A stretch of 64,000 bases of DNA from Candidatus Shapirobacteria bacterium (lineage in GTDB: Bacteria > Patescibacteriota > Microgenomatia > UBA12405), in assembly GCA_041658125.1 (NCBI GenBank), contig JBBAAS010000003.1:10830-74829 (forward strand), in the 5' to 3' direction. The translations under genes were made by a program, and so were the position numbers. Shown here piece by piece: positions 1 through 64,000 of the stretch. Numbering within the stretch: the first letter of the stretch is position 1; every line of letters starts with the position of its first letter. Below the pieces are notes generated by a model that was given only the letters and a program-made list of their open reading frames with translations, searched no databases and was not told where the DNA came from.

Positions 1-240
1 ATTTCTATTACTTTATTAGCTGCCACCGAAGCACCTGCTCCTGATCCGCAAACCAGTATTCCTTTAGTTTTTTCCCTTGCCACTAATTCAGCCAATTTAA
101 AAGTAATATCAGGGTAATCATCTTCTTTATCATATTCATTTGCCCCCAAATCCCGATACTCATAATGCTCTGTTTCCAGCCATTTTTTTATTTCCTCTTT
201 TAATCTAAACCCCCGATGATCCGCCCCAATATAAACCATA
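1..240 (-). CDS. rpiB: ribose-5-phosphate isomerase B, N-terminal part; the gene runs off the left edge of the window
   Basis: The reverse-strand translation begins MVYIGADHRGFRLKEEIKKWLETEHYEYRDLGANEYDKEDDYPDI...GILVCGSGAGASVAANK. This matches the RpiB/LacAB N-terminus (GADHxG and CGSGxG motifs). The ATG is at 238-240. Confidence 0.7.
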
Positions 241-262
241 TATACTATTATACTATCACCTT

Positions 263-964
263 ATGCCTACCATTTCCCTTGGCGGTCAAAAATTTTCCTA
301 TTCTATCAAAAAAAAGATCATTGACTCGCTTTCCTTGCGGCTAAAATCTACCAACTCTTTTTTAGTTACTTGTCCTTTTTTTGTTACTTCGTCATCGATT
401 GATCGCTTTATTCAAAATCATTCTTCATGGGTTATCAAAAATTCCGGTAAACTTGCTCCCCCCAAAAAACTAGCTTCGCTTAAAACAGTCTCCATTCTTG
501 GCAAAGGCTATCAAATAACGATAAGAAAAACGACTAGGGATTCAATGGTTATCTTTGAAAACGAACAAACAATTTATGCAAATTCTATTTTGCTGACCGA
601 AGCACACCTCCGCCATCTTTTTGACACTAAATTTCGGCCTCTGGCTCAAAAATTAATTAAGTCCGAACTTCATCAGCTTCAGTTCCAATTCGGTTTTCCT
701 TTTAAAAAAATCACTGTCAAAAATCAGTCATCCCTTTTTGGTTCCTGCTCTTCTGTCGGTAACCTCAATTTTAATTGGCAAATCATTTTTTTTTCACCCG
801 CTCAATTCCGCCATATTCTTTTACATGAACTAACCCATCTTTCAGTTAAGAATCATTCTCACCTATTTTGGCAAACCTTGTCAAAATACGATCCAAACTG
901 GCGTCAAAACCGTCTTTGGCTTAAAAAAGAAGGTTCCCGCCATTTTCTTATTTCCCACAAATAG
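263..964 (+). CDS. YgjP-like (DUF45/M48-like) zinc-dependent hydrolase
   Basis: HExxH motif in LLHELTHLSVKNHSHLFWQTL, which is typical of the YgjP/SprT-like family; about 230 aa. Confidence 0.55.
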   Translation: MPTISLGGQKFSYSIKKKIIDSLSLRLKSTNSFLVTCPFFVTSSSIDRFIQNHSSWVIKNSGKLAPPKKLASLKTVSILGKGYQITIRKTTRDSMVIFENEQTIYANSILLTEAHLRHLFDTKFRPLAQKLIKSELHQLQFQFGFPFKKITVKNQSSLFGSCSSVGNLNFNWQIIFFSPAQFRHILLHELTHLSVKNHSHLFWQTLSKYDPNWRQNRLWLKKEGSRHFLISHK

Positions 965-978
965 ATTAAAATCATCGC

Positions 979-1776
979 ATGAAAACTAAGACTTCCATTC
1001 TTATCCTTACTTTTTTCCTTTTAATTTATTTTGTTCCCAACCACCTTATCCACACCTTACCTTCACTCAATCACATTCTTTCTCTTGCTGGTCAATACGC
1101 CAATCCTAATCTTTCCGACTCTTCTTATCCCGACGATCTTGTGATCGCTCTTAATCAAGGTAACTTATCAATAAACCGTCCTTCTCCTTTTTGTCTTATT
1201 CTTGACCCTAAAACCAACTCCGGTCTAGTTTTTGACCAAAATGCCTCCCCTGATCCTTCTTCATATACTTCCAATAATTTTTATCCGAACCTTTGTCGAC
1301 CGTTTTTTCTTTTTGGTAAAAATTTTATCGTTTACCCCCAAGATCAAACTTTTATAGTTATTCAAAACCCTTCCTTTTATAATTTTTCTCTTAAAAAGTC
1401 GGATCTTCCAAAACTTATTCCTTTTTTAATTAAAGTCAGTCGGATTGTTTTTTACACGATACCCTTTTGGGGGACTTTTCTTGCTTTACTTTTTCTTCTT
1501 CTTAACAATTACTGGTACGCCTTTATCGCTTCCACTGCCTCAAAGATTTTTAAAATCGACACCACTGCGTCGATCAAAAAATATTATGGTTTAACCTTGT
1601 TTCTCTTTACTCTTTTAATTATTTTTGATTTGGTTATTATTGCCGCTCTTGAGACCATTTTTTCTACTAAGATTATTTATCCCTTTCCTCTCCGCAACAC
1701 CATTTTAATCACCGTATACACTCTTTACCGCCAGTCCAAAACGAAAACCCCTCCGCCACCGCCCATTTCTTCCTAA
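979..1776 (+). CDS. hypothetical membrane protein with a Pro-rich C-terminus
   Basis: ORF of 265 aa with several hydrophobic segments and a PPPPPISS tail; no recognisable family. Confidence 0.4.
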   Translation: MKTKTSILILTFFLLIYFVPNHLIHTLPSLNHILSLAGQYANPNLSDSSYPDDLVIALNQGNLSINRPSPFCLILDPKTNSGLVFDQNASPDPSSYTSNNFYPNLCRPFFLFGKNFIVYPQDQTFIVIQNPSFYNFSLKKSDLPKLIPFLIKVSRIVFYTIPFWGTFLALLFLLLNNYWYAFIASTASKIFKIDTTASIKKYYGLTLFLFTLLIIFDLVIIAALETIFSTKIIYPFPLRNTILITVYTLYRQSKTKTPPPPPISS

Positions 1777-2540
1777 ATTTCTATCTCTATTCCAATCGGA
1801 CAATGATCACTCCCGGTTACTTCCGGTAAAATAAACGCTTCTTTAACCTGATATTTTAAGCTCTCATCCACAAATACATAATCAATTCTCCAGCCGACAT
1901 TCCTTTTTCTGGCTCCGCCTCTTTGGCTCCACCACGAATATTGCACCTTGTTGCCATTTATTAGCCGATAAGTATCGACCCACCCGTTTTTGACGAGTAT
2001 GTCAATCCAGTCTCTTTCAACTTCCAAAAACCCCGAGATATTTTCATTTGCTTCCGGCCTGGCCAAATCTATGGCTTCATGGGCCGTATTTACATCTCCG
2101 GTAAATATCACTTTTTCTCCTCTTTCCCGTAGTTTATTAATATATTTCAAAAAATAATCGTAAAATTCCATTTTATATTGCAGCCTGCCCTTGTCTTTTT
2201 TACCATTGGGAAAATATACATTTAACAACGTAAATTCATCAAATTTAGTTATTAACACTCTGCCTTCGTCATCCCAATCGTTATCCCTGTCCCCGACAAT
2301 AACTTTTTTCGGTTCTATTTTTGTTAAAGTCATTACTCCGGCATACCCCGCTTTTTTGGCCGCGTTCCAATAGGGGAGATAACCGCTTGGGCACTCAATC
2401 ATCGGTATCTGTTCCGGAAAAGCCTTAACTTCCTGAAAACAATAAATTTCGGCTTTATCTTTTTTTACAAAATCCCATAATCCCTTTTTTATCGCCGCCC
2501 TCATCCCCGCCACGTTCCAGGAAATTATTCTTACTTTCAT
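1773..2540 (-). CDS. xth: exodeoxyribonuclease III / AP endonuclease
   Basis: MKVRIISWNVAGMRAAIKKG...CFQEVK...FTGDVNTAHEAIDL...GSDHCPIGIEIEI carries the ExoIII/EEP family motifs. Confidence 0.85.
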   Translation of the reverse strand: MKVRIISWNVAGMRAAIKKGLWDFVKKDKAEIYCFQEVKAFPEQIPMIECPSGYLPYWNAAKKAGYAGVMTLTKIEPKKVIVGDRDNDWDDEGRVLITKFDEFTLLNVYFPNGKKDKGRLQYKMEFYDYFLKYINKLRERGEKVIFTGDVNTAHEAIDLARPEANENISGFLEVERDWIDILVKNGWVDTYRLINGNKVQYSWWSQRGGARKRNVGWRIDYVFVDESLKYQVKEAFILPEVTGSDHCPIGIEIEI

Positions 2541-2561
2541 AACTAATTATATAATTCTTCT

Positions 2562-2996
2562 ATGGACCATGTCGCTATCATGAAAAAATCCTGGGGTCTT
2601 TTACCGAAAATCAAAACTGGTCAAAAAACTATTGAATCTCGTTGGTATCAAAACAAACACTTACCTTGGGACAAAATTACGATAGGGGATACTGTCTATT
2701 TCAAAGACTCCGGCTCTTTAATTACCACTAAGGCTATTGTCCAAAAAGTTCTTCAATTTGCCAACTTAACTCCTCAAAAAGTCACCGAAATTATTTATCA
2801 ATATGGCTCGCAAGATGGTTTAGCCACCAAAGATTATCCCCAATATATCGACTTATTTAAAAATAAAAACTATTGCCTTTTAATTTTTCTTCAAAATCCA
2901 CAAGAAGTTAATCCTTTTGATGTCGACAAAACCGGTTTTGGCGCCATGTCCGCCTGGATCACCATCCCCAATATTGACACTATAAAAAAACCTTAA
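2562..2996 (+). CDS. ASCH (PUA-like) domain protein
   Basis: 144 aa ORF with LLPKIKTGQKTIESRWY and ITIGDTVYFKDSG, an ASCH-like pattern. Confidence 0.4.
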   Translation: MDHVAIMKKSWGLLPKIKTGQKTIESRWYQNKHLPWDKITIGDTVYFKDSGSLITTKAIVQKVLQFANLTPQKVTEIIYQYGSQDGLATKDYPQYIDLFKNKNYCLLIFLQNPQEVNPFDVDKTGFGAMSAWITIPNIDTIKKP

Positions 2997-3010
2997 AACC
3001 ACTTATCTCT

Positions 3011-3019
3011 GGTATAATT
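3011..3019 (+). promoter_or_regulatory. putative extended -10 promoter (TGgTATAAT) upstream of the 3097 gene and tRNA-Tyr
   Basis: The sequence is ctcTGgTATAATttc, about 80 nt upstream of the ATG at 3097. Confidence 0.3.
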
Positions 3020-3096
3020 TCATCACTTCAGTAAAAAGAAACTAAATAAGGCGACAAACCAATTTAAATTGGTAATAAACGGTGTAGCATACCGTT

Positions 3097-3480
3097 ATGA
3101 AGTTCTTTAAAAATACCAAAAAGCAAGGAGATATGGGACTCGGAATGGCTATTTGCTATTTCACCAATATCGGATACACAGTAGGAATACCGCTAACGGA
3201 CAGCCAGGACTATGATTTAATCATTGATGACGGAAAAAGCCTCAAAAGAGTCCAAGTCAAAACATGTAGTTATAAAAGAAGAGCTTACGAAGTAAATTTA
3301 TCGATAAAAGGCGGGAATAGAACCAGTAGGGGAAAAATTAAACGTTTCGATAATACCAAATGTGTTTTTATTTTTATAGTAACCGAAACCCTTGAAAAAT
3401 ATCTCATTCCCAGTAAGGAACTTAAAGCCAGATCTAATTTGGTTTTAGGACCGAAATACAAAAAATATTTATTAAAATAA
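3097..3480 (+). CDS. YraN/Hjc-like PD-(D/E)XK family nuclease (UPF0102-like)
   Basis: GDMGLGMAICYFTNIGYTVGIPLTDSQDYDLIIDDGKSLKRVQVKT fits the D...D/E-x-K pattern and the spacing seen in YraN/Hjc-type resolvase-like nucleases; 127 aa. Confidence 0.35.
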   Translation: MKFFKNTKKQGDMGLGMAICYFTNIGYTVGIPLTDSQDYDLIIDDGKSLKRVQVKTCSYKRRAYEVNLSIKGGNRTSRGKIKRFDNTKCVFIFIVTETLEKYLIPSKELKARSNLVLGPKYKKYLLK

Positions 3481-3555
3481 CCAGCGGTGACCGAACGGTT
3501 AGGTGATGGTCTGTAAAACCATTTTGAGCAGGTTCGACTCCTGCCCGCTGGACCA
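3481..3555 (+). tRNA. tRNA-Tyr (anticodon GUA) with encoded CCA, of class I (short variable arm) design
   Basis: Acceptor stem CCAGCGG/CCGCTGG, anticodon stem ATGGT/ACCAT, anticodon loop CTGTAAA, 5-nt variable loop, T-arm GCAGG-TTCGACT-CCTGC, then A73 and CCA. The first pair is C1:G72. Confidence 0.8.
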
Positions 3556-3763
3556 AATGTCTCAACCTGATATCCATTCACCTTTTTCAGTTTCTAAAGC
3601 CCCTTCTGAGTCTGATTATTATCGTGCCAATAGTCAATGCCTTTGTGACATTTGTCAAAAACCATACTGGAGGCATTCTTTCGAAACGGACCCTAAGTAT
3701 CTAGATAATAATCAACAACCATTTCTAATCAGATTGTGTAATGGTGATTTAGTGAAACTTTAG

Positions 3764-4687
3764 CTATCCGATAAACCCCTCAATCAATTCCGCCACTTCC
3801 CTCGGCTTTTCTACTGTCACTATATGTCCCGCTTCTTCTATTTCCACAAACCCATAATCTCCTAAATCTTTTAAAGCCATTTTGGCTTGACCACAACTAC
3901 ACAACTTGTCGTGTTTTCCAAAAATAAACAATATTGGCCTTTGGTTGCCGACAATCATTTCTTCAATTTTTTGCCTGGCGATATCCGCCCCCATCTGCAC
4001 ATAAGCCTCTTTTGATGCTTTTTTTCTCCCTACAGTTCCATAGTTTTTAATAAGTTCCTTGTCAAATTTATACATATTTACATATTTTGAAGTCAAATAG
4101 GCATACCAGTTTTTATCCACCACTTTTTTTGCTACGGTTTTTAGTCTGTCTCTTTTGTCCAAAAAATTATAAAACTTTTCCGTTACTTTCATCCCTCTTT
4201 CTTTGTTTCCGTTTTTTACCACCGCTCCTACCAATATTGCCCCCGTTGCTTTTTTTGGATGATTTTTCAAAAAATCGGATACTATAAATGTTCCCATCGA
4301 ATGGCCCAAAATATAAAAATTTTTCAGTTTTAACTCATCAATAAACTTATTCACATATTCCGCTAAAATTTTTACCGAATATTTTGGTAATCTGTCGCTG
4401 TCGCCATACCCCGGCAAATCCATCAGTATCACTCTGTGTTTTTTCATCAGTTCCACCCCAAGCGGAATAAACCCCATCCAATTATTGGTCCAGCCATGGA
4501 TGCAAACGATTGTTGGTCCTTCGGTTATTCTGGTCTTGGTTTCAGCATAGTTTACGGCGACATTTCCTACTTTTATTTTTTTTTCACAAAAGTTTTCACT
4601 TCCGGAAACTTTCGTGTTATCTTTAGCCATCATCCTATGTATCTTACCAAACTCACTCTGGACAATTTCCGCTCTTATCGGAGTCAA
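3764..4687 (-). CDS. alpha/beta-fold hydrolase
   Basis: GHSMGT nucleophile elbow (GxSxG) and an HGW oxyanion-region motif. The likely true start is the internal MMAKD at about 4636, so the gene would not overlap recF. Confidence 0.65.
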   Translation of the reverse strand: MTPIRAEIVQSEFGKIHRMMAKDNTKVSGSENFCEKKIKVGNVAVNYAETKTRITEGPTIVCIHGWTNNWMGFIPLGVELMKKHRVILMDLPGYGDSDRLPKYSVKILAEYVNKFIDELKLKNFYILGHSMGTFIVSDFLKNHPKKATGAILVGAVVKNGNKERGMKVTEKFYNFLDKRDRLKTVAKKVVDKNWYAYLTSKYVNMYKFDKELIKNYGTVGRKKASKEAYVQMGADIARQKIEEMIVGNQRPILFIFGKHDKLCSCGQAKMALKDLGDYGFVEIEEAGHIVTVEKPREVAELIEGFIG

Positions 4688-5698
4688 AGTTTTGATCTTG
4701 ATCCCAAAATTAACCTAATTATCGGCCCCAATGGCTCCGGGAAAAGCAATATTCTTGAGTCAATTTATCTTTTGGCCTCCGGGAAAAGTTTTCGCTCCTC
4801 ATCACTTTCTAAATTAGTCAATTGGAATTCCTCCTTTTCTCTGATCCGGGGGGTCTTGTTGAAAAATAACGAAAATATTAATCTCGAAGTTCAATTAACT
4901 AAAGATCCGGCCAAGGCTAGTACTCTCCGCCGTTTTCTAATTGAGTCTGTTCCTAAAACCAGGGCCAAATACCTTGGTGTTCTCAAAACCGTTATTTTTC
5001 ACCCTGAAGATATCCGTTTGGTTACCGGTTCTCCTTCCCGTCGCCGCGAATTTTTGGACAGCATTTTTCAAACCTCACAATGGCGCTACACTTCCGCTCT
5101 TTCCCAATATAATCGGGCTCTTAAGCATCGAAACGAGCTATTGGATCAAATTCGTCTTGGTAAAAATCAAAAATCCGAAACTTTTTACTGGGACCAGTCG
5201 CTTGTTAAAAATTCTGAAATTATTCATCAGCATCGGCAGGATTTCATCGAATCTGTTAATTATTTTTTTACCACTCATCCCAACTCTGAAATTTCTACCA
5301 TTTCCATAAACTATTATCCCTCCATTCTCACTCCCGAAAAACTTCAAAACAATTTTGCTCACGATCTTGATCGGGGCTACACCCAGTTTGGTCCCCATCG
5401 GGATGATTTCACTTTTGACAATTCAGTTTTTCCTTCAGCCGATAAAAATTTAGCTTTTTGGGGCAGTCGTGGCCAGCAACGGTTGGCTACTTTGGCTCTT
5501 CGTTTGGCTCAAATCGATTATTTCCATCGCACCTATTCAGAAAGCCCCATTCTTCTTCTTGATGATATTTTTTCCGAGCTTGATTATCACCATCGTAATT
5601 TAGTCACCAAAGTTTGTCAAAAATATCAAACGATTTTCACTTCTTCCGAAGAAGGTATCATTTCCATTCTTCCCAAAGCCCATGTTATCCGTCTATAA
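4637..5698 (+). CDS. recF: DNA replication and repair protein RecF
   Basis: MYLTKLTLDNFRSYRSQSFDLDPKINLIIGPNGSGKSNILESIYLL (Walker A) and a C-terminal LLLDDIFSELD. The upstream part of the longer track ORF is frame read-through. Confidence 0.85.
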   Translation: MYLTKLTLDNFRSYRSQSFDLDPKINLIIGPNGSGKSNILESIYLLASGKSFRSSSLSKLVNWNSSFSLIRGVLLKNNENINLEVQLTKDPAKASTLRRFLIESVPKTRAKYLGVLKTVIFHPEDIRLVTGSPSRRREFLDSIFQTSQWRYTSALSQYNRALKHRNELLDQIRLGKNQKSETFYWDQSLVKNSEIIHQHRQDFIESVNYFFTTHPNSEISTISINYYPSILTPEKLQNNFAHDLDRGYTQFGPHRDDFTFDNSVFPSADKNLAFWGSRGQQRLATLALRLAQIDYFHRTYSESPILLLDDIFSELDYHHRNLVTKVCQKYQTIFTSSEEGIISILPKAHVIRL

Positions 5699-5707
5699 TA
5701 ATTAAAG

Positions 5708-6145
5708 ATGTTAACCCAAAGCGAAATTCAAAATTTAATTAAAACCGCCAAACTTACTCGTCGTCATACTTTTAGCCATGTTTCTAATCATAAAATTGGC
5801 GCCAGTGTTCTCACTGCTGACGGTTTTTACTTCGGTGGTTGCATTACTAAGGGTTTTATCTCCGGCCTTGGTATTTGTGCCGAACGCTCGGCCATCAATC
5901 ATGCCGTTGTTCACGGCCACTACCAATTCCAGGCTCTCTGTGTTGTTGACACCAGTCTTACTTATCCTTGCGGTGCCTGTCTTCAGTTTTTAATGCAATT
6001 TTACCAGGTTGATTATCGGGATATCGATATTATTATTGCCGATATTCACGGTAAATATAAAGTTACTTCTCTTCTTGAACTTCTGCCACACGGCTATCAA
6101 ACCACCAAAAACCTCCGCCGCATCAAAAAATACCAAAAGTTCTAA
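5708..6145 (+). CDS. cdd: cytidine deaminase
   Basis: CAERSAI and PCGACLQF zinc-binding motifs of the CDA family; 145 aa. Confidence 0.75.
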   Translation: MLTQSEIQNLIKTAKLTRRHTFSHVSNHKIGASVLTADGFYFGGCITKGFISGLGICAERSAINHAVVHGHYQFQALCVVDTSLTYPCGACLQFLMQFYQVDYRDIDIIIADIHGKYKVTSLLELLPHGYQTTKNLRRIKKYQKF

Positions 6146-6175
6146 GCTATCTTCCTAGTGTATTTTTTCCCATCT

Positions 6176-6187
6176 TGTACTATAATA
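6176..6187 (+). promoter_or_regulatory. putative -10 region (TATAAT) of the rRNA promoter
   Basis: cttgtacTATAATact lies about 140 nt upstream of the mature 16S 5' end; no convincing -35 box. Confidence 0.25.
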
Positions 6188-6252
6188 CTTCTACTTTCCG
6201 CCAAGGGCGGATTTTTGATCATTAACAATCAGCGTTCTTGAAGTCATGGTTG

Positions 6253-6266
6253 TCAGTGCCAGAAGA
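6253..6266 (+). promoter_or_regulatory. 5' half of the pre-16S processing stem; it pairs with 7842-7855
   Basis: Leader gtcagtgccagaag is complementary to trailer cttctggtactgac (one G:U), a typical RNase III processing helix flanking 16S. Confidence 0.45.
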
Positions 6267-6327
6267 TGACACCGATAATTTCGGTTTTCATTTTCATTTT
6301 TTCCCGATTGTATCGGGATTCGTACTA

Positions 6328-7796
6328 AGAGTTTGATCGTGGCTCAGGGTGAACGCTGGCGGTGTGCCTAAGACATGCAAGTTGAACGGTCCCGATGATC
6401 CCCGCAAGGGGGCTATCGGGACAGTGGCGAACGGGTGAGTAATGGATAGGAACGTACCTCCCAGAGGGACATAGCCCCGCGAAAGCGGGGGTAATTTCCC
6501 ATATTCCCGCAAGGGGAAAGATGCAAATCACTGGAAGAGCGGCCTATTTGCTACCAGCTAGTTGGTGGGGTAATGGCCTACCAAGGCGATGACGGCTAAC
6601 GGCTCTTAGCGGAGAGTCCGTCACAATGGGACTGAGACACGGCCCATACACCTACGGGTGGCAGCAGTTAGGAATTTTGCGCAATGGACGAAAGTCTGAC
6701 GCAGCGACACCGCGTGGAGGATGACAGCCCTCGGGTTGTAAACTCCTTTTCTTTGATATTACTTTCAGAGGAATAAGTAGCTACTAACTACGTGCCAGCA
6801 GTCGCGGTAATACGTAGGCTACAAGCGTTACCCGGTTTTATTGGGTGTAAAGGGTCTGTAGGTGGTTTTTTAAGTCTTGTTTCAAAGACTCCGACTCAAT
6901 CGGAGGAAGGGGCAGGATACTGGGAAACTAGAGTTATATCGGAGTTACTGGAATTTGTAGTGTAGGGGTAAAATCCGTGGATACTACAAAGAACACCAAG
7001 CGCGAAGGCGGGTAACTAGGTATTTACTGACACTTAAAGACGAAAGCTAGGGGATCAAATCAGATTAGAGACCTGAGTAGTCCTAGCCGTAAACTATGTC
7101 TGTTAATTTTTCTCGGCTTTTGCCGGGGGAGGTGTAAGCTAACGCGTTAAACAGACCACCTGGGGAGTATAGCCGCAAGGCCGAAACTCAAACGAATTGG
7201 CGGGGAGGCGCACAACCAGTGGAGCATGTGGTTCAATTCGATACTAAGCGATGAACCTTACCTGGGTTTGAAATCCTGCTGCAAGCCCGCAGAAACGCGG
7301 GCCCCCTTCGAGGGTGCAGGACAGGTGTTGCATGGCTGTCGTCAGCTCGTGACGTGAGTTGTTCTCTTAAGTGAGGTAACGAGCGCAACCCCCATCCGGT
7401 GTTACTGTGTCACCGGAGACTGCCCAGCATTATTTTTGTTGGGAGGAAGGAGGGGACGACGTCAAGTCAGCATGATCCTTATGTCCAGGGCTACACACAT
7501 CCTACAATGGGCTTTACAAAGGGTTGCTAAACCGCGAGGTCAAGCTAATCCCTAAAAGAGCCCCCAGTTGGGACTGCAGGCTGAAACTCGCCTGCACGAA
7601 CTCGGAATTGGTAGTAATCGCACATCAGCAGCGTGCGGTGAATACGTTCTCGCCTCTTGCACACACTGCCCGTCAAATCAGCAAAGTTGAAGGTACCCAA
7701 AACTTCCGTTTATTCGGGAACTAAGGTAAAGTCAGCGATGAGGGTTAAGTCGTAACAAGGTATCCGTACTGGAAGGTGCGGATGGATCACCTCCTT
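6328..7796 (+). rRNA. rrs: 16S ribosomal RNA, about 1.47 kb, not followed by a 23S gene
   Basis: Begins AGAGTTTGATCgTGGCTCAG and ends GGATCACCTCCTT. Internal landmarks GTGCCAGCAGtCGCGGTAA and GcACACACtGCCCGTCA are present. It is a bacterial type with primer-site mismatches. Confidence 0.9.
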
Positions 7797-7870
7797 TGAG
7801 GATTTGTCCCGATCGAAAGATTGGGACCATGAATCGAACTCTTCTGGTACTGACAATCTGACTTCAAACA

Positions 7871-7898
7871 AAAAACTCCCGTAATGGGAGTTTTTTTG
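7871..7898. terminator. intrinsic terminator immediately after 16S; possibly bidirectional, also serving the minus gene that ends at 7917
   Basis: aaaaaACTCCCgtaatGGGAGTttttttt: a GC stem of 6 bp followed by a T-run, with an A-run on the other side. Confidence 0.55.
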
Positions 7899-7916
7899 GT
7901 GTTGAAAAAAAGTAAA

Positions 7917-8642
7917 TCAAGGCAATATTTTCTCGATTCGGGAAAAAATAGCCGAAACAGTCGACATTTCCTCAGAACCTTTTTCTGCATAATAGCTGAT
8001 AGAAATATCAACTATCGCTCCTGCTTTCACATTATATGAAGTATAGTCACGGGTAAGGGTACCTGCGGGTTTAAAATAACCATCGCCTACATAATATTTA
8101 TTACCATTAAACTTTTTAGCCACAACAGTCTGAGGATTCTCTAATATATTGCATCCCCAATCGCTACACTGGGCTTCTACCTCATTTTTTCCTACTTTCA
8201 AACTATTCAGCCATTTTTTCCAATTATCCAAATCCACTATCCATTCAGAGCCTTCGTATGCACTCTTAAACTTATCCCCTAATTCATATTTGTAAACATT
8301 AACCCGAAGAGTAATCGGCTTCGACAAATCAGTTATAATTTTTGACAAATCAACATTTCCGCTATGATAAATATCCACTTCATCCAGTTTTCCGTTGTAA
8401 ACAATATTACCCTCGCCGATAGCCTTAAATAAATCTTCAATCATCAATAAGCTGTTTATTGAAACAGTTGGCAACGCTTCTTTTTGGACAATAGTCGGCT
8501 CAATAATTGTTGACGTTGGGCCACAATCAATAATTTCCAATTTTCTGATAACATTTTGTTGCCAAAAATATACTCCGCCTCCGCCCACCACCACTGCCGC
8601 TACCAGACTGACAATATAAGGAATTAGATACTTCTTACTCAT
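7917..8642 (-). CDS. hypothetical secreted or membrane-anchored protein
   Basis: N-terminal TM segment (IVSLVAAVVVGGGGVYFW); no recognisable domain. Confidence 0.45.
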   Translation of the reverse strand: MSKKYLIPYIVSLVAAVVVGGGGVYFWQQNVIRKLEIIDCGPTSTIIEPTIVQKEALPTVSINSLLMIEDLFKAIGEGNIVYNGKLDEVDIYHSGNVDLSKIITDLSKPITLRVNVYKYELGDKFKSAYEGSEWIVDLDNWKKWLNSLKVGKNEVEAQCSDWGCNILENPQTVVAKKFNGNKYYVGDGYFKPAGTLTRDYTSYNVKAGAIVDISISYYAEKGSEEMSTVSAIFSRIEKILP

Positions 8643-8953
8643 AGTATCGTCACTCCCAGCACCACTTCCACAATCTGCACAATAAAATAGCTCACAAAAA
8701 TAATCAAAAACCCGATCAATCCTGCTGTTATTTTTCCGTATCCTTCCTTAATTTTATTTTGGTCTCCTGCCGAAGTCATCAATGTCAGTCCTCCCGACAC
8801 CAGCACTACCAACAAGCACAACCCTGCTAATCCATAAACATACGGCAACAATTGTGACACCAAAAGACCGACATTTCTGAATCTGCCGGCCACCGGATCA
8901 GCAATAAAAATATCATCCATTATTCCTTGTGCCAATACTTTTTTAATAAACAT
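8639..8953 (-). CDS. small two-helix membrane protein, pilin-like (TrbC/VirB2-type architecture)
   Basis: 104 aa with a hydrophobic helix, a short charged loop (SAGDQNKIKEGYGK) and a second hydrophobic helix to the C-terminus. It is a paralogue of the next gene. Confidence 0.35.
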   Translation of the reverse strand: MFIKKVLAQGIMDDIFIADPVAGRFRNVGLLVSQLLPYVYGLAGLCLLVVLVSGGLTLMTSAGDQNKIKEGYGKITAGLIGFLIIFVSYFIVQIVEVVLGVTIL

Positions 8954-8954
8954 C

Positions 8955-9368
8955 TTAAAATCCCGGAATTTTTAATATATCTCTCCCAATCAAGCTTAGC
9001 AAAAACAACGATCCGATACATATTACCAGCCCCGTAATTGCCGACGTTACCGTTTCCTTTGCGCCCTGAACTACTTTTGGATCGCCTTTCGACATCGACA
9101 TTTGGATAAATCCATAAATCATCAGCAATAGTGCAATTCCTCCGGTGATTCCAAATAATTTTGGTAGTAACCACAGCATAAAATCTTTCATCTGTACCGG
9201 GACACAACCCAACGCCGTATACACTCTTGGAAAATTTAAATCAGGCGCTCCGGATGGATTTCCCGATGCATCGCAAAAAGTACTCGTCGCCAAACTTATT
9301 TTCGTCAGGCTAAAAAACACCGCTGGTGCAGTCAAAAAACCGGTTAATTTTCCCCACTTCATCCCCAA
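8955..9368 (-). CDS. small secreted two-helix membrane protein, pilin-like
   Basis: Signal-peptide-like N-terminus, then helix, loop (SMSKGDPKVVQGAKE) and a helix running to the C-terminus. Confidence 0.35.
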   Translation of the reverse strand: MGMKWGKLTGFLTAPAVFFSLTKISLATSTFCDASGNPSGAPDLNFPRVYTALGCVPVQMKDFMLWLLPKLFGITGGIALLLMIYGFIQMSMSKGDPKVVQGAKETVTSAITGLVICIGSLFLLSLIGRDILKIPGF

Positions 9369-9394
9369 AGTATATCAAATGTTAGAATTAATTT

Positions 9395-11146
9395 GTGTCC
9401 AAATCCCTCCGGGTCATCTTGCTCTCCTTATTCTTTCTTTTTATATTCCTCCCATGCCTGCCCCCGGGGGGTCAAGGGGAGGTGTCCCGGTTATTGGGAC
9501 GGAGGGGTTTTGTCTTTGCCAAAACCATCGACGAAGAAATCGCCGACGTCGTCAAACAGATCAGTGATCTTGAAAAGGCTATGGCTCCCCTTAAAACCGA
9601 GTCCAAAGATCTTCAAAGTAAAATCACTCTGGCCAAAATACAAATTGCCTCCACCGAAAAACAGATCGTCAATCTCGGCCAACTTTTGATCGACAAAGAA
9701 GCTGATCTTGAAGTTCAAAAAATTCTTTTGGGCGAACGTGTCCGTCGCTACTATATCAATAGTAAAAAATTTGATCCTTATTTAGTCTTTTTTTCCAACA
9801 GTCAAAATTCCAGCCTTATTCAGGAATATTCCTGGTATCAATCGATCATCGCCCGCGACCGCAACACCATTTCCCAATATGTTACCGATATTACTAATTT
9901 AAATCTCAACAAAACCAAGCTTGAAGTCGAAAAAGTTAAGCTGGCCGCTCTCAAGAAAAATTTTGAAAATCGTTTTGGTTTTCTGGCTACCGAAATCAAA
10001 AAAGCCGAAAATTATAAAAATATTCTTTCCGCCAAACAGCAGTCTCTTATTGCCGAAAAAACCGCCATGTTCAACACTTCCGTCGGTGACGTTTCCACTT
10101 CTGACGATCCCGCCTCCCGTGCCGATTACAACCCCGGTTTCTCTCCCGCCTTTGCCGCTTTCTCTTTTGGCGCACCTCACCGCAAAGGCATGTCCCAATT
10201 TGGCGCTTTTGGCCGCTCCAAAGCCGGTCAGAATTACGAAACTATTCTTCGTGCTTATTACGGCGATATTAAAATTGAAAAAATTAATACCGATGGTTCG
10301 ATCAAAACCACTATCGGTAGTTTGCCTTTTGAAAGCAATTATCTAGTCGGTATTGCCGAAATGCCGGCCGGTTGGGGCGATCAGGGCGGTTACGAAGCGC
10401 TCAAAGCCCAGGCTATTGCCGCCCGCACTTACGCTCTTAACTCTACCGGCAATCTTTCCGGTACTATTTGTGTTACCGAAGCCTGTCAGGTTTATAAAAA
10501 ATCCCGCTTTGAATCACCCGGTCGGTGGAAACAGGCCGTCGAGGATACCCGCGGCATGGTTATCAAAAGTAATAAAACCGGCAATATTTTTTCCACTATG
10601 TATGCCTCCACTGCCGGTGGTGCTACTTATGGCTATTCTTCCGCCGATCACTCTACTCCCCAGCTTTGGGACACCACCTGCGGCAATCAGGGTTGCTGGC
10701 CCAATGACTCCTATGAAAAACAGGCTGGTTCGTCTTGGTATTACAAAGGTTGGTACAAAACCCGTAGCAATGCCGCCTACGGTCGTTCTCACCCGTGGCT
10801 CACCAACGATGAGTTTTCCGACATTATCAACGCTGTTTTATATTTTTCCAATAGTAACGACTCTTCCCATCTTTCCCAAATTCAAAATTGTATCGGTTCC
10901 TGTGACTCCAATGCCTGGTCCCGCGACGAGCTTCGTCGGCAGGTAGGAGACAAAGGTGGTCCGGTCTCTTCCGTCAATTCGATCTCCGTCGATTATTCCA
11001 CCGGCGGTTATACTCAAAAAGTCCGCGTCTCCACCGACAAAGGCGATTTTAGTTTTGATGGCGGTGCCTTCAAAGACATCTTCACCCTTCGTTCTCCCGG
11101 CGCGATTACCCTCAAATCAAGTTTATTTAACATAGAAAAAAAATAA
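9395..11146 (+). CDS. SpoIID/LytB-domain protein with an N-terminal signal peptide and coiled-coil
   Basis: EALKAQAIAARTYAL is the SpoIID/LytB signature, and the N-terminal half is coiled-coil-like. An in-frame GC-rich repeat encodes PCLPPGGQGEVSR. Confidence 0.65.
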   Translation: MSKSLRVILLSLFFLFIFLPCLPPGGQGEVSRLLGRRGFVFAKTIDEEIADVVKQISDLEKAMAPLKTESKDLQSKITLAKIQIASTEKQIVNLGQLLIDKEADLEVQKILLGERVRRYYINSKKFDPYLVFFSNSQNSSLIQEYSWYQSIIARDRNTISQYVTDITNLNLNKTKLEVEKVKLAALKKNFENRFGFLATEIKKAENYKNILSAKQQSLIAEKTAMFNTSVGDVSTSDDPASRADYNPGFSPAFAAFSFGAPHRKGMSQFGAFGRSKAGQNYETILRAYYGDIKIEKINTDGSIKTTIGSLPFESNYLVGIAEMPAGWGDQGGYEALKAQAIAARTYALNSTGNLSGTICVTEACQVYKKSRFESPGRWKQAVEDTRGMVIKSNKTGNIFSTMYASTAGGATYGYSSADHSTPQLWDTTCGNQGCWPNDSYEKQAGSSWYYKGWYKTRSNAAYGRSHPWLTNDEFSDIINAVLYFSNSNDSSHLSQIQNCIGSCDSNAWSRDELRRQVGDKGGPVSSVNSISVDYSTGGYTQKVRVSTDKGDFSFDGGAFKDIFTLRSPGAITLKSSLFNIEKK

Positions 11147-11152
11147 CCATAT

Positions 11153-11653
11153 ATGAAAAATATTATTGGTCACAAAGTTATTCTTAAACCGTTAAGTTCC
11201 AAAAATCGGATACAAATTGATCAATGGAATCAAGATCCGCTAGTTTCCCAATTTCGCGAAATTGGTACTAAGCCTAAATCAAAAAATATTAATTTGGCGA
11301 TATTTGACCTTTCTTCCAATAAATTAATTGGTGATGTCGGTATTAATTCTATTGATTTGGTTAATCACCATGCCGAAATCGGCTTAGCCATTGGCGACAA
11401 GAACTACTGGGGTAAAGGTTATGGCACTGATGTTATCAAAACTGCTTTGGATTATTGTTTTGATCAATTAAAACTAAATAAGGTTTATCTTGATGTTTGG
11501 CAGGAAAACCAAAAAGCCATTAATTGTTATCTCAAATGTGGTTTTAAGCAGGACGGTATTTTAAGACAACATGTAAAAAATAAAGATGGTTACCATGACA
11601 AATTAGTTATGAGTATTCTAAAATCCGAGCATATTAATATCGAAAAAAAATAA
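11153..11653 (+). CDS. GNAT family N-acetyltransferase (RimJ/RimL-like)
   Basis: LAIGDKNYWGKGYGTDVIKTALDYCFDQLKLNKVYLDVWQENQKAINCYLKCGF is an acetyl-CoA binding motif A/B pattern. Confidence 0.7.
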   Translation: MKNIIGHKVILKPLSSKNRIQIDQWNQDPLVSQFREIGTKPKSKNINLAIFDLSSNKLIGDVGINSIDLVNHHAEIGLAIGDKNYWGKGYGTDVIKTALDYCFDQLKLNKVYLDVWQENQKAINCYLKCGFKQDGILRQHVKNKDGYHDKLVMSILKSEHINIEKK

Positions 11654-12090
11654 TGAAAATTTTATTAAAAAATTTAATACGGTCTTCGTTTATTTGTTTT
11701 CTAATTGCCGCCATTATTGAATTATTTTGGCAGTATTTACTTAATCAAGAAACCAAAAACGGAGGTGAAATCAGTATTTTTTCCAGGTTTCTAATTCCTG
11801 GTTTTTTTCTAGCTTATTGGCTTTTTTTCTGGCCTCTAATCCAAACTTTCTTGATGATCCGTTTCTACGGTTTTAAAAGTTTAGTTATCCGTTTATTTAC
11901 CTATATTCTTTTGTCGGTATCGATGCCTATGGGTTGGGCTGGTTTTTTCGGAATTTTCAAATTTTTTACCGGCGAGTCTAGCACGAATATCACTCTTGCC
12001 TCTGAGTTTGGCATGTATTTGTCCATTTTATTCACTCAGTTCGCTCTCTTTTTTTTGTTTGTCAAAGATAGTCATATCGAAAAAAAGTGA
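11653..12090 (+). CDS. hypothetical integral membrane protein
   Basis: Four predicted TM helices; no family recognised. Confidence 0.4.
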   Translation: MKILLKNLIRSSFICFLIAAIIELFWQYLLNQETKNGGEISIFSRFLIPGFFLAYWLFFWPLIQTFLMIRFYGFKSLVIRLFTYILLSVSMPMGWAGFFGIFKFFTGESSTNITLASEFGMYLSILFTQFALFFLFVKDSHIEKK

Positions 12091-12644
12091 TCCTTATTTA
12101 TGCCTTTTCCAATCCTTGGGGTACCAACATTTCCCGCCGTGTCCTCCTCGAACTTCAAAAACAATTAAGTCTCCCTTTCCTCAAAGGGAGAAGCCCCGAT
12201 GAGACTTTAGTCGACATCGGGAAGAGGGATTTTGCCCTAATTCACGGTCACCCCCGCCCATTCTTCCAAACTCATATTGAACACAAAATTTACTCAATTA
12301 TCATCGGCCTTGGTGATGGCTCCAAATTTATCTCCAAAATCAAAATCGAAACCCGCGCCAAAAATGTCTATTTAGACAAAGAAATTTATCCCTTTTCTCC
12401 GATATTTCTCGATCTTAACCTTCCCGTTGTCGACAACTTTGATTCGGATTATTTCCAAATCGGCTCCAATATGGGTACCTACAACTGCAACTACATGGCC
12501 TATCAAACCCAGCTTCACCTCAATCAAAAAAGTCCGCAAACTAAGCATTTATTTCTCCATCTTCCCCAAAAATCCAACGCTACCGATCTAGCCTCTCGAA
12601 TTCTTTGCCTTTTTCAAGACAATCAAGTATTGAATAAACCGTAA
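12087..12644 (+). CDS. hypothetical protein carrying an in-frame repeat copy
   Basis: GTG start overlaps the previous stop. Contains a short palindromic repeat that encodes QLSLPFLKGRSP. Confidence 0.4.
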   Translation: MILIYAFSNPWGTNISRRVLLELQKQLSLPFLKGRSPDETLVDIGKRDFALIHGHPRPFFQTHIEHKIYSIIIGLGDGSKFISKIKIETRAKNVYLDKEIYPFSPIFLDLNLPVVDNFDSDYFQIGSNMGTYNCNYMAYQTQLHLNQKSPQTKHLFLHLPQKSNATDLASRILCLFQDNQVLNKP

Positions 12645-12649
12645 ATTAC

Positions 12650-12678
12650 TTGAAAATAGCCTAAAATTGTTATATAAT
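12650..12678 (+). promoter_or_regulatory. sigma-70-type promoter: TTGAAA, 17 nt spacer, TATAAT
   Basis: TTGAAA at 12650-12655 and TATAAT at 12673-12678, just upstream of the ATG at 12686. Confidence 0.45.
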
Positions 12679-12685
12679 ATATTAT

Positions 12686-13165
12686 ATGAGTCAGTCTTCA
12701 GAAGTAGTACCTTATCCCCAAGTTCCTGTTTTACCTCTTTCTGTTTATGCCTCTTTAGAAGCAAATTTTAGTTTAAACCAATTCAACGCCTCTCGGTTAA
12801 GACATGACCTTGATGCTTATTCTGTCCATGCTCATTTGAGCACTGCATCAGGATATGTACAAGCCAAAGAATACAGACAACAATCCCTGGTCCCTTCTAT
12901 TTCCGCTAATATTCTTCGGGTTGCAGCCGAACAAATGGAAAAGTTAATAATGGCCGAAGACACAGCCCTGCTTAAAAGAATATACGATGGTCGCTATACT
13001 CAATTAGACGTTATCGTCGGCCTTATCGATTTAAATGGTCAGCTTGTCCCTCGTCGTTTTCGAATTGGTAAAAATCCGTCATCTCCTATGCTTCTCGATC
13101 TTCGTCAATATGTCCAATTTGATGCTCGTCATCCTGCCGTTTCTGGACTAAGAATAGATCTATAA
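12686..13165 (+). CDS. hypothetical protein
   Basis: 159 aa ORF preceded by a good promoter; no recognisable domain. Confidence 0.4.
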   Translation: MSQSSEVVPYPQVPVLPLSVYASLEANFSLNQFNASRLRHDLDAYSVHAHLSTASGYVQAKEYRQQSLVPSISANILRVAAEQMEKLIMAEDTALLKRIYDGRYTQLDVIVGLIDLNGQLVPRRFRIGKNPSSPMLLDLRQYVQFDARHPAVSGLRIDL

Positions 13166-13198
13166 TAATTGTTCTCGCCTTTTTGTTAAAATACTCCT

Positions 13199-13996
13199 AT
13201 GCCGCGTGCCAAGGATCTCGACACTATCGCTCCCGATGATATGGTCTCTGCCATCCCGTCGGTTTCTGTCCCCAAACTCAAAAAACACAAAAAAGCTCGA
13301 TCACATTCTGTAGAGACGCAGCGTGATGCGTCTCTCCCTCTCAACCCCTCGTCTCCTCTTAAAATCGCGCCCCTGCCCTCAAGATCTGCCGATCTCAAAT
13401 ACCGCCAAAAAGTTTACGAGCTTATTAAGGACAAAACCGCCTGGCCCCTTTCCGCTTTTTTAGCCCGCCCCAAAGTTTTCAATTTTGATGGTCAAAACGA
13501 AGACGAGGAAATTTTACTGGTTCTTCGCCGCCATTGGTTTACCAATCTTCACTGGATTTTTTTGACTATCGTTATGCTGGTTGGTCCCATGTTTCTTAAA
13601 TATGTGCCCTTACTTAGCTCTTTTTCTGCCAAATATCAATTTGTTTTTATCCTTTTTTGGTATCTTCTCACTTTCGCCATTACCTTCGAACATTTTCTTT
13701 CCTGGTACTTTAATGTTTTTATTATTACCGAAGAACGGGTCATCGACATCGATTTTTACAATCTTTTGGACAAAAAATATTCCGAGGCCGAACTGGCCAT
13801 GATTCAGGATGTAACTTCGAAGCAAGGCGGTGTCAGTCAAACCGTTTTTGACTATGGTGATGTTTTGATCCAAACTGCCGCCGAAATTCCGGTTATCAAA
13901 ATCGATCAAATTCCCAATCCCAATCTTATAGTTCAAATTCTTCAGCAAATGCGTGGTGAAGAACGTCAGGAAGAGCTCGAAGGGAGGCAAAAATAA
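13199..13996 (+). CDS. membrane protein with a bacterial PH-like (bPH_2/YdbT-like) domain
   Basis: Two TM helices followed by EERVIDIDFYNL...GDVLIQTAAEIPVIKIDQIPNP, a YdbS/YdbT-like pattern. Confidence 0.4.
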   Translation: MPRAKDLDTIAPDDMVSAIPSVSVPKLKKHKKARSHSVETQRDASLPLNPSSPLKIAPLPSRSADLKYRQKVYELIKDKTAWPLSAFLARPKVFNFDGQNEDEEILLVLRRHWFTNLHWIFLTIVMLVGPMFLKYVPLLSSFSAKYQFVFILFWYLLTFAITFEHFLSWYFNVFIITEERVIDIDFYNLLDKKYSEAELAMIQDVTSKQGGVSQTVFDYGDVLIQTAAEIPVIKIDQIPNPNLIVQILQQMRGEERQEELEGRQK

Positions 13997-14211
13997 TGAC
14001 CGAAATCAAGCGCTGGCTTGAGCTTGTGGAAAAAATCTGCGTTATTATCGGCACATTGGTCTATCTTGTTTTTGCCGTTGTCATTGTCCGTCAGGTCAAC
14101 TCCATGTCCAAAATCGTTCACGACAAGTTCAATCTTATTCTTATTGTTTTTTCCTATTTTCATCTGGCCTTTGCCATTCTTTTGTTGATCTTGGCAATTC
14201 TTCTTCTTTAG
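13996..14211 (+). CDS. small hydrophobic protein
   Basis: 71 aa with two TM segments; start overlaps the previous stop. Confidence 0.3.
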   Translation: MTEIKRWLELVEKICVIIGTLVYLVFAVVIVRQVNSMSKIVHDKFNLILIVFSYFHLAFAILLLILAILLL

Positions 14212-14276
14212 GTTGGCGTAGGGCTCCAACATTGGTCTGGCCCAAATGTGGTTTTCAAATTAGTGTCAGTTTATGA

Positions 14277-15788
14277 TTAAAAATTCAGCTTAGTTTCGAT
14301 ATGGTTTTCAGGCAAATAAAGCTTCTGGTCAACTGACAGTTCATCAATAAACTTCAAGTTATGAGAAACGATCAACATAGCTCCGTGGTATTCCTTAAGA
14401 GACTCTAAAATCAATCTTTGTGACAGCGGATCTAGGTATGTAGTAGGTTCGTCTAGAACAAGAAAATTGAAGTTTTGGGCTAGCAATCTGGCAATTGACA
14501 ATCTAGTTTTTTCTCCCCCTGACAAACTAGCTATCTTTTGGAATACTTTGTCACCGACAAAAAGCATTCGACCCAAAAGAGCCCTAAGTTGACCCTCGGT
14601 AAGATTGCTTTCCAGCTTTTTTATCGTTGCTATTAAAGTTAGATCCGGATCTAAATCAGATAATTCTTGGCAGTAATAGCCCCAACTTAATTTATAATCA
14701 CGAACAACTTCTCCTTCGTCTGGAACTAGTTCGCCCAATATTATTTTAATAAGAGTGGATTTGCCGGCACCGTTTGGACCCAGAAGAGCGGTTTTTTGGC
14801 CTCTTTTAACGGTTAAATTAACCTGACTTAAAACTTTTTTGTGGCCGAAAGATTTACTGATATTTTTGACATAAACCGGGATTTCGCCGACGCGAGTGGG
14901 ATCGGGCAAAATGAGCTTCATTTTTTTGGCTTCGGGGGGCATAGTCGGCATATTTTCCTCGAGCTTTTCGACCCGTCTCCGAACCATCAATTTGATGCGG
15001 ATACCTTTTTTAGATTTAAAATGAGACATTTTTAATAAACCTTTTTTCATTTGTTTTAAATGTTTTTGTTCGGTTTCTATTTTTCTTTTCAACAAAGCTT
15101 CTTTTTCGGTTTTGAGTTTTAAAAAATTTTGATAATTACCGCCATAGATATCAATATTTTTAGTTTGAGGGTTAATGTAAAAAATTTTATCTAGTTTTTC
15201 ACCCAACAACTCCAAATCATGAGAAATTAGTAATAGAGTTCCTTCGAAATGACACATAAAATTAGTAACCCATTTTTTACCTTCTTCATCTAAAAAATTG
15301 GTTGGTTCATCTAAAAACAATACGTCAGCCTGACTTAAAATGGCTCTGGCTAAGGCCAGTCGGGTTTTTTGGCCACCGCTTAAAATTTGAGGTGAAATAT
15401 TTAGGCTTATATCCTTTAGTCCTAATCCGGCCAAAACCCGATTAATTTCATGGTCAGGAATGTTAGAAAAAACATTTAAATAATCAGTAATGTCTTTGGC
15501 TTTATCCATGATTAAATCGGCCTTGACTTCCTGAGGAACAAAGGCAATTTTACCTTGTACAAGAACATGACCACCATCGGCTTGTTCTAGACCGGATAAG
15601 ATTTTGAACAACGTTGTTTTACCGGAACCGTTTACTCCAACCAATCCAACCTTTTCATGATTGCTAACTGAAAAATTTACCCCAGAAAAAAGAGGCTGAT
15701 TGGTCCAGGTAAAGAATAAATCGTCAACTTTAATCATTTTGTCATATTTTAAGATAAATTTTTCACTTGGTGTAGGCCTAATTGACAT
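14277..15788 (-). CDS. ABC-F family ATPase (tandem ABC domains)
   Basis: Two Walker A sites (GVNGSGKTT, GPNGAGKST) and two signature motifs (LSGGQKTRL, LSGGEKTRL). The start is taken at the internal MSIRPTP, because the track ORF would overlap the divergent gene. Confidence 0.7.
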   Translation of the reverse strand: MSIRPTPSEKFILKYDKMIKVDDLFFTWTNQPLFSGVNFSVSNHEKVGLVGVNGSGKTTLFKILSGLEQADGGHVLVQGKIAFVPQEVKADLIMDKAKDITDYLNVFSNIPDHEINRVLAGLGLKDISLNISPQILSGGQKTRLALARAILSQADVLFLDEPTNFLDEEGKKWVTNFMCHFEGTLLLISHDLELLGEKLDKIFYINPQTKNIDIYGGNYQNFLKLKTEKEALLKRKIETEQKHLKQMKKGLLKMSHFKSKKGIRIKLMVRRRVEKLEENMPTMPPEAKKMKLILPDPTRVGEIPVYVKNISKSFGHKKVLSQVNLTVKRGQKTALLGPNGAGKSTLIKIILGELVPDEGEVVRDYKLSWGYYCQELSDLDPDLTLIATIKKLESNLTEGQLRALLGRMLFVGDKVFQKIASLSGGEKTRLSIARLLAQNFNFLVLDEPTTYLDPLSQRLILESLKEYHGAMLIVSHNLKFIDELSVDQKLYLPENHIETKLNF

Positions 15789-15889
15789 GTCGAGACAAAT
15801 TAACAGGGTATTTTGGCTAAAATATTTTAAAAAATAAGCTTCGTTTTTCAGCCTTTTATCCGTCAATAGTTGTTTACAACAAGGAGTAT

Positions 15890-17629
15890 ATGTCTTATAA
15901 TATACACATGGCAAAAGAAAGGAATCCTATGGCGAAAACCGCCGAAAACGGAGAGTCTGACTCTAGAAAATTTGTTGCCTCCATAAAGGATGTTGTTTTT
16001 TCAACTTATGATCGTGTTTTGTTTTACGATGTAAATTTTATTCTTCATCGAGGTGATACTGTGGCGGTAACCGGTCAAAGTGGTTCGGGCAAAACGGTGT
16101 TACTAAAAATATTAATGGGTTCAGAACAGCCGGATACGGGTGAAGTTAATATAGCGAAAAATACAAGAATAAGTTATGTTCCTCAGGAAATGGAGGATTT
16201 AGAAGTGAGCGAAGACATTTCTGTTAAAGAATTATTTTTTAAAGCAAGAGGCTTGGATCAAATAGAAGTTAGGTTAAGACACATTGAGGCTCAAATGTGC
16301 CGAAGTGATCTGAACAGAAACGAGATGGATAAAGTTTTGGGTGAGTATGATCGTATCCAGGACGAATTTCAGAGAAGAGGTGGTTATCTTGCAGAAACAG
16401 AAATGGATTTAATACTTGAAGGGTTGGGAGTCGATGAAAGAACTAGCGGACACATAAATCACGAAACAAAATTGTCTGAAGTAAGTAGTGGACAAAGAAC
16501 CAGATTACTTTTAGGCCAGGCATTGTTCGCTGATAGTAACCTGTTAGTTCTGGATAACCCGACTGCTCATTTGGATGTAAAAGCTGTCGGGTGGTTGGCA
16601 TCTTTTGTTAGGGATAGTAATAAAGCAATATTGATTGCCACGCAGGACACCGCCTTTGCTGAAGCTGGTTGTAATAGAATTGTTGAAATTACTGATTTCG
16701 GAAGAGTATTAACGTTTGAGGGAAATTATTCTGAATTTGCCTTAAAAAGAGATGTAATATTGGAGGCTGAAAGAAGAGCAGCAGAAACTGCAAAAGAAAA
16801 ATTAGCAAAGCTTCAAGAAACCTATAACAAATTTAAAGGGGAAGGTGTGTTCAGAAGAAGCGCCGATATGGCTCAGGTAGGCAGAGCTTTAGAGTCAAGG
16901 ATAAATCGGATGCAAGAAGACTTGGAAAATATGCCGGGAATCATACCAACATTTAGGGATAACAGAGCGAAAGAAATGGTTTTTACTTCAAGGGGAAAGG
17001 GAGGGACAATAAGCTTTGAAGGATTAGCAAAAAGTTACGACGGATATGAGGCGATTGACATTGGGGAACTGGATTTAATAGTAAAAAGAGGACAGATATT
17101 GCATATCTCTGGTGAAAACGGAAGTGGTAAAAGTACGCTTGTAAGAATGATCGCCGATAAGGCTGGCTTGGTTTCTTTTAAGCCTGATAGAGGTGAAATA
17201 AAAATAGGTGAAGATATGGTAGTGGGATACTATGCCCCTGATAGGTTGGGGATATCTAGGAAGGGATTGCTTTTTAGTGAAATCCTTGATGCTATGTTGA
17301 TAAGAAATGAGGGCGAAGCTTCGGTGATACTACAATTTTTCGGTTTTCCCCCTCAGGGATTAAGAGAAAGAAGGATAGAAACACTAAGCGGTGGAGAGAA
17401 AAAACAATTGGCGTTAGCAAAAATTATGGCTATAAGGCCGAATATTTTATTGTTGGATGAACCCACGGATGGATTAAAACAAACTATCAAAAAAAGGGTG
17501 GCTTCGGCCCTTAAGGAATTTGAAGGGGCGGCGGTAATAGTATCACACGATTCAGAATTTATTAACGATTTAAATCCTGATTTAGAGCTATCTCTCCCGG
17601 ACAATAAAGTCAAGGTCAAAAAAAATTAA
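15890..17629 (+). CDS. ABC-F family ATPase (tandem ABC domains)
   Basis: GQSGSGKT and GENGSGKST Walker A sites; VSSGQRTRL and LSGGEKKQL signatures. Alternative starts at 15908 or 15929. Confidence 0.7.
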   Translation: MSYNIHMAKERNPMAKTAENGESDSRKFVASIKDVVFSTYDRVLFYDVNFILHRGDTVAVTGQSGSGKTVLLKILMGSEQPDTGEVNIAKNTRISYVPQEMEDLEVSEDISVKELFFKARGLDQIEVRLRHIEAQMCRSDLNRNEMDKVLGEYDRIQDEFQRRGGYLAETEMDLILEGLGVDERTSGHINHETKLSEVSSGQRTRLLLGQALFADSNLLVLDNPTAHLDVKAVGWLASFVRDSNKAILIATQDTAFAEAGCNRIVEITDFGRVLTFEGNYSEFALKRDVILEAERRAAETAKEKLAKLQETYNKFKGEGVFRRSADMAQVGRALESRINRMQEDLENMPGIIPTFRDNRAKEMVFTSRGKGGTISFEGLAKSYDGYEAIDIGELDLIVKRGQILHISGENGSGKSTLVRMIADKAGLVSFKPDRGEIKIGEDMVVGYYAPDRLGISRKGLLFSEILDAMLIRNEGEASVILQFFGFPPQGLRERRIETLSGGEKKQLALAKIMAIRPNILLLDEPTDGLKQTIKKRVASALKEFEGAAVIVSHDSEFINDLNPDLELSLPDNKVKVKKN

Positions 17630-18744
17630 GTTAGGTGCCATTCTGTAATCAACTTTCGAAGTACAAAATTTTGTCCCTTGTTTCGAAATGCTGGTACGCT
17701 ATTTATGACGTTGTTTGGGGTTGATATGGAATTAGAAAATTTTTTCTGTAATTTATTATAAAGTGAACTGTCTTGAAGGACTTGAGAGGAAAGTTTTGAT
17801 GTAATAGCGATAGATTCTTTTTCTGTCATCTGGCTTAGCTTCCAGTCAAAAGGAAAATAATCTTCCCAGGAGAAGATATTATGAGCAGAGGCTTTGACTA
17901 TAGCAGTTTTAGACAGAGCCCATTGGCTTAAATTATGAGGAAGAAATATATTGAGATCTTTTTTCAAGTGAATACTTATAAACGTGACTCCCATACCGGC
18001 AGGCGTATAAATCTTGTGGCATTGTTTGATTTTGAGAATAAATTCATCAAAAGGAAAAGAGCCACAAGTAATTTTTTTGGTTATAAATCGATTAATATAG
18101 TCAGTAGAAGCTTTCCCGCCGGCAATAATGATTTCCTGCTCGGGATTAAAATGTGTATCGTTAATTAATCTGATTAGAAGATCCAAGTATTTTTCGGGAA
18201 TACCCGAGACCAGAGGGTTTTGGGTTCCGCCTAAATGGAAAACAATTGAGTTGTTTAAATTAACTTTTTTAACAAATTTAAAATCATCTGTAATTGGCGG
18301 AATATCAAAGTGATTTTTTCCGGGATATTTGACTTTGTTCAGTCCATTATAGAAATAATATTTTGCCAAGCTATATTCAGCCGGACGGTTTTGACGCCAA
18401 AACCATCCTAACGGATCAATTAACGCAGAGGAAGTATCTATATTGTAAGCTGCTTGGATCGCAAAACGGTTAAGACAACTAATGATCAAGGGATGATAAG
18501 TAAAACGTTGAAGAAAGAGTGTAATTTCTTCAATACTTCTTTGGTTGATTTCGTAAAAATTAAACTTATCTAGCTGATGTTGATTAAGAATTTCATTACA
18601 TAAACCACTGCTGGCAAAAATTAATTGGACGTTTTTAAGTGAGTCGTTAAATTTTTTGGCAATAGGAATTAGGGTTCCGGTTGGTCCATAACCAAAAGGA
18701 TTGGAAAAAAAAATTACAGTTTTTGGGTGTTGATAATTTATCAT
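17626..18744 (-). CDS. hypothetical protein, possibly a GT-B-fold glycosyltransferase-like protein
   Basis: 372 aa with weak Rossmann-like segments (IIIAGGKAS...TPAGMGV). Assignment is tentative and based on cluster context. Confidence 0.3.
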   Translation of the reverse strand: MINYQHPKTVIFFSNPFGYGPTGTLIPIAKKFNDSLKNVQLIFASSGLCNEILNQHQLDKFNFYEINQRSIEEITLFLQRFTYHPLIISCLNRFAIQAAYNIDTSSALIDPLGWFWRQNRPAEYSLAKYYFYNGLNKVKYPGKNHFDIPPITDDFKFVKKVNLNNSIVFHLGGTQNPLVSGIPEKYLDLLIRLINDTHFNPEQEIIIAGGKASTDYINRFITKKITCGSFPFDEFILKIKQCHKIYTPAGMGVTFISIHLKKDLNIFLPHNLSQWALSKTAIVKASAHNIFSWEDYFPFDWKLSQMTEKESIAITSKLSSQVLQDSSLYNKLQKKFSNSISTPNNVINSVPAFRNKGQNFVLRKLITEWHLT

Positions 18745-19658
18745 GCTATTTGAATTGTGGAATCGAATGGACTATTTGTAACTAATTTTATTAATTTTTT
18801 TAACGGGATAGTTTCAGTATTATTTTTACTTTTACCCATAACAAGGCCGTTTCTTCCCAAAACAATGGGGGTATAGAGGGTTTGAGGGTATTTGGCTTTG
18901 GAATTAAAAAAATCAATGAGTTTCTGACGAACGATAAAATCACCTTCGGAGTAGTGATCAGCGCCTGTGATGCAAAGATCAATATTGTAAATTTCTAAGC
19001 GGGGAATGGCCAGGGGTTTGTGGTAAAACCAGTATTCAAAGTCTTGGTATTTGCCTGTTGATTCTTGATAACAATTTTCGCATTTATGAATAATGTTGTT
19101 TCCCCTCACAAAAGTTGATCCCTTTGCTAAGTGACACTTTGGACAAATCGCCATCGCATATTGAACAGGTTGTTCCAATACGACTTTATCGGTGTATTTT
19201 CTGAAAACATCAGCTAAAAGTTCGGGGTGCTCTATTGTCTTAAGAAGACATCGTTTCATTAAAGGGTGGTTTTTCATCGAAGAATTTCGGACAGCTTTAA
19301 TAGTTATTTTAGGATAATATTTTTTTAATTGATTAACTCTCTTGAGAATAACAGGCTCCCAATAGTCAACAACTGTTTTTGAAGGATCTTCAACGCTGTA
19401 AGTAAACTGAAAAGTAGTTTTTTGTGGGTAAATATTAAAAATATAGGTTTTAGGATCAGGCCCGTCTAGCTTGTCTTGCTCCCAGTCATTGATAAAAATA
19501 TAAAAATTAAATTGTATTTGTTTTCCCAGTTTTTCCATCTGACGGCAGAGAAGAAGAGGATAAACGACAAAGGGCATCATGTTGCCTGCGTGAAAACCGT
19601 AAGGCCGAATACCTAAATAGATATTTTCTTTACCGGTTAAGTTTTGAGCGGCAGACAA
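18741..19658 (-). CDS. class I aminoacyl-tRNA-synthetase-like ligase (HxGN and KMSKS-like motifs plus a Cys4 ribbon)
   Basis: IYLGIRPYGFHAGN (HIGH-like) near the N-terminus, VMGKSKNN (KMSKS-like) near the C-terminus, and CPKCH...CENC between them. Embedded in a sugar-modification cluster. Confidence 0.4.
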   Translation of the reverse strand: MSAAQNLTGKENIYLGIRPYGFHAGNMMPFVVYPLLLCRQMEKLGKQIQFNFYIFINDWEQDKLDGPDPKTYIFNIYPQKTTFQFTYSVEDPSKTVVDYWEPVILKRVNQLKKYYPKITIKAVRNSSMKNHPLMKRCLLKTIEHPELLADVFRKYTDKVVLEQPVQYAMAICPKCHLAKGSTFVRGNNIIHKCENCYQESTGKYQDFEYWFYHKPLAIPRLEIYNIDLCITGADHYSEGDFIVRQKLIDFFNSKAKYPQTLYTPIVLGRNGLVMGKSKNNTETIPLKKLIKLVTNSPFDSTIQIA

Positions 19659-19684
19659 TAGTCCGTTGTAATAGAGATAAGGTT

Positions 19685-20611
19685 TTATATTTTTTTTATA
19701 AAAAAATTAAATTTAGATAACATATATGAATTAATCGGCTGAGGCACATGGGGAGGATTATTGTCTAAAATATCAGAAAAATAAGTACAAGCATCGGAAA
19801 GACAAGCAAAACATATCCATCGATAAAGGGTTGTATCTAGAGGATACTTAACGGAAGATCGAGAATTATAGGACTGGTAAAAGGTATCGAAAACATCAGC
19901 CCATGGCCCTTCAGCTCCATCCGGGTATGACCATTCGGCTAAAGCTAATCCCAAATCTTTTAAAAGAAAACCCGAACAAGACCAATCAAAATCTAAAATA
20001 GCCTCAATTCCTTCTTGATTAAAAAAAACGTTGTTGGGACGATAGTCGTTATGAATGATACCCTGAGGACTGGATTGTGATCTGGCCCAGTAAAGATATT
20101 CTTTTACCTTAGCAATAAATTCACGTCCATCTTTATAAGAAGAAAGAAATAATTTCTCATGAGATAAAATTCTTTCTAGTTCGGTATAGATAGTCCTGGC
20201 TCGACTATAAGTAATGTGTAATCGTTGGCCTTTTTGATGGAGATCAGCAAAAGCTTGAGCTACTAATGCAACTTTTTTTAGGTCTGGTTTACAATCTTTG
20301 TTAACTTCAAGGTGATGGCCAGAGACAAAGGGGAAAAGCGTGCCTATTTGCTCGTTATCCGTAATAAAATAAGGCCGATTATCCTGGGTGTAGACCGGAG
20401 GTATTACTTTGGCACCAAGTTGATAAAGTTGTGAAAGAACTTCTACTTCAAAATCGATATTATTTATTTGACGACGGCTTAAGCGTAATACTAGGGTTTT
20501 TGAATCAGTGATGATCTTAAAAACTTCGTTATCCGGCCCTTTCCTAATTAACTCGATTTGCGTTGGGGAGGTAAGATTATAGCGTTGCTGGAGTATTTGA
20601 TCGAGAGTCAT
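19685..20611 (-). CDS. APH/choline-kinase-family phosphotransferase
   Basis: IIHNDYRPNNVFF (Brenner HxDxxxxN) and ILDFDWS (DFD/DxD) motifs. Confidence 0.65.
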   Translation of the reverse strand: MTLDQILQQRYNLTSPTQIELIRKGPDNEVFKIITDSKTLVLRLSRRQINNIDFEVEVLSQLYQLGAKVIPPVYTQDNRPYFITDNEQIGTLFPFVSGHHLEVNKDCKPDLKKVALVAQAFADLHQKGQRLHITYSRARTIYTELERILSHEKLFLSSYKDGREFIAKVKEYLYWARSQSSPQGIIHNDYRPNNVFFNQEGIEAILDFDWSCSGFLLKDLGLALAEWSYPDGAEGPWADVFDTFYQSYNSRSSVKYPLDTTLYRWICFACLSDACTYFSDILDNNPPHVPQPINSYMLSKFNFFIKKI

Positions 20612-21803
20612 TTAGACGTAGAGAAACCAGTAATTTTTTGGTTAAACTGTTCCAGGAAGTGATAGTTTTTGACGGAGTAGAGGTTATTGTTTTAGTATAT
20701 ATTTTTAAGTGTTGTTGGGCGATATATTTCCAGTCAAAGTTTTTAATGTTGGCGGAGGCGTTGGCAATAATTTTTTTCCTTATATCTGGTTGATTTATGG
20801 CTAGTTCTAATAGGCCGGTTAATTCGTTAATATTTTGACTCTCAAAAATGAATCCTGTTTTTTTGTCTTTAATATATTCAGGAATTCCGCCGACATTACT
20901 TCCGATACTCAAACATGAGGCCGCTTGAGCTTCTAAATTAACGACTCCACCACCTTCTGCTCTTGATGGACAAACATGAGCAATTGCTCCTTTCATGTAT
21001 TCGAACACCTTGTCGGATGTTAGTTCGCCTAAAAATTGAACCCGGTTCAATAGGTTTAATTTCTTGGTTAAATTTATTAAATTATCCTTACCTTCCCCGG
21101 AACCAGCGATAATAAGTCTGAGTGGTGGATATTTGACAGATATTTTTGAAAAGGCTTGAATTAAGATATCAACGCCCTTGTCTGGGGTTAATCGCCTGGC
21201 GATGAAAATATAGGGGAAAAGGGATTTATGTTTCGGTGATTTTTTTATACGGTTTAGATCAACACCGGCAAAAATAAGGTTGATATGATTTAGCGTGGGA
21301 ATGGCCTTTCGAGCTAGGCATATAAGATCATTGGAAAAGGCAATGTGGCAATCCGCCTGGGTTACCGCTTTGGGAACAGTAGTTAAGCCATCTTGCCAAA
21401 GTTTTATGGTTTCGGGATCGTCAGAATTGGGAAGATCGCCGCCAGCAAAGCTAACAATAAAAGGAACTTGCCATAGACGACTGAGAAATAGTCCAATTAG
21501 GGGCATTGGTCTTCTAATACCAATAAGATGAATAATGTTTCCTGAAATGGTTTGCTTGTATTTATTAATAATCTTAAAAACATTAATAAAATCACCTAAT
21601 TGTTGGGGACGTGAGATACGTAAAATTGAAACACCGTCGACTGTTTCAAATTCGGGAAGATCGAAGGGAAACTTTTTAGTAAGAACAGCCGTTTTAATAC
21701 CCATTTTTTGGTAAAATCTTGCAAGATTGGCAATGCAAGTTTCCACTCCTCCGACATTGGGTTTGTAGACAGAAGCCATGAACAAAACTTTTTTAATAAC
21801 CAC
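20577..21803 (-). CDS. GT4-family glycosyltransferase
   Basis: N-terminal KPNVGGVETCIANLARF and C-terminal EGGGVVNLEAQAASCLSIGSNVGGIPEYI match the GT4 EX7E region. Confidence 0.75.
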   Translation of the reverse strand: MVIKKVLFMASVYKPNVGGVETCIANLARFYQKMGIKTAVLTKKFPFDLPEFETVDGVSILRISRPQQLGDFINVFKIINKYKQTISGNIIHLIGIRRPMPLIGLFLSRLWQVPFIVSFAGGDLPNSDDPETIKLWQDGLTTVPKAVTQADCHIAFSNDLICLARKAIPTLNHINLIFAGVDLNRIKKSPKHKSLFPYIFIARRLTPDKGVDILIQAFSKISVKYPPLRLIIAGSGEGKDNLINLTKKLNLLNRVQFLGELTSDKVFEYMKGAIAHVCPSRAEGGGVVNLEAQAASCLSIGSNVGGIPEYIKDKKTGFIFESQNINELTGLLELAINQPDIRKKIIANASANIKNFDWKYIAQQHLKIYTKTITSTPSKTITSWNSLTKKLLVSLRLNDSRSNTPATL

Positions 21804-22207
21804 TACTCACAAAATAAACTGTTAATAAGGTGGCAAGCTTCCTCTAAACTAGACAAACGAACATGAGAGTGGTAGTTTAGCCAGTAGTCGTTAAGGTGAG
21901 CATTACCAAAGATAATAATAATTTTTTCAAGCTGATAAGCATAAAAAACTTCCATTGCCGTACCGATCATGCTGGCGTTTGGTAAGGTGTCGTTGACCAG
22001 AAGAATACTAGCCCGACGAATGTCATCCTTGTCTCGAATTACGGCTCCCTTTGGATCAGGAAAAGTTTCTTTTTTTTCCCTACCCCGATAAGCATGCAGT
22101 ACTCTAAAATGAACCTCAAGAAGTTTTTTTGCCTTTTCCCTCCAGGCAATACCTTCAGCTCGGGAAATTCCTCTCATGGGACCGCTAAGAAAAACTATTC
22201 TTTTCAT
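21803..22207 (-). CDS. nucleoside 2-deoxyribosyltransferase-like protein
   Basis: MKRIVFLSGPMRG and the overall size resemble the NDT/YtoQ family; weak. Confidence 0.4.
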   Translation of the reverse strand: MKRIVFLSGPMRGISRAEGIAWREKAKKLLEVHFRVLHAYRGREKKETFPDPKGAVIRDKDDIRRASILLVNDTLPNASMIGTAMEVFYAYQLEKIIIIFGNAHLNDYWLNYHSHVRLSSLEEACHLINSLFCE

Positions 22208-23160
22208 ATTTTATAGAAAGATGCCCTTTCATCTCTCAATTTTTGATTGGGTAAAATAATTAAAAATGGTTTTTTAGAGATACTATTGGCTATTTCTTCT
22301 GAAGTATAAAGTAATTCTTTAACTTTTTCATTTTCCCTGGAACCAGTAAAAACTATGTCTATTTTTTTTGAAACACCACTTTTTTTAATAAGTTTTTTAG
22401 CCATTTGATAGATATTAAATTCGTGCATATTTAGCACAAATAGTTCTTGGCCATTCATAATACTGGCTGCTAATAACACGGAATTTACGGCTTTGGGAAT
22501 AGTAGTAAAAAAACGTTTCATTCGCTTATCAGTAACGGTCACGGGTTCGTTGTTTTTTATTTGTTCACGCCACAAAGGAATGACCGAACCACAAGAGTCC
22601 AAAACGTTTCCGAAACGAATTACTGAAAAAATTGTGTTAGAAGAGAGGTCCAAGGTATGAGGACCAATAAAAAGTCTTTCCATAACCAGCTTAGTCATAC
22701 CCATAAAAGTGGTCGGGTTAACAGCTTTATCGCTGGAAATGGCAATAACCTTGTTGATTTTATATTTAACTGCTAAGTCAAAAATGTTTTGGGAACCAAG
22801 GATATTGGTTTTAATTGCTTCCTGCGGGTTGTGTTCACAAACAGGAACGTGTTTAAGTCCAGCAGTGTGAAAAATAATATTGATACCCTCCATGACCGAT
22901 TCGAGGCGATCTTTATCCCTGATATCCCCGATACAATAATCTATAGCTGTAGAAGTTTTAAGGTGTTTTAGTCGACAATCTAATAAGAAATGCCGGTATT
23001 CGCTTCTGGCGTAGACTACAATTTTTTTAGGTTGATATTTTGTAAGCTGAACAACGATTTCAGAGCCAATAGATCCGGTCCCTCCGGTTACTAAAATATT
23101 CTTACCTTTAAAATTTTTCGAAAGTAAGGCAGCTAGGCTAGTTTCTTGATCGTATGACAT
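22204..23160 (-). CDS. NAD-dependent UDP-sugar 4,6-dehydratase (PseB/CapD/FlaA1-like)
   Basis: NILVTGGTGSIGSEIVVQL and a CapD-like core with YxxxK. Confidence 0.7.
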   Translation of the reverse strand: MSYDQETSLAALLSKNFKGKNILVTGGTGSIGSEIVVQLTKYQPKKIVVYARSEYRHFLLDCRLKHLKTSTAIDYCIGDIRDKDRLESVMEGINIIFHTAGLKHVPVCEHNPQEAIKTNILGSQNIFDLAVKYKINKVIAISSDKAVNPTTFMGMTKLVMERLFIGPHTLDLSSNTIFSVIRFGNVLDSCGSVIPLWREQIKNNEPVTVTDKRMKRFFTTIPKAVNSVLLAASIMNGQELFVLNMHEFNIYQMAKKLIKKSGVSKKIDIVFTGSRENEKVKELLYTSEEIANSISKKPFLIILPNQKLRDERASFYKI

Positions 23161-24233
23161 ATAAAACTAATTTGGTCTTCAGTAAGACCTATATAAAAGG
23201 GAAGAGCTAGGGTTTGTGATGAAATCTTTTCAGCAATAGGAAAATCGCCCGGTTTATATCCGAACATTTTTCTCATAAATGGTTGCAGATGAATTACTGG
23301 TAAATATGGCCGAGTGTTAATTCCCTTATTGGCTAAAAGTCGGATTAATTTATCTCTTTGACCATTGGTGATGCGGACGACATAAACAAACCAGGAATTA
23401 GTACGGTTTTTTCCTGTTTTCGGTGTAATAATTCGAGGGTGTCCTTTGAGTTCTTTTGTATATTGTTGAGCGATTTTGTTTTTCTGTCTGATCATCCAGT
23501 TTATTTTTGATAATTGAGTGATGCCTAAAGAGGCGCTTAAATCGTCCATCCGATAGTTATAACCGAGCGATTGATGAAGCATAAATTGATCGTCGAGAAT
23601 ACGGCCTTGATTTTTAAGACTCTGACAAGTCTGCCAAACAGATTTTGAGGAAGTGACAATCATTCCGCCCTCACCGGTAGTCATTTGCTTGTTCGGATAA
23701 AAGGCAAAAACGCCAATATCTCCAAAAGTGCCTGCCATTTTCCCCTGATATGTAGCTCCAACACTTTCACAAGCATCCTCAATTATTTTGAACTTATGTT
23801 TCCGGGCAATTTTTATTATTGGATCGTAATCTGGTGTTTGGCCAAAAATGTCTACAGTTAATAGTCCTTTCGTTTTAGGGGAAATGGCTTGAGATATTAA
23901 AGCCGGATCGATATTAAAGGTATTTTCTTCAATGTCAACAAAAACCGGTTTAAGGTCCTCAAATAGGAGACAATTACTAGAGGCGATAAAAGAGAATGGA
24001 GTGGTAATAACTTCGTCTCCTGCTTTGAAATCAAGTGCCCTCACTGCAAGATGTAATCCGGCAGTACCGTTACAGACAGTGCAGGCATATTTTGCCCCAA
24101 TAAATTGTGAAAAAGTTTTTTCAAAAAGTTGGTTTTTAGGACCACAAGCTAATTTTCCTGATTCGAGTGTTTGAACAACGCCATCAATGTCTTTTTGGTC
24201 AATATATGGTTTAGCCAAGGGAAGGCAGAGCAT
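23133..24233 (-). CDS. DegT/DnrJ/EryC1/StrS-family PLP-dependent sugar aminotransferase (PseC-like)
   Basis: Family-typical N-terminus (YIDQKDIDGVVQTLESGKL...CNGTAGLHLA) and C-terminal conservation. Confidence 0.8.
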   Translation of the reverse strand: MLCLPLAKPYIDQKDIDGVVQTLESGKLACGPKNQLFEKTFSQFIGAKYACTVCNGTAGLHLAVRALDFKAGDEVITTPFSFIASSNCLLFEDLKPVFVDIEENTFNIDPALISQAISPKTKGLLTVDIFGQTPDYDPIIKIARKHKFKIIEDACESVGATYQGKMAGTFGDIGVFAFYPNKQMTTGEGGMIVTSSKSVWQTCQSLKNQGRILDDQFMLHQSLGYNYRMDDLSASLGITQLSKINWMIRQKNKIAQQYTKELKGHPRIITPKTGKNRTNSWFVYVVRITNGQRDKLIRLLANKGINTRPYLPVIHLQPFMRKMFGYKPGDFPIAEKISSQTLALPFYIGLTEDQISFICHTIKKLA

Positions 24234-24909
24234 GATTATATGAAACTATTAACTGAAACGATTCGGCATATTTAAATCCTGATTGGATCCCCCGGTATTT
24301 TGCCAAAGATTTAACTCCTTGAGCCGAACGAGGATGGGGATAAGGTCTTATCTCGGTGCGACAAAGATTAAAAGCTTTAACCTTTTTCTCTATATAAGAA
24401 GAGATGTCGAAATAAGTATTCGGGTTAAAAGGATTATCCCTTGACCATTCGGTGGAAGACAAAACTTCGTATGAATAAACTTGATCAAGAAACGGTTTCC
24501 CCGGGCGTGTGACTACTTTTGTTGATTGATAAACCAGGATATGATCTAAATTGACATCAGTCGATGAATGAGTATAGATAATCGACGGTTTAATTTGATT
24601 AATTACATTCTCTAATTTTCTATTGATATCAATGTGGGCTATTGTGTCAAGCTTCATATCAGGAAAATCTAGGCGAATAAACTCTTTAATTCCTAAAAAT
24701 TTCTGAACTCTTAAAGTTTGTTGGTCTTTGGCCTGAGCTTTTTTTATATCTCCTTGATATTGAGAGCTCGAACCATCAGTGACTACACAAACATAAACGT
24801 TATCTTTTCTTGAGGTGTAGTATTGAATGACTCCACCGCAACCTAACACCTCATCGTCAGGATGAGCCGCTAAGATAAGTATGTTTTGACTATTCGTTGA
24901 GTATGTCAC
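24211..24909 (-). CDS. LmbE/PIG-L family N-deacetylase
   Basis: ILILAAHPDDEVLGCGG is the PIG-L signature. Confidence 0.7.
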   Translation of the reverse strand: MTYSTNSQNILILAAHPDDEVLGCGGVIQYYTSRKDNVYVCVVTDGSSSQYQGDIKKAQAKDQQTLRVQKFLGIKEFIRLDFPDMKLDTIAHIDINRKLENVINQIKPSIIYTHSSTDVNLDHILVYQSTKVVTRPGKPFLDQVYSYEVLSSTEWSRDNPFNPNTYFDISSYIEKKVKAFNLCRTEIRPYPHPRSAQGVKSLAKYRGIQSGFKYAESFQLIVSYNHALPSLG

Positions 24910-25837
24910 CGGTTTTGAATTGTTTTATAACCTGAACTAGTTTATTTTGAGAATTTATGATTTTCTTTAAACAAATTATCCGGCTCCCTGTAAGAATCCA
25001 TAGGCCTTTGTTTGTCACTTTGGCTATTTGGCCCGGAAAACCAGAAAATTGTGGAGCATTTTTTAGTATTTCTGAATCTTTGACGTAATAGGTTTGGCTA
25101 TTGTAAGAAAAGTTAGCCAAAGGATATATGTCGGTGACAGCTCTAATTAAATTTTGTATAGACAGGGCCGGATAATTAAAATTAATACGACTATGTTTTG
25201 GACGTCGGACAAGCAGATAAGTAGCTTGCGAGTTGTTTTGTTTTGTTGCTTTGGCTCTATTGTTAACAATGTCATCAAAATTATTGAGCAGTAATTTGGA
25301 AGCTAGTAACGTCATTTTTTTATAAAAACTTGAGGCATTGTCGGAATCTAAAATTTTAAATTTTTCTTGGTCAATTATCGGCCCGGAATCACATCCGGCA
25401 TCAAGATAAAAAAGCGTAACGCCGCCATATTTTTCTTGATTAATGAAGTGCCAGGCAATAGGAGCTCTGCCTCGGTTTTTGGGGAGAAGTGCTGGATGCA
25501 AACCAACACATCCATGTTTGGCAGTTTTTATTAAGGGTAAGGATAATAATTGAGACCAACCGTTTACTATAATTATATGAGGGCGGTATTTTTGGAGTAT
25601 TGGGAGAAGAACGTTAATTTTTTCAATATAATACAAGGATATATGGGATTTCTTGGCCATGGAAGAAAAGTCTTGATAGTCTGAGACATTGGCCGCTTTA
25701 CTAAAAGGAAGTGTCAGAATAGTGTCAATTTCTTTACCATGAGCAATAAGATCCTTAAGACAAATAAAACCATCTTTTGTCATTGACAAATAAATATTTT
25801 TGTCACTAAAAAAAGACCTTAAGATATCTTCATCCAT
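24890..25837 (-). CDS. formyltransferase (Fmt/ArnA-like sugar N-formyltransferase)
   Basis: IIVNGWSQLL...GCVGLHPALLPKNRGRAPIAWHFIN is the formyl-transferase catalytic motif. Confidence 0.65.
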   Translation of the reverse strand: MDEDILRSFFSDKNIYLSMTKDGFICLKDLIAHGKEIDTILTLPFSKAANVSDYQDFSSMAKKSHISLYYIEKINVLLPILQKYRPHIIIVNGWSQLLSLPLIKTAKHGCVGLHPALLPKNRGRAPIAWHFINQEKYGGVTLFYLDAGCDSGPIIDQEKFKILDSDNASSFYKKMTLLASKLLLNNFDDIVNNRAKATKQNNSQATYLLVRRPKHSRINFNYPALSIQNLIRAVTDIYPLANFSYNSQTYYVKDSEILKNAPQFSGFPGQIAKVTNKGLWILTGSRIICLKKIINSQNKLVQVIKQFKTGDILNE

Positions 25838-25918
25838 ACTCCGAGGTGATTATAGAATATATCACACAAAAAGGCAATAAACGATTATAGGTTGGTTAAA
25901 AAAATACATAACTGTTAT

Positions 25919-26509
25919 TTATTTAAAACCGCTATTTTGAAAAATTTTTTTCAAACTAGGAAGATAATACTGCTTGTATAAATCGTCCTTTTGCTGATGA
26001 GTTAAATTTGAAATTAAAGCAGGATATCCCTTGGGAATCATAAGGTAGTTGAAAAAATTTGTAATTGAAGGATTTGGTGTTAAAAGATCAGTGTTGAAGG
26101 TTACAGGTACAATTATTTTACAAATAAAATATTTATCCTTACAGGCAATACAATAATATTTAATAATTTTTCCTGTATTTATCTTATTTTTTATTATGTA
26201 TTGTCGCCAATAGTCGATTGGGCTGTTGATGTCAAAGTTCTTATTACGAATAACAGAACTGGGTTGTAAGTCTATGGAAAGGTGATCAAAGTAAACACCA
26301 GAGTCTTCAGAAATAATCGCTTTTTTAATTATGGAGTAATAGCACTTTGCTTTGATTAGACAATTTTCTTTTTCATTCTTTCCGTTTTCGTCGGGGGGCT
26401 TAATGTTGAACGAAACAATAGTTTTTATCTTTAGAGAAGGATTTAAGAGGCGGATTTGATAAGAAATATTTTTATATTTATCGATATTTGTGGTAGCTAT
26501 ATAAATCAT
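25919..26509 (-). CDS. Ham1/RdgB-like non-canonical NTP pyrophosphatase (divergent)
   Basis: MIYIATTNIDKY...ENCLIKAKCYYSIIKKAIISEDSGVYFDHL parallels the ITPase N-terminal and central motifs. Confidence 0.35.
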   Translation of the reverse strand: MIYIATTNIDKYKNISYQIRLLNPSLKIKTIVSFNIKPPDENGKNEKENCLIKAKCYYSIIKKAIISEDSGVYFDHLSIDLQPSSVIRNKNFDINSPIDYWRQYIIKNKINTGKIIKYYCIACKDKYFICKIIVPVTFNTDLLTPNPSITNFFNYLMIPKGYPALISNLTHQQKDDLYKQYYLPSLKKIFQNSGFK

Positions 26510-26535
26510 ATTGTAAGATATAATACTACGTACTT

Positions 26536-27267
26536 ATGTTGAATTCACAGGCTATATATGACGAGTTTGCTCCGTTTTATAGAAAATATTCGAAAGAAAA
26601 GAAAGAATATATCGACACTATCGATAAAATTATTAGCGACTATTGCGTAAAAAAAACTATCATAAAAATGATAGATCTGGGGTGTGGAGACGGGGTTAGG
26701 GGAAAAAGCTTGGCTCAAAAAATTAAACCTGAGGTGATTAAAATGGTTGACAACAGTGAAAAAATGATTGAACGGGCAAAAAAATTATGCGGAGTAAAAA
26801 TTGCTGAGGGTGATTTTTCTGAGAAAAGATGGCGGGAAAAAGATAGGTACGAAGTGGTGATCTGTCTGTGGAATGTATTAGGACATATTTCTTCATATAA
26901 AAAAAGGCTTTGGGCTTTAAAAAACATTCGATCAGTTTTAGCCGAAGAAGGAGTGGCGTTTGTGGATCTAAGTAATAGGTATAACGTAAAATATTATGGG
27001 TGGAGTAAGGTGTGGAAAAATATAAAAGAAGATTTAAAAAGACCTAGCTATAAGAACGGCAATTTCAAATATTTGATTGATGTTGGTTTAAAAAAAATAC
27101 CTTCAGTATGTCATTTTTTTAATCCATGGGAAATGGAAAAAATGATAAGAGAAGCAGGTCTAAAAATCAAAAAAAGATATTTTATCAATTATGAAAACGG
27201 TAAAATTGAAAAATATTTTTGGTCTGGCCATATATTCTCTATATTAGAAAAACAGGCAAAAGTATAA
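26536..27267 (+). CDS. class I SAM-dependent methyltransferase
   Basis: MIDLGCGDGVRG (motif I) followed by an acidic residue after beta-2. Confidence 0.65.
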   Translation: MLNSQAIYDEFAPFYRKYSKEKKEYIDTIDKIISDYCVKKTIIKMIDLGCGDGVRGKSLAQKIKPEVIKMVDNSEKMIERAKKLCGVKIAEGDFSEKRWREKDRYEVVICLWNVLGHISSYKKRLWALKNIRSVLAEEGVAFVDLSNRYNVKYYGWSKVWKNIKEDLKRPSYKNGNFKYLIDVGLKKIPSVCHFFNPWEMEKMIREAGLKIKKRYFINYENGKIEKYFWSGHIFSILEKQAKV

Positions 27268-27306
27268 TCTGAAGTAACAAAAAACAGAGTGATTATTTTG
27301 AAATTT

Positions 27307-28413
27307 CTATAAACCTGATCTAACTATTGTTTCTAATTCTGAAATAGTTAGATCTTTATCTTGCATTGAAAATGAGTTTCTCACTCTCGTGGAAATATCT
27401 TTAGCCTTTTTGGAGGAGATTTCTAATCCAAAATATTTTCTTGAAATTTCTATAAGTGCATCAGCGCTAAATAATTCTCCTATTACATAATTAGGAATAA
27501 AACCAAAGCTTTTTGGTTTTACTGTTTGAAATTTATTATTTTCTATCACTCTCTTAATGTGGCTTGCCGCAACATGTCCAAACGCTGATGGGCTGAGAGG
27601 ATCTCTGTTAAAGGACGCTTTAAGGGGAAAGATTAAAGATAAAAGATCCTTGTAGAAGTTAATCCGATACCTCTTTTTTGTATCCTTCTCTTCCGAGACA
27701 GACACAACTGACAGAACATCTCCATACGATAGTATCCCATTCCTTTCTCCCATCCCGGACACAGATACTGCAAATAAAATGTCCCTATGCGTTTTTTTTG
27801 CTAATTTGTAAACTGTATAAAAATTCGCTGCTGCTAGTCCTTGGTCGTTATGAAAATGAAATTCGATAGGAATTTTTTTCATGATTGAATTGTGAATGTG
27901 TTGAAAAAAAATGCCCACAATTTCAGGTGTTGCGCAACCATTCGAATCAGCAAAACAGATATGGCTGACTACTTTATGTTTACAAATTTTCTTACATACT
28001 CTACAAATAATATCCTTATCTATTTGAAAGGAATTTTCTATGCTAAGTCTTAACTTAATGTTATTTTTTTGAGCCCAGTTGATTATTTTTAAAGCTTGCC
28101 TCATTATGATTTGTTCATTATTGCCGATTAAAGAGGTACTTACGTTTTTTACGCCTATTTTTTGCAGGAGTGTCAAATCCTTGTCGTTTATTCTAGAGTA
28201 AGTAAAAATTTTTAAATTCGTCTTTAATTTAACAACTTTTTGATATTCGTTGAGAAAATTTGTAGAAATGTATGGATGCATAATTTCCATATATTCGACC
28301 CCCATTTTGTCTATGATTTGGACGTATCGTCTTGCTTTGCCAAGAAGCATTCTGTTCGAAGAACTTTGTTTCCCTTCCCTAAAGGTTGAATCGATTAGGT
28401 GAATATATTTCAT
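27307..28413 (-). CDS. HMGL-like (DRE-TIM) metallolyase, homocitrate/isopropylmalate-synthase-like
   Basis: IDSTFREGKQ (DTTLRDGEQ-like) and HFHNDQGLAAAN (HxHNDxGxAxAN). Confidence 0.55.
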   Translation of the reverse strand: MKYIHLIDSTFREGKQSSSNRMLLGKARRYVQIIDKMGVEYMEIMHPYISTNFLNEYQKVVKLKTNLKIFTYSRINDKDLTLLQKIGVKNVSTSLIGNNEQIIMRQALKIINWAQKNNIKLRLSIENSFQIDKDIICRVCKKICKHKVVSHICFADSNGCATPEIVGIFFQHIHNSIMKKIPIEFHFHNDQGLAAANFYTVYKLAKKTHRDILFAVSVSGMGERNGILSYGDVLSVVSVSEEKDTKKRYRINFYKDLLSLIFPLKASFNRDPLSPSAFGHVAASHIKRVIENNKFQTVKPKSFGFIPNYVIGELFSADALIEISRKYFGLEISSKKAKDISTRVRNSFSMQDKDLTISELETIVRSGL

Positions 28414-28467
28414 AAATATCGGATACTTGTTTCAAGTATATCAATATGCTCTGCTCCGGTAAATAGG

Positions 28468-28531
28468 AATGGGCATGACTTTTGTCCGTATAAACAATAA
28501 CGTTTAGTTATAACTACAGGTTTTAGAACTA
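28468..28531 (+). repeat. family-2 cassette-boundary repeat R0 (degenerate; ends GGTTTTAGAACT)
   Basis: ...gtttagttataactacaggttttagaact shares its terminal module with the repeats at 29.9-34.5 kb. Confidence 0.4.
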
Positions 28532-28569
28532 GCTCATGCTAAAAAAATATTTAATCTATAATCACAACA

Positions 28570-29007
28570 ATGGGTAATCCTCTTCAGGTAATTTCAGTAA
28601 TATTAGTCATTAGGTGCCAAGGTAAATTTTTGTTGGTGCAAAGATCGGAAAAAGATGATGTTTTCCCGGGATATTGGCAGAATATGGGCGGCAAAATTGA
28701 AATTGGTGAAACTGTAGAAAATGCAATTGCCCGAGAAATGGAAGAGGAAGTAGGGTTAAAACTAGATAAAACGCCGATATTTCTACACAGTTATTCATGG
28801 AAAAAGGATAATGATTCGCCAACTAAATTAGGATTAATTTTTTTAGTTGAGCTAAGCGGCAAAACGAAAGATCAAAAAGTGAGATTAAGTGATGAATTAG
28901 AAAGATACGGGTGGTATTCAATTGAGGAGGCAAAAGAAATAAAAACCATAGGGCCTGATAGTCCTACAGGGACACTTGGACAATTGAATAAAACACTTCA
29001 AGTTTAG
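28570..29007 (+). CDS. NUDIX hydrolase
   Basis: Nudix box GGKIEIGETVENAIAREMEEEVGL. Confidence 0.75.
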   Translation: MGNPLQVISVILVIRCQGKFLLVQRSEKDDVFPGYWQNMGGKIEIGETVENAIAREMEEEVGLKLDKTPIFLHSYSWKKDNDSPTKLGLIFLVELSGKTKDQKVRLSDELERYGWYSIEEAKEIKTIGPDSPTGTLGQLNKTLQV

Positions 29008-29057
29008 CTCTACTCTCCCTTAATCCACTTTTCAATTTCTGAAAAACTTAAACCCCT

Positions 29058-29876
29058 TTATTTTTGTCGATCTGGTTGTCTGGAAAAACGGCCTGGTAAG
29101 CCTCTGCCAATTGTCTGTGAACGGGTGTTAATATCTGGTCGGTGGTTATAGTCTGGCAATATTTCGTTTGGAACTCCAAATCTTACTCGATCTTTATTGA
29201 CCATAATCTCTTCAGGTGTTTTCGGTGGCTGAAGTAGAGTAAAAGCGTAGCTCCAACTACAGAGATAGTCTCTTACTATTGGATAAAATCCATGACCTCC
29301 GAGATTTGCCGGTATTGTTGCAGTTTCCGCAAAGGCATTTACATATCTGGCATAGGCTAAAAGAGCAATTCTGGTAGGATCTGATATCACCCAATTCTTT
29401 GACTTTTGTTGAGAAGTAAGAGAGGTATAACCAATCGAACAATAAACATTTTCCATATGTTTTTCTAATTCAGCTTCATAAGTTTTGTTCACCCTATCTC
29501 GACCTAATCTTCGTTTAGGATCAGTTGCGAGGTAAAGTTTCTCTTTTTCGATAAGTTCACCAATCGGAGAAAGCATTTTTTGAATCCAAGAAGTGGTTAC
29601 CTCCCAATCCACTGCTTCTGCCGGTAAATTTTTAGCTCGGACTACTCTACTTATTTGGTCTCTTGTTACAGACTGTAATGAGGTTGTGAGAGCACTAATA
29701 ATCGGACTTGGGTCTTGATACAAAATTCTGCTAGCCTGATTTCTACTAAGTTTTCTTAACACAATAAATTGTTCAAAAAAACCTTTACCGGCAACTTCTC
29801 CTCTTTTGTCTATTTGATGAATTTCACTATTGTAATCTAACTGCAAACTTAAGCCTTCGCCTTTGTCTTGAGCCAT
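29058..29876 (-). CDS. hypothetical protein
   Basis: 272 aa ORF; no family recognised. Confidence 0.45.
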   Translation of the reverse strand: MAQDKGEGLSLQLDYNSEIHQIDKRGEVAGKGFFEQFIVLRKLSRNQASRILYQDPSPIISALTTSLQSVTRDQISRVVRAKNLPAEAVDWEVTTSWIQKMLSPIGELIEKEKLYLATDPKRRLGRDRVNKTYEAELEKHMENVYCSIGYTSLTSQQKSKNWVISDPTRIALLAYARYVNAFAETATIPANLGGHGFYPIVRDYLCSWSYAFTLLQPPKTPEEIMVNKDRVRFGVPNEILPDYNHRPDINTRSQTIGRGLPGRFSRQPDRQK

Positions 29877-29910
29877 AAACTCATAATAACATACCTCCTC
29901 CCAAGCTTAG

Positions 29911-29980
29911 CCCACTTCGTGCCTGCCCTGAGTTTATCAAAAGGGGAACGCTCCCCCAAATTGGATAGGTTTTAGAACTT
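29911..29980 (+). repeat. family-2 repeat R1
   Basis: GCCTGCCCTGAGTTTATCAAAAGGGGAACGCTCCCCCAAATTGGATAGGTTTTAGAACT. Confidence 0.7.
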
Positions 29981-30068
29981 TCAATATAACTCACAATTAA
30001 AATATGGGTATTTAGTGATATACTTTGATACTCTAGGTAAAAATTTTGGTTTTACTTATAAATAAACT

Positions 30069-30719
30069 ATGCAAGAAAGAATCCGCAAATTACAAACGCT
30101 TAAAGAGGCAGAAGAAAGAGTTAGCGCTGTAGGAGTAGCCCAAAAAGATACGGCAATAAAAGCAGTCGATAAGGATAAGTTGGCAGATTGTGTTGCTGTG
30201 TTTGATATGTTGGGAATAAACCAAGGCTTAAACGAAATAAACCAGGAATTATTGCAGGGTCGGGGTCGGGTAATGCATAATTCGGGAATAAAAGAAGGAT
30301 CTTGGGAAAGGTCATTGGGTGATGGTGCTTATGAAAATGTATTTTATCGTTATGCAGAGGCGGGTGTTTGTCTTAAGTGGATCGATGGTAGATATATAGT
30401 CGTAAACATTACAACCGATGCCGAGAATGAAACTTACAAAGGTTATAGTTTAAAATTTTCTTATACTGGAGATTTGGGTGACTCAGAAGTTGTTTTAGAA
30501 TTTGATAGAGTCCGTGGAAAAGAACATCGAGTAACTGGCGGGGGTGTTGTTGAGTACTATAAACAAACCGAGTATACAACTGAGGAACTGAAAGAAGCAT
30601 GCCTTAACAAACTGGCTTCAATATGTCTTTCCATGCAAGAAGGGGGACTGTTTACACATCAAAGGGTAGAAACGAAACCCGAACCTCCAAGAAAAAGAAA
30701 AGGATTTTTTGGACTTTAG
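30069..30719 (+). CDS. hypothetical protein
   Basis: 216 aa ORF flanked by family-2 repeats. Confidence 0.45.
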   Translation: MQERIRKLQTLKEAEERVSAVGVAQKDTAIKAVDKDKLADCVAVFDMLGINQGLNEINQELLQGRGRVMHNSGIKEGSWERSLGDGAYENVFYRYAEAGVCLKWIDGRYIVVNITTDAENETYKGYSLKFSYTGDLGDSEVVLEFDRVRGKEHRVTGGGVVEYYKQTEYTTEELKEACLNKLASICLSMQEGGLFTHQRVETKPEPPRKRKGFFGL

Positions 30720-30786
30720 CAAATCACTGCTACTTAATCATAGTATATAAACATATATTGCGTATATATAGGATATATTTGAGATG

Positions 30787-30857
30787 CTCGCCTCGCGCCT
30801 GCCCTGAGTTTATCAAAAACGGACAGGCTTGCCTGCCGGCAGGCGGGTTTTATAACT
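30787..30857 (+). repeat. family-2 repeat R2 (variant with a GCCTGCCGGCAGGC palindrome)
   Basis: GCCTGCCCTGAGTTTATCAAAAACGGACAGGCTTGCCTGCCGGCAGGCGGGTTTTATAACT. Confidence 0.7.
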
Positions 30858-30876
30858 AATATTATATAATTACCAC

Positions 30877-31542
30877 GTGGAACAAGATTTTAGGCCAGGA
30901 TTAATGGCCTCTGTAAGAAAAGCTATAGAAAGGGGTACAACCGCCGCTCAAGATGAACAAGCAGGATATGTATGGACCCAATCCTGGAATTCTGATGTTT
31001 TTGAATACAGATGTGTTTTTGGTTCCGTTTTTTCAATATGGTTTAATGACTTTCTCGACAAACGGAGAAATGAGGGTAAAGTTTATGCATTAGATCTCAT
31101 GAGTACTTCTGCGATGTTAACTGGTTTGAAAATAGATGGTGGCGTTGCTGTTGGTTTAGGAAATATAACAAATGAATTATCTGAAGAACAAATGAGGGAA
31201 AGAAACATTACTTACATAGCAGGGAATCTGTTGAAAATACAACCCTGGAATAGTATTAAGGATTGGCTTGGGAGAAACAATGCAGACGGATTCGATCTAA
31301 TTACTTGCCGGGCAAATTTATCAGGTTGTCATAGCGAATATGTTCCCCGTTTTCCTTCAGTTTATTACGCCCTTCTAGACAGGGCGTGGAATTTATTAAA
31401 TAAGAATGGCGGAGTACTTTTAGTTGACGCCCCTTGGCTTATACACCTTGAAGGTGGTATTCCAAGGGAACTAGTTAATGATTGGCTCAAGAGACTGAAA
31501 CAAGCCAATGTTGAATGTCTTTACAAGGAAGGCACCAATTAA
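30877..31542 (+). CDS. hypothetical protein
   Basis: 221 aa ORF; no family recognised. Confidence 0.45.
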   Translation: MEQDFRPGLMASVRKAIERGTTAAQDEQAGYVWTQSWNSDVFEYRCVFGSVFSIWFNDFLDKRRNEGKVYALDLMSTSAMLTGLKIDGGVAVGLGNITNELSEEQMRERNITYIAGNLLKIQPWNSIKDWLGRNNADGFDLITCRANLSGCHSEYVPRFPSVYYALLDRAWNLLNKNGGVLLVDAPWLIHLEGGIPRELVNDWLKRLKQANVECLYKEGTN

Positions 31543-31599
31543 GTTTGTAAAAAAATCTGATTCTTCAAAACATTTACCAACCTGACGTTTTAGTATTTG

Positions 31600-31645
31600 T
31601 GTTGTTAAAGCCTTGCCCGGCGAGTGGAACGATTTTAAAACTTTA
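31600..31645 (+). repeat. family-2 repeat R3 (degenerate)
   Basis: gccttgcccggcgagtGGAACGATTTTAAAACTtt. Confidence 0.4.
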
Positions 31646-31891
31646 CAAACTAACTTTGACTGCCCCATCTCTTAAAGGACAGCCGGTGGGACTAACAGCC
31701 GTGATATTCCGACAGCCCCAAGTAATACGTGCTGTTATCATAGTATCAATATCAATATCACATCTTGCCTTACCAACACCCTGTTCAAATTGTTCAATTT
31801 CAACCACTGGGGTTCCTTGAGCCGCACCAACCAGCCCTTTTTGGATTGCTGGACAACTCTCTCTAATAGCTTCAAGCGATGGATAGCACAT
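31643..31891 (-). CDS. small Cys-containing ORFan lying between two repeat copies; coding status uncertain
   Basis: 82 aa ORF with GC-richer composition, bracketed by R3 and R4. Confidence 0.25.
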   Translation of the reverse strand: MCYPSLEAIRESCPAIQKGLVGAAQGTPVVEIEQFEQGVGKARCDIDIDTMITARITWGCRNITAVSPTGCPLRDGAVKVSL

Positions 31892-31933
31892 TTGGTAAAG
31901 TTTACCCTACACAGTCATATATATCAAACAGAC

Positions 31934-31985
31934 TCAGGGCTCGAAGAATGGAACGATCCCTCAAACTGGACAGGTTTTAAAACTG
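31934..31985 (+). repeat. family-2 repeat R4 (first module inverted: ACTCAGGGC)
   Basis: actcagggctcgaagaatGGAACGATCCCTCAAACTGGACAGGTTTTAAAACT. Confidence 0.65.
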
Positions 31986-32029
31986 CTAAAATAGACATTA
32001 TTAAGTAGAAGTTTTTATTGAAAAGATAA

Positions 32030-32800
32030 ATGAATAATATTAGGTTTAAGGATAAAATTGCTCTAATTACCGGAGCTAGTCGAGGGATGGGAAAAGCAAC
32101 TGCACTGGCATTTGCCAAAGAAGGCGCAATTGTAATAATTGATTATTTTGTTTCTGATTTCGAACCCGATGCAGAATCTAATGCAAAAGAAGTTGTCAGG
32201 CTGATCGAGGAAATGGGGTCAAAAGCAATGGCGATAGAGGCAGACGTGTCTAATGAAGATATGGTGAAAGATATGGTTGAAAAAGTAATGTCCGTTTATG
32301 GAAAAATCGACATTTTGGTTAATAATGCAGGGATTGCAATTGATCTACCGCTGGAACAAAGAACGGTAGAACACTGGAAACATACTTTGGATGTCAATCT
32401 GATCGGAGAATATATCTGTGCAAAAAATGTAATCCCGCATATGATCAAAAACGGGAAAGGAGTCGTGGTTAATATTGCTTCCAGCAGTGGCTCAAAATGT
32501 TTCAGTCCGGAAAGTATTGATTATGATAGTTCCAAAGCCGGAGTAATCTCATTGACAAAAAATTTAGCAAAAGAGTACGCACTAAAAAATATAAGAGTTA
32601 ACGCTGTTGCTCCGGGTTGGATAAACACTCCGCTGAATAAAGATCTGCCTTTGGAATTTGTAAAATCTGAAACCGATAGGATCTATCTGAAAAGATTTGG
32701 GGAACCGGAAGAAGTTGCAAATTTGACATTATTTTTAGCTTCTGATGAGGCAAGTTACATCAATGGAGAAGTTGTCACAATTGACGGCGGTTACGAGTAA
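32030..32800 (+). CDS. short-chain dehydrogenase/reductase (FabG-like)
   Basis: TGASRGMGKATALAFAKEGA (TGxxxGxG), NNAG, and S...YxxxK present. Confidence 0.8.
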   Translation: MNNIRFKDKIALITGASRGMGKATALAFAKEGAIVIIDYFVSDFEPDAESNAKEVVRLIEEMGSKAMAIEADVSNEDMVKDMVEKVMSVYGKIDILVNNAGIAIDLPLEQRTVEHWKHTLDVNLIGEYICAKNVIPHMIKNGKGVVVNIASSSGSKCFSPESIDYDSSKAGVISLTKNLAKEYALKNIRVNAVAPGWINTPLNKDLPLEFVKSETDRIYLKRFGEPEEVANLTLFLASDEASYINGEVVTIDGGYE

Positions 32801-32809
32801 ATTTTGGTG

Positions 32810-32885
32810 AAACACTCCCAAACTGGACAGGCATGCCCTGAGTTTGTCGAATGGGCTTGCCTGCCTGCAGGCGGGTTTTAGAACT
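32810..32885 (+). repeat. family-2 repeat R5 (variant with a GCCTGCAGGC palindrome)
   Basis: cccaaactggacaggcaTGCCCTGAGTTTGTCGAAtgggctTGCCTGCCTGCAGGCGGGTTTTAGAACT. Confidence 0.7.
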
Positions 32886-32963
32886 ATCTAAAAAATTTTT
32901 TTACTATATTAGCCAGGCTCGGATAATCTTCATAATCGTGAGTGTCGTTATTTGAATTTTTTA

Positions 32964-33314
32964 TCAGTTGGTAATTTGCTGGCGATAATTCTTTTTCGGT
33001 AAACCAACTTCTTTGGCTAATAAATAAGGGTGACCACACAAAATTATTTTTTGAGGATTAGTAGCCTTTTCGTAAATAGTTTTTAAGGCAAGGATTGCCC
33101 CAACTGATTTAGCAAAGATGTAATAATTATTTTGGGTTTTTACTAATTCGGCAAGTTTTTTAGATTTGGCCCCAAAATCTATAAATTTTTTTCCATTAGT
33201 CCAGTGATCGTAATTAAGAATAGTTCCGGTAGAAAATATGTCAAATTCTGACTTTACTTTTTCAATCCAAGTTTTGTTGTTTAAACTATTCCCGGCTAGA
33301 TAAATAATGTTCAT
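32964..33314 (-). CDS. hypothetical protein
   Basis: Likely start at the internal MNIIYLAGN; the upstream part of the track ORF runs into repeat R6. Confidence 0.4.
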   Translation of the reverse strand: MNIIYLAGNSLNNKTWIEKVKSEFDIFSTGTILNYDHWTNGKKFIDFGAKSKKLAELVKTQNNYYIFAKSVGAILALKTIYEKATNPQKIILCGHPYLLAKEVGLPKKNYRQQITN

Positions 33315-33343
33315 ATAGCTGATTTTACCAAAGTTTATAAAAT

Positions 33344-33395
33344 GCCTTTGCCACCTTAACGGAACGATCCCCAAGGGGACAAGTTTTAGAAATAG
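33344..33395 (+). repeat. family-2 repeat R6 (short form)
   Basis: cttaacGGAACGATCCCCAAGGGGACAAGTTTTAGAAAT. Confidence 0.6.
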
Positions 33396-33447
33396 CTCCT
33401 CCCGCTGGGATAGTACTCGGATAGAAAAGTGGGTTAGGAATTATTTA

Positions 33448-34326
33448 TTAAATCCCAATTTTCCAAACATTCTTTTCCAAAAAAGCTTCGATGGTTTGAC
33501 GACCGGCTTTGTTTAGAAGATTGGGATGAGAAAGTTTATTGGTTTTGGCAAAATCACTAAGGGTGACAATTTTTTTACCCTCCAGATAGGCTAATCGTTT
33601 ATGATAACTGTTGGTTAGTGCTTTACCGACCATTTCTTCCATGACGGTTGTTATTTCCTTTGCATCAAATTCTTTAAATGCATCATAGTATTTTTTTCGA
33701 TCAATAAATTTGATGTTTATGGGAACAAAACCTTCTCGGATAAGTAGATAATTATTGATAACTCGGCCAATACGACCATTACCGTCAACAAAAGGGTGAA
33801 TATATTCAAAGGTTAAATGTAAACGAGCAATACGCTTGATAATATTTTCATGGCTGGAAGCATTGTATTGAGATAACATTTTTTCAAGCCTCTCAATAAC
33901 TTCTTTGGGGGTTGGAGCAATGTGACTGCCAACCCGAACAAACTCGCCATCTTTTCTAAATCTGCCCGCTACGTCATCACGAATATTGGAAATTAACATT
34001 TGGTGCAGAGTTAAAATCACACCAAGAGTGAGTTCCTGTTCTTTGGCTTTTTTATCAATATAGGAAACAACCCGGGCAAGATTTTTTGTTTCAAAAATTT
34101 CTCGTTCAGTAATAAATCGATCAAGATCAATCTGTAGAAGAATCTTTTCGGTTTCTTCGAGAGTCAGGGTGCTGTTTTCAATGGCGTTGGAATTGTAAAC
34201 TTGCTCAGCAATTTCAGCTTCACTAATTAGTTGAATAAGAGCCTCTTTGCCGGTGGATGCTTGGTAATACCGTTGACGAAGACTACTGATTTTACTAAAG
34301 ACATTTAATATATTAGTCATATCCAT
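33448..34326 (-). CDS. Fic/Doc (Fido) family protein
   Basis: HPFVDGNGRIGRVINNYLL is the Fic motif HPFx[DE]GNGR. Confidence 0.8.
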   Translation of the reverse strand: MDMTNILNVFSKISSLRQRYYQASTGKEALIQLISEAEIAEQVYNSNAIENSTLTLEETEKILLQIDLDRFITEREIFETKNLARVVSYIDKKAKEQELTLGVILTLHQMLISNIRDDVAGRFRKDGEFVRVGSHIAPTPKEVIERLEKMLSQYNASSHENIIKRIARLHLTFEYIHPFVDGNGRIGRVINNYLLIREGFVPINIKFIDRKKYYDAFKEFDAKEITTVMEEMVGKALTNSYHKRLAYLEGKKIVTLSDFAKTNKLSHPNLLNKAGRQTIEAFLEKNVWKIGI

Positions 34327-34425
34327 TATTATAGTCTATTTCACGTTTTTGTCAACATAATCGTGAATAACTGGTTATTTTTGATGTATTTTCACGGTTT
34401 TGAAGGTATTTTTCATGGAATATCG

Positions 34426-34493
34426 GCTCGCTTGGTGCCTGCCCTGAGTTTGTCGAAGTGGAACGATCCCCCAAAACGGACAGGTTTTAGAAC
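34426..34493 (+). repeat. family-2 repeat R7
   Basis: GCCTGCCCTGAGTTTGTCGAAGTGGAACGATCCCCCAAAACGGACAGGTTTTAGAACT. Confidence 0.7.
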
Positions 34494-34630
34494 TAATACC
34501 CGAACCCTAAAAAAGCGAAAAATTGTTTAAAGTGTTAAAGTAAAGATATGAAGAGACAATCAGGTACAGTAAGTGTCGTATCGGGATTCTTTATTATTGT
34601 GCAACTGGCTGAAAATCTTAATTTCTTAAT

Positions 34631-35161
34631 ATGCAACAAGCACCCATGAAAGAGGAAAGTGAAGAAATAGAATTCCACCCAAGTAGAATTGTAACATTGT
34701 GCCTGAGTTTGTTAGTGTTTACTTTTATGTGTCTTTTTTCGACCCTACTTGTTTACCTATCTACCAGAAATGTTTTGCTTGCGGGAATATGTTTTTTGAT
34801 AACCTCTGTTTTGTCGATTTTTATTATTTCTAAAATGGCAAAACCGAAGTTAACACTGTCTCAGAAGGGAATATTTTATCGGGATAAATTTTATGACTGG
34901 AACGAAATTGTGTCGATGTCCCGTAACGTTGACGAGGGCATTTACTATAGGGTTAAAACAAAGAACGGAGACGTAATAACTTTTAACGGCATCTTTTTTT
35001 CGACACAATTTGAGAAGCTAGTAGTTGCTAATGCCTCCTTTGAGGAAGTACCTGTTGGCAAGTATTTTTATTTTAAACGCTGGAAGAAGATTGGCGGTGA
35101 ATATGAATATACCGGATTTTGGGATAAATTAGTCGATATTCTGCAAAAAAAGATTTTCTAA
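34631..35161 (+). CDS. hypothetical membrane protein
   Basis: Two N-terminal TM helices and a soluble C-terminal domain. Confidence 0.45.
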   Translation: MQQAPMKEESEEIEFHPSRIVTLCLSLLVFTFMCLFSTLLVYLSTRNVLLAGICFLITSVLSIFIISKMAKPKLTLSQKGIFYRDKFYDWNEIVSMSRNVDEGIYYRVKTKNGDVITFNGIFFSTQFEKLVVANASFEEVPVGKYFYFKRWKKIGGEYEYTGFWDKLVDILQKKIF

Positions 35162-35370
35162 AGAAGTTATTTCTGCGGCAGAGAGATTGTAGTTTCAGGA
35201 CAGCTCCGATTATGACTTGTAACCAAGTTACTAAGCGTTGTTTTGAATTTTGGCAGGCTTGAAAAAACCATAAAGCTTAATGGATTACTTTTTTTTGATT
35301 CGCCCAAACAACTTGTTAATCTTGAAAAACTTTTGACATCTTCTAACTTGCCAAAAAGTGAATCATTTTA

Positions 35371-35889
35371 TTACTTAAATTTTCCGAATATAAAGCCTTC
35401 AAAAATTAATGCCAGAATGAAATAGGCGATATAGCAAAGTATGTCTAATCCTATTACCATAAATATTTTCGTTCCTATCGAGCGGGATTCTTTTCTAATT
35501 ATCTTTAAGCTGAAAATCCACCCAATGGCACCCACGGCACCTCCAATAAAACCTCCCGTTATTAACAAAACGAAAGCCGGTAAAACTGCTAACCATTCGT
35601 ACCATTTTAAGTTTTTAAAATTAAAAGAACCTTTTACTTTTTCCGGTTGTATTTGAGAGACCGTTTGCTCTGATAAAAGATGATCATTTTCCCGTAAAGC
35701 TTGATCGGCCGGATTGGATATTTTATTTGTTTCCGGTGTTATGGGCCTTACTTCATTTAGCAAACTTTTGATGGTAATATCAACAAAACCATAATTGGCT
35801 AATTTAGTTTTAATAATGTCTTCTGTTTCTCCGGCGGCAAACCATTCCTTAATGTAAATTTTGGCTTGATCTTGGGTAATAAAGTCCAT
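35371..35889 (-). CDS. hypothetical membrane protein
   Basis: Soluble N-terminal domain with two TM helices at the C-terminus. Confidence 0.45.
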   Translation of the reverse strand: MDFITQDQAKIYIKEWFAAGETEDIIKTKLANYGFVDITIKSLLNEVRPITPETNKISNPADQALRENDHLLSEQTVSQIQPEKVKGSFNFKNLKWYEWLAVLPAFVLLITGGFIGGAVGAIGWIFSLKIIRKESRSIGTKIFMVIGLDILCYIAYFILALIFEGFIFGKFK

Positions 35890-35907
35890 CTAAGTAAATT
35901 TAGACTT

Positions 35908-35968
35908 TTAACAATGGTTTGTCAAACAAATAGCTCGATGAGTGAAGTGGTTTAGAACTTTAGTTCCT
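35908..35968 (+). repeat. family-2 repeat R8 (degenerate)
   Basis: tttgtcaaacaaatagctcgatgagtgaagtGGTTTAGAACTTtagttcc. Confidence 0.35.
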
Positions 35969-36038
35969 AATTTTCACCGTACTCTATCCATTCAAAAATT
36001 TCCCCATAATATCACTTACGGGGTAAAATGAAGTTGCA

Positions 36039-36347
36039 ATGATCATTACCATTAACGGGAAAATTGTTAAGCCGGGAAAAGAATCCAAGAAAAAACCACG
36101 AATGAGTCCGTGGTTCAAAAAATGGTTATTGGTAATCGGAGGAACATTGCTGTTGATGACGGTCCCGGCCTCGTTTTTGGGATTTGACGAAGACTTAGGG
36201 TCGGCTTGGCTTTTTCTTATTTTGTTAGTATTAATAATACTTTTTGCAGTGGTGATATTATCGGCAATAGTTACTTGGATAAAAAATATTTTGAAATTTA
36301 AAATGGTGATTTACACTGTTGAAAAACCTAAAACAGTAAAAGGTTAG
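36039..36347 (+). CDS. small membrane protein
   Basis: 102 aa with two TM helices. Confidence 0.4.
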   Translation: MIITINGKIVKPGKESKKKPRMSPWFKKWLLVIGGTLLLMTVPASFLGFDEDLGSAWLFLILLVLIILFAVVILSAIVTWIKNILKFKMVIYTVEKPKTVKG

Positions 36348-36607
36348 TCAAACTTGCGGGAGGTTTGACAGTAACTACAAAATTCACAATCAGGATGGGG
36401 CTCCAGCTGTACCGAAAAATTCGGACGTTTTTCAAAGCCGTAAGGTAAGGCGCGGCGGTGGGGGACGCCACGCCGATCAATTATTTTTTGTGGGCGTGAT
36501 TTTTAAAATTTTTTGGCTCCCCGTAGTGCGCAAACTTCGCAACTGGTTCACTGAGAGTTCGCTCCCGGCTCTCCCTTTGAAGTTTGCTTTCAAAACTGTT
36601 ATTTAAA
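36348..36607. other. GC-rich structured intergenic region: strong hairpins with a T-run, repeat-like fragments; candidate ncRNA or array boundary
   Basis: GTCAAACttgcgggaggTTTGAC, GGCGCGGCGgtgggggaCGCCACGCC followed by ttatttttt, and GCAAACTTC...GAAGTTTGC. Confidence 0.3.
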
Positions 36608-37378
36608 TTATTTATTCCCGGCTATTTTTTCGACATCCACATAACCCTTACCCTTGTCATCCTTTTTCGTGTAGGGAATTTTATCAGGCGATATGCCAAA
36701 GTGTATAAAAAATTCTGACAATACTTCAAAGGTAACATATTTTGAGTCATAAATTGCGTCTGAAACATCGGCATTAATTTTTTCATAAAAATCTTTAGTT
36801 ACATATACTATGGACGCGTCATCAAAATCCGACTTGTAGAATAAGTCTTGCACCTCCTTCGGTTTTAAAAATAGTTTTTTTCCTTCCCATAAACTTGCGT
36901 TTTTAATACCAACATTAAACTTGACTTTTTTTACCTTGGGGATATGGGTCAACATCTTTTTGTAAAGTTCCACAAACTCATAAACATACTCCACAATAGC
37001 CAAACTATTAAGTTGTGGGTATTCAACAAATTTATTATGGTCTTGACCCCATCCCAAAAAACTGTCGTCAGTGTATGCTATGGCGACTAAAGAGCCATCC
37101 CGATACAATCGAATTGTTTTTCTATCTCCGTTTTTTACCTCCCAGCACTTACCATCTTTGATTCTTGGCCAGTCGAGTGTGAGTAGGTTCCAGCCAGAGT
37201 ATCTTAAATATGGCGGGTTTTTTAACATGTCACGCAAAGGGTTGTTTTCCTCAGCAAAAAAGTTATCAAGATTGATTTTCTCTTGTGGTTCTACTCCTAA
37301 AACAACTAAAGGTGGAATATAGGTATTATTGTTTGTTTCCATAAATTGTCTCTTCAATTTTTGCCGGAATACTGTCAA
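36608..37378 (-). CDS. hypothetical protein, last gene of the restriction-modification-linked operon
   Basis: 256 aa; start overlaps the upstream gene; no family recognised. Confidence 0.45.
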   Translation of the reverse strand: MTVFRQKLKRQFMETNNNTYIPPLVVLGVEPQEKINLDNFFAEENNPLRDMLKNPPYLRYSGWNLLTLDWPRIKDGKCWEVKNGDRKTIRLYRDGSLVAIAYTDDSFLGWGQDHNKFVEYPQLNSLAIVEYVYEFVELYKKMLTHIPKVKKVKFNVGIKNASLWEGKKLFLKPKEVQDLFYKSDFDDASIVYVTKDFYEKINADVSDAIYDSKYVTFEVLSEFFIHFGISPDKIPYTKKDDKGKGYVDVEKIAGNK

Positions 37379-38045
37379 TGTCGATTGCCGGCACTAATGT
37401 AATTATTGAAATCTTCTCCTTTACTTCGTCCATCTGGTTAGACAGACTTTGGTGAAATTCCTGTAGGCTATTAGGTGAGCGCTTAGATAACTTGTGCAGT
37501 TCTTGAACCGTAAGCCAAGTAATGTCATCGTCAGTTCTAATAGGAATCCCAAAAAACTCCTTTGTAGATTCACTCTCCACTTTGGTAATTTTTATGATGA
37601 AGTATTTTTTGCCTTCATCTTGGGGTAAAATAGATATTACTCCTAAACCTAAAGACGCATCACCACTACTCGCACACCAATCAACTTTAATATCTAATCG
37701 AGGGTAAACATTGGTAATGATTATTCCGTTAATTTGTTTTCCATCATAGAAGTCAATTTTTGACATTAAATCAAGCGCTGTAACATAATCGTGCGGAGAA
37801 TTGGCTCGTTTTTCTGTGGACAAACCACAAATAATATAACCGCCACCACCGTTGGCAAAGCTGACAACATCTTTTATAAGTTCAATAATTGCCTTTCGTT
37901 TGGGTAAGTCGTAGGGGTGTTTCTGCTTTGCTTCAAATACACCAGACTCTCTTTGAGAAATCAATTTATCGAAATCGCTATTTTTTAATATTTCGGCGAT
38001 TTCTTCGAATGTAAGTGTTTCGTCTTTATTTGTTAGATTGCTCAT
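37326..38045 (-). CDS. AlbA_2 / Schlafen-like divergent-AAA (putative DNA-binding) domain protein
   Basis: ESGVFEAKQK...IKDVVSFANGGGGYIICGL matches the E..EFK...AFAN..GG.L.IGV pattern of AlbA_2 domains. Confidence 0.45.
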   Translation of the reverse strand: MSNLTNKDETLTFEEIAEILKNSDFDKLISQRESGVFEAKQKHPYDLPKRKAIIELIKDVVSFANGGGGYIICGLSTEKRANSPHDYVTALDLMSKIDFYDGKQINGIIITNVYPRLDIKVDWCASSGDASLGLGVISILPQDEGKKYFIIKITKVESESTKEFFGIPIRTDDDITWLTVQELHKLSKRSPNSLQEFHQSLSNQMDEVKEKISIITLVPAIDIDSIPAKIEETIYGNKQ

Positions 38046-38701
38046 TTTGGTTGCTCGATGTGTGGATTAGTAAATTTCCATTTCAACCGGTACCAACTCA
38101 ACAAAACCATTTCAGAATATTTTCGGTAACAAACATACATTTTTCCAATAATATTTAATTTTTTCGCGGGAAACATTTTTAAGCCACCAAAACCTGTTTC
38201 GACTCTGGAATAATAGTAATTTCCTTCGGCGTTTCTGAAGGTCAACAACAAACCTATCCTGTCTCTTTTATGTTCTGCTTCGGGGTCAAGATGAAAAATT
38301 ATAAATTCGGCCATATCTGCGGTCACCCCGTTACTTGTTGATTCAATTTTCAAGTCCCTTTCTTCATCGGGAACGAGTATGTTGGTTCCAGTCATTGATA
38401 AATCCAACCTCCAAACTTTTTGAATGTCTCTGACGATATTTACAAATGATTCAATCTTGATGTCGTAAGCGGGACTTTTGCCAATATTTCTGATTCTTAT
38501 TTTTCTATCTTTCATGGCAATACCCTTAAAATAAACTGCTAACAATGGCATCAATTGAAGTTCGTTTGCTTTATTCGCGGTCTTCCAGGAAAAGTAAGCA
38601 ACAAGAGCCGTTGTAAAAATTAACACTATATTCAATAGACTTAAAGCCTGAGGAAAATATGGCTGTTGAGATAACTCGATAAACTTTTGCCAGTAATCCA
38701 T
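38042..38701 (-). CDS. hypothetical protein with an N-terminal TM anchor
   Basis: 219 aa; overlaps the downstream gene by 4 nt (operonic). Confidence 0.45.
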   Translation of the reverse strand: MDYWQKFIELSQQPYFPQALSLLNIVLIFTTALVAYFSWKTANKANELQLMPLLAVYFKGIAMKDRKIRIRNIGKSPAYDIKIESFVNIVRDIQKVWRLDLSMTGTNILVPDEERDLKIESTSNGVTADMAEFIIFHLDPEAEHKRDRIGLLLTFRNAEGNYYYSRVETGFGGLKMFPAKKLNIIGKMYVCYRKYSEMVLLSWYRLKWKFTNPHIEQPK

Positions 38702-38767
38702 ATTAATTCACCAATTCCTCTCCAAACGCCTTAGCTAAAATTGATTGGGTTAATTTTTCGTATTTAT

Positions 38768-41700
38768 TCATATTCGTGTGTAATATTTATTCTTTACACA
38801 GGCGGATTTAACAAAACTTGTATCAGAAACCTTATCTTTAGGAATATCAATATTGAAATAAAGGCAAAAAACTAGGTCGTCAATGTGATTCTTTATCGCT
38901 TGCTGTTTATCAAAATCGATTACCGGTAAAGACATTAACTCAGATAAAGCAATTATTTTTTTGTCTAACCCAAGCCCTTCCTTGTTGTAGTTTGCTTCGA
39001 TGACTTTGCTTACCAGGGAGGAATTTCTCTTGATTGGTAACCTTATCTTTTCTCCCTCTTTTTCCATGACTAATTTGCGATTTTCAACGTAAACTCTATC
39101 AAACTTTTGAATCATTATTTTCGATAAATCTACGAAACTTAAGATGGTTTTGTCTTTTAAAGCCAATACTTCTTCAACTCGTTTAATACTTTCTTTTTTT
39201 ATTGATTCATTATTTTTGCCAATTATTGGGGGACGTATTAGATCTTTAATTACTTTTAGACTTACCAATATTTTATTGGTATCCTCATTTTCAGCGCTAG
39301 CAACATTTTTCAAAATCCATTTTGTAACTTTTGAGTTTAGAAGAGCAAATAAATAAAATATCTCTTGTTTATTATCAGAGGAAATAGTCATATATTTATT
39401 TGTTTCTAACAATATTTTTCGGTTTGTGAAGCAAAAGTTTTTTGTATTTTTTGTTCGCCATATTAGTTTGTTTTCTTGTTTAAATGTCTGAATACCTTGG
39501 CTTCCTTGTGGGAAATTAATTTTCTTGTTTGAAGGGTAATATCTTTTTCCTTTTGGAACTAAATAGTTTACTTCGTCAAGTTCGTCAACTATTTCGTAAT
39601 AATCGTCAACGCTGTTAGTAATATATTTTTCATCTATCAAAGCTCCACCATCGAAGTAAAATTTATTCCCAAACTCGACACTAGATAAAACATGATCTGA
39701 ATAAATTGCGATTCCAATACTATTTCTTATATATTCTTCATAAAGACATTCTGTAATTATGTTAAATTTAATAAAATTCCAATTACCGACATTTTGTAAT
39801 AATTTATTTTGTAGGACTAATTTTTTTATAACTTTTTTACCATGAGAAATGTTTTTAAGACATGTATCGATGTCATCGTTTTTATCTTTATATTTAAGAA
39901 TTTCTACTCTGTGTATAATTGCTGGAATTTCCCTTGAAACTATAAAGATTAAACTTGAGGTTGGAATAGGTTTATTACTTTTTAATCCTCGACCGATAAA
40001 CATTTTTCCGCTAAATATAATAATTTTCTTAATTGTGGTAAATCTCGAAAGATGATAGCGTAGTACGTCAAAATCAGGATTTATTAGAATTGTTTGGGGT
40101 ATGATATAGCATAGTTTCCCCTTATCTTTAAGTAGAGCCAAGCCAAGCGCTATAAAAAATGCAAATAGATTCGGTTTAGGCGCATATTTTTTTTTATTTT
40201 CAGGTGTGCTGTGTAGGTTAACACCGTAAATATCACTTAATTTGGCTTTCTTATTTTTCATAAGTTCGAAACTAAGTAGCCTTTGTTTAATACAATCGTT
40301 ATATCTAATGTATGGGGGGTTACCGATAACATAATCAAAACGTTTCCTTAGGGTTTCGGTGTGATTTTCGAGACTTGTTTTCATTTCTTTCAAATCATCT
40401 TCATCTCGGACATAACTTGAATAACCCAAATTTAGTTTTTCAGTAAATAGACCCATCTGGCCCTTGCTTTTTTGGTAGGCTATATCTATATCATTAACTG
40501 TATTCTTCAGAGCAGTGTCCATGAATTCAGAAATGGAATCATTTGTCTTAAAAACTTTGATTTTTTTGTCTATCGGATTGTTATATTTCTCGTTAATAAT
40601 CAATGAAAGCATACGCATCAGAATACTCATTTCGGCAAGATAAAGAGGAAATTCCTCAATATCAAGTCCAAAGATACCATTTGTTACCGCTTCCTCAATT
40701 TTCTTTGAAGCTTCTTCGCTACCGTTTTTAAAACCCTTAACTATGACGTCTGTGGCAGAATAAAGGAATGTGCCACTACCACAAGAAGGATCAATGATTG
40801 AGATACTATCTTTGTCAAGTTCATATCTTTTGGAAACTGTCTCGGGGGTAAAGCCAACTTGCTCTAACATGAAGTTAACTACTGCCGGGTCGGTAAAATA
40901 TTGGCCTTTTTTGCTTTCGTCGTAAAGTTCTTTTAAGTAGTTTTCGTAAATATAGCCAAATATTTCATTTCTAACATTGGCATAATTATATTTTTTAATA
41001 AAAATAAAAATATCCAACCAGGGAGAAATGTCAGAAAGATTGTTCTCGAGACTGTGGTAGAGTTCTAGAATCTTGTCTTTAATAAACTCCTGTTCTTTTA
41101 TAAAAGGACGATAAATATTTTTCGATATTCTTGCTGAAATGCCCTCAATAATACCGAGAATGTCTTTGTACCTCCCAACTTTTAGAGATTCATGAATTCT
41201 TTTGACTATGGTTTCAAATTCGTTAGCAAAATCATCAAAATCGTTATCGACCAGTGTTTTGTAAAGTATGAACTGAATGACATAGGCGTAGGTAAGTTCA
41301 ATTGCCCGTTTTCCCCTCTCCTTATCGTTTGATGCTTCAAGATATCCCTCAATTTGTAATTTGTTTTTGAATGATTGGATGAGCTTAGTGATGTCTTCAA
41401 AAAAGAGTTGACGATTATTTTCTACGCGGAGTTTTGTTTCTTCAATAAGTGCCAATTGTCCGGTTTTCTCAAAAAATGATAGATAGTAAAATTCGGGTTT
41501 GACGTATTCCTTCCAAAAGGTGAGAAATAATTGGGTGTTGGTTAATAAGTCTTCTAGGGTAAAAACTTTAAAAATGTTGTTATTGTAAAATCGCCAGGTA
41601 TATCCGTCGGTTAAAATGCCATAATGTTTGTCAAAATCTTTCTGGTAGTTAAATAATTGGCTTTCTCCGGTTTTGATATTCCCATAACACTCAACCTCTA

Positions 41701-41953
41701 CTGGTATAGCTATCTCGGAATTAATATAGATATAAAAATCGGCTTTTCTTTTCTCTTTGGCTTTTTTTTCATAAATAAATTCATTTTTGCGATTTTCCAA
41801 TTTAGCTGAAAGATTACCTTCTCTTAGGTCAAACAATTCAGATTCGAAAACTTGTTTAACAAAACTTTGGACTCCAGTTCCAACCTCGGTGGTGCGATAA
41901 TATTCTTTATCTTTTTGCCATAAGGCGTGAAGTGGGTTTAATGTGTTTTTCAT
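38768..41953 (-). CDS. type IIG restriction-modification enzyme (N-terminal PD-(D/E)XK nuclease, gamma-class N6-adenine methyltransferase, target-recognition domain)
   Basis: IDPSCGSGTFLYSA (motif I) and GNPPYIRYN (motif IV, NPPY). N-terminal D...EVECYGNIK nuclease-like motif. 1061 aa, an Eco57I/MmeI-like architecture. Confidence 0.7.
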   Translation of the reverse strand: MKNTLNPLHALWQKDKEYYRTTEVGTGVQSFVKQVFESELFDLREGNLSAKLENRKNEFIYEKKAKEKRKADFYIYINSEIAIPVEVECYGNIKTGESQLFNYQKDFDKHYGILTDGYTWRFYNNNIFKVFTLEDLLTNTQLFLTFWKEYVKPEFYYLSFFEKTGQLALIEETKLRVENNRQLFFEDITKLIQSFKNKLQIEGYLEASNDKERGKRAIELTYAYVIQFILYKTLVDNDFDDFANEFETIVKRIHESLKVGRYKDILGIIEGISARISKNIYRPFIKEQEFIKDKILELYHSLENNLSDISPWLDIFIFIKKYNYANVRNEIFGYIYENYLKELYDESKKGQYFTDPAVVNFMLEQVGFTPETVSKRYELDKDSISIIDPSCGSGTFLYSATDVIVKGFKNGSEEASKKIEEAVTNGIFGLDIEEFPLYLAEMSILMRMLSLIINEKYNNPIDKKIKVFKTNDSISEFMDTALKNTVNDIDIAYQKSKGQMGLFTEKLNLGYSSYVRDEDDLKEMKTSLENHTETLRKRFDYVIGNPPYIRYNDCIKQRLLSFELMKNKKAKLSDIYGVNLHSTPENKKKYAPKPNLFAFFIALGLALLKDKGKLCYIIPQTILINPDFDVLRYHLSRFTTIKKIIIFSGKMFIGRGLKSNKPIPTSSLIFIVSREIPAIIHRVEILKYKDKNDDIDTCLKNISHGKKVIKKLVLQNKLLQNVGNWNFIKFNIITECLYEEYIRNSIGIAIYSDHVLSSVEFGNKFYFDGGALIDEKYITNSVDDYYEIVDELDEVNYLVPKGKRYYPSNKKINFPQGSQGIQTFKQENKLIWRTKNTKNFCFTNRKILLETNKYMTISSDNKQEIFYLFALLNSKVTKWILKNVASAENEDTNKILVSLKVIKDLIRPPIIGKNNESIKKESIKRVEEVLALKDKTILSFVDLSKIMIQKFDRVYVENRKLVMEKEGEKIRLPIKRNSSLVSKVIEANYNKEGLGLDKKIIALSELMSLPVIDFDKQQAIKNHIDDLVFCLYFNIDIPKDKVSDTSFVKSACVKNKYYTRI

Positions 41954-42134
41954 AGACTTTCTAACGATAAGAGTATTATATCCCAGTATTTTTCAATACT
42001 AATGGTAATTAAATTGTTCGTCTTTCCATATAAATTTTTTGTTTTCCGACCGAGCTTCTTATAGAGATCTATTCCTCTACGCTGAAAATTTTTCCTCCCT
42101 TTACTTTCCCTCCCAAATTGTGTAATTTTAACCA

Positions 42135-42482
42135 ATGTGGATCATATTGTTGGCCGGAGCGGTTGGAGGAATCCTAAGAGGCGTTCTTGGAATCGCCAAG
42201 GACCTGATCACTAAAAAAGAACTGACGATCAATTGGGTCTGGTTTGGGGTCACGGTTTTAATTGCGGCCATACTCGGGATGGTGGTTGCCAGCTTTTTTG
42301 CCGAAGATCCAAGGATCGCGATTCTTGGGGGTTACAGCGGTTCGGATCTGGTTGATGGCATCATGAAGTTGAAGCTAAACGAATTATTTAAGACAAAAAA
42401 AGTAGTGGTAGAGGAGAAAAAATACGGGAGCTTTGAGGGCTTGATTAAGACCGACGGGAAGCCGGCAAAAGAGAAATCCTAA
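42135..42482 (+). CDS. small two-TM membrane protein (holin-like?)
   Basis: 115 aa with two TM helices and a charged C-terminus. Confidence 0.3.
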   Translation: MWIILLAGAVGGILRGVLGIAKDLITKKELTINWVWFGVTVLIAAILGMVVASFFAEDPRIAILGGYSGSDLVDGIMKLKLNELFKTKKVVVEEKKYGSFEGLIKTDGKPAKEKS

Positions 42483-42837
42483 TAAACGGTTTGGCTGTCG
42501 CCAGTGGTTTTAGCGCGGCATTTAAATCAGCCGGCAGTTTTTTCAAATCGTAGGCCGAAGCCAGCCGGGTGATATCAATCGTTTTGAATTGAGTGGTGAT
42601 GTCAAAAGATTTTAAAATTTGCTCCAGCTCTTTGCGTTTCGGATCGGATTTGGACGGGAAAACGGTTTTGGTTTTTTGAACCACGGTCAGGATCTGATCC
42701 CTAAAAGTTAGTGACCGTTTTTTATTTTGCCGGCAATAATCGGCCAGTTCCTGCTCGACTTGGGAAAGATCGGATTCAAGCTTGGCTTTTTTTAAGCGAA
42801 GATCAAGATATTTGGCAACGGTGTCGTTGATTAGCAT
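42445..42837 (-). CDS. hypothetical protein
   Basis: 130 aa, coiled-coil-like. Confidence 0.35.
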   Translation of the reverse strand: MLINDTVAKYLDLRLKKAKLESDLSQVEQELADYCRQNKKRSLTFRDQILTVVQKTKTVFPSKSDPKRKELEQILKSFDITTQFKTIDITRLASAYDLKKLPADLNAALKPLATAKPFIRISLLPASRRS

Positions 42838-42850
42838 ATTTTTATATTTA

Positions 42851-43693
42851 TTATTTTATAGATTTTCTTTTTGAAAGATAATTTTTACTGGTAACAATTG
42901 GTTTGCCGATTTCTTTCTCAAGCTCTTTTCTCGCATTTCCGGCAACCCTCCCGCCCCGGTTAGCATCCTGTTTTAGTTTTGGCACTCCCTTTGATTTTTC
43001 CTGACGGTGGATTTCAGTGGTTGATCTTTCACCCAACATGGTAAAAATTAGTTCAAAATCATCCATATGGTCACGTAAATTTTCTCTTTTGAGGCCTTTT
43101 AACTTTTTGTATTCGGCCGGGGTGACCCCAAAAGTAGCTTTGGAAATTTCGGCGGTTAAAATCTCGTAATCTATTTGTTTTTCTGCCCCTCGTTTTTGCC
43201 ACTCATCGGTTAATTCTTCGCGGATGGCAATGCCCCGCATCCGTTTTTCAATCCAATCTTCCGGATAACCCTTGAGCTTATAAAGTACCCGGGTTCTTTT
43301 GGTGGCCAACTCCGGATTTTCAATTTCCTGTACCCGTTCGTAGCCGACTTTGGCTAACCATCTTTTAAAAGGTTCGGCTTTGGGAGAGGGGATCGATTGA
43401 ATAATGCGAAAAATATTTTCAGTATCGGCGCAGTCTGTTTCATACTTTTTCCCGTCAGTTGATTCTAATTTCAGTTGTCGACAAATTGTCGACAACTCAA
43501 TTCCATCCTCACTTTTTACCCGAATTTTCATTTTAAACCAATAATCGCGGGCATTAACGCTATCTGTCAGCGCCTCAATTACATCGACAACTGAAAACCA
43601 CCATTCGTTTAAATATATTATTCTTCTGATTTTTTTGCCTTTGAAAATGGCCAGATGGTTGTCATTCATACTAAAATAATACTCAAGTAACAC
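42851..43693 (-). CDS. DinD-like DNA-damage-inducible protein with a Bro-N domain
   Basis: N-terminal IRRIIYLNEWWFSVVDVIEALT (Bro-N) and C-terminal KKLKGLKRENLRDHMDDFELIFTMLGERSTTE, which resembles E. coli DinD. Confidence 0.6.
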   Translation of the reverse strand: MLLEYYFSMNDNHLAIFKGKKIRRIIYLNEWWFSVVDVIEALTDSVNARDYWFKMKIRVKSEDGIELSTICRQLKLESTDGKKYETDCADTENIFRIIQSIPSPKAEPFKRWLAKVGYERVQEIENPELATKRTRVLYKLKGYPEDWIEKRMRGIAIREELTDEWQKRGAEKQIDYEILTAEISKATFGVTPAEYKKLKGLKRENLRDHMDDFELIFTMLGERSTTEIHRQEKSKGVPKLKQDANRGGRVAGNARKELEKEIGKPIVTSKNYLSKRKSIK

Positions 43694-43735
43694 CTCAAGT
43701 CAATAAGCAAAACCGAAGAAAAGGCGAAAGATAAT

Positions 43736-44407
43736 TTAGTAAGTCTTGGTGTAACAATTCACCGCTTTGGTAAAGCCGGCCTTGACTGCTTCTTTTTCTG
43801 AACAAAACCATTGATCGCCCTGATCAAGCTCCAAAGCCACATTACTATAGTTGCCGCAACCGGAAAAAAAGTAAGTTTTTTTACCTTCACGGACATTGCC
43901 CTTGATATCGCACTTGGAACTATCGGGATTAGTCTTCTGATAACACTTCGGGCTAAAAACACCCAAGTTATCGACTTTTGCCGATTGAAAGGCCGCCTTT
44001 AATTTTTCCGATTCGATTGAAGCGGTTGATGTAAATCGCGCCCAGCCGGACAGAATCATTTGCTCATTTATTAATTGGTCATCAACATAAACCAAAGCCA
44101 AAAACCGGCCAAAGTGGTCATTAAGCTCACCAACAAGCCGGACTTTTTTCCCGGTTAGAAGACGGGTAAGTAAGGCCGTCGCCTCATCGGCTCCGCACAA
44201 ACCCTCTTCAGGCGCATTAACACTCATTAATCTAATTTGCCGGCCATCATCAACAATAAAAGTATCGCCATCTATAATTCTTTGGACTGAGTATTGGGTC
44301 GGGGCAGGGGTCTTGGTCTTAATCAGAAATATACCTAAAAGCAAATTAAAAATAATTGACAAGGTCAAAAATATTTTAGTCAATAAAAGTAGTTTATACT
44401 TAATCAA
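43736..44407 (-). CDS. secreted thermonuclease (SNase-like)
   Basis: VQRIIDGDTFIVDDGRQIRLMSVNAPE is the staphylococcal nuclease motif; N-terminal TM or signal segment. Confidence 0.7.
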   Translation of the reverse strand: MIKYKLLLLTKIFLTLSIIFNLLLGIFLIKTKTPAPTQYSVQRIIDGDTFIVDDGRQIRLMSVNAPEEGLCGADEATALLTRLLTGKKVRLVGELNDHFGRFLALVYVDDQLINEQMILSGWARFTSTASIESEKLKAAFQSAKVDNLGVFSPKCYQKTNPDSSKCDIKGNVREGKKTYFFSGCGNYSNVALELDQGDQWFCSEKEAVKAGFTKAVNCYTKTY

Positions 44408-46176
44408 TGCACTTTACCTGTCGGACCTTTATCGGCAAACATAGCCCTCAAAGTTGGTCCCAATATTGGGAAAAGGAGGATTCTCTTTTTGGCCTTATCA
44501 ATCTCACTTCCGACGATCCGGCTTCCGATCTTGTCGCTCTTGGTCATTCCCTGATTGATAAAATTAACCAGGCTTTTTCTGTTTCTACTCTTTCGGAAAT
44601 TCTTTCTCAAATTACCTCCGAATATCAAGCTTCCGCCGTCAAAATCAATCTTTCTTTGGTTACCATTTCTGACAATCAGCTTACTTTACTGAATCTTGGC
44701 CAAAATCAGGCTTATCTTCGCCGCGGTCTTCGGATTGCCCCGCTTCTTTCTGCCTCACCCGCTGTTCCCATTACCGGCCAGCTGGCCGCAAACGACCAAA
44801 TTTTTCTTACCACGGAACCTTTTTTTGACGGTTTTGGTTTCGACCGGATCAAGCAGTTTCTTTCCCTTGGCAGTCTTCAGGACATCGAAGAAAATTTTCT
44901 TACCTATCTCAATACATTGGATGTTCAGGACAATCTTGCCGCCGTTTTGATCCAAGCCGAATCCGATGACACCGGTAGTACTTTATTTTCTCCTCTTCCG
45001 GTTTCCGCCCCGCCCCCTCCCGGGGGGCCAAAAGTTTCTCTTTTTTCCCAAATTTCCAAAGCTTTTCCCCGCCGGCAGTCGCTTTATGTTTCTTCCCAGG
45101 ACTTAAACCAAACCAAGCGCCACAAACAGCAAAACGTCATTTTGGCCCTTATTCTTCTTCTGGCTCTTGGCGTCAGTTCCTTTTTTGGTTATCAAAAAAA
45201 TCGTGCCTCCGCTATCGAATCCAAGTACCAAACCATAAAATCGGCTCTTCAGGAAAAATTGACAAATGCCCAAACTGTTAAAAATCTGGATCTTGAATCT
45301 GCCCAAAATTTGGCCAAAGAAGCCCAAGTTCTGCTCAAAGACCTCTCGGCTTTGAAAGTTCATCCTGATGAAGTTTCTGGTTTTGAGTCCCAAATCTCCA
45401 CTTTTCTTTCTCAAACCGGCTCCAAAAGTGACTTTCTCCCCGAAGTTTTTTATGATACCGGTATGATAAAAAATGGTCCGAAATTTAACCATATATTTTA
45501 TTCTAATAAAAATATATTTCTCTTTGACCCGGGGGATGGTCGCCTCACCAGCCTTGATGAAAACCGGAAAATCGACACTATTTCCTCCGCCGACGGACTA
45601 AAAAACCTCCAATTTATCAGTCTCAACAATGGTAAATTTTATGGCGTTTTGGATCAAAAAGTTTTTCTCATTACCAAAACCTCTTTGGATCCGGTTATCG
45701 AGCTTGCTGTTGATCCGGTTAGTCTTCAGTCATGGAATCAGGCCTTTTATCTTTTAAGCTCCGATGCTATTACCAAATTTGCTCCCAATTCTACCGGCTT
45801 TTCCAAAGGCACCCCTTGGCTTCAGGACGGCCAGTCGCTCCCCCAAAACCCCTCTTCTTTGGCCATTAACGGTCAGCTTTGGGTTCTTTCGGCAAATGGT
45901 CAAATTACTGCCTACGATCGCGGTCAAAAGGCCGTTTTTAAACCAAGCCAGCTCGTTGATACCACTGGCGCCAAGAATTTGGTTACTACTGAAAATAGCC
46001 AAATTTTGGCCTTTAACGATTCCCAAAATCAGGTTTATGTCTATCAAAAAAATGGCACCATGCTCGCCAAGTACAATTTCAATACCCTTTCTGTTCTAAG
46101 TCTGGCTCTGAACGTTGACAAAAACCTCCTCTACGTCCTTTGCTCCGACCAAAAGATCTACAAAATTTCTCTCTAG
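44407..46176 (+). CDS. hypothetical protein, carries an in-frame repeat fragment
   Basis: 589 aa with a central TM helix and a Ser/Asn-rich beta-rich C-terminus. ccgccccgccccctcccggggggcc at 45006-45035 encodes SAPPPPGGP. Confidence 0.45.
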   Translation: MHFTCRTFIGKHSPQSWSQYWEKEDSLFGLINLTSDDPASDLVALGHSLIDKINQAFSVSTLSEILSQITSEYQASAVKINLSLVTISDNQLTLLNLGQNQAYLRRGLRIAPLLSASPAVPITGQLAANDQIFLTTEPFFDGFGFDRIKQFLSLGSLQDIEENFLTYLNTLDVQDNLAAVLIQAESDDTGSTLFSPLPVSAPPPPGGPKVSLFSQISKAFPRRQSLYVSSQDLNQTKRHKQQNVILALILLLALGVSSFFGYQKNRASAIESKYQTIKSALQEKLTNAQTVKNLDLESAQNLAKEAQVLLKDLSALKVHPDEVSGFESQISTFLSQTGSKSDFLPEVFYDTGMIKNGPKFNHIFYSNKNIFLFDPGDGRLTSLDENRKIDTISSADGLKNLQFISLNNGKFYGVLDQKVFLITKTSLDPVIELAVDPVSLQSWNQAFYLLSSDAITKFAPNSTGFSKGTPWLQDGQSLPQNPSSLAINGQLWVLSANGQITAYDRGQKAVFKPSQLVDTTGAKNLVTTENSQILAFNDSQNQVYVYQKNGTMLAKYNFNTLSVLSLALNVDKNLLYVLCSDQKIYKISL

Positions 46177-46247
46177 TCTCCCTTTCTTCAAAGGGAGAAG
46201 CGGCAACTTGTCCCGATCGAAGTATCGGGAAGCCGAGAGGGATTTTA
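46177..46247 (+). repeat. family-1 palindromic repeat (hairpin CTCCCTTTcttcAAAGGGAG plus CCCGATcgaagtATCGGG)
   Basis: gtctccctttcttcaaagggagaagcggcaacttgtcccgatcgaagtatcgggaag...gggatttt, upstream of smpB. Confidence 0.6.
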
Positions 46248-46265
46248 TGAGATAATTTCACTACC

Positions 46266-46679
46266 ATGCGTCATTTTAATCGCGATTCCCTCGATTACCA
46301 CTTTATCGATAAGCTCGAAGCCGGGCTGGTTTTAACCGGTGCCGACGCCAAATCTCTTCGTACCCAACCCGCCCAATTTCAAAATTCCCAGGTCATTATT
46401 ACCAACGGCATTCCGGAAGTTATCAATCTCAAAATTCCTCTCTACAAATACTCTCAAGGCCAGCTGATCGACACCACCCGCTCCCGCGCTCTTCTTCTCG
46501 CCGAAAAACAAATCGCCAAATTACAAAGCTACCGTCATCAAAAATATATGCTCATCCCCATTGCCATTTATTCCAAAGGCAAATTTTTCAAGCTTGAAGT
46601 CGGTATCGGCCGCAAATTCCGTCAGTATGAAAAAAGGGAGAAAATCAAGGCCAAAGAACTTCGCCAATCACTCGTTTAA
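46266..46679 (+). CDS. smpB: SsrA-binding protein SmpB
   Basis: EAGLVLTGADAKSLR, RSRALLL and KLEVGIGRKFRQYEKREKIKAKE match SmpB conserved blocks. Confidence 0.85.
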   Translation: MRHFNRDSLDYHFIDKLEAGLVLTGADAKSLRTQPAQFQNSQVIITNGIPEVINLKIPLYKYSQGQLIDTTRSRALLLAEKQIAKLQSYRHQKYMLIPIAIYSKGKFFKLEVGIGRKFRQYEKREKIKAKELRQSLV

Positions 46680-46689
46680 AATCTCGATT

Positions 46690-46757
46690 CCCCTGCCCTG
46701 CTTGCCCCTGGGGGGCTTGCCCCTTTGGGGTCAAGGGAAGGGGTAGGGGAAGGGTTT
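46690..46757 (+). repeat. family-1 palindromic repeat (type B)
   Basis: cccctgccctgcttgcccctggggggcttgcccctttggggtcaagggaaggggtaggggaagggttt. Confidence 0.65.
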
Positions 46758-46763
46758 AACAGA

Positions 46764-47206
46764 GGAGATGCCCACTAACGAAGCGGGGTCCAAAGTTGAC
46801 TGAAAAAGACGTCTACAAGCTTAAGATAATTTTCTCCTACACTCTCACTGGCTAAAATTAACAAAAGGCAGTGAAATGCCGATTGGTGAGGGCATTACCC
46901 CTCGCTTGTCTTTTTAGAAAATCGGGATCCTAAAAATAGCATTTCGGTTTAGTTAACACTGATTAATCTTCTCCGAAATAGGGGACTAATCAATGACTAG
47001 CGGCTTACGCCAAAGCGTAAACGGCTTGGCTGGCGGGTTGACTTGCGAAAACCGAACCAGTTACTTCACGAGCCTGATTAAGGGCTGTTCGAAGAGCATT
47101 ACCAATTTTGTTGGCATTATATTTTTGGTCCTTGTTTAGCGACTCTAGAACCAAAGTCGGCTTGCAGTCTTTTAAGGTACAAACTCTGTCGATTCAATTC
47201 ATCTCC
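46764..47206 (-). ncRNA. ssrA: candidate tmRNA (ssrA); boundaries are tentative
   Basis: On the minus strand the 5' end is GGAGAUG-AAUUGAAUCGACAGAG (tmRNA-like D-analog), and the 3' end is GGAC-CCCGC-UUCGUUA-GUGGG-CAUCUCC (T-arm plus a 7-bp acceptor complementary to the 5' end). An internal reading frame ends ...ASQAVYALA-UAA. Adjacent to smpB. Confidence 0.4.
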
Positions 47207-47248
47207 AGTGTTCTCATTGTAGCAAAAATCGCCCCAATTTACCAGTAT

Positions 47249-48292
47249 CTAATGTCCCTCCCTTTTTAGCCTTGTCAGCCCGTTGTACACCGCTACCGAC
47301 AAAGCTAGTCCGAAAATCCCCGAAAACTGCTCAAAATAAAATCTAAATACCGATGCCAAAAAGATATTTACTAAAAGTCCGTATTGGAAAAAATTTATCC
47401 CCCTTTTTCTTCTTTTTCTTAATACCCAAAATATCCCGACGCCAAACATTATTGAAGTTAGCAAGTCAGCAATTGCCTTAAGACTAAACATCGAAATATC
47501 CGTTCTGGTCAATAAATCCTTTCCGTAAAGCCAAAAATCCCAAAGTTCATTTTGTTTAAATCTGGTCCACAAAATGGCCGTGTCTGCTAACCCCACTACC
47601 ACATAGCCGACGGCCACCATTATCAAAATCGACAAAGTTATTTTTTTGCTGAAAATCGCATATCCCCAGCTTTTTAATGTCTGCCAAATCTTTTCATTCA
47701 GGTTGTTTTTGTCGTCAATATATTTCGATCTTACCACCAACTTATACAAATCCCCGGCCAATCTTTTTTCCTGTTCACCCCCTCTTTTCATCACTATTTT
47801 TAGGTCCGATATCAACTCTTTTCTCTCACTTTTTTCCAAATCATCCACCACCACTTCTTCCAGCCGGTCAATGGCGTTATATAAAAGTTCTTTTGTCGTT
47901 TTGGGTTGTATTTTTTCCAAATACCGGTACAAAATAAAAAACAAAACAAAGAAAATATAAATAAAAATAATCGCCGGTCGGAAAAAATAATTATAATCCA
48001 TTGTCAAAAGTTTGCCAATTTCATCGATAAACCACCCCAGTCCAAACCCAAATATTCCGGCCGCTATTTTTTTTGACCGGTTGCCCCAAAAAACCATGTC
48101 CCATATCATCCCGGCGGTCATAATCATCCCTCCAAACAAAGCATGCGACACATGCCATATCCCTCTGCCGATTTTTGGATAGCCCGTTAATTCCAAAAAA
48201 AGCCGTGATAAAAGTAGGCTGGCCACTCCCCAAATCATTACAATCAGCACCATTTCACTGGCGTTTTCTCTTTTAATCAAATTCCACTTCAT
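47249..48292 (-). CDS. hypothetical polytopic membrane protein
   Basis: 347 aa with at least 8 predicted TM helices. Confidence 0.45.
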   Translation of the reverse strand: MKWNLIKRENASEMVLIVMIWGVASLLLSRLFLELTGYPKIGRGIWHVSHALFGGMIMTAGMIWDMVFWGNRSKKIAAGIFGFGLGWFIDEIGKLLTMDYNYFFRPAIIFIYIFFVLFFILYRYLEKIQPKTTKELLYNAIDRLEEVVVDDLEKSERKELISDLKIVMKRGGEQEKRLAGDLYKLVVRSKYIDDKNNLNEKIWQTLKSWGYAIFSKKITLSILIMVAVGYVVVGLADTAILWTRFKQNELWDFWLYGKDLLTRTDISMFSLKAIADLLTSIMFGVGIFWVLRKRRKRGINFFQYGLLVNIFLASVFRFYFEQFSGIFGLALSVAVYNGLTRLKREGH

Positions 48293-48381
48293 TTCTCTTA
48301 TTCTATCTTAATTTTCCTATGCCTAATATTGTAGAGACGACCAATCTGGGCGTCTCTATTGTTGTGATTATTGTGTTTATT

Positions 48382-48456
48382 GTAGGGAACGGTTTAAAAT
48401 CGTTCCCCGGGTAGGGGCGTATTGCAATACGCCCCTACAAAAAGGTAGGGTGGGTT
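48382..48456 (+). repeat. double-hairpin GC-rich repeat variant (GGGAACGgtttaaaatCGTTCCC plus GTAGGGGCGTATTGCAATACGCCCCTAC)
   Basis: Two perfect palindromes followed by GGTAGGGTGGGTTT. It shares GGAACG and GTTTAAAA with family 2 and GTAGGG..GGGTTT with family 1. Confidence 0.55.
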
Positions 48457-48468
48457 TAATATTAATCT

Positions 48469-49134
48469 ATGTCTCTTCTTCTCGATCTGCTTTTCCCTCC
48501 CCGTTGTTGCGGTTGCGGCCGGCTAGGAGGCTATCTTTGTCCTGTTTGCCAAAATACTCTCATTCCTCTTTCCGTCAAACCTTCTTCCGATCCCCACCTT
48601 CAGGGCACTCTTTCTCTTTTTAAATATCACGGTTGCTTAAAAGACATTCTTAAGGAACTCAAATTCAATTTTGTTACTGACGTTGCTGATACCATCTCTT
48701 CTTTGGCCGTTTCGAGCCTTAAACAGAACTATCCTCATCTTTTACGGTTTTGGCAACAGTCTTCCTTTGTTTTTGTCCCCATTCCCCTTCATTTTTTTCG
48801 TCAAAATTGGCGCGGCTTCAACCAGGCCTCACTTTTAGGCCGATCTATCGCCAAAAAACTAAATCTTCCCTGTGTCGATGATCTCCTCATTCGTTCCCGC
48901 CACACTCCGCCCCAAACCTCCCAAAAAGACAAATCTTTTCGCCTGCAAAACCTTTCCTCCGCCTTTAAAATCAATCAACGGGGTTGGAATCCTGACTCCA
49001 AGTCGGGATTTAATAACCCCGCCCAAAATATTCTTCTTTTTGACGACGTTTTAACCACCGGTGCTACTCTCAAAAATGCCGCCTCGTGTTTTCCTAAAAC
49101 CACTAACTTCTGGTTTTTAACCATCGCCGGCTAG
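48469..49134 (+). CDS. comFC: ComF-family protein (double zinc ribbon plus phosphoribosyltransferase domain)
   Basis: CCGCGRLGGYLCPVCQ zinc ribbon and ILLFDDVLTTGATL PRTase motif. Confidence 0.7.
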   Translation: MSLLLDLLFPPRCCGCGRLGGYLCPVCQNTLIPLSVKPSSDPHLQGTLSLFKYHGCLKDILKELKFNFVTDVADTISSLAVSSLKQNYPHLLRFWQQSSFVFVPIPLHFFRQNWRGFNQASLLGRSIAKKLNLPCVDDLLIRSRHTPPQTSQKDKSFRLQNLSSAFKINQRGWNPDSKSGFNNPAQNILLFDDVLTTGATLKNAASCFPKTTNFWFLTIAG

Positions 49135-49160
49135 AAGTCAAAACCCTCTTTTTATTAAAG

Positions 49161-49212
49161 CCTCCCCTGCCCTGTCAGGGGAAGGGGTAGGGGAAGGGTT
49201 TGGATTTAGACG
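49161..49212 (+). repeat. family-1 palindromic repeat (type B, short)
   Basis: cctcccctgccctgtcaggggaaggggtaggggaagggtttggattt. Confidence 0.6.
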
Positions 49213-49880
49213 TCTTTTCTCACCATGTTCCCCGAAATTACTCTTTCCGTTTTGATTTCTTCAGCCGATTTTAGGCTGTCCCCGTTTTCCACTTTTACTT
49301 CATCACCAAAGCTACCTTCAATTGGGGTCAGTGAGCTTAAATAAAAATTTTCTACATCTAGCCCGTGTCCTTCCAGCGATTCCTTTAATTCCTGCTTAAT
49401 TTCTTCTTCAATCATGTTTCTATCGGTTGATAGGGCATTTGCTAAAGTGTGTCCGGTCAGCACTCTTCGGATCCGGCTTCTGGTTACCGGTCTGACCACC
49501 TTGGAAACGAAGTTTTCGCCGATATTTTGCCATATTTCCGGCAATCTTTGTGTATCCAGCTTAATCAGGACTGTTGCCTCCACCGCTACAAACTTATTGT
49601 CCGATGATACCGCGTTTATTAGCTCATCACCCATTATTTCCTTGTTATCCTTTAACACTACGTCTTTGGCGATGGTATATTCGATCAATTGGGCGTTAAA
49701 AAGCTTCACCCGGTGAATTATCGGTAGCTTAAAATGCATCCCCGGATACCAGACATTTTTCAAAACACCCCGAAATATGCTGTAAATACAGCCTACATGT
49801 CCCGGCGGCACCGTCACTAAAAACCCGCCGACAACTTCATCTACGAACAGTGATACCAGTAAATTATCTATCGAGGCCAT
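49206..49880 (-). CDS. SPFH/band-7 domain protein
   Basis: Prohibitin/stomatin-like core (IEYTIAKDVVLKDNKEIMGDELINAVSSDNKFVAVEATVLIKLD). Confidence 0.55.
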   Translation of the reverse strand: MASIDNLLVSLFVDEVVGGFLVTVPPGHVGCIYSIFRGVLKNVWYPGMHFKLPIIHRVKLFNAQLIEYTIAKDVVLKDNKEIMGDELINAVSSDNKFVAVEATVLIKLDTQRLPEIWQNIGENFVSKVVRPVTRSRIRRVLTGHTLANALSTDRNMIEEEIKQELKESLEGHGLDVENFYLSSLTPIEGSFGDEVKVENGDSLKSAEEIKTERVISGNMVRKDV

Positions 49881-49889
49881 ATCTAAAGA

Positions 49890-50546
49890 TTATACCATCT
49901 TAAATCCGCTGGCAAGTTCCGACAGTTCTTTTTCCTGGTCGCCTGCTTTGACCACGTCTGTCGCTACCAAAATGCCCTTTGCTCCCATTTTCAAGGCTAC
50001 CAGTACATCTTCCTTAGAATGAACCCCGGCTCCGGCCAGCGTCGGAATTACCCCGTATTTTTCCGCTATTTTTTTGATTATTTCCGGTTTTTCCGTCGCT
50101 ACCGACTTTTCTCTGTTTCCGATCAGATATTTTGGTTCATAGGCAACCATCGTTGGTTTGATGTTTTTTGCCCAACCTTCCATCTGCCCGATGGTTTGCA
50201 GACAAACCACACTCTCAAACCCCTCCGGCCAGTTACTAAGCATTTTTTTAATCGTTCCCGGCTTTACTCTTTGTTCCGAATGGTTTATTAGGGCTCCGTC
50301 GGCTCCGGCCTCTTTGGCCGCTTTTACCGAAATACTTCCGGTTTTAGCTCCGTCCTCATACTCCGACACCGCTTGGATATAAACTTTTATTCCCAATTCT
50401 TTTTTGATTCTGTAGACATCTAATGCCGATACTACCGGTATTATTACCACTTTTGTTTTTTCCATGACTCTTTTACATACCTCTGCCAACCTCATTGCCC
50501 CTTCCCCAAACGTTTCTTTATAAATTTTAAAATTTACTAATATCAT
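49890..50546 (-). CDS. tpiA: triosephosphate isomerase, short archaeal-type
   Basis: 218 aa. ILVNFKIYKE, LINHSEQR and AYEPKYLIGN follow the archaeal TIM pattern (NHSE[RK]R, EPPELIG) rather than the bacterial GHSERR, which occurs at about 250 aa. Confidence 0.75.
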   Translation of the reverse strand: MILVNFKIYKETFGEGAMRLAEVCKRVMEKTKVVIIPVVSALDVYRIKKELGIKVYIQAVSEYEDGAKTGSISVKAAKEAGADGALINHSEQRVKPGTIKKMLSNWPEGFESVVCLQTIGQMEGWAKNIKPTMVAYEPKYLIGNREKSVATEKPEIIKKIAEKYGVIPTLAGAGVHSKEDVLVALKMGAKGILVATDVVKAGDQEKELSELASGFKMV

Positions 50547-50620
50547 AAATATATTATAGCCCTTCTTTCCTCAAAGCCTACCCGCTTATCTACTTGCCTC
50601 CGATGAACAAAGAGACTAAT

Positions 50621-50662
50621 GCTCCTCCTTTCGTCAAAGGAGGAGTTAGAGGTAGATTTTGC
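50621..50662 (+). repeat. family-1 palindromic repeat (type A)
   Basis: gCTCCTCCTTTCGTCAAAGGAGGAGttagaggtagattttg. Confidence 0.65.
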
Positions 50663-52204
50663 TTATTTTAACTGATACTTAACCCTTACCTGTTCAATTC
50701 CGTTTCTCAAGCTTACCATCAATTTTTCCGAGTCAAAACTGTTTTTAATCATCCCGTTAATCGCATCGGCAAAATACTGGCTCATTTCATCATTTATACC
50801 CTTATCATCCCAGGTTCTGGAGCACAGATACCAGCTTTCCGCTTGGTTGGCCACTGTTGCAAACGGCTTCAGTAGTTTATTTTCACTGATCTTAGCCGCC
50901 ATACTTTTTCGCGGATATATTTCCCCAAAGGCTCTTACTTGCGAGGCTGTCAAATACATTTTTTCCAGTCCCTCTTTTGACGCCAAATATTCCAAAAATT
51001 GCCAGGCTTCTTTTTGATTTTTGCTCTTTGAGTTGACTCCTTCTACCCAGTAACTCGCCCAATGAATATTAGTCAAAGAACCTTCTCCTATCGGTTCGTT
51101 TCTATTTTGGCTTTCCAGTGTTTGTAACTGTGGTACCGGGATAATTTCATATTTCAAATTCGGATACCGCTCATTAAGCTCAAATGCCCGCCACGATGGC
51201 GCAAAATAAAAGGCCAATTTTCCACTGCCAAAAGCCGAAGTTGAATTCGGCATGGTTTCATCCCACACCCTGTCCGCCCCTGTTCCAAATTGGCTATAAA
51301 ACTTCAACGCGTCCAATAGTGACCCATTATTAGTTTGATCATTTTTAAAAAAATCAGTCCCATTTTGTTTGCCCAAAACTCCGACAATATCACTGAAGTG
51401 ATCGACATTATCAGTCAGCCCCATGGCCACTCCGGCCACTTTTATTTTTCCCGTTTCGTCTTTTACCGTTAGTTTTTTTGCCGCCTCTTTTAAGTCCCAC
51501 CACGATTTTGGTAGCGTCACCCCTGCCGCCGTAATCAGGTCTTTATTGTAATAAAGGCTTAAACCGTCGTACATCAATGGTATGGCCACAAAGTTGCCTC
51601 CTGACTTTAGGTCATTTTTATACACATCAAAAAAATCCGTTTCCAGTTCCAATGTTTGGGCTGTTTGGGCCGGTACCGGCGCTAAATATTCCAAAAAGTT
51701 TGGCAACCACGTCTGATGAATTCTATAAATATCCGGGCCTTCGTCCTTTGCCAACCTCGATAAAAGTATTGTTCGGTAATTATCCTTGTCCTGTTTCGTG
51801 TAATTAATTTTAATATTTGGATTTTTGGCCTCAAAGTCGGCAATTATTCCATCCAGCACATTTTTTTCCTCCCACATTCCGGAGTAATTAATAGTGATAA
51901 TTTCCTGTTTTCCCGTAATCTTTGGGAGTATTACCTTGAAAATTAAAAACAAAATCACCCCTACTCCTAAAACTATCCCCAGCGGAATCAATATTTTACT
52001 GAAGTTAAAAACTTTTTTTGGTTCTGCCGCCGGTACCGTTTCTGGTTTATCTGTCGTAACAGGCTCGCTTGTCCCTGGGGAGGGGTTTGCCCCTGAGGGA
52101 TTTATCCCCGATGAGGGGTTTGGATTTGTATCCGTTTCTTCTTTTTCCACTTCCATCCTAAAATTTCTTGGCGGCAGTGGCGACTTGATTTCGTCTAAAT
52201 TCAC
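50663..52204 (-). CDS. ABC transporter extracellular solute-binding protein (family 1, sugar-type) with an N-terminal TM anchor
   Basis: 513 aa with a Pro/Ser-rich N-terminal linker, a TM segment, then an SBP-like fold. Confidence 0.6.
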   Translation of the reverse strand: MNLDEIKSPLPPRNFRMEVEKEETDTNPNPSSGINPSGANPSPGTSEPVTTDKPETVPAAEPKKVFNFSKILIPLGIVLGVGVILFLIFKVILPKITGKQEIITINYSGMWEEKNVLDGIIADFEAKNPNIKINYTKQDKDNYRTILLSRLAKDEGPDIYRIHQTWLPNFLEYLAPVPAQTAQTLELETDFFDVYKNDLKSGGNFVAIPLMYDGLSLYYNKDLITAAGVTLPKSWWDLKEAAKKLTVKDETGKIKVAGVAMGLTDNVDHFSDIVGVLGKQNGTDFFKNDQTNNGSLLDALKFYSQFGTGADRVWDETMPNSTSAFGSGKLAFYFAPSWRAFELNERYPNLKYEIIPVPQLQTLESQNRNEPIGEGSLTNIHWASYWVEGVNSKSKNQKEAWQFLEYLASKEGLEKMYLTASQVRAFGEIYPRKSMAAKISENKLLKPFATVANQAESWYLCSRTWDDKGINDEMSQYFADAINGMIKNSFDSEKLMVSLRNGIEQVRVKYQLK

Positions 52205-52241
52205 ACTTATATCATAACAAAACTTTTGCTAAACTTGCCAT

Positions 52242-52658
52242 ATGATCCTTCATGTTTACACTGATGGCGGTGCCCGCGGCAATCCCGGTCCGGCCGGTTA
52301 CGGCCTTGTTGTTTCGGACCAAAATCAGCAAATTCTTTATCAGGAATCCAAATATCTTGGTGTTCAAACCAATAATGTTGCCGAATATTCCGCTCTTCTT
52401 GCCGCCACCAGTTGGGTCGTCAAAAATTTATCGAATTTATCACTTTCCAAAATCATTTTTTATTCCGACTCCCAACTTCTGATTCGTCAGGTGGAAGGCT
52501 CTTACAAAGTCAAAGCCGTTCATCTCAAGCCGCTTCATTCTGCCGTTACCGCTCTGCTTTCATCTTTGACCGTGCCTTATCAGTTTAAAAATATTCCTCG
52601 GGAAAAAAATCAACTTGCCGATGAATTGGCTAATCTTGCCATGGATCGAAAGTTATGA
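52242..52658 (+). CDS. rnhA: ribonuclease HI
   Basis: MILHVYTDGGARGNPGPAGYGLVV matches the RNase H N-terminus with its DEDD residues. Confidence 0.8.
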   Translation: MILHVYTDGGARGNPGPAGYGLVVSDQNQQILYQESKYLGVQTNNVAEYSALLAATSWVVKNLSNLSLSKIIFYSDSQLLIRQVEGSYKVKAVHLKPLHSAVTALLSSLTVPYQFKNIPREKNQLADELANLAMDRKL

Positions 52659-54370
52659 AAGTTAAAATCTTAATTTTTATTATTATCGCCATCTTTTTAT
52701 CCTCTGCTGTTCTTCTTTTTCCTTTAATTAAAAATTACGGTAAAACCGCCAAAAACACCTTTTTGTTAGGTAACGATTATTCCACCCTTTCCCGTGAGCA
52801 AATAGTTCAAAAGCTTTCCGCCGATTTTCCTTTTCCTTCTTCCCTTAAATTAACCACTGCCGATCAAAATTACGATCTCAAATTGGCCTCTATATCAGCA
52901 GAAATTAATCTTTCTAAAACCGCCGGCAACCTCTTGTACCGCCGGCTAACCGAGGGCGTTTTAGTTTACATTAAAAACTTTTTTGCTCCCAAAAATTTTA
53001 TTCTCCAAATTAACTATAATGACGAACAACTTAACCAATATTTAACCGATCTTTCGGCTCAAGTTAATCGCCCCTTTGTCCCCTCCGAACTGGAGCTCGA
53101 AGAAACCAACGTTACCCTCAAGTCTGGCCAAATCGGTCAGGAAATTGATATTGCCGTCCTTAAGGCCGACATCCTTACCGCTCTTCAATATGCCAATTTT
53201 TCTTCTCCGATTGCCATTCAAACCCATCCCGTCGGCTCTCTTCCTGACGATAGCCAAGTCACTGCCGCCCTTGCCCGTGGTCAAAAATTAATTAGCAAAT
53301 CACTTACCTTGAATTATGACGTTACTAACCTAGTTTTAGACGACAAAACTTTGGTGGGTTGGCTTGATTTTAACAATAGTTTCAACCTTGCCGACCTTGG
53401 TGACTATGTCAAAGTAGTTTCTCAAAGTCTTAATCGTAGTCCGGTCGATGCCATTTTAAAATTTGAAAACAACAAAGTTTCCGATTTTCGTCCGGCCACA
53501 AATGGCGTCGTTGTCAAAGAAGCTGATCTTACCGGACTTTTAAATTCCACTTTGGAAAATTTAATTACTTCGGATCAAAAAAATCTTTCCGTTACAGTCC
53601 CGGTCGATACCGTTAAGCCGGCTGTTGCGACAAATGACGTCAATAATTTTGGCATCCGTGAGCTTTTAGGTCGGGGCAGTTCCACCTTCAAGCATTCCAA
53701 CACCATCCGCAACTTCAACATTGAAAAAGGCGCCTCTGTCATCAACCGCATTTTGGTTGCTCCCGGCGAAACTTTCTCATTTATTAAAAATCTTGGCGAA
53801 GTTACCATTGAATCCGGTTTTAAAAAAGCCTATATCATCCGCGCCGGCAAAACCGAACTTGATATTGGCGGTGGTATTTGTCAGGTTTCTACCACTCTTT
53901 TTCGGGCTATGTTAAATTCCGGGCTTGATATTACCGAGCGTCAGAATCACGCCTATCGCGTTGGCTATTACGAGGAGGATATGCCTCCGGGTTACGATGC
54001 CACCGTTTTTATTCCTAGCCCCGATCTAAAGTTTGTCAACGATACCGGTCATCACGTTTTGATCCAAAATATTTACGATGGCAAAAACAAAAAATTAACT
54101 TATGAAATCTATGGCACTTCCGATGGCCGTCAGGTTGATATCAGCAATTATCGCCGCTGGGATGCCACTCCCGCACCTCCCGACGTCTATATCGATGATC
54201 CTACCCTTCCTCCGGGAAAAGTCGTTCAGGACGAACACCGCATTGCCGGTCTCAAAACCGCTTTCGATTGGAAAGTTACCCGCGATGGTCAAATCCTTCA
54301 TCAAAAAACTTTTCAAAGTAACTTTGTTCCCTGGGCCGCCGTCTATCGTCGTGGCTTGCCCCAGCCCTAA
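52655..54370 (+). CDS. VanW-family protein with an N-terminal TM anchor
   Basis: GGGICQVSTTLFRAMLNSGLDITERQNHAY is the VanW signature. Confidence 0.65.
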   Translation: MKVKILIFIIIAIFLSSAVLLFPLIKNYGKTAKNTFLLGNDYSTLSREQIVQKLSADFPFPSSLKLTTADQNYDLKLASISAEINLSKTAGNLLYRRLTEGVLVYIKNFFAPKNFILQINYNDEQLNQYLTDLSAQVNRPFVPSELELEETNVTLKSGQIGQEIDIAVLKADILTALQYANFSSPIAIQTHPVGSLPDDSQVTAALARGQKLISKSLTLNYDVTNLVLDDKTLVGWLDFNNSFNLADLGDYVKVVSQSLNRSPVDAILKFENNKVSDFRPATNGVVVKEADLTGLLNSTLENLITSDQKNLSVTVPVDTVKPAVATNDVNNFGIRELLGRGSSTFKHSNTIRNFNIEKGASVINRILVAPGETFSFIKNLGEVTIESGFKKAYIIRAGKTELDIGGGICQVSTTLFRAMLNSGLDITERQNHAYRVGYYEEDMPPGYDATVFIPSPDLKFVNDTGHHVLIQNIYDGKNKKLTYEIYGTSDGRQVDISNYRRWDATPAPPDVYIDDPTLPPGKVVQDEHRIAGLKTAFDWKVTRDGQILHQKTFQSNFVPWAAVYRRGLPQP

Positions 54371-54393
54371 CGTCGGCATGTGGGCATTCAACC

Positions 54394-55488
54394 TTAATCT
54401 AACTCCCAGCGGGGAAGTCTATCCAGTTTTTCAATCTCTTCCACAAACTCTCCTCTCATTGCCTTGTAATACCCCGCCACTCCGATCATCGCCGCGTTAT
54501 CGGTATTTAGCCATTTTTTCGCCGGCATATAAATCGGCAGTTTCATTTCTTTTGCCAATTTTCTTAATCTTTTTCTCAAAGTCATATTCGCCAGTACTCC
54601 GCCCGAGGCCAGCAATGTTTTTGGTTGATATTTTTCTATCGCCAGTTTAAATTTTCTTGTCAAATGCTCAAAGACCGCCTCCTGAAAACTGGCCGCCAAA
54701 TCAGCCAAATGCTCGTTCACTTTTTCTTTCGGCCAGTCTTTTATTTTGTAATAAAAACTGGTCTTAAGTCCGGAAAAACTAAAATCCATTATTTTTTTAT
54801 CTTGGAGTGGTTTTGGCAATTCTAAAAATTTAGGGTCGCCTTTCATGGCCACTCTTTCAATCACCGGTCCTCCCGGATATCCCAATCCTAATAATTTTGC
54901 CGCCTTATCCAGTGCCTCTCCCGCTGCGTCATCCAGCGTCTCGCCGACCGTTTCATACTCTCCAATCTTTTTTATTATTACTATTTTAGAATGACCACCT
55001 GATACAGTTAGCGCTAGTGCTGGAAAGCCTATTTCCCTACTTGGTAAATTGTTCTTATTCTTTACCCAATTAGATAAAATATGTCCCTCAATATGGTTAA
55101 CAGCAACAAGTCTTTTATTATACTTCTTGGCCAACTCTTTGGCCATGTTTACTCCCACTCCCAGCGCCGGTGCCAACCCCGGTCCCACCGTCACCGCGAT
55201 CACATCTATGTCTCTTATCATTTCTTTTATCTCCCTTGCCCTGCTTGCCCCTGTGGGGTCAAGGGAAAGGGTAGGGTTAGGGTTTTGTTTTTTTGCTCTT
55301 TTCAGCGCTTCCATTATCACCGGTCCGATTCTTTCCTGATGAGCGCGTTTAGCAATATCCGGTACCACTCCGCCCCATTTTTTATGCAGGTCTATCTGTG
55401 ACGAAATCACCGACGACAATACTCTGTCGTCCTCCAGCACCGCCGCACAAGTGTCGTCACAACTGGTTTCTATCGCCAATATTTTCAT
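54394..55488 (-). CDS. tsaD: tRNA N6-adenosine threonylcarbamoyltransferase TsaD (Kae1/Gcp)
   Basis: MKILAIETSCDDTCAAVL and VTVGPGLAPALGVGVNMAKELA, plus a C-terminal metal site. Contains an in-frame repeat encoding KQNPNPTLSLDPTGASRAR. Confidence 0.85.
   Translation of the reverse strand: MKILAIETSCDDTCAAVLEDDRVLSSVISSQIDLHKKWGGVVPDIAKRAHQERIGPVIMEALKRAKKQNPNPTLSLDPTGASRAREIKEMIRDIDVIAVTVGPGLAPALGVGVNMAKELAKKYNKRLVAVNHIEGHILSNWVKNKNNLPSREIGFPALALTVSGGHSKIVIIKKIGEYETVGETLDDAAGEALDKAAKLLGLGYPGGPVIERVAMKGDPKFLELPKPLQDKKIMDFSFSGLKTSFYYKIKDWPKEKVNEHLADLAASFQEAVFEHLTRKFKLAIEKYQPKTLLASGGVLANMTLRKRLRKLAKEMKLPIYMPAKKWLNTDNAAMIGVAGYYKAMRGEFVEEIEKLDRLPRWELD
55230..55287 (+). repeat. family-1 repeat (type B) inserted in-frame in tsaD
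   Basis: tctcccttgccctgcttgcccctgtggggtcaagggaaagggtagggttagggttttg. Confidence 0.7.
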
Positions 55489-55500
55489 TCTCGTATTTTA

Positions 55501-55556
55501 CTCCCCTCCTTTCCTCAAAGGAGGGGTCAGGGGGTAGATTTTGACGGGAAGGGTTT
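55501..55556 (+). repeat. family-1 repeat (type A) in the tsaD/HIT divergent intergenic region
   Basis: CTCCCCTCCTTTCCTCAAAGGAGGGGtcagggggtagattttgacgggaagggttt, followed by TATAAT 7 nt before the HIT ATG. Confidence 0.7.
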
Positions 55557-55568
55557 ATAATTACTCAT

Positions 55569-56048
55569 ATGTCACCTTGTCTTTTTTGCCAAATCGCCGA
55601 CGGTTCCATTCCCAGTTTTAAAATTTGGGAAGACGACCACCATTTTGCTTTTTTGGATATTTTTCCGAATTGCCTTGGTCAAACCGTTGTTATTTCCAAA
55701 AAGCATTTTAGTAGCTATTTTGCCGACCTCCCGAGCCGCAACCTTTCTTCTCTTATCGTTGCCGCCAAAAAAGTTGGGAAAATTCTGGATGCCGCCTTCG
55801 CCGATGTCTCCCGTACCGCTTTGGTTTTTGAAGGCTTTGGTGTCAATCATATTCACGCCAAGCTTTATCCGCTCCATGGCACCGGTGATCTTTTGGAGTT
55901 TCAGGCCATTGAAAAAAATCGTCAAAAAGACGTCCAAAAACAGTTTTTCGACCGCTATCAGGGCTACATCGCTTCCTATTCTTACGACCGCATGTCCGAC
56001 CAAAAGCTTAAGTCTATTGCCGATATGATTATTAATTCCCAAAAATAA
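55569..56048 (+). CDS. HIT-family (histidine triad) hydrolase
   Basis: CLFCQIADGSIPSFKIWEDDHHFAFLDIFPNCLGQTVVISKKHF and NHIHAKL (His-triad region). Confidence 0.7.
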   Translation: MSPCLFCQIADGSIPSFKIWEDDHHFAFLDIFPNCLGQTVVISKKHFSSYFADLPSRNLSSLIVAAKKVGKILDAAFADVSRTALVFEGFGVNHIHAKLYPLHGTGDLLEFQAIEKNRQKDVQKQFFDRYQGYIASYSYDRMSDQKLKSIADMIINSQK

Positions 56049-56217
56049 ATTATTAGTCTATAACTAAACCAATATGAAACCAATTCTTCTCATCCTCATC
56101 GGCATCATTGCCGTTTTGATTTGATTCCCAATTTGGTCAAGTGGCGGCGGTTTTAAAAGTGGTGGTGGGGGATTTGGTGGCGGTTCTTCCGGCGGCGGTG
56201 CCTCCGGCAGTTGGTAG

Positions 56218-57396
56218 CTAGATTTCGTAACTTATCTTTCTTGTCGTCTCATCCACATATTCAAATTTCACCATTACCGTCTTAGCCATTTCTTTTAATT
56301 TTTCCAAATTTTCTTTTCCCATATTTTCCGGCCATTCAATACAAGCAATGGTCTTTGGACTAAATTGCTCCCAAAATTTTATTTCTTTAAATTCAAATTG
56401 GTTTTCAATTCTATACAAATCAAAATGCAAAAATTTATTTATTGCGTAAGTCTCCCTTGCTTGCCCCTGTGGGGCTTGCCCCTTTGGGGTCAAAGGGAGA
56501 TTTAGAGGGATTTCATATTCATTCATCACCACAAACGTTGGGCTGGTTATTCTTTCTCTTATCCCCAAAGCTTTTCCCACCGCTCTGGCAAATACTGTTT
56601 TTCCGCACCCCAAATCCCCAGTCAATAAAAAAATTATTGGTTTAAAGATAAAGTCTCCCTTGCTTGCCCCTGAGGGGCTTGCCCCTGTGGGGTCAAAGGG
56701 AGATTTAGAGGGATTTTGATTGAGGGTTTTTTTTAATATAAACCCCGCCACCTTTCCCGTTTCTTTTTCCGATTTTGATATCAGGCTCTTGGTTCCGCTG
56801 GTTATCAAGTCTCCTCTTCTTAATACTTTCAATTCCGGTTCGGTGGTATCAATTACAGTTGACGGTAAATTCTTCGGCAGTTTGCCCGCATCTACCACCA
56901 TGTCAATCATCTCCGTTTTCTTTTTCGACAATGTTTTCAAAAAACTCCCGATCGAATAATGCGGTGTTTTCCCCGATAAATTAGCCGACGTTGCCGTTAC
57001 CGGTCCGCCAACTGCCAATACTAAATCTTTTATATTTTTATTCTCCGGGATTCTTATCCCGAGTGTTCCGTTTTCTGCCTCTATGCCTTTGGCTACTTTA
57101 TGTTTTCCTTGGCTTATGACGGTAAATGGTCCGGGTAACAAATTTGCATAAACATTTTTTCCATTTTCCGATAGTTTCACATATTCCTCCGCCATATTTT
57201 GGTCTAAAACCGCAATCGATATTGCCTTCCCGTGCCATCTGTTTTTAAACAAAAGTAGTTTCTCTACCGCCGATTGATTAGTCGGATCAACCATCAGTCC
57301 GTACACCGTGTCGCTGGGGAACACCACTAATCCGCCTTCTCTTATTACTTTGGCCGCTAAATCTATTGATTTTTGACTCAATTTTACAATTTTCAT
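56218..57396 (-). CDS. tsaC-tsaE: fused TsaC/Sua5 (YrdC domain) and TsaE (YjeE P-loop) t6A biosynthesis protein
   Basis: N-terminal VVFPSDTVYGL...IRIPEN (YrdC). C-terminal LLTGDLGCGKT, SPTF and HFDLYR (TsaE). Two in-frame repeats encode SKSPFDPTGASPSGASKGD and LNLPLTPKGQAPQGQARE. Confidence 0.7.
   Translation of the reverse strand: MKIVKLSQKSIDLAAKVIREGGLVVFPSDTVYGLMVDPTNQSAVEKLLLFKNRWHGKAISIAVLDQNMAEEYVKLSENGKNVYANLLPGPFTVISQGKHKVAKGIEAENGTLGIRIPENKNIKDLVLAVGGPVTATSANLSGKTPHYSIGSFLKTLSKKKTEMIDMVVDAGKLPKNLPSTVIDTTEPELKVLRRGDLITSGTKSLISKSEKETGKVAGFILKKTLNQNPSKSPFDPTGASPSGASKGDFIFKPIIFLLTGDLGCGKTVFARAVGKALGIRERITSPTFVVMNEYEIPLNLPLTPKGQAPQGQARETYAINKFLHFDLYRIENQFEFKEIKFWEQFSPKTIACIEWPENMGKENLEKLKEMAKTVMVKFEYVDETTRKISYEI
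56450..56514 (+). repeat. family-1 repeat (type B) in-frame in the TsaE part
   Basis: agtctcccttgcttgcccctgtggggcttgcccctttggggtcaaagggagatttagagggatttc. Confidence 0.7.
56652..56718 (+). repeat. family-1 repeat (type B) in-frame at the TsaC-TsaE linker
   Basis: agtctcccttgcttgcccctgaggggcttgcccctgtggggtcaaagggagatttagagggattttg. Confidence 0.7.
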
Positions 57397-57426
57397 TCCC
57401 GCAATTTTATCATTTTGTCTGTTTAT

Positions 57427-57575
57427 GCCCTCCTTTCGTCAAAGGAGGGTGCCCGAAGGGCGGGTGGATTTTGCTTTCATCCCTCCTTTTTCAAGGGAGG
57501 GTAGGGTGGGTTTTGATAAGTCTCCCTTGCCTGTCCGCCTCTGCAGGATCAAAGGGAGATTTAGAGGGATTTCGG
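57427..57575 (+). repeat. three tandem family-1 repeat units (A, A' and B) between tsaC-tsaE and valS
   Basis: gCCCTCCTTTCGTCAAAGGAGGGtgcccgaagggcgggtggattttg; CCCTCCTTTTTCAAGGGAGGGtagggtgggttttg; tctcccttgcctgtccgcctctgcaggatcaaagggagatttagagggatttcg. A TATAAT follows 9 nt before the valS ATG. Confidence 0.7.
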
Positions 57576-57588
57576 TTATAATATTCCC

Positions 57589-59913
57589 ATGGACAAGGCA
57601 TACGAGCCTTCTGGCGAAGAACATATTTACAAGCTTTGGGAAGACTCCGGTATTTTCACTCCCAAAATCGACCCTAAAAAACAGCCTTTCTCTATCATTT
57701 TGCCTCTCCCTAATGCCAACGACCCGATGCACATCGGTCATGCTCTTTTTACCATTCAGGATATTCTGATCCGTTACCACCGCATGCTTGGCGAGTCTAC
57801 TCTTTGGCTTCCCGGCTCCGATCACGCTGGTATTGAAACTCAATACGTTTTTGAAAAAAAACTAGCCAAGGAGGACAAGTCCCGCTTTGATTTTGACCGC
57901 GATACTCTCTACAAAATGATCTGGGATTTTGTCGAAGAAAATCGCGAGCTTAACGTTGCTCAAATGCGCAAGCTTGGTTTTTCTATGGATTGGACCCGCT
58001 ATCACTATAGCCTCGAACCCAAAATTATCGACAATGTTTTGGCTACTTTCAAAAAGCTTTATCACGACGGTCTAATTTATCGGGCTGAAAAAATTGTCAA
58101 TTACTGCACTCACTGCGGCACGGCTTTTTCCAATCTTGAAGTTGATTATGTCGATGAAGTTACTAGCCTCTACTACATGAAATATGGTCCGTTTACTTTG
58201 GCTACCACCCGTCCCGAAACCAAGTTTGGCGACACCGCCGTAGCCGTTAATCCCAAAGACATTCGCTACCAGCAGTATGTTGGCCAGGACATTACTGTCG
58301 ACGGTCTCCTTGGCCCCTTTAAGGTCCGGGTTATTGCCGACGATATGGTTGATATGGAGTTTGGTACCGGTGTCGTCAAAATCACTCCCGCCCACGACCC
58401 CGACGATTTTGAAGCCGGTCTTCGTCACCATTTGCTCATCAAACGCGTTATTGGTTTTGATGGCCGACTCAACGAATTAACCGGTAAATATGCCGGCCTG
58501 ACTGTTGCTCAAGCTCGGATTAAAGTGGTTGAGGATATGAAGGCAAGTGGTATGCTTGTCAAAATCGACGATAATTATAATCATCGCATTGGCCGTTGTT
58601 ACCGTTGTAAACATATTATCGAGCCCATGGTTATGCCCCAGTGGTTTGTCAAAATCGATGCTCTGGCCAAGCCCGCCCTCAAAGCCGCCCGCGATGGCCA
58701 AGTCAAGTTTTTCCCTCTCCGTTTCAAAAAAGAATTTACCGATTGGATGGAAAATATCCGCGACTGGAACATCAGTCGTCAAATTGTTTGGGGCCCCCGC
58801 ATTCCGGCTTGGTATTGTCTTGACTGTCATCCGGGCATCAAGCTCAATTTTTTAACCAAAGACAAAAAAGTCGTTACCGGTCTTTATGTCGATCTTAAGG
58901 ACAAATATTCTTTTGATGAAATCCGTTCCGGTCTTCAGTCCCTAAGCGCTCCTGTCGGCTCTATTTTTTATGTCGACTCGCCCGATTCCTGCCCCAAATG
59001 TCACTCCAAAAATCTTTTGCAGGAAACCGACACTTTCGACACCTGGTTTCTTAGCGGCCAGTGGCCCTTGTCTACTCTTGGTTACAATGTTGCCGATCCT
59101 ACCAAAAGCTCTCCCGATTTCGCCTATTTTTACCCCACTTCCGTCATGGATACTCTTTGGGACATTCTCTTCTTTTGGGTTGCCCGGATGATGATGTTTG
59201 GTCTTTATTTAACCAAAGAAGTTCCGTTTAAAACTATTCACCTTCACGCTCGGGTGGTCGATAAAAACGGTCAGAAAATGAGCAAATCCAAGGCCAATGT
59301 TGTCGATCCGCTCTCCATGACTGCCAAATACGGCACCGACGCTCTTCGTTTTTCCCTTGTTTACGGCATTGCTCCCGCTTCCGATATCGTCGTTTCCGAG
59401 GACAAAATCCGCGCCCACCGCAATTTCGTCAACAAAATCTGGAACGCCGCCCGTTTTATCGAAATGCTTATCGAACGTCAGCAAGAAAAGTCTCCCTTGC
59501 TTGCCCCTGTGGGGTCAAAGGGAGATTTAGAGGGATTTAAGGATCTCAAAGGCAAGGGGGATTTGGATCCCGCCGACTTGGCCATTCTCCAAAAGCTCAA
59601 CTCTCTCATCACCTCTACTACCAAAAACCTCAACACTTTTCATTTCGGTCAGGCTTCCGAAGATTTGTACCAATTCTTCTGGCACGAATTTTGTGATGTT
59701 TATATCGAATCCACCAAAAATAGGCCAGCTCAAAACGAGGGGGGAGTCGATGCTCTTCCCGTTCTTGTCCATATTTTGTTAACCTCTCTTAAGCTTCTTC
59801 ACCCTTTTATTCCCTTTGTTACCGAAACTATTTATCAAAACTTAAAAGCTCAGCTCGGCTGGACCGATCCATTCTTAGCCGCCGCCCCCTGGCCGACTGT
59901 AAATGAAATATAA
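57589..59913 (+). CDS. valS: valyl-tRNA synthetase, short form lacking the C-terminal coiled-coil
   Basis: PNANDPMHIGHA (HIGH), GSDHAGIETQ, and KMSKSKANVVDP (KMSKS). Collinear with ValRS blocks. An in-frame repeat encodes SPLLAPVGSKGDLEGF. Confidence 0.8.
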   Translation: MDKAYEPSGEEHIYKLWEDSGIFTPKIDPKKQPFSIILPLPNANDPMHIGHALFTIQDILIRYHRMLGESTLWLPGSDHAGIETQYVFEKKLAKEDKSRFDFDRDTLYKMIWDFVEENRELNVAQMRKLGFSMDWTRYHYSLEPKIIDNVLATFKKLYHDGLIYRAEKIVNYCTHCGTAFSNLEVDYVDEVTSLYYMKYGPFTLATTRPETKFGDTAVAVNPKDIRYQQYVGQDITVDGLLGPFKVRVIADDMVDMEFGTGVVKITPAHDPDDFEAGLRHHLLIKRVIGFDGRLNELTGKYAGLTVAQARIKVVEDMKASGMLVKIDDNYNHRIGRCYRCKHIIEPMVMPQWFVKIDALAKPALKAARDGQVKFFPLRFKKEFTDWMENIRDWNISRQIVWGPRIPAWYCLDCHPGIKLNFLTKDKKVVTGLYVDLKDKYSFDEIRSGLQSLSAPVGSIFYVDSPDSCPKCHSKNLLQETDTFDTWFLSGQWPLSTLGYNVADPTKSSPDFAYFYPTSVMDTLWDILFFWVARMMMFGLYLTKEVPFKTIHLHARVVDKNGQKMSKSKANVVDPLSMTAKYGTDALRFSLVYGIAPASDIVVSEDKIRAHRNFVNKIWNAARFIEMLIERQQEKSPLLAPVGSKGDLEGFKDLKGKGDLDPADLAILQKLNSLITSTTKNLNTFHFGQASEDLYQFFWHEFCDVYIESTKNRPAQNEGGVDALPVLVHILLTSLKLLHPFIPFVTETIYQNLKAQLGWTDPFLAAAPWPTVNEI
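59489..59538 (+). repeat. family-1 repeat (type B, single inner hairpin) in-frame in valS
   Basis: agtctcccttgcttgcccctgtggggtcaaagggagatttagagggattt. Confidence 0.7.
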
Positions 59914-60271
59914 AAAATTGATTATTGGCTTGTTATTAATCTCTCTTTTTATTAATCTCTATCTTTCTTTTCTTGCTCTTAATCCTATCTCTCAAGCCAA
60001 AATTAAATCCGTTCTTTCGTTGTCTTCCGGCACCCGCTATTTTTACTCGCTTGAGGCTGACCGTTTGGCACACTACCCGGAAACCATTAAAAAAACCCTC
60101 AATTCTCTTATTGTTAAAAGTCCCAAAACCCCCGATGATTGGATTGAAATTACTAAAATTTATTTACAATTAAACAACCCAACCGAAGCTAAAAAGGCTA
60201 TCTTACAGGCTCAAAAACTCGACCTGATCCGCTCCGACATTGAAAAAATCTATTTTAATCTCAATCGCTGA
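59903..60271 (+). CDS. hypothetical TM-anchored protein (TPR-like)
   Basis: 122 aa with an N-terminal TM helix; overlaps the valS stop. Confidence 0.35.
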   Translation: MKYKKLIIGLLLISLFINLYLSFLALNPISQAKIKSVLSLSSGTRYFYSLEADRLAHYPETIKKTLNSLIVKSPKTPDDWIEITKIYLQLNNPTEAKKAILQAQKLDLIRSDIEKIYFNLNR

Positions 60272-60970
60272 TTATTTTTTCTCTTTCTCTTCTTTTTCCT
60301 TCTCTTCTTTTCTCTGGGTTTCAGCCGCCGCTTTTTCTTCCGGAGTTTTTTGTTCGGTTGCCGGGACATCGACCGGAGCTACTGTTTCGGCTACCACCGG
60401 TTCTTCTTCAACTTTTGGTTCTTCTGTCTTAAGGATCACTTGGTCCGCGTGAGTTTTTATTTCTATTTTTGCCTTATCTACTACCAAATCGGCTACTGTA
60501 ATTACCATTCCGGCTTCAGTTAGTGTGGATATATCCACCGTAATATTTTCCGGTAAATCTGCTGGTAGTGCTTCCACTTCAACTTCGTTACTAATTTCTA
60601 CGAGTACATTTCCAAATTTTACCGCTGACGATTCGCCGGTCAGCACAATCGGCACCATGGTCACAATCTTTTCTTTCAAATTAACCTTGTAGCAGTCGAT
60701 ATGTAAAAGTTTCCCGTCTACCGGATGATATTGAGGATTTCTAAAAATTATCGGCCAAGTATTTTCTCCGACGACCAAATCAACCAATCCTGATTCGCCT
60801 ACTTCCTTAAAAACCTTAGCCATCTCCCTGTTATCAATCTGAATCGAAACAGCCTCAAAACCTTTACCGTACACTGTCGATGGCAATTTATCCTGTTTTC
60901 GTATCTGTTTTACTTTTTTTCCGACAATAGTTCTAACCTCTGCCTTCAATTTCAAATTTACTTTTGCCAT
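60272..60970 (-). CDS. rplY: 50S ribosomal protein bL25 (Ctc form) with a Lys/Glu-rich C-terminal tail
   Basis: MAKVNLKLKAEVRTIVGKK...LPSTVYGKG...HIDCYKVNL matches the L25/Ctc N-domain and beta-barrel. Confidence 0.75.
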   Translation of the reverse strand: MAKVNLKLKAEVRTIVGKKVKQIRKQDKLPSTVYGKGFEAVSIQIDNREMAKVFKEVGESGLVDLVVGENTWPIIFRNPQYHPVDGKLLHIDCYKVNLKEKIVTMVPIVLTGESSAVKFGNVLVEISNEVEVEALPADLPENITVDISTLTEAGMVITVADLVVDKAKIEIKTHADQVILKTEEPKVEEEPVVAETVAPVDVPATEQKTPEEKAAAETQRKEEKEKEEKEKK

Positions 60971-61074
60971 TTTTATTTTTTTGCCTGCTGGGCCTTTAGC
61001 TTTCGCCTACCTCCCCTCGGCTCTTATAATTTGTGAAGGAATTATACACTATTCTTTCTTTTTTTATATCTTTA

Positions 61075-61114
61075 CCCCTCCTTTCGTCAAAGGAGGGGTA
61101 GGGGTAGATTTTGA
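61075..61114 (+). repeat. family-1 repeat (type A) upstream of trpS
   Basis: CCCCTCCTTTCGTCAAAGGAGGGGtaggggtagattttga. Confidence 0.7.
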
Positions 61115-61135
61115 TGTTACAATTTAGTCAATCTT

Positions 61136-62146
61136 ATGAATCAATCTAAACCCCGCATTCTTACCGGCGACCGGCCCACCGGCCCGCTTCACCTCGGCCA
61201 TTATTTTGGCGCCTTAAAAAATCGGGTTGAGCTTCAGGATCAATACGATACCTTTATTATTATTGCCGATGTTCAGGCTTTAACTGATAACTTTTTAACC
61301 CCCAAAAAAGTCCGCGACAATGTTACCGAGGTGGTTATGGACAACCTCGCCGTTGGTATCGATCCTCAAAAATCGACCATTTTTATTCAGTCTCTTATTC
61401 CCGAAATTGCCGAATTAACCGTTTTTTATTCTAATTTAGTTACCGTCGCCAGGCTTGGCCGCAATCCTACCACCAAAGAGGAGTTAAAACAAAAAGAAAA
61501 ATTGTTCAAGAACAACATTACTTTCGGATTCTTAGGCTATCCTGTTAGTCAGGCCGCCGATATTACTGCTTTTCAGGCGGCGCTTGTTCCGGTCGGCGAA
61601 GATCAGGTTCCCCACGTCGAATTAACCCGGGAAATTGTTCACAAATTTAACGAAATCTACGGCCAAACTTTAGTTGAGCCCCAGGCCAAAGTCGGTACTT
61701 TTCCCCGTGTCAAAGGTTTAGACGGCAATTCCAAAATGGGTAAAAGCCTGAATAACGCTATTTATCTCAAGGATTCTCCCGAAATTATCCGCCAAAAAGT
61801 CAAAATGGCCTACACCGATCCTTTGAAAATCCGCCTTACCGATCCGGGCCATCCGGGCGATTGTATGGTTTTTTATTATCATCAAATGTTTACCGACCCT
61901 ACGGATTTAAAAATTGTCGAATCCGAATGTAAATCCGGTGCCCGGGGCTGTGTTGCCTGTAAAAATCAGTTAGCCGACAATATCATCAAATTTTTAGCTC
62001 CGATCCAGGAAAAACGCCACTACTACGAATCTCATCCGGAAATTGTTCAGCAAATTATATTGGAAGGTACCAAAAAAGCCCGTCTCATCGCCGCCGAAAC
62101 CCTCAAGCAGGTCAAAGCAAAAATGTTTTTAAATTACTTTGATTAA
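61136..62146 (+). CDS. trpS: tryptophanyl-tRNA synthetase
   Basis: ILTGDRPTGPLHLGHYFGAL (HIGH region) and SKMGKSLNNAIYL (KMSKS). Confidence 0.85.
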   Translation: MNQSKPRILTGDRPTGPLHLGHYFGALKNRVELQDQYDTFIIIADVQALTDNFLTPKKVRDNVTEVVMDNLAVGIDPQKSTIFIQSLIPEIAELTVFYSNLVTVARLGRNPTTKEELKQKEKLFKNNITFGFLGYPVSQAADITAFQAALVPVGEDQVPHVELTREIVHKFNEIYGQTLVEPQAKVGTFPRVKGLDGNSKMGKSLNNAIYLKDSPEIIRQKVKMAYTDPLKIRLTDPGHPGDCMVFYYHQMFTDPTDLKIVESECKSGARGCVACKNQLADNIIKFLAPIQEKRHYYESHPEIVQQIILEGTKKARLIAAETLKQVKAKMFLNYFD

Positions 62147-62149
62147 AGA

Positions 62150-62225
62150 CAGGTGGATTTTGATTTACCCCTGCCCTGTCAAGGGAAGGGGTAGGGGAAG
62201 GGTTTGAAGGGTTGGTGGATTTTTC
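62150..62225 (+). repeat. family-1 repeat (type B) downstream of trpS
   Basis: ggtggattttgatttacccctgccctgtcaagggaaggggtaggggaagggtttgaagggttggtggatttt. Confidence 0.65.
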
Positions 62226-62489
62226 TTAAAACGGAAACTTTTCCAGGTTTATATACGTTCCGATTGCATTTCCGGCCGAATAAGCCACAATAATCAAAAA
62301 ATCACTTCCTCTGATGTTGTTTACGATTTGAAAAATAATCCAAAAAGCAATCAGGCTCTCAAAAAATACTAAGAGGGCCGCAGCGATAGACTTTCCCTTT
62401 GAAATCCAATAAGTTCTTTGGGTGGCCAAAAACATTTCCAAAAAGCCGACCCCAAAGTATCCAGCGACTTTTAGTACCTCGTTGATCAT
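62226..62489 (-). CDS. small membrane protein (hypothetical)
   Basis: 87 aa with two TM helices. Confidence 0.3.
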   Translation of the reverse strand: MINEVLKVAGYFGVGFLEMFLATQRTYWISKGKSIAAALLVFFESLIAFWIIFQIVNNIRGSDFLIIVAYSAGNAIGTYINLEKFPF

Positions 62490-62665
62490 ATGCTTTTTGT
62501 AAATTTTTAACCTTATTTTCCCCGCCAGGTTCTGACAAAGGATCGACTACTTCTTGTTTCATTTTTATCTTCAGGTTCCCCCAAGACCCCTAATTATACC
62601 ACAATTATAGGATAAAATCATCATCTCTTGTCTCAGAATACCAGCCTGTCTTTCCGTTTAATCTG

Positions 62666-62739
62666 TGGGCATGCATGGATTCGGACCATGGACCACCGAC
62701 TTATAAGATCGGTGCTCTAACCAACTGAGCTACATGCCC
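62666..62739 (-). tRNA. tRNA-Ile (anticodon UAU)
   Basis: Minus-strand GGGCATG-TA-GCTCAGTTGGTTAGAGC-A-CCGAT-CTTATAA-GTCGG-TGGTC-CATGG-TCCGAAT-CCATG-CATGCCC-A. Anticodon TAT; no encoded CCA. Confidence 0.75.
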
Positions 62740-62748
62740 ATTTTCTTT

Positions 62749-62785
62749 CCCTCCTTTTTCAAGGGAGGGATTAAGGGTGGGTTTG
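62749..62785 (+). repeat. family-1 repeat (type A) between two tRNA genes
   Basis: CCCTCCTTTTTCAAGGGAGGGattaagggtgggtttg. Confidence 0.65.
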
Positions 62786-62787
62786 TG

Positions 62788-62859
62788 TAGCAGGGGTGGG
62801 AATCGGACCCACAACCTATCGCTTATGAAACGATCGCTCCACCGTTGAGCTACCCTGCC
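62788..62859 (-). tRNA. tRNA-Met (anticodon CAU; elongator or possibly lysidine-Ile2)
   Basis: Minus-strand GGCAGGG-TA-GCTC-AACGGTG-GAGC-G-ATCGT-TTCATAA-GCGAT-AGGTT-GTGGG-TCCGATT-CCCAC-CCCTGCT-A. Confidence 0.75.
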
Positions 62860-62919
62860 AATGGCTGGATTATACCAAAAAAGCCGCCATTCCTGGCAGC
62901 TTTCTGTTAACACCCTGGG

Positions 62920-62989
62920 TTGCGGGGTCAGGAGTTGAACCTGATCTGTGAGATTATGAGCCTCACGTGCAGCCGTACACTACCCCGCA
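62920..62989 (-). tRNA. tRNA-Met (anticodon CAU), initiator-like acceptor stem
   Basis: Minus-strand TGCGGGG-TA-GTGT-ACGGCT-GCAC-G-TGAGG-CTCATAA-TCTCA-CAGA-TCAGG-TTCAACT-CCTGA-CCCCGCA-A. The acceptor GCGGGG/CCCCGC plus A73 matches bacterial fMet, but position 1 is U, paired with A72. Confidence 0.7.
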
Positions 62990-63024
62990 CGACTTCAGAC
63001 CTCCGAATTGTAACACAAACCTAT

Positions 63025-63390
63025 TTATCGAGTAAACCAGTCCGCCCACTGCCTTAACACTGCTGGTTTTTCTGTCTCTTTTACCTCCGGCGATACTTCT
63101 GCCATGTTTTCCTCCCCAATCTCAATCCAATAGTCATTCTTTGTGCCCAACCCCAGCTTGTCTCTGGCCGCCTGTTCCAGGTATGCACTGCTTGTCGCCC
63201 ATTTGATTTTTTTCTCTAAAATGTCTATATTCTGTCTCAAGTTATCAATATTTTCCCCGATTTTTTGGTTTCTTTTTTGTGCTTCCGCTATTAACCGCCA
63301 CTGGTTAAAAATATTTCTCAAAGAGGATATAATTAAAAGACTACCAATAATAACTATTATTCCTTGCTTAAGCCTTTTTTTAAAATGCAT
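63025..63390 (-). CDS. FtsB/DivIC-like septum formation initiator
   Basis: N-terminal TM helix, a coiled-coil, and YLEQAARDKLGLGTKNDYWIEI, which matches the DivIC/FtsB C-terminal motif. Confidence 0.55.
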   Translation of the reverse strand: MHFKKRLKQGIIVIIGSLLIISSLRNIFNQWRLIAEAQKRNQKIGENIDNLRQNIDILEKKIKWATSSAYLEQAARDKLGLGTKNDYWIEIGEENMAEVSPEVKETEKPAVLRQWADWFTR

Positions 63391-63457
63391 AGATTATTTG
63401 TGTATTATCCTAAATTATGTTACTATAAGCTACATTTTGGCTTTAGAAATCAAATTT

Positions 63458-64000
63458 TATGACTGATCTATCATTTATCACTGCCTTAGGCCTTTTCACT
63501 TCGGCCCTTATTAAAAAAGGCAAGTCAACCAACACTATTGTAGCCTATAAAGGCGACATCAATCAGCTGGCAAGTTTTTTGGCTTCCCAAGCTCAAATAA
63601 CCACTATTGATCTTGCCAAAACCGTTAATCTTGAGGATTTTAAAAAAGATTTGACAAAAAACGGTTATACCGCCAAATCTGTCTCCCGCAAGCTTAATTC
63701 CATCAAAAACTTCTTTTCTTTCCTTAAAAACGAAAATATCATCGAAATCGACCCGTCCGCCGACATCAAGCATCCCAAATACGAAAACGAAATCCCAAAA
63801 ATTCTCAAGCCTATCGAATACCGTTCTTTGCGCGACGCCTGCCGCAACGACATTCGGGCTACCGCCATTGTCGAACTGATGCTTCAGGCTGGTTTACGTA
63901 TTAAGGAAATTGAAAATCTTAAGACCGACAACGTTCACGACAACGACATTTACGTCGAAGCTAATGAAAGTCATCTTTCCCGTACCGTTCCGCTCAACAA
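63458..64000 (+). CDS. xerC: tyrosine recombinase XerC/XerD-like, N-terminal 181 aa; continues beyond the window
   Basis: Translation MTDLSFITALGLF...GKSTNTIVAYKGDINQLASFL...SIKNFFSFL...RDACRNDIRATAIVELMLQAGLRIKE shows the core-binding domain and the start of the catalytic domain with its Arg-I region. Confidence 0.8.

Follow-up and report, generated by a model that had tools for sequence, protein, structure and literature searches.

Throughout Shapirobacteria, the acceptor stem of tmRNA carries A3:U70 together with G or U at the discriminator position 73, and positions 3 and 73 switch together. This clade-wide combination and its coupled change are what is new here. We put at about 0.5 the probability that these tmRNAs have left canonical, G3:U70-dependent charging by AlaRS and have switched identity, with SerRS as the most likely new partner, a reading drawn from sequence comparison. 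G3:U70 is the textbook case in which one base pair determines the amino acid. Hou and Schimmel in 1988, and McClain and Foss in the same year, reportedly found that A3:U70 abolishes alanine acceptance by E. coli tRNAAla. For tmRNA, the third-pair G-U has been termed 'completely conserved' in a review (PMC3985003). In a full-text search of the literature, we found no natural tmRNA described as lacking G3:U70, nor any suggestion that a tmRNA is charged with serine, and the 2025 tmRNA database paper, which counted 5,275 Patescibacteria tmRNAs, never discusses alanine identity.

A one-piece tmRNA gene convergent with smpB

The window, that is, the whole 64-kb stretch of DNA that was analyzed, contains smpB on the plus strand (46266..46679), encoding an SsrA-binding protein of 137 aa, and a convergent ssrA gene on the minus strand (46763..47206). 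The protein matched Pfam PF01668 (E = 5e-27; 94.9 bits against a cut-off of 27). SmpB chains from the PDB aligned to it through the C-terminal tail (best E = 2e-17), in which the motif Y-E-K-R-E of the window corresponds to Y-D-K-R-E in the PDB SmpB. The scores remained below the NCBIfam equivalog cut-offs of TIGR00086 and NF003843 (96.9 vs 130 and 92.1 vs 119.1, respectively) because the protein is divergent. Homologues numbered 264, and those bearing names were Shapirobacteria or Patescibacteria SsrA-binding proteins. SmpB proteins of this clade are short compared with the standard (135-140 aa), and they share at most about 40% identity with the nearest out-of-clade SmpBs that were found.

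The first-pass annotation had placed a minus-strand tmRNA of about 440 nt downstream of smpB, and both genes were recovered where it had put them: in addition to the Pfam match, the Rfam search that it had suggested aligned ssrA to RF00023 over model positions 1-374 of 374, at 64.7 bits (gathering score 47; E = 5.7e-23). The predicted gene is a one-piece tmRNA of 443 nt plus the discriminator. Homologous tmRNAs were detected with nhmmer in 115 related loci, and two of the relatives, L058 and L059 of the genomes JAEWUV01 and JBAYMA01, scored 91 and 95 bits against RF00023. Given the small Rfam E-value and the homologues in these 115 loci, a chance origin of the match is excluded. The RF00023 search found no second tmRNA within the 64-kb window.

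At the 5′ terminus, GGAGAUG (47200..47206) is followed by AAUUGAAUCGACAGAG, and the 3′ terminus reads GGAC-CCCGC-UUCGUUA-GUGGG-CAUCUCC, then U, then CUG; CCA is hence not encoded. The 5′ acceptor strand and its 3′ partner CAUCUCC (46764..46770) form seven Watson-Crick pairs, the perfect pairing noticed at first reading, with A3 (47204) opposite U70 (46766) and U73 at 46763. A3:U70, the U discriminator and the unencoded CCA had all been singled out as odd, and all three are read directly from the sequence. For A3:U70 and U73 the oddity holds, whereas an unencoded CCA is common among bacteria and is less odd than had been implied.

The remaining parts of a tmRNA were located by Rfam alignment and by RNAalifold on 87 sequences, the window included. 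The T arm (46771..46787) has the stem CCCGC/GUGGG, whose five pairs all covary and are broken in none of the 87 sequences, and a 7-nt loop, UUCGUUA, which departs from the consensus in having U in place of the usual A58. The D-loop analogue AAUUGAAUCGAC (47188..47199) aligned to the Rfam consensus GAucuGGaUUCGAC; G12, U15, G17, A18 and C19 are invariant in this region, which by analogy with model tmRNAs would be the counterpart of the SmpB-binding part of the tRNA-like domain. The 5′ strand of the connector helix P2 (47160..47188) pairs with its 3′ strand (46792..46820; RNAalifold columns 20-48 with 560-592), which holds the invariant AAGCUUGUAGA, and the pairs show compensatory changes. Upstream of the resume codon, the PK1 hairpin (47140..47159) has the stem CGACU/AGUCG (columns 49-53 with 68-72), in which AU is exchanged for GC in 10 sequences. 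The nested helices of the PK1-PK4 regions likewise covary and align to the RF00023 model.

The tag reading frame (47005..47115, minus strand) starts at the resume codon GCC (47115-47113), runs for 36 codons and stops at UAA (47007-47005). Its translation is ANKIGNALRTALNQAREVTGSVFASQPASQAVYALA, and it has the YALA-UAA ending that had been read as tag-like. The frame is intact in 87/87 sequences, and its resume codon stands in an invariant AUGCY. Each tag begins with an encoded Ala codon; the majority end in ALA, the C-terminal residue is Cys in 29/87, and as sequences these C-termini look like degradation signals. A long tag is typical of the clade, with lengths of 28-41 codons.

An extended -10 promoter element, TGCTACAAT (47216..47224, minus strand), ends 9 nt before the mature 5′ end. 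The motif TGnTAnAAT was present in 85/85 upstream regions and ended 8-19 nt (mode 9) ahead of GGAGAUG; a generic two-hexamer scan found no -35/-10 promoter. The spacer between the convergent 3′ ends (46680..46762) is G+C-rich with short inverted repeats and possibly serves as a shared terminator; a terminator scan found no canonical terminator in it.

Compensatory changes affect 50 of the 72 predicted consensus pairs and are spread through the molecule, and the structure is conserved in homologous loci. These changes, together with the intact tag frames and the conserved extended -10 box, show that ssrA is under selection. The gene beside smpB is a real tmRNA gene and, by its sequence features, appears to be a working one.

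ARAGORN, which had also been proposed as a check, made no call on ssrA. Neither the window nor any of 74 related loci, those with G3:U70 included, gave a tmRNA call. It stayed silent when G3, A73-CCA, or the canonical form of the T loop or of the D-loop analogue was put back, and very low stringency produced nothing but a spurious permuted call, which lay on the wrong strand. Because G3:U70 relatives are missed as well, this silence is uninformative and is no evidence against the gene. Annotation that relies on ARAGORN overlooks Shapirobacteria ssrA genes altogether.

Positions 3 and 73 switch together

We compared the window with homologous tmRNAs of Shapirobacteria, 86 distinct sequences drawn from genomes and metagenomes. 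A3:U70 was present in 84 of them; their position 73 is G in 49 and U in 35, and neither A nor C occurs there. Among all 87 sequences, the 5′ strand GGAGAUG is constant save for position 3 (A in 85, G in 2), and the 3′ strand CAUCUCC is invariant (87/87). The window itself combines A3:U70 with U73, so neither of the AlaRS determinants, G3:U70 and A73, is present. The polarity of the change between A3 and G3 was taken from the reported conservation of G3:U70 in tmRNA, not from an outgroup state; no tmRNA was found beside the nearest out-of-clade SmpBs (40% identity or less).

In 11 of the 86 relatives, CCA is encoded right after position 73, and C74 is invariant. CCA directly 3′ of N73 fixes the register of the acceptor stem. 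An eighth pair between positions -1 and 73 was rejected, as -1 is mostly U regardless of N73, and a 5-bp stem with CC taken into CCA was rejected by the same 11 sequences; neither form of boundary shift agrees with the ends of the RF00023 model, which are the proposed ends. We also looked for a displaced G:U pair: the acceptor stem has none, and those of the T stem are not conserved. The first-pass annotation had offered either slightly wrong boundaries or an unusual ssrA of this lineage. The model ends, the CCA register and the recurrence of A3:U70 with a non-A73 in 84/86 relatives dispose of the former and bear out the latter.

G3:U70 was found in only two sequences, L058 and L059, and the same two are the only carriers of A73. 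Their acceptor stems are otherwise identical to those of the A3 type. Both are nested inside A3-type relatives in the tmRNA tree and in an independent SmpB tree, each a simple neighbor-joining tree of short sequences with midpoint rooting only. Their SmpB proteins are 84% and 80% identical to those of A3-type neighbors and 77% identical to each other, and the two may represent one reversion rather than two. Given this nesting among A3 types, G3 and A73 were regained together. Such a coupled regain is expected under two alternative identity sets, and would be unexpected had AlaRS merely stopped caring about both positions. On the trees, N73 changes from G to U or back 22 times or more, with A avoided.

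Candidate charging enzymes

The tRNASer species of E. coli (GGAGAGA...) and T. thermophilus (GGAGAGG...CCUCUCC-G) share the GGAGA start with the window tmRNA. Shapirobacteria tmRNA has G1:C72, G2:C71, A3:U70 and a pyrimidine at 69 in common with the tRNASer acceptor helix, and in the window the SerRS-type pairs G1:C72 and G2:C71 are joined by pairs 3:70 to 5:68 that are Ser-like (GGAGA/UCUCC). U73 alone permits cysteine charging of minihelices. We set aside a Cys or Gly identity through U73, as G73 readily gives way to U73, and U73 to G73, between close relatives and Cys-ending tags do not track U73. Serine identity owes nothing to the anticodon and depends on the variable arm, and bacterial tRNASer conserves G1-C72 and G2-C71 (PMC9976931). 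According to the same source, G73 is a moderate serine determinant in vivo, not with unmodified transcripts in vitro, and the antideterminants that it gives for human tRNALeu against SerRS include A73. In tmRNA, helix P2 extends in the way that a class II variable arm does (PMC3985003).

On these grounds we infer that charging has moved away from AlaRS and that SerRS is the new enzyme. In the proposed mechanism, ssrA would be transcribed from the extended -10 promoter with a leader of just a few nt, its transcript ends would be processed and CCA added, and the aminoacylated tmRNA would enter stalled ribosomes together with SmpB, adding a long tag of about 30 residues that ends in A-x-A or A-x-C. 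The AlaRS determinants G3:U70 and A73 are swapped clade-wide for A3:U70 and G73 or U73, and charging by SerRS would make serine the first tag residue. More tentatively, this would be the first natural non-alanine tmRNA: the change of G3 to A and the loss of A73 would have passed the tRNA-like domain on from AlaRS to a different synthetase that likewise ignores the anticodon, with SerRS the most plausible, reading the GGAGA helix and taking P2 as a mimic of the variable arm, and one or two sublineages would have switched back by regaining G3 and A73 jointly. Against serine, the window and 35 of the 84 A3-type relatives carry U73 and not the G73 typical of tRNASer, which is found in 49 of the 84; furthermore, tmRNA has no true long variable arm, and the suggested mimicry by P2 draws on structures from other bacteria.

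We also searched Shapirobacteria DNA for the tRNAs and enzymes concerned. The scan covered about 1.2 Mb, comprising about 1.08 Mb around smpB in GTDB genomes and JGI metagenomes, about 10 kb beyond each end of the window and the TrpRS neighborhoods of three other genomes. It yielded tRNA-Tyr, tRNA-Ile(UAU) and two tRNA-Met, and neither tRNA-Ala nor tRNA-Ser. Searches of Shapirobacteria DNA for AlaRS and SerRS genes by tblastn, with approximate E. coli query sequences, gave no match. The tRNA-Tyr of the lineage carries C1:G72, another unusual feature of tRNA identity.

Rather unlikely, in our judgment, is that the tmRNA is still charged with alanine by a Shapirobacteria AlaRS or paralogue adapted to the lack of G3:U70, which would rely on helix shape, other acceptor-stem features or SmpB-assisted binding. 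Mitochondrial AlaRS enzymes independent of G3:U70 exist (PMC6451123; PMC9976931), the alanine flavor of the tag is kept in the Ala codon that starts every frame and the ALA that ends most, the acceptor stem is otherwise the same as in the G3:U70 revertants, and C1:G72 of tRNA-Tyr shows that tRNA identity in this lineage is odd elsewhere too. With such an enzyme, however, A73 should persist as the remaining determinant, yet it is absent from 84/84 A3 types and occurs only with G3. The joint regain of G3 and A73 suggests instead that canonical AlaRS rules still hold in these cells, and tolerance of A3:U70 would presumably risk mischarging other tRNAs.

An improbable account makes this ssrA a specialized or decaying second copy that remains uncharged and acts by SmpB titration or as a regulatory RNA, with rescue left to a canonical tmRNA elsewhere. 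The gene can sit elsewhere, since no tmRNA lies within 2.5 kb of smpB at about one quarter of the related loci, and tmRNA-inhibiting molecules made of the tRNA-like domain only are known (PMC4131195). A copy of that kind is hard to reconcile with tag frames that are intact in all 87 sequences, with their invariant resume context and degradation-signal-like C-termini, or with an invariant acceptor stem, covariation throughout the molecule, a conserved promoter and the typical place of the gene beside smpB. In the tmRNA database, tmRNA genes number 0.78 per Patescibacteria genome, so duplicates are also not the rule.

If A3 were edited or otherwise modified after transcription, into inosine for instance, a wobble with U70 would be restored and canonical AlaRS charging could go on. 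The sole ground for this very improbable reading is that I:U is geometrically like G:U, and it leaves the loss of A73 unexplained. I3:U70 is said to be inactive in E. coli (Musier-Forsyth et al. in 1991), since it is without the exocyclic 2-amino group that AlaRS needs, and we know of no bacterial editing enzyme for position 3 of the acceptor stem. The window does come from a metagenome-assembled genome, but there is a negligible chance that A3:U70 results from an error of sequencing or assembly or from wrongly placed ends, as it recurs in 84 distinct sequences whose assemblies and samples are independent, in a register fixed by CCA after N73 in 11 of them and with ends set at the same positions by the covariance model.

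Relation to known systems and significance

Shapirobacteria tmRNA shares with the standard one-piece type (RF00023; E. coli SsrA) a tRNA-like domain formed from the 5′ and 3′ ends, a 7-bp acceptor stem, a 5-bp T stem, connector helix P2, a PK1 hairpin ahead of a GCN resume codon, the downstream helices, a tag frame ending in a hydrophobic A-x-A and smpB as partner gene. It differs from the E. coli type in having A3:U70 and not G3:U70 (PMC3985003), G73 or U73 and not A73, usually U58 in the T loop, and a very long tag that in part of the clade ends in Cys.

Departures from alanine identity or from its usual determinant have precedents of other kinds. An E. coli tmRNA engineered to histidine identity still supports trans-translation (Nameki et al. 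1999, as cited in PMC3985003); as summarized there, this moves identity off alanine, as we propose for Shapirobacteria, and shows that the charged residue need not be alanine, although it is an in vitro construct, whereas the Shapirobacteria case would be a natural, clade-wide switch. Mitochondrial tRNAAla/AlaRS pairs without G3:U70 (PMC6451123) represent a natural loss of the determinant that was accommodated by the synthetase. There, tRNA and enzyme co-evolve one to one, while a bacterial AlaRS must still serve tRNAAla, and the Shapirobacteria revertants regain both G3 and A73. The tmRNA of Carsonella ruddii (PMC4131195) also departs naturally from an otherwise invariant acceptor-stem pair; in that case pair 1:72 changes from G:C to A:U in two strains, owing to a gene overlap, and 3:70 is untouched.

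A whole bacterial order thus keeps a functional-looking tmRNA with neither G3:U70 nor A73, and its natural revertants to G3:U70 and A73 are built-in controls. Two outcomes are possible: natural trans-translation with a non-alanine starter, or a bacterial AlaRS that can recognize an RNA with no need for G3:U70. A rule of long standing would have to be revised in either case. If the switch to serine is true, rescued proteins throughout the order would receive Ser-ANK... in place of Ala-ANK....

The ssrA gene and its conservation

The window carries ssrA at 46763–47206 (minus strand), convergent with smpB (46266–46679, plus strand; an ORF for a 137-aa SmpB) and lying 84 nt past the smpB stop codon. 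This arrangement, proposed in the first-pass annotation, was borne out by a Pfam PF01668 match for SmpB (E = 5e-27, 94.9 bits, cut-off 27) and an Rfam RF00023 match across the entire model (positions 1–374; 64.7 bits, gathering score 47, E = 5.7e-23), the single tmRNA match in the 64-kb window. Re-reading of the sequence also confirmed the details listed there: the 5′ end GGAGAUG-AAUUGAAUCGACAGAG, the 3′ end GGAC-CCCGC-UUCGUUA-GUGGG-CAUCUCC-U, A:U at pair 3:70 (47204/46766), a U discriminator (N73), unencoded CCA, and a tag frame from GCC at 47115 to UAA at 47007–47005 (minus strand) that translates to ANKIGNALRTALNQAREVTGSVFASQPASQAVYALA. ARAGORN, suggested as a further check, called neither the window gene nor any of 74 related loci, among them both loci that have canonical G3:U70, and the gene still went uncalled when G3, A73-CCA or a standard T loop or D-loop analogue was put back; its silence is therefore uninformative on pair 3:70.

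In an alignment of 87 tmRNA sequences, RNAalifold predicted 72 pairs, 50 of them with double compensatory changes, thereby confirming that structure is conserved in homologous loci. All five T-stem pairs covaried and were never broken, covariation was present in connector helix P2, the PK1 hairpin and the downstream helices, and the acceptor stem was invariant save position 3. The tag frame was open in 87/87 sequences from an invariant AUGCY resume context and ended in UAA in 84; tags were unusually long, at 28–41 encoded codons (median 31). Their C-terminus was ALA in 42/87 and Cys in 29/87, mostly as A-x-C. An extended −10 element (TGnTAnAAT) occurred in 85/85 upstream regions, its end lying 8–19 nt (mode 9) upstream of the mature 5′ G; the window version is TGCTACAAT (47224..47216, minus strand). 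A generic two-hexamer promoter scan found nothing at the window ssrA, which fits an extended −10 promoter without a −35 box. Covariation, intact tag frames and the conserved promoter element rule out a pseudogene. [quoted passage not shown]

Several further features vary within the clade. The Cys-ending tags (A-V-C, A-T-C, A-Y-C, A-A-C instead of an alanine end) form an unusual degradation signal at the C-terminus and hint at another protease or adaptor specificity. Most relatives have the T loop UUCAUUA, UUCGUUA (as in the window, within 46771–46787, minus strand) or GUCAUUC, in which U replaces the conserved A58 that normally pairs reverse-Hoogsteen with T54; a minority keep A58 (CUCGAUA, CUCAAUA). 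Seven tmRNAs (from loci L013, L053, L060, L102, L145, L154 and L156) carry an extra hairpin of about 30–40 nt after the PK1 hairpin and ahead of the resume region (alignment columns 73–110), and L060 and L156 have an additional insertion in the last pseudoknot region, a lineage-specific expansion of the tmRNA body.

Positions 3 and 73 across Shapirobacteria

By alignment of Shapirobacteria SmpBs we fetched 73 loci from species-representative genomes and 80 from JGI metagenomes. An nhmmer search with the window tmRNA as query found homologues in 115 loci, 98 of them full length, giving 86 distinct sequences. The stem GGAGAUG...CAUCUCC, with A:U at 3:70, was combined with G73 in 49 distinct sequences and with U73 in 35, whereas GGGGAUG...CAUCUCC, with G:U, was found with A73 in two (loci L058 and L059). 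Neither A nor C occurred as N73 in any A3:U70 sequence. Among the homologues C74 was invariant, and a full CCA directly followed N73 (gcca or tcca) in 11 sequences, which fixes the stem register and discriminator identity independently of the covariance model. The clade-wide stem classes and this register exclude sequencing error, assembly error and misplaced boundaries, including the earlier suspicion that the boundaries were slightly off. The other suggestion, that the lineage has an unusual ssrA, held, with A3:U70 in 84/86 distinct homologues.

Hou and Schimmel, and likewise McClain and Foss, are said to have found in 1988 that alanine acceptance in E. coli is lost once A3:U70 takes the place of G3:U70. 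The A3-type tmRNAs of Shapirobacteria lack both G3:U70 and the secondary AlaRS determinant A73, and these two features occur in exactly the same two sequences. In two separate neighbour-joining trees, one of SmpB and one of the tmRNA with positions 3 and 73 masked, L058 and L059 were nested among A3-type relatives; their SmpBs share 84% and 80% identity, respectively, with those of A3-type neighbours and 77% with each other. Parsimony placed A at the root for position 3, with two changes there. At N73, by contrast, G and U replaced one another at least 22 times, and A or C never appeared while position 3 was A. Whether in one event or two, the canonical set was regained inside the clade with G3 and A73 together. 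Because G3 and A73 co-occur and position 73 avoids A and C under A3, the tmRNAs fall into two discrete identity sets, {A3:U70, G/U73} and {G3:U70, A73}, as an identity switch predicts. Under a merely relaxed AlaRS, in contrast, A73 would stay or drift freely, and neither was seen.

SmpB and other genes of the window

The window SmpB could be aligned to solved SmpB structures up to and including the C-terminal tail, with Y-E-K-R-E opposite Y-D-K-R-E, and fell below the stricter NCBIfam equivalog cut-offs because it is divergent. NCBI records assign its homologues, and likewise a TrpRS 100% identical to the window's copy, to Candidatus Shapirobacteria (Patescibacteria/CPR, Microgenomates); the window belongs to a MAG contig of 75 kb. 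The SmpBs of this clade form a tight, short group (135–140 aa; mutual identity at least 49% in a search seeded with a divergent member). The next SmpBs found were 146–174 aa long with only about 40% identity, and no tmRNA was adjacent to the nearest SmpBs found outside the clade (≤40% identity). The Shapirobacteria SmpB may be co-evolving with the altered tRNA-like domain. Directly 5′ of smpB lies a gene for a 589-aa protein without a Pfam match (44407–46176, plus strand). Similar-sized genes occupy this position in the relative L001 (620 aa, faint beta-propeller match) and the out-group L170 (557 aa, no Pfam match); it may be a conserved, uncharacterised neighbour of smpB.

The tRNA-Tyr(GUA) gene (3481–3555, plus strand) has the acceptor CCAGCGG/CCGCUGG (C1:G72), A73, a CCA present in the gene and a variable region of just 5 nt, a form also present in relatives L078, L079, L105 and L107. 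It is of the archaeal/eukaryal type and not of bacterial class II, where G1:C72 goes with a long variable arm; this suggests a TyrRS of non-bacterial type and shows that the lineage has further tRNA-identity peculiarities. A tRNA-Ile(UAU), seldom seen in bacteria, and two tRNA-Met(CAU) form a cluster beside a tyrosine recombinase (Phage_integrase) and a DivIC-like gene (62665–62989, minus strand, and 63525–64000). This arrangement is kept in L075, L162, L165 and L167, and one CAU tRNA may be a lysidine-type tRNA-Ile or an initiator. The window also encodes a 1061-aa fused type IIG/IIL restriction-modification enzyme (38768–41953, minus strand) with Eco57I, MmeI-like, N6_Mtase and TaqI_C specificity domains. 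The 16S rRNA gene (6321–7797, plus strand) stands alone, with neither a 23S rRNA gene nor a spacer tRNA-Ile or tRNA-Ala after it in the window; the customary tRNA-Ala site is therefore vacant in this lineage.

Charging of the tmRNA

We put at roughly one in two the probability that charging has moved from canonical AlaRS recognition to another synthetase. To our knowledge, a tmRNA can be charged only by synthetases without an anticodon requirement. LeuRS needs A73, HisRS needs G−1 and C73, and GlyRS needs C2:G71; SerRS fits best among the anticodon-independent synthetases, making serine the leading, if tentative, candidate. The window tmRNA acceptor starts with GGAGA, as does that of tRNASer in E. 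coli and T. thermophilus. However, the chief SerRS determinant is a long variable arm, and tmRNA, unlike tRNASer, has no true one, which counts against serine, as does U73 in 35/84 A3-type sequences, the window included. In the TLD–SmpB structure, the tmRNA connector helix is described as pointing in the variable-arm direction (Bessho 2007, as cited in PMC3985003). The anticodon plays no part in serine identity, bacterial tRNASer species share G1-C72 and G2-C71, the contribution of G73 to SerRS recognition is no more than moderate (in vivo, but not for unmodified transcripts in vitro), and A73 of human tRNALeu works against SerRS (PMC9976931).

A lineage-adapted AlaRS still loading alanine is a less likely alternative to a change of synthetase. 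About 1.2 Mb of retrieved Shapirobacteria DNA contained no AlaRS, SerRS, tRNA-Ala or tRNA-Ser, and its only tRNAs were tRNA-Tyr, tRNA-Ile(UAU) and two tRNA-Met; since the neighbourhoods are syntenic, further sampled DNA yielded the same genes. A second, canonical ssrA may lie elsewhere in these genomes, but the count in the tmRNA database comes to less than one per Patescibacteria genome.

In the full-text literature, with most subscription journals outside coverage, we came across neither a naturally occurring tmRNA that lacks G3:U70 nor the suggestion that any tmRNA is charged with serine. The nearest documented departure in an acceptor stem is A:U at 1:72 in two Carsonella strains (PMC4131195). 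A tmRNA review describes the G-U at the third pair as completely conserved (PMC3985003). The 2025 tmRNA database paper covers 5,275 Patescibacteria tmRNAs, among which those of Shapirobacteria may already be included, and leaves alanine identity undiscussed in its text. The A3:U70 tmRNAs of Shapirobacteria contradict the stated universal conservation of G3:U70, and in a readily testable way.

Follow-up and report, generated by a model that had tools for sequence, protein, structure and literature searches.

GC-rich hairpin repeats reside in-frame within essential genes of a Shapirobacteria genome

In a 64,000-nucleotide stretch of the Candidatus Shapirobacteria contig JBBAAS010000003.1 (the window), the genes tsaD, tsaC-tsaE and valS carry GC-rich repeats within their reading frames, which raises the question of what these repeats are and how they come to lie inside essential genes. 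The five-copy repeat in this region is real. The 25-mer GTCAAAGGGAGATTTAGAGGGATTT has four matches on the plus strand (56489, 56692, 57548 and 59514) versus none expected in 100 shuffles, and the 5' arm GTCTCCCTTGCYTG is found at the corresponding places. These copies belong to a superfamily of hairpins of 36–69 nt each, whose roughly 20 copies span 9.4 to 62.8 kb but are absent from an island at 15–43 kb; about one-third of the copies lie in-frame within genes (Table 1). The sequence-only reading had described a single element with outer inverted arms, located in 55230–59538, embedded five times in open reading frames and far richer in GC than its surroundings. Copies do occur in that interval, but the range is much wider, and four of the five are in-frame whereas the fifth (57518–57572) lies between genes, upstream of valS. 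The copy in tsaD, with the tail GGGTAGGGTTAGGGTTT, represents a separate subfamily and not the TTTAGAGGGATTT type, the perfect outer stem spans 8 bp (TCTCCCTT/AAGGGAGA), and the GC content of the elements exceeds that of the host genes (51–59% versus 40–46%), but not dramatically. The insert peptides quoted in that reading are all found in the ORF translations.

Mis-assembly of repeats, or decay of the host genes into pseudogenes, has nothing in its favor except that repeats are generally hard to assemble. Three other contigs that were assembled separately (two from ENA and one from JGI/NCBI) are 100% identical to the window over 12–18 kb, and the repeats are therefore not an assembly artefact. 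The tsaD, tsaC-tsaE and valS ORFs are intact, with no frameshifts and full-length Pfam matches that confirm the gene names, and inserts of the same kind occur in hundreds of independent database proteins. We regard the chance of an artefact as negligible.

Table 1. Hairpin elements of the window and the genes that host them
Feature	Position	Strand	Context
Type-2-like element with module	9446..9511	+	N-terminal region of SpoIID-domain ORF (9395-11146), uncertain start codon
Type-1 composite, 66 nt	12167..12232	+	In-frame, sense, Peptidase_C15-like ORF (12087-12644); second hairpin between 3' arm and tail
Type-1 composite	46175..46245	+	Intergenic, upstream of smpB
Type-2 element, two modules, 69 nt	46689..46757	+	Intergenic, between smpB and tmRNA gene
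Two GC hairpins, then GGTAGGGTGGGTTT tail	48385..48457	+	Intergenic
Basic type-2 element	49159..49201	+	Between convergent genes
Type-3 element, compensated stem CTCCTCCTTT/AAAGGAGGAG	50622..50660	+	Intergenic
Composite G-tail repeats	52060..52130	+	In-frame, antisense, N-terminal tail of solute-binding protein gene (50663-52204); encode TNPNPSSGINPSGANPSPG
tsaD host gene	54394..55488	-	364 aa; Pfam PF00814; relatives' baseline 341 aa
Type-2 element, one 15-nt loop module, 54 nt	55232..55285	+	In-frame, antisense to tsaD; encodes ..QNPNPTLSLDPTGASRAR..
Type-3 element, CCCCTCCTTT-CCTC-AAAGGAGGGG + GGTAGATTTTG	55504..55543	+	Divergent tsaD/HIT spacer
tsaC-tsaE fusion gene	56218..57396	-	392 aa; Sua5/TsaC PF01300 + TsaE PF02367
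Type-1 element, two 15-nt modules, 66 nt	56448..56513	+	In-frame, TsaE beta-hairpin loop; encodes IPLNLPLTPKGQAPQGQARET
Type-1 element, two modules, 66 nt	56651..56716	+	In-frame, TsaC-TsaE linker; encodes NPSKSPFDPTGASPSGASKGD
Two tandem type-3 elements	57428-57473, 57481-57515	+	Intergenic
Type-1 element, different loop insert, 55 nt (not a multiple of 3)	57518..57572	+	Intergenic; ends 4 nt upstream of TATAAT (57577-57582), which precedes valS ATG
valS host gene	57589..59913	+	774 aa; Pfam PF00133 + PF08264
Type-1 element, one module, 51 nt	59488..59538	+	In-frame, sense in valS; encodes KSPLLAPVGSKGDLEGF
Type-3 element	61073..61113	+	Between divergent L25 and class-Ib aaRS genes
Basic type-2 element	62163..62205	+	Intergenic
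Type-3-like element	62749..62785	+	Between two tRNA genes

Every subtype shares the same build, consisting of a pyrimidine-rich 5' arm, a (G)TCA loop, a complementary purine-rich 3' arm and an asymmetric G-rich 3' tail that contains a conserved TAG and ends in TTT. Outside this genome the commonest unit is the 36-nt AAGTCTCCCTTGTCAAAGGGAGATTTAGAGGGATTT. The stems co-vary, with TCTCCCTT/AAGGGAGA, CCCCTCCTTT/AAAGGAGGGG and CTCCTCCTTT/AAAGGAGGAG all represented, and DNA hairpin folding of the elements gives z-scores of −2 to −5. Copies in the window are enlarged by 15-nt GC hairpin modules, all nine of which occupy the identical position in the element loop, just 5' of TCA, and begin by repeating the preceding CTTG. 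Four of the six frames are open in the 36-nt element, which is close to the chance expectation for that length; the element therefore shows no evident design for coding. The two copies in tsaC-tsaE are identical at 64 of 66 nucleotides yet differ in reading frame, which places their similarity at the level of DNA rather than protein.

Alignment with orthologues bears out the prediction that the inserts are lineage-specific, because the closest relatives are empty at these sites. The closest TsaD relative (P0122, encoded at locus L204) is empty at the tsaD site, as are the 341-aa forms, and the tsaD/HIT spacer is 80 nt in the window versus 21 nt in L204. The TsaC-TsaE fusion is retained in 120 homologues. 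P0022, P0030 and P0065 have neither insert, and the linker insert is also missing from L009. An alignment gap faces the valS insert in L001–L004 and in Thermus thermophilus ValRS (1GAX), and none of the repeat motifs is found in the L001–L004 and L009 loci. The filled and empty sites compared here come from species that are 60–89% identical, with approximate boundaries, and each difference represents either a gain or a precise loss. Growth of the element is seen at shared sites, where P0002 and P0009 (DNA = L176) have the basic element without modules at the TsaE site and in the ValRS of L157 (66% identical) the loop that takes the valS insert contains the basic 36-nt element, whereas the window copies contain one or two modules.

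Structurally, the inserts fall in loops or linkers predicted to be disordered. In the AF2 models, pLDDT falls below 50 at residues 69–80 of TsaD and, in the TsaC-TsaE fusion protein, at residues 299–316, between strands of the TsaE part, and at residues 229–250 in the linker; the TsaE loop is 25 aa in the window protein versus 4 aa in 1HTW. The valS insert lies between the catalytic and anticodon-binding domains. Lengths at TsaD site 1 are bimodal, with 29 aa in 43 of 118 homologues, 30–37 aa in none and at least nine extra residues in 74, which argues for discrete insertions. Some relatives have segments of ordinary composition and similar length in the same loop (L009 TsaD, for example); these segments most plausibly represent hot-spot insertions that are older, decayed or of a different kind. 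The TsaD, TsaE and linker loops contain peptides of differing subfamilies in differing lineages, and across Shapirobacteria insertions recur in the orthologous TsaD and TsaE loops, which are hot spots.

If the elements were removed from mRNA in the manner of introns, the proteins would be unaffected, and CPR genomes are described as rich in rRNA and tRNA introns (for example, 10.1101/2025.07.03.662931). Against this idea, the coding copies in the window all have lengths that are multiples of 3 (66, 66, 66, 54 and 51 nt), compared with 55 nt for the intergenic type-1 copy, and only stop-free frames are used, with a bias toward hydrophilic readings, although some circularity enters this argument from frame, the copies having been identified through open ORFs. 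We know of no self-splicing fold for a 36-nt hairpin, and a search of the elements against Rfam matched no family. Intron-like removal is thus highly improbable.

The elements are widely distributed. The 24-nt core of the 36-nt unit occurs in at least 120 metagenome stretches, with ∼20% in long ORFs, and of the 93 non-redundant copies found outside the window, 22 are in ORFs of at least 100 codons. Hosts confirmed by Pfam include MetRS, MiaA, TGT, RNR, RimK and TrxB-like, GT4 and TraG/VirB4-like proteins, and the core is also in-frame in Acinetobacter HrpA. Frame use is skewed (NPSKSPFD ∼14, IPLNLPLT ∼4, KSPLSKGD ∼4 and VSLVKGRF 0), and the reverse-strand frame containing TAA provides the stop codon of about nine genes. 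Two observations run against the reading that we favor below: filled and empty Acinetobacter sequences differ by 69 nt in two indels rather than by a clean 36-nt insertion, and multiple-of-3 lengths are equally common among intergenic and coding copies in the metagenome set.

All of the approximately 20 window elements have their tails on the plus strand, with host genes in either direction, and no bona fide minus-strand copy was found in the window. As judged by third codon positions, the plus strand is C-rich for genes of both strands; in some Microgenomates a chromosome-wide C-rich strand bears the rRNA genes (PMC7143001). Elsewhere, 48 of 55 copies of the basic 36-nt unit have negative flanking GC skew, measured on the element strand, and one has positive skew; further copies that share a contig are co-oriented 21 to 4. 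This tracking of the C-rich strand suggests a strand-specific insertion step; a possible coupling to replication is read from GC skew. In other genomes, type-3 tails mostly run antiparallel to type-1 tails (5 to 28), whereas in the window they are parallel, which does not favor our reading.

Complete strand polarity in the window would also be a property of polar DNA signals useful to the host, comparable with KOPS, Chi or DNA-uptake sequences, or the elements could be regulatory hairpins, with in-frame copies a tolerated side effect. The GGGTAGGG motif in type-2 and type-3 tails fits the Escherichia coli KOPS consensus GGGNAGGG; many intergenic copies fill whole spacers and provide stop codons; and uptake sequences likewise occur in-frame with biased frame use. 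However, the elements are missing from syntenic relatives and from the 15–43 kb island, unlike an essential chromosome-wide signal, and they are clustered (three in 57428–57572) and unevenly spaced. Their orientation is independent of gene direction, the Rfam search gave no match, and terminator scoring recovers a single copy, between divergent genes. We therefore consider a signaling or regulatory role distinctly unlikely.

The elements are probably a non-autonomous selfish superfamily of hairpin repeats, REP-like in size and RPE-like in their in-frame residence, and the earlier proposal of a selfish or mobile palindromic element is to that extent supported; the checks named with that proposal as able to overturn it did not do so. 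Copies would multiply in trans, through an enzyme whose gene lies elsewhere or through the host's replication or repair, and the copying step would act on one DNA strand, which would place all tails on the C-rich strand regardless of gene direction. Insertion would be indifferent to genes, so that a gene-dense genome would receive many coding hits. Selection would then retain only frame-preserving, stop-free insertions in surface loops, linkers or termini, together with those that provide a gene-end stop codon or fill a spacer, a filter that would account for the recurrent hot spots. Resident copies would enlarge in place by acquiring 15-nt GC hairpin modules in the loop, just 5' of TCA, and the inserts would be translated as disordered loops of 12–22 aa.

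We infer mobility from comparisons between species. No insertion polymorphism within the population was seen across the three other contigs, because these are identical to the window. A Pfam scan of about 58 window ORFs revealed no transposase, tblastn with approximate IS200 and IS608 TnpA queries gave no match in 2.1 Mb of loci, and 85 copies show neither a target-site duplication nor a target motif. Slippage during replication, or switching of templates at hairpins, followed by gene conversion among copies, would dispense with a transposase altogether and make the elements a by-product of strand-asymmetric replication and repair. The failure to find a transposase or target duplication agrees with this mechanism, as do the modules nested in loops, each opening with a repeat of CTTG, the near-identity of the neighboring tsaC-tsaE copies, as gene conversion predicts, and the coupling of orientation to the compositional strand. 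Slippage cannot, however, explain how one 36-nt sequence came to occupy dozens of loci that are unrelated to one another, as well as unrelated genomes, including Acinetobacter, and the bimodal insert lengths point to discrete insertions. On balance, we think this explanation unlikely.

Among known systems, the closest in behavior are the Rickettsia palindromic elements (RPEs; described by Ogata et al. 2000 and summarized in PMC10969869), which are likewise palindromic, intergenic as well as in-frame in unrelated housekeeping genes, preserve ORFs at positions that fit the protein fold, and reside in small, AT-rich, gene-dense genomes. RPEs are ∼150 bp and encode tens of residues, compared with 36-nt units (51–69 nt with modules) and 12–22 aa in Shapirobacteria. 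Unlike RPEs, the present elements belong to a different phylum, occur as the same 36-nt unit in many lineages plus Acinetobacter rather than in one clade, and show strict strand polarity and nested loop modules. To our knowledge, neither of the last two properties has been reported for RPEs, and the elements are best read as analogous to RPEs rather than as family members.

REP, BIME and REPIN sequences mobilized by RAYT, a Y1 HUH enzyme (PMC3116915, PMC3337134 and PMC3333891), likewise consist of a GC-rich imperfect palindrome of ∼35 nt, flanked asymmetrically by conserved sequence; they too are numerous in each genome, form clusters and fall into subfamilies whose stems co-vary. Inverted type-3/type-1 doublets in other genomes are REPIN-like. 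In contrast, REPs are extragenic whereas one-fifth to one-third of the present elements lie in ORFs, window copies are all parallel singlets, REPs have a 5' GTAG where these have TAG in the 3' tail, and no RAYT gene was seen in the sequence at hand. IS200/IS605 elements and their miniature derivatives transpose as single strands by 'peel and paste' at the replication fork (PMC5027513 and PMC6006769). They also have hairpin-defined ends without classical terminal inverted repeats or target duplication, and their orientation is bound to one replication strand, a likeness read here from GC skew. Unlike them, the Shapirobacteria elements have one hairpin without distinct left and right ends, and we detected no conserved target tetranucleotide and found no TnpA.

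GC-rich palindromes of organelles (Volvox, PMC2670323; Nematomorpha mitochondria, PMC6649704) likewise invade compact AT-rich genomes, with some copies translated within coding sequence and nested insertions possible. These are organellar, with other sequences and sizes. We know of no strand polarity among them that is tied to chromosome-wide GC disparity; the GC clusters of yeast mitochondria are elements of a comparable kind. The uptake sequences of Pasteurellaceae and Neisseriaceae (USS/DUS) resemble the Shapirobacteria elements in being short, very abundant and common to related species, with many copies within genes in preferred frames that give tolerated peptides, but they are 9–12-nt cores built by substitution, as opposed to whole 36-nt hairpins that are inserted. 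Full-text literature searches, with incomplete coverage, returned no earlier description of such elements in CPR genomes, in keeping with the novelty suggested by the sequence-only reading. The elements resemble RPEs, although they occur in a new phylum and are far smaller.

On its + strand the window contains four copies of the 25-mer GTCAAAGGGAGATTTAGAGGGATTT, against an expectation of zero in shuffled sequence, and the 5′ arm is found at positions matching those of the four copies. Direct-repeat and hairpin scans bring the family to about 20 members, spread over 9.4–62.8 kb, with none expected by chance. All of them share a build consisting of a pyrimidine-rich 5′ arm, a (G)TCA-containing loop, a complementary purine-rich arm and an asymmetric G-rich tail, and they fall into three subfamilies with the patterns AAGTCTCCCTT-loop-AAGGGAGA-TTTAGAGGGATTT (type 1), CCCCTGCCCTG-TCA-GGGGAAGGGGTAGGGGAAGGGTTT (type 2) and CCCCTCCTTT-CGTC-AAAGGAGGGG-TAGGGGTAGATTTTG (type 3). 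The stems vary by type yet remain complementary, as in the two-sided change CTCCTCCTTT/AAAGGAGGAG at 50622, and folding of the elements as single-stranded DNA gives the expected single hairpins, with z-scores of −2 to −5. Their GC content (51–59%) is higher than that of the host genes (40–46%).

The sequence-only reading had placed five copies of one element inside open reading frames at 55230–59538. Four of these do lie within ORFs, but the copy at 57518 is intergenic, and the tsaD copy, which had been taken for the same element as the others, belongs to a different subfamily. Across the window, six to seven of the approximately 20 copies are inside ORFs. The remainder are intergenic, between divergent, convergent and tandem genes, in the smpB–tmRNA gene spacer and in a spacer separating tRNA genes; the window as a whole carries a 16S rRNA gene (6321–7797, +), a tmRNA gene and four tRNA genes. 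The ORF-resident type-1 and type-2 copies measure 66, 66, 66, 54 and 51 nt, all multiples of three, compared with 55 nt for the intergenic type-1 copy.

Hairpin elements and members of a second repeat family in the window
Feature	Position	Strand	Length	Remarks
Type-1 copy	56448-56513	+	66 nt	
Type-1 copy	56651-56716	+	66 nt	
Type-1 copy	57518-57572	+	55 nt	intergenic
Type-1 copy	59488-59538	+	51 nt	
tsaD copy	55232-55285	+	54 nt	subfamily other than type 1
Type-1 composite	12167-12232	+		in-frame, Peptidase_C15-like ORF
Composite	52060-52130	+		N-terminal tail of solute-binding protein
Type-2-like copy	N-terminal region of SpoIID-domain ORF			start codon of ORF uncertain
Second repeat family	29910-29979	+		
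Second repeat family	30786-30845	+		
Second repeat family	31949-31984	+		
Second repeat family	32831-32880	+		
Second repeat family	34426-34494	+		

The genes that carry these elements are intact. As the sequence-only reading had held, tsaD, tsaC–tsaE and valS translate without interruption, and the insert peptides that it quoted are present in the three translations (an example of an insert junction is ..NQNPSKSPFDPTGASPSGASKGDF..). Pfam confirms TsaD, a Sua5/TsaC + TsaE fusion and ValRS, and we therefore reject the possibility that the hosts are pseudogenes. Mis-assembly is excluded because three other contigs, assembled separately (two from ENA and one from JGI/NCBI), are 100% identical to the window over 12–18 kb. 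The TsaC–TsaE protein has 100% identity with a protein of a Candidatus Shapirobacteria MAG; ValRS is just 50–65% identical to its nearest species representatives in the genome collection, a Levybacteria MAG among them. The organism is present in the samples Ga0265292, Ga0265296 and Ga0265297 and in matching ENA samples.

The proposal that the inserts are lineage-specific and have empty sites in relatives was borne out for all three proteins. In TsaD, the interval from AKRAH to GPGL has a baseline length of 29 residues in 43 of 118 close homologues, 30–37 residues in none of the 118, and at least nine extra residues in 74, a bimodality of the kind that discrete insertions predict. P0122, the closest TsaD relative of the window protein and its sister in a rough tree, comes from an ENA sample shared with the window organism. 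Site 1, the loop that holds the window's insert, is empty in P0122 and likewise in 341-aa TsaD forms, and P0122 is instead filled at a second hot spot. This second TsaD site, between SGGHTK and GETLDDA (columns about 190–240 of the TsaD alignment), is empty in the window and carries 3–48 extra residues in 30 of the 118 relatives, P0122 included. At L204, the DNA locus of P0122, the spacer between tsaD and the HIT gene is 21 nt, compared with 80 nt in the window, indicating that the type-3 copy at 55504 is also missing there. Both tsaC–tsaE sites are empty in the homologues P0022, P0030 and P0065, and the TsaC–TsaE protein of a further relative, L009, has no linker insert and a shorter TsaE loop. 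An exception, and a caveat to this pattern, is the TsaD of L009, which has an ordinary-looking segment of similar length at the insert site; given the hot-spot pattern described below, we read this segment as an older or different insertion.

Prediction and alignment agree with the earlier claim that the inserts occupy surface loops. The ValRS insert, between the catalytic and anticodon-binding domains, corresponds to a gap in the related loci L001–L004 and in T. thermophilus ValRS (1GAX), and the TsaE loop from EEYNI to IYHFDLY has 25 residues in the window and 4 in H. influenzae TsaE (1HTW). AlphaFold (AF2) predictions from our alignments give pLDDT values below 50 at residues 229–250 and 299–316 of TsaC–TsaE, the latter stretch lying between two strands, and at residues 69–80 of TsaD. 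A rival explanation, in which the inserts are removed at the RNA level, fits the data less well than residence of a selfish element in the coding sequence.

Several other features of this region deserve mention. Directly after the valS element, the sequence AAGGATCTCAAAGGCAAGGGGGATTTGGATCC (59539–59575, encoding KDLKGKGDLD) resembles a second, degenerate 3′ arm and tail, and judged by it the valS loop may contain two stacked insertions. ValRS itself is short (774 aa) and does not have the C-terminal coiled coil of 1GAX-type enzymes. The end of valS is overlapped by 11 nt by a 122-aa ORF (59903–60271) that has no Pfam match and is an annotated gene in public assemblies. The valS ATG is preceded by a TATAAT box at a distance of 6 nt (57577–57591), and in the sister genome (L204, 2192–2215) a similar box precedes the tsaD ATG by 7 nt, which suggests that both transcripts are leaderless or near-leaderless.

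Alignments of 22 TsaC–TsaE and 20 TsaD orthologues indicate how the occupied loops differ among relatives. Shared loops hold different repeat-derived peptides by lineage: NPSKSPFD-KGD, NPNPTLSLD-RAR, SPNPSLTRGG, PPSLEKGGLK or PLTGQG. The basic type-1 element is present at both or one of the tsaC–tsaE sites in the homologues P0002 (78% identical) and P0009 (77%, on contig L176), where it encodes KSPFD|KGDF and IPLNLPLT|RET. Each of the two window sites has two additional 5-residue blocks (PTGAS-PSGAS and PKGQA-PQGQA); every block corresponds in the DNA to a 15-nt module, CTTGCCCCTKTGGGG, situated between CCCTTG and TCA. The nine window modules all occupy this position, in type-1 and type-2 loops; outside the window, modules were found only in element loops on contigs L101, L183 and L204, which have a sample series in common with the window. 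Compared with the basic element of P0002 and P0009, resident elements therefore seem to have grown in frame-preserving 15-nt steps within essential genes. The two tsaC–tsaE copies are identical at 64 of 66 positions despite being read in different frames, which suggests recent DNA-level copying or gene conversion. An explanation of the whole family by slippage and gene conversion, with spread free of any transposase, fits the data less well than a selfish element copied in trans. Alongside these elements, higher-GC contigs (L084, L165) have another GC-rich repeat (..CGCTCGCAATGACAG..) flanking the type-1 unit, and the N-terminal extension MRLLRRFTPRNDV.. of P0090, a TsaC–TsaE homologue, resembles a translated repeat of this kind.

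Beyond the window, the 24-mer core of the element is found in at least 120 metagenome stretches. The commonest form is a 36-nt unit, AAGTCTCCCTTGTCAAAGGGAGATTTAGAGGGATTT, which makes up 55 of 85 non-redundant copies used for flank profiles among the matches listed. These profiles contain neither a target-site duplication nor a target motif; the 5′ flank is AA followed by AT-rich sequence, and a conserved TAG sits in the 3′ tail. In a set of 93 non-redundant copies outside the window, drawn from the matches listed with one odd group left out, 22 lie within ORFs of at least 100 codons. Pfam-confirmed hosts include MetRS, MiaA, TGT, ribonucleotide reductase, a RimK-like ligase, a TrxB-like reductase, GT4 glycosyltransferases and a TraG/VirB4-like ATPase.

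The 36-nt unit is open in four of its six frames, which is near chance expectation, and multiples of three outside the window are not enriched in coding relative to intergenic copies. We therefore reject the notion that the element is built to be coding. Despite the four open frames, usage within ORFs is skewed: among the matches listed, about 14 copies read NPSKSPFDKGD, about four IPLNLPLTRET, about four KSPLSKGDLEGF and none VSLVKGRFRGI. In the same listed matches, about nine genes take their stop codon (..KSL*) from the reverse-strand frame that bears TAA.

Three of the metagenome loci among the matches listed originate from Acinetobacter, with HrpA 94–99% identical to A. terrestris-like proteins. 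In A. pseudolwoffii HrpA (GCA_030325985.1; L208, 11464–11500), a 37-nt variant of the unit with an exact 24-mer core is read in-frame as ..NPSKSPFEKGRL.., and, judged by the matching peptide, A. pecorum and other named strains also have the hairpin unit in HrpA. Diverged versions (NPPKSSFTKGG, SSPFKKGG) occur in other Acinetobacter species, one with an extra 5-residue loop block, and two database HrpA proteins are empty at the site. The loci concerned are L124, L127, L195 and L208, set against L207. Filled and empty hrpA alleles differ by 69 nt in two indels, with no clean 36-nt difference, and the unit is present as a single copy within 24 kb. The Acinetobacter hrpA unit thus looks like an old, low-copy insertion. 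A different arrangement is seen on the AT-rich FWPV01 contigs (a subset of L086–L193), where the unit forms the center of a conventional MITE of ∼160 nt with its own TIRs (ATACCGTTTTAAAAAAT...) and is followed directly by TATAAT; 27 non-redundant copies are present among the matches listed, and one contig, L142, has seven in 14.7 kb. Carriage by plasmids, phages or viral contigs was considered and rejected, as neither PLSDB nor INPHARED contains the 36-mer, and IMG/VR does not contain the 24-mer.

The asymmetric tails of ∼20 of 20 window elements lie on the + strand, although the neighboring genes alternate in direction (two-sided binomial p of about 2e-6 for 20 of 20 in one orientation). No true minus-strand copies occur in the window; minus-strand matches are hairpin-less chance hits in coding sequence. 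This polarity follows base composition. On the + strand, GC skew at third codon positions is −0.3 to −0.6 at 1–14 and 44–64 kb for genes of both strands, and +0.1 to +0.4 at 15–42 kb. In the 15–44 kb segment GC content is lower (31–38%) and the genes encode polysaccharide-synthesis enzymes, Fic, a type IIG (Eco57I/MmeI-like) restriction-modification enzyme, Bro-N and an SNase-like nuclease. No G-tail hairpin elements are found from 15000 to 44000, and the segment was probably either acquired as an island or inverted as a block. Some Microgenomates have a chromosome-wide C-rich strand bearing the rRNA genes, a feature tentatively attributed to near-unidirectional replication (PMC7143001), and the core of the window (1–14 and 44–64 kb) matches this pattern, with a C-rich + strand and the 16S gene on +.

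The same coupling is seen elsewhere. For the basic 36-nt unit among the matches listed, the strand that bears the element has a GC skew, over 1.5 kb on each side, of less than −0.05 in 48 of 55 cases and more than +0.05 in one (mean −0.24), and further type-1 copies sharing a contig are co-oriented by 21 to 4. Type-3 tails in other genomes are mainly antiparallel to type 1 (5 parallel to 28 antiparallel, matches listed), and inverted type-3/type-1 doublets are frequent there; the window copies are all parallel singlets or tandems. At L150 (5040–5440), a tandem array contains three ∼155-nt units, in each of which a spacer separates an inverted type-3 hairpin from a type-1 unit and the tails face outward, and this array and the doublets resemble REPIN/BIME organization. 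A second, unrelated intergenic repeat family (GCCTGCCCTGAGTTTATCAAAAGGG ... GGACAGGTTTTAGAACT) also lies entirely on the + strand, with every copy within the 15–44 kb segment. Because its reverse complement would read ..SGQA.. and the TsaE of P0002 contains a further in-frame insert, TSSGQAHSTSSGQV, at a third site, this family may enter coding sequence in other genomes too.

The main lead on mechanism is that orientation follows one compositional strand irrespective of gene direction. Such a coupling would be expected from a single-strand-specific step linked to replication, like that of the IS200/IS605 family (PMC5027513). A polar signal useful to the host would be an alternative source of the orientation, and it fits the data less well. 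Terminators were rejected: a consensus scan flagged only the type-3 copy at 61067, between divergent genes, and left the type-1 copies unflagged. A promoter role was likewise rejected, for although several copies lie just upstream of TATAAT or an extended −10, no plausible −35 could be seen by eye within the element. A known RNA family was also rejected, as Rfam 15 at the gathering threshold returned only rRNA, tRNA and tmRNA in the window; a permissive scan of 55200–59600 gave chance-level hits.

The best-supported reading is that of a selfish, non-autonomous superfamily of hairpin elements. Copies would multiply in trans by a strand-specific step and land anywhere; within essential genes they would be kept only at tolerant loops, linkers and termini, where the resident element could later enlarge by loop modules. 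Pfam identified no transposase and no RAYT (Y1 HUH) gene among the ∼58 window ORFs, and tblastn with approximate IS200 and IS608 TnpA queries against 2.1 Mb of loci gave nothing significant; a weak match in L152 was discarded as a TnpA candidate because the protein is a glycosyltransferase. A more far-reaching version, which we consider rather unlikely at present, is that a noncoding 36-nt element, for which no transposase is detectable, is a widespread parasite able to cross between phyla, with Patescibacteria and Acinetobacter both among its hosts. It would be copied by a single-stranded, replication-linked process, which would account for its absolute strand polarity, and would routinely colonize loops of essential proteins before enlarging them in 15-nt steps.

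The likeness to Rickettsia palindromic elements (RPEs) proposed in the sequence-only reading holds for in-frame residence, intact ORFs and loop sites, and fails for element length. As with RPEs, there is a multi-copy palindromic family in one genome (about 20 copies in 64 kb) that resides in-frame in unrelated genes whose ORFs are kept (tsaD, tsaC–tsaE twice, valS, the Peptidase_C15-like ORF and the solute-binding protein tail), at what AF2 pLDDT and alignment gaps predict to be fold-compatible surface loops. RPEs, however, are about 100–150 bp long and encode a conserved peptide of tens of residues (PMC10969869), whereas the commonest unit here is 36 nt, or 51–69 nt with modules, and RPEs belong to Rickettsiales, whereas the host here is Candidatus Shapirobacteria; the likeness is one of behavior. 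REPs are matched by the 20–40-nt GC-rich imperfect palindrome and its many copies, but REPs are extragenic, whereas here, besides the ORF-resident window copies, nearly a quarter of the metagenome copies in the matches listed are inside ORFs; moreover, the conserved TAG is in the 3′ tail, in contrast to the GTAG-type tetranucleotide 5′ of the REP hairpin. The hairpin arms could be read as the 8–11-bp inverted repeats of a classical MITE, but target-site duplications are absent from the 85 flank profiles and no parent IS was found. Unlike IS200/IS605 elements, the unit is a single hairpin without distinct left and right ends, conserved target sequence or TnpA in the sequence searched; IS200/IS605 orientation is set by one replication strand, and that of the unit is tightly tied to the C-rich strand, a compositional measure. 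PARCEL repeats, which are 25-residue tandem repeats, are not comparable (PMC2996958). In behavior the family is a CPR counterpart of RPEs, and in size and shape it is nearer REPs (PMC3116915, PMC3333891). Because the RPE length and taxon and the REP extragenic location and 5′ GTAG do not apply, and no RAYT gene was found in the sequence searched, it should be called a hairpin superfamily analogous to RPEs and REPs and a member of neither.

These results confirm the original finding and broaden it. Full-text searches, with incomplete coverage of the literature, returned no earlier description of the unit sequence or of REP, MITE or palindromic elements in CPR genomes, in agreement with the sequence-only reading. 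The family would carry selfish DNA inside protein-coding genes, hitherto a Rickettsia speciality, into the candidate phyla radiation, and would establish in-gene residence for a hairpin of REP size, a quarter of the length of an RPE. It accounts for much of the length variation and many of the low-complexity loops in CPR TsaD, TsaE, ValRS, MetRS, MiaA, TGT and RNR, and provides a dated record of protein loops arising and then enlarging in 15-nt steps. For annotation, the consequences are spurious protein "families", displaced start and stop calls and a risk of error when CPR genomes are annotated by homology. Strand polarity, in-place growth, cross-phylum occurrence and the hot-spot pattern are the features that merit follow-up, and the unit in HrpA of cultivable Acinetobacter, for which filled and empty alleles exist, offers experimental access. 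Strict polarity, together with the chromosome-wide G/C disparity of Microgenomates, connects a mobile element with an unsolved problem of replication, for which it supplies a sequence marker. If the more far-reaching version is true, polarity would also report independently on the unusual and possibly unidirectional mode of replication that has been proposed for Microgenomates with a chromosome-wide C-rich strand.
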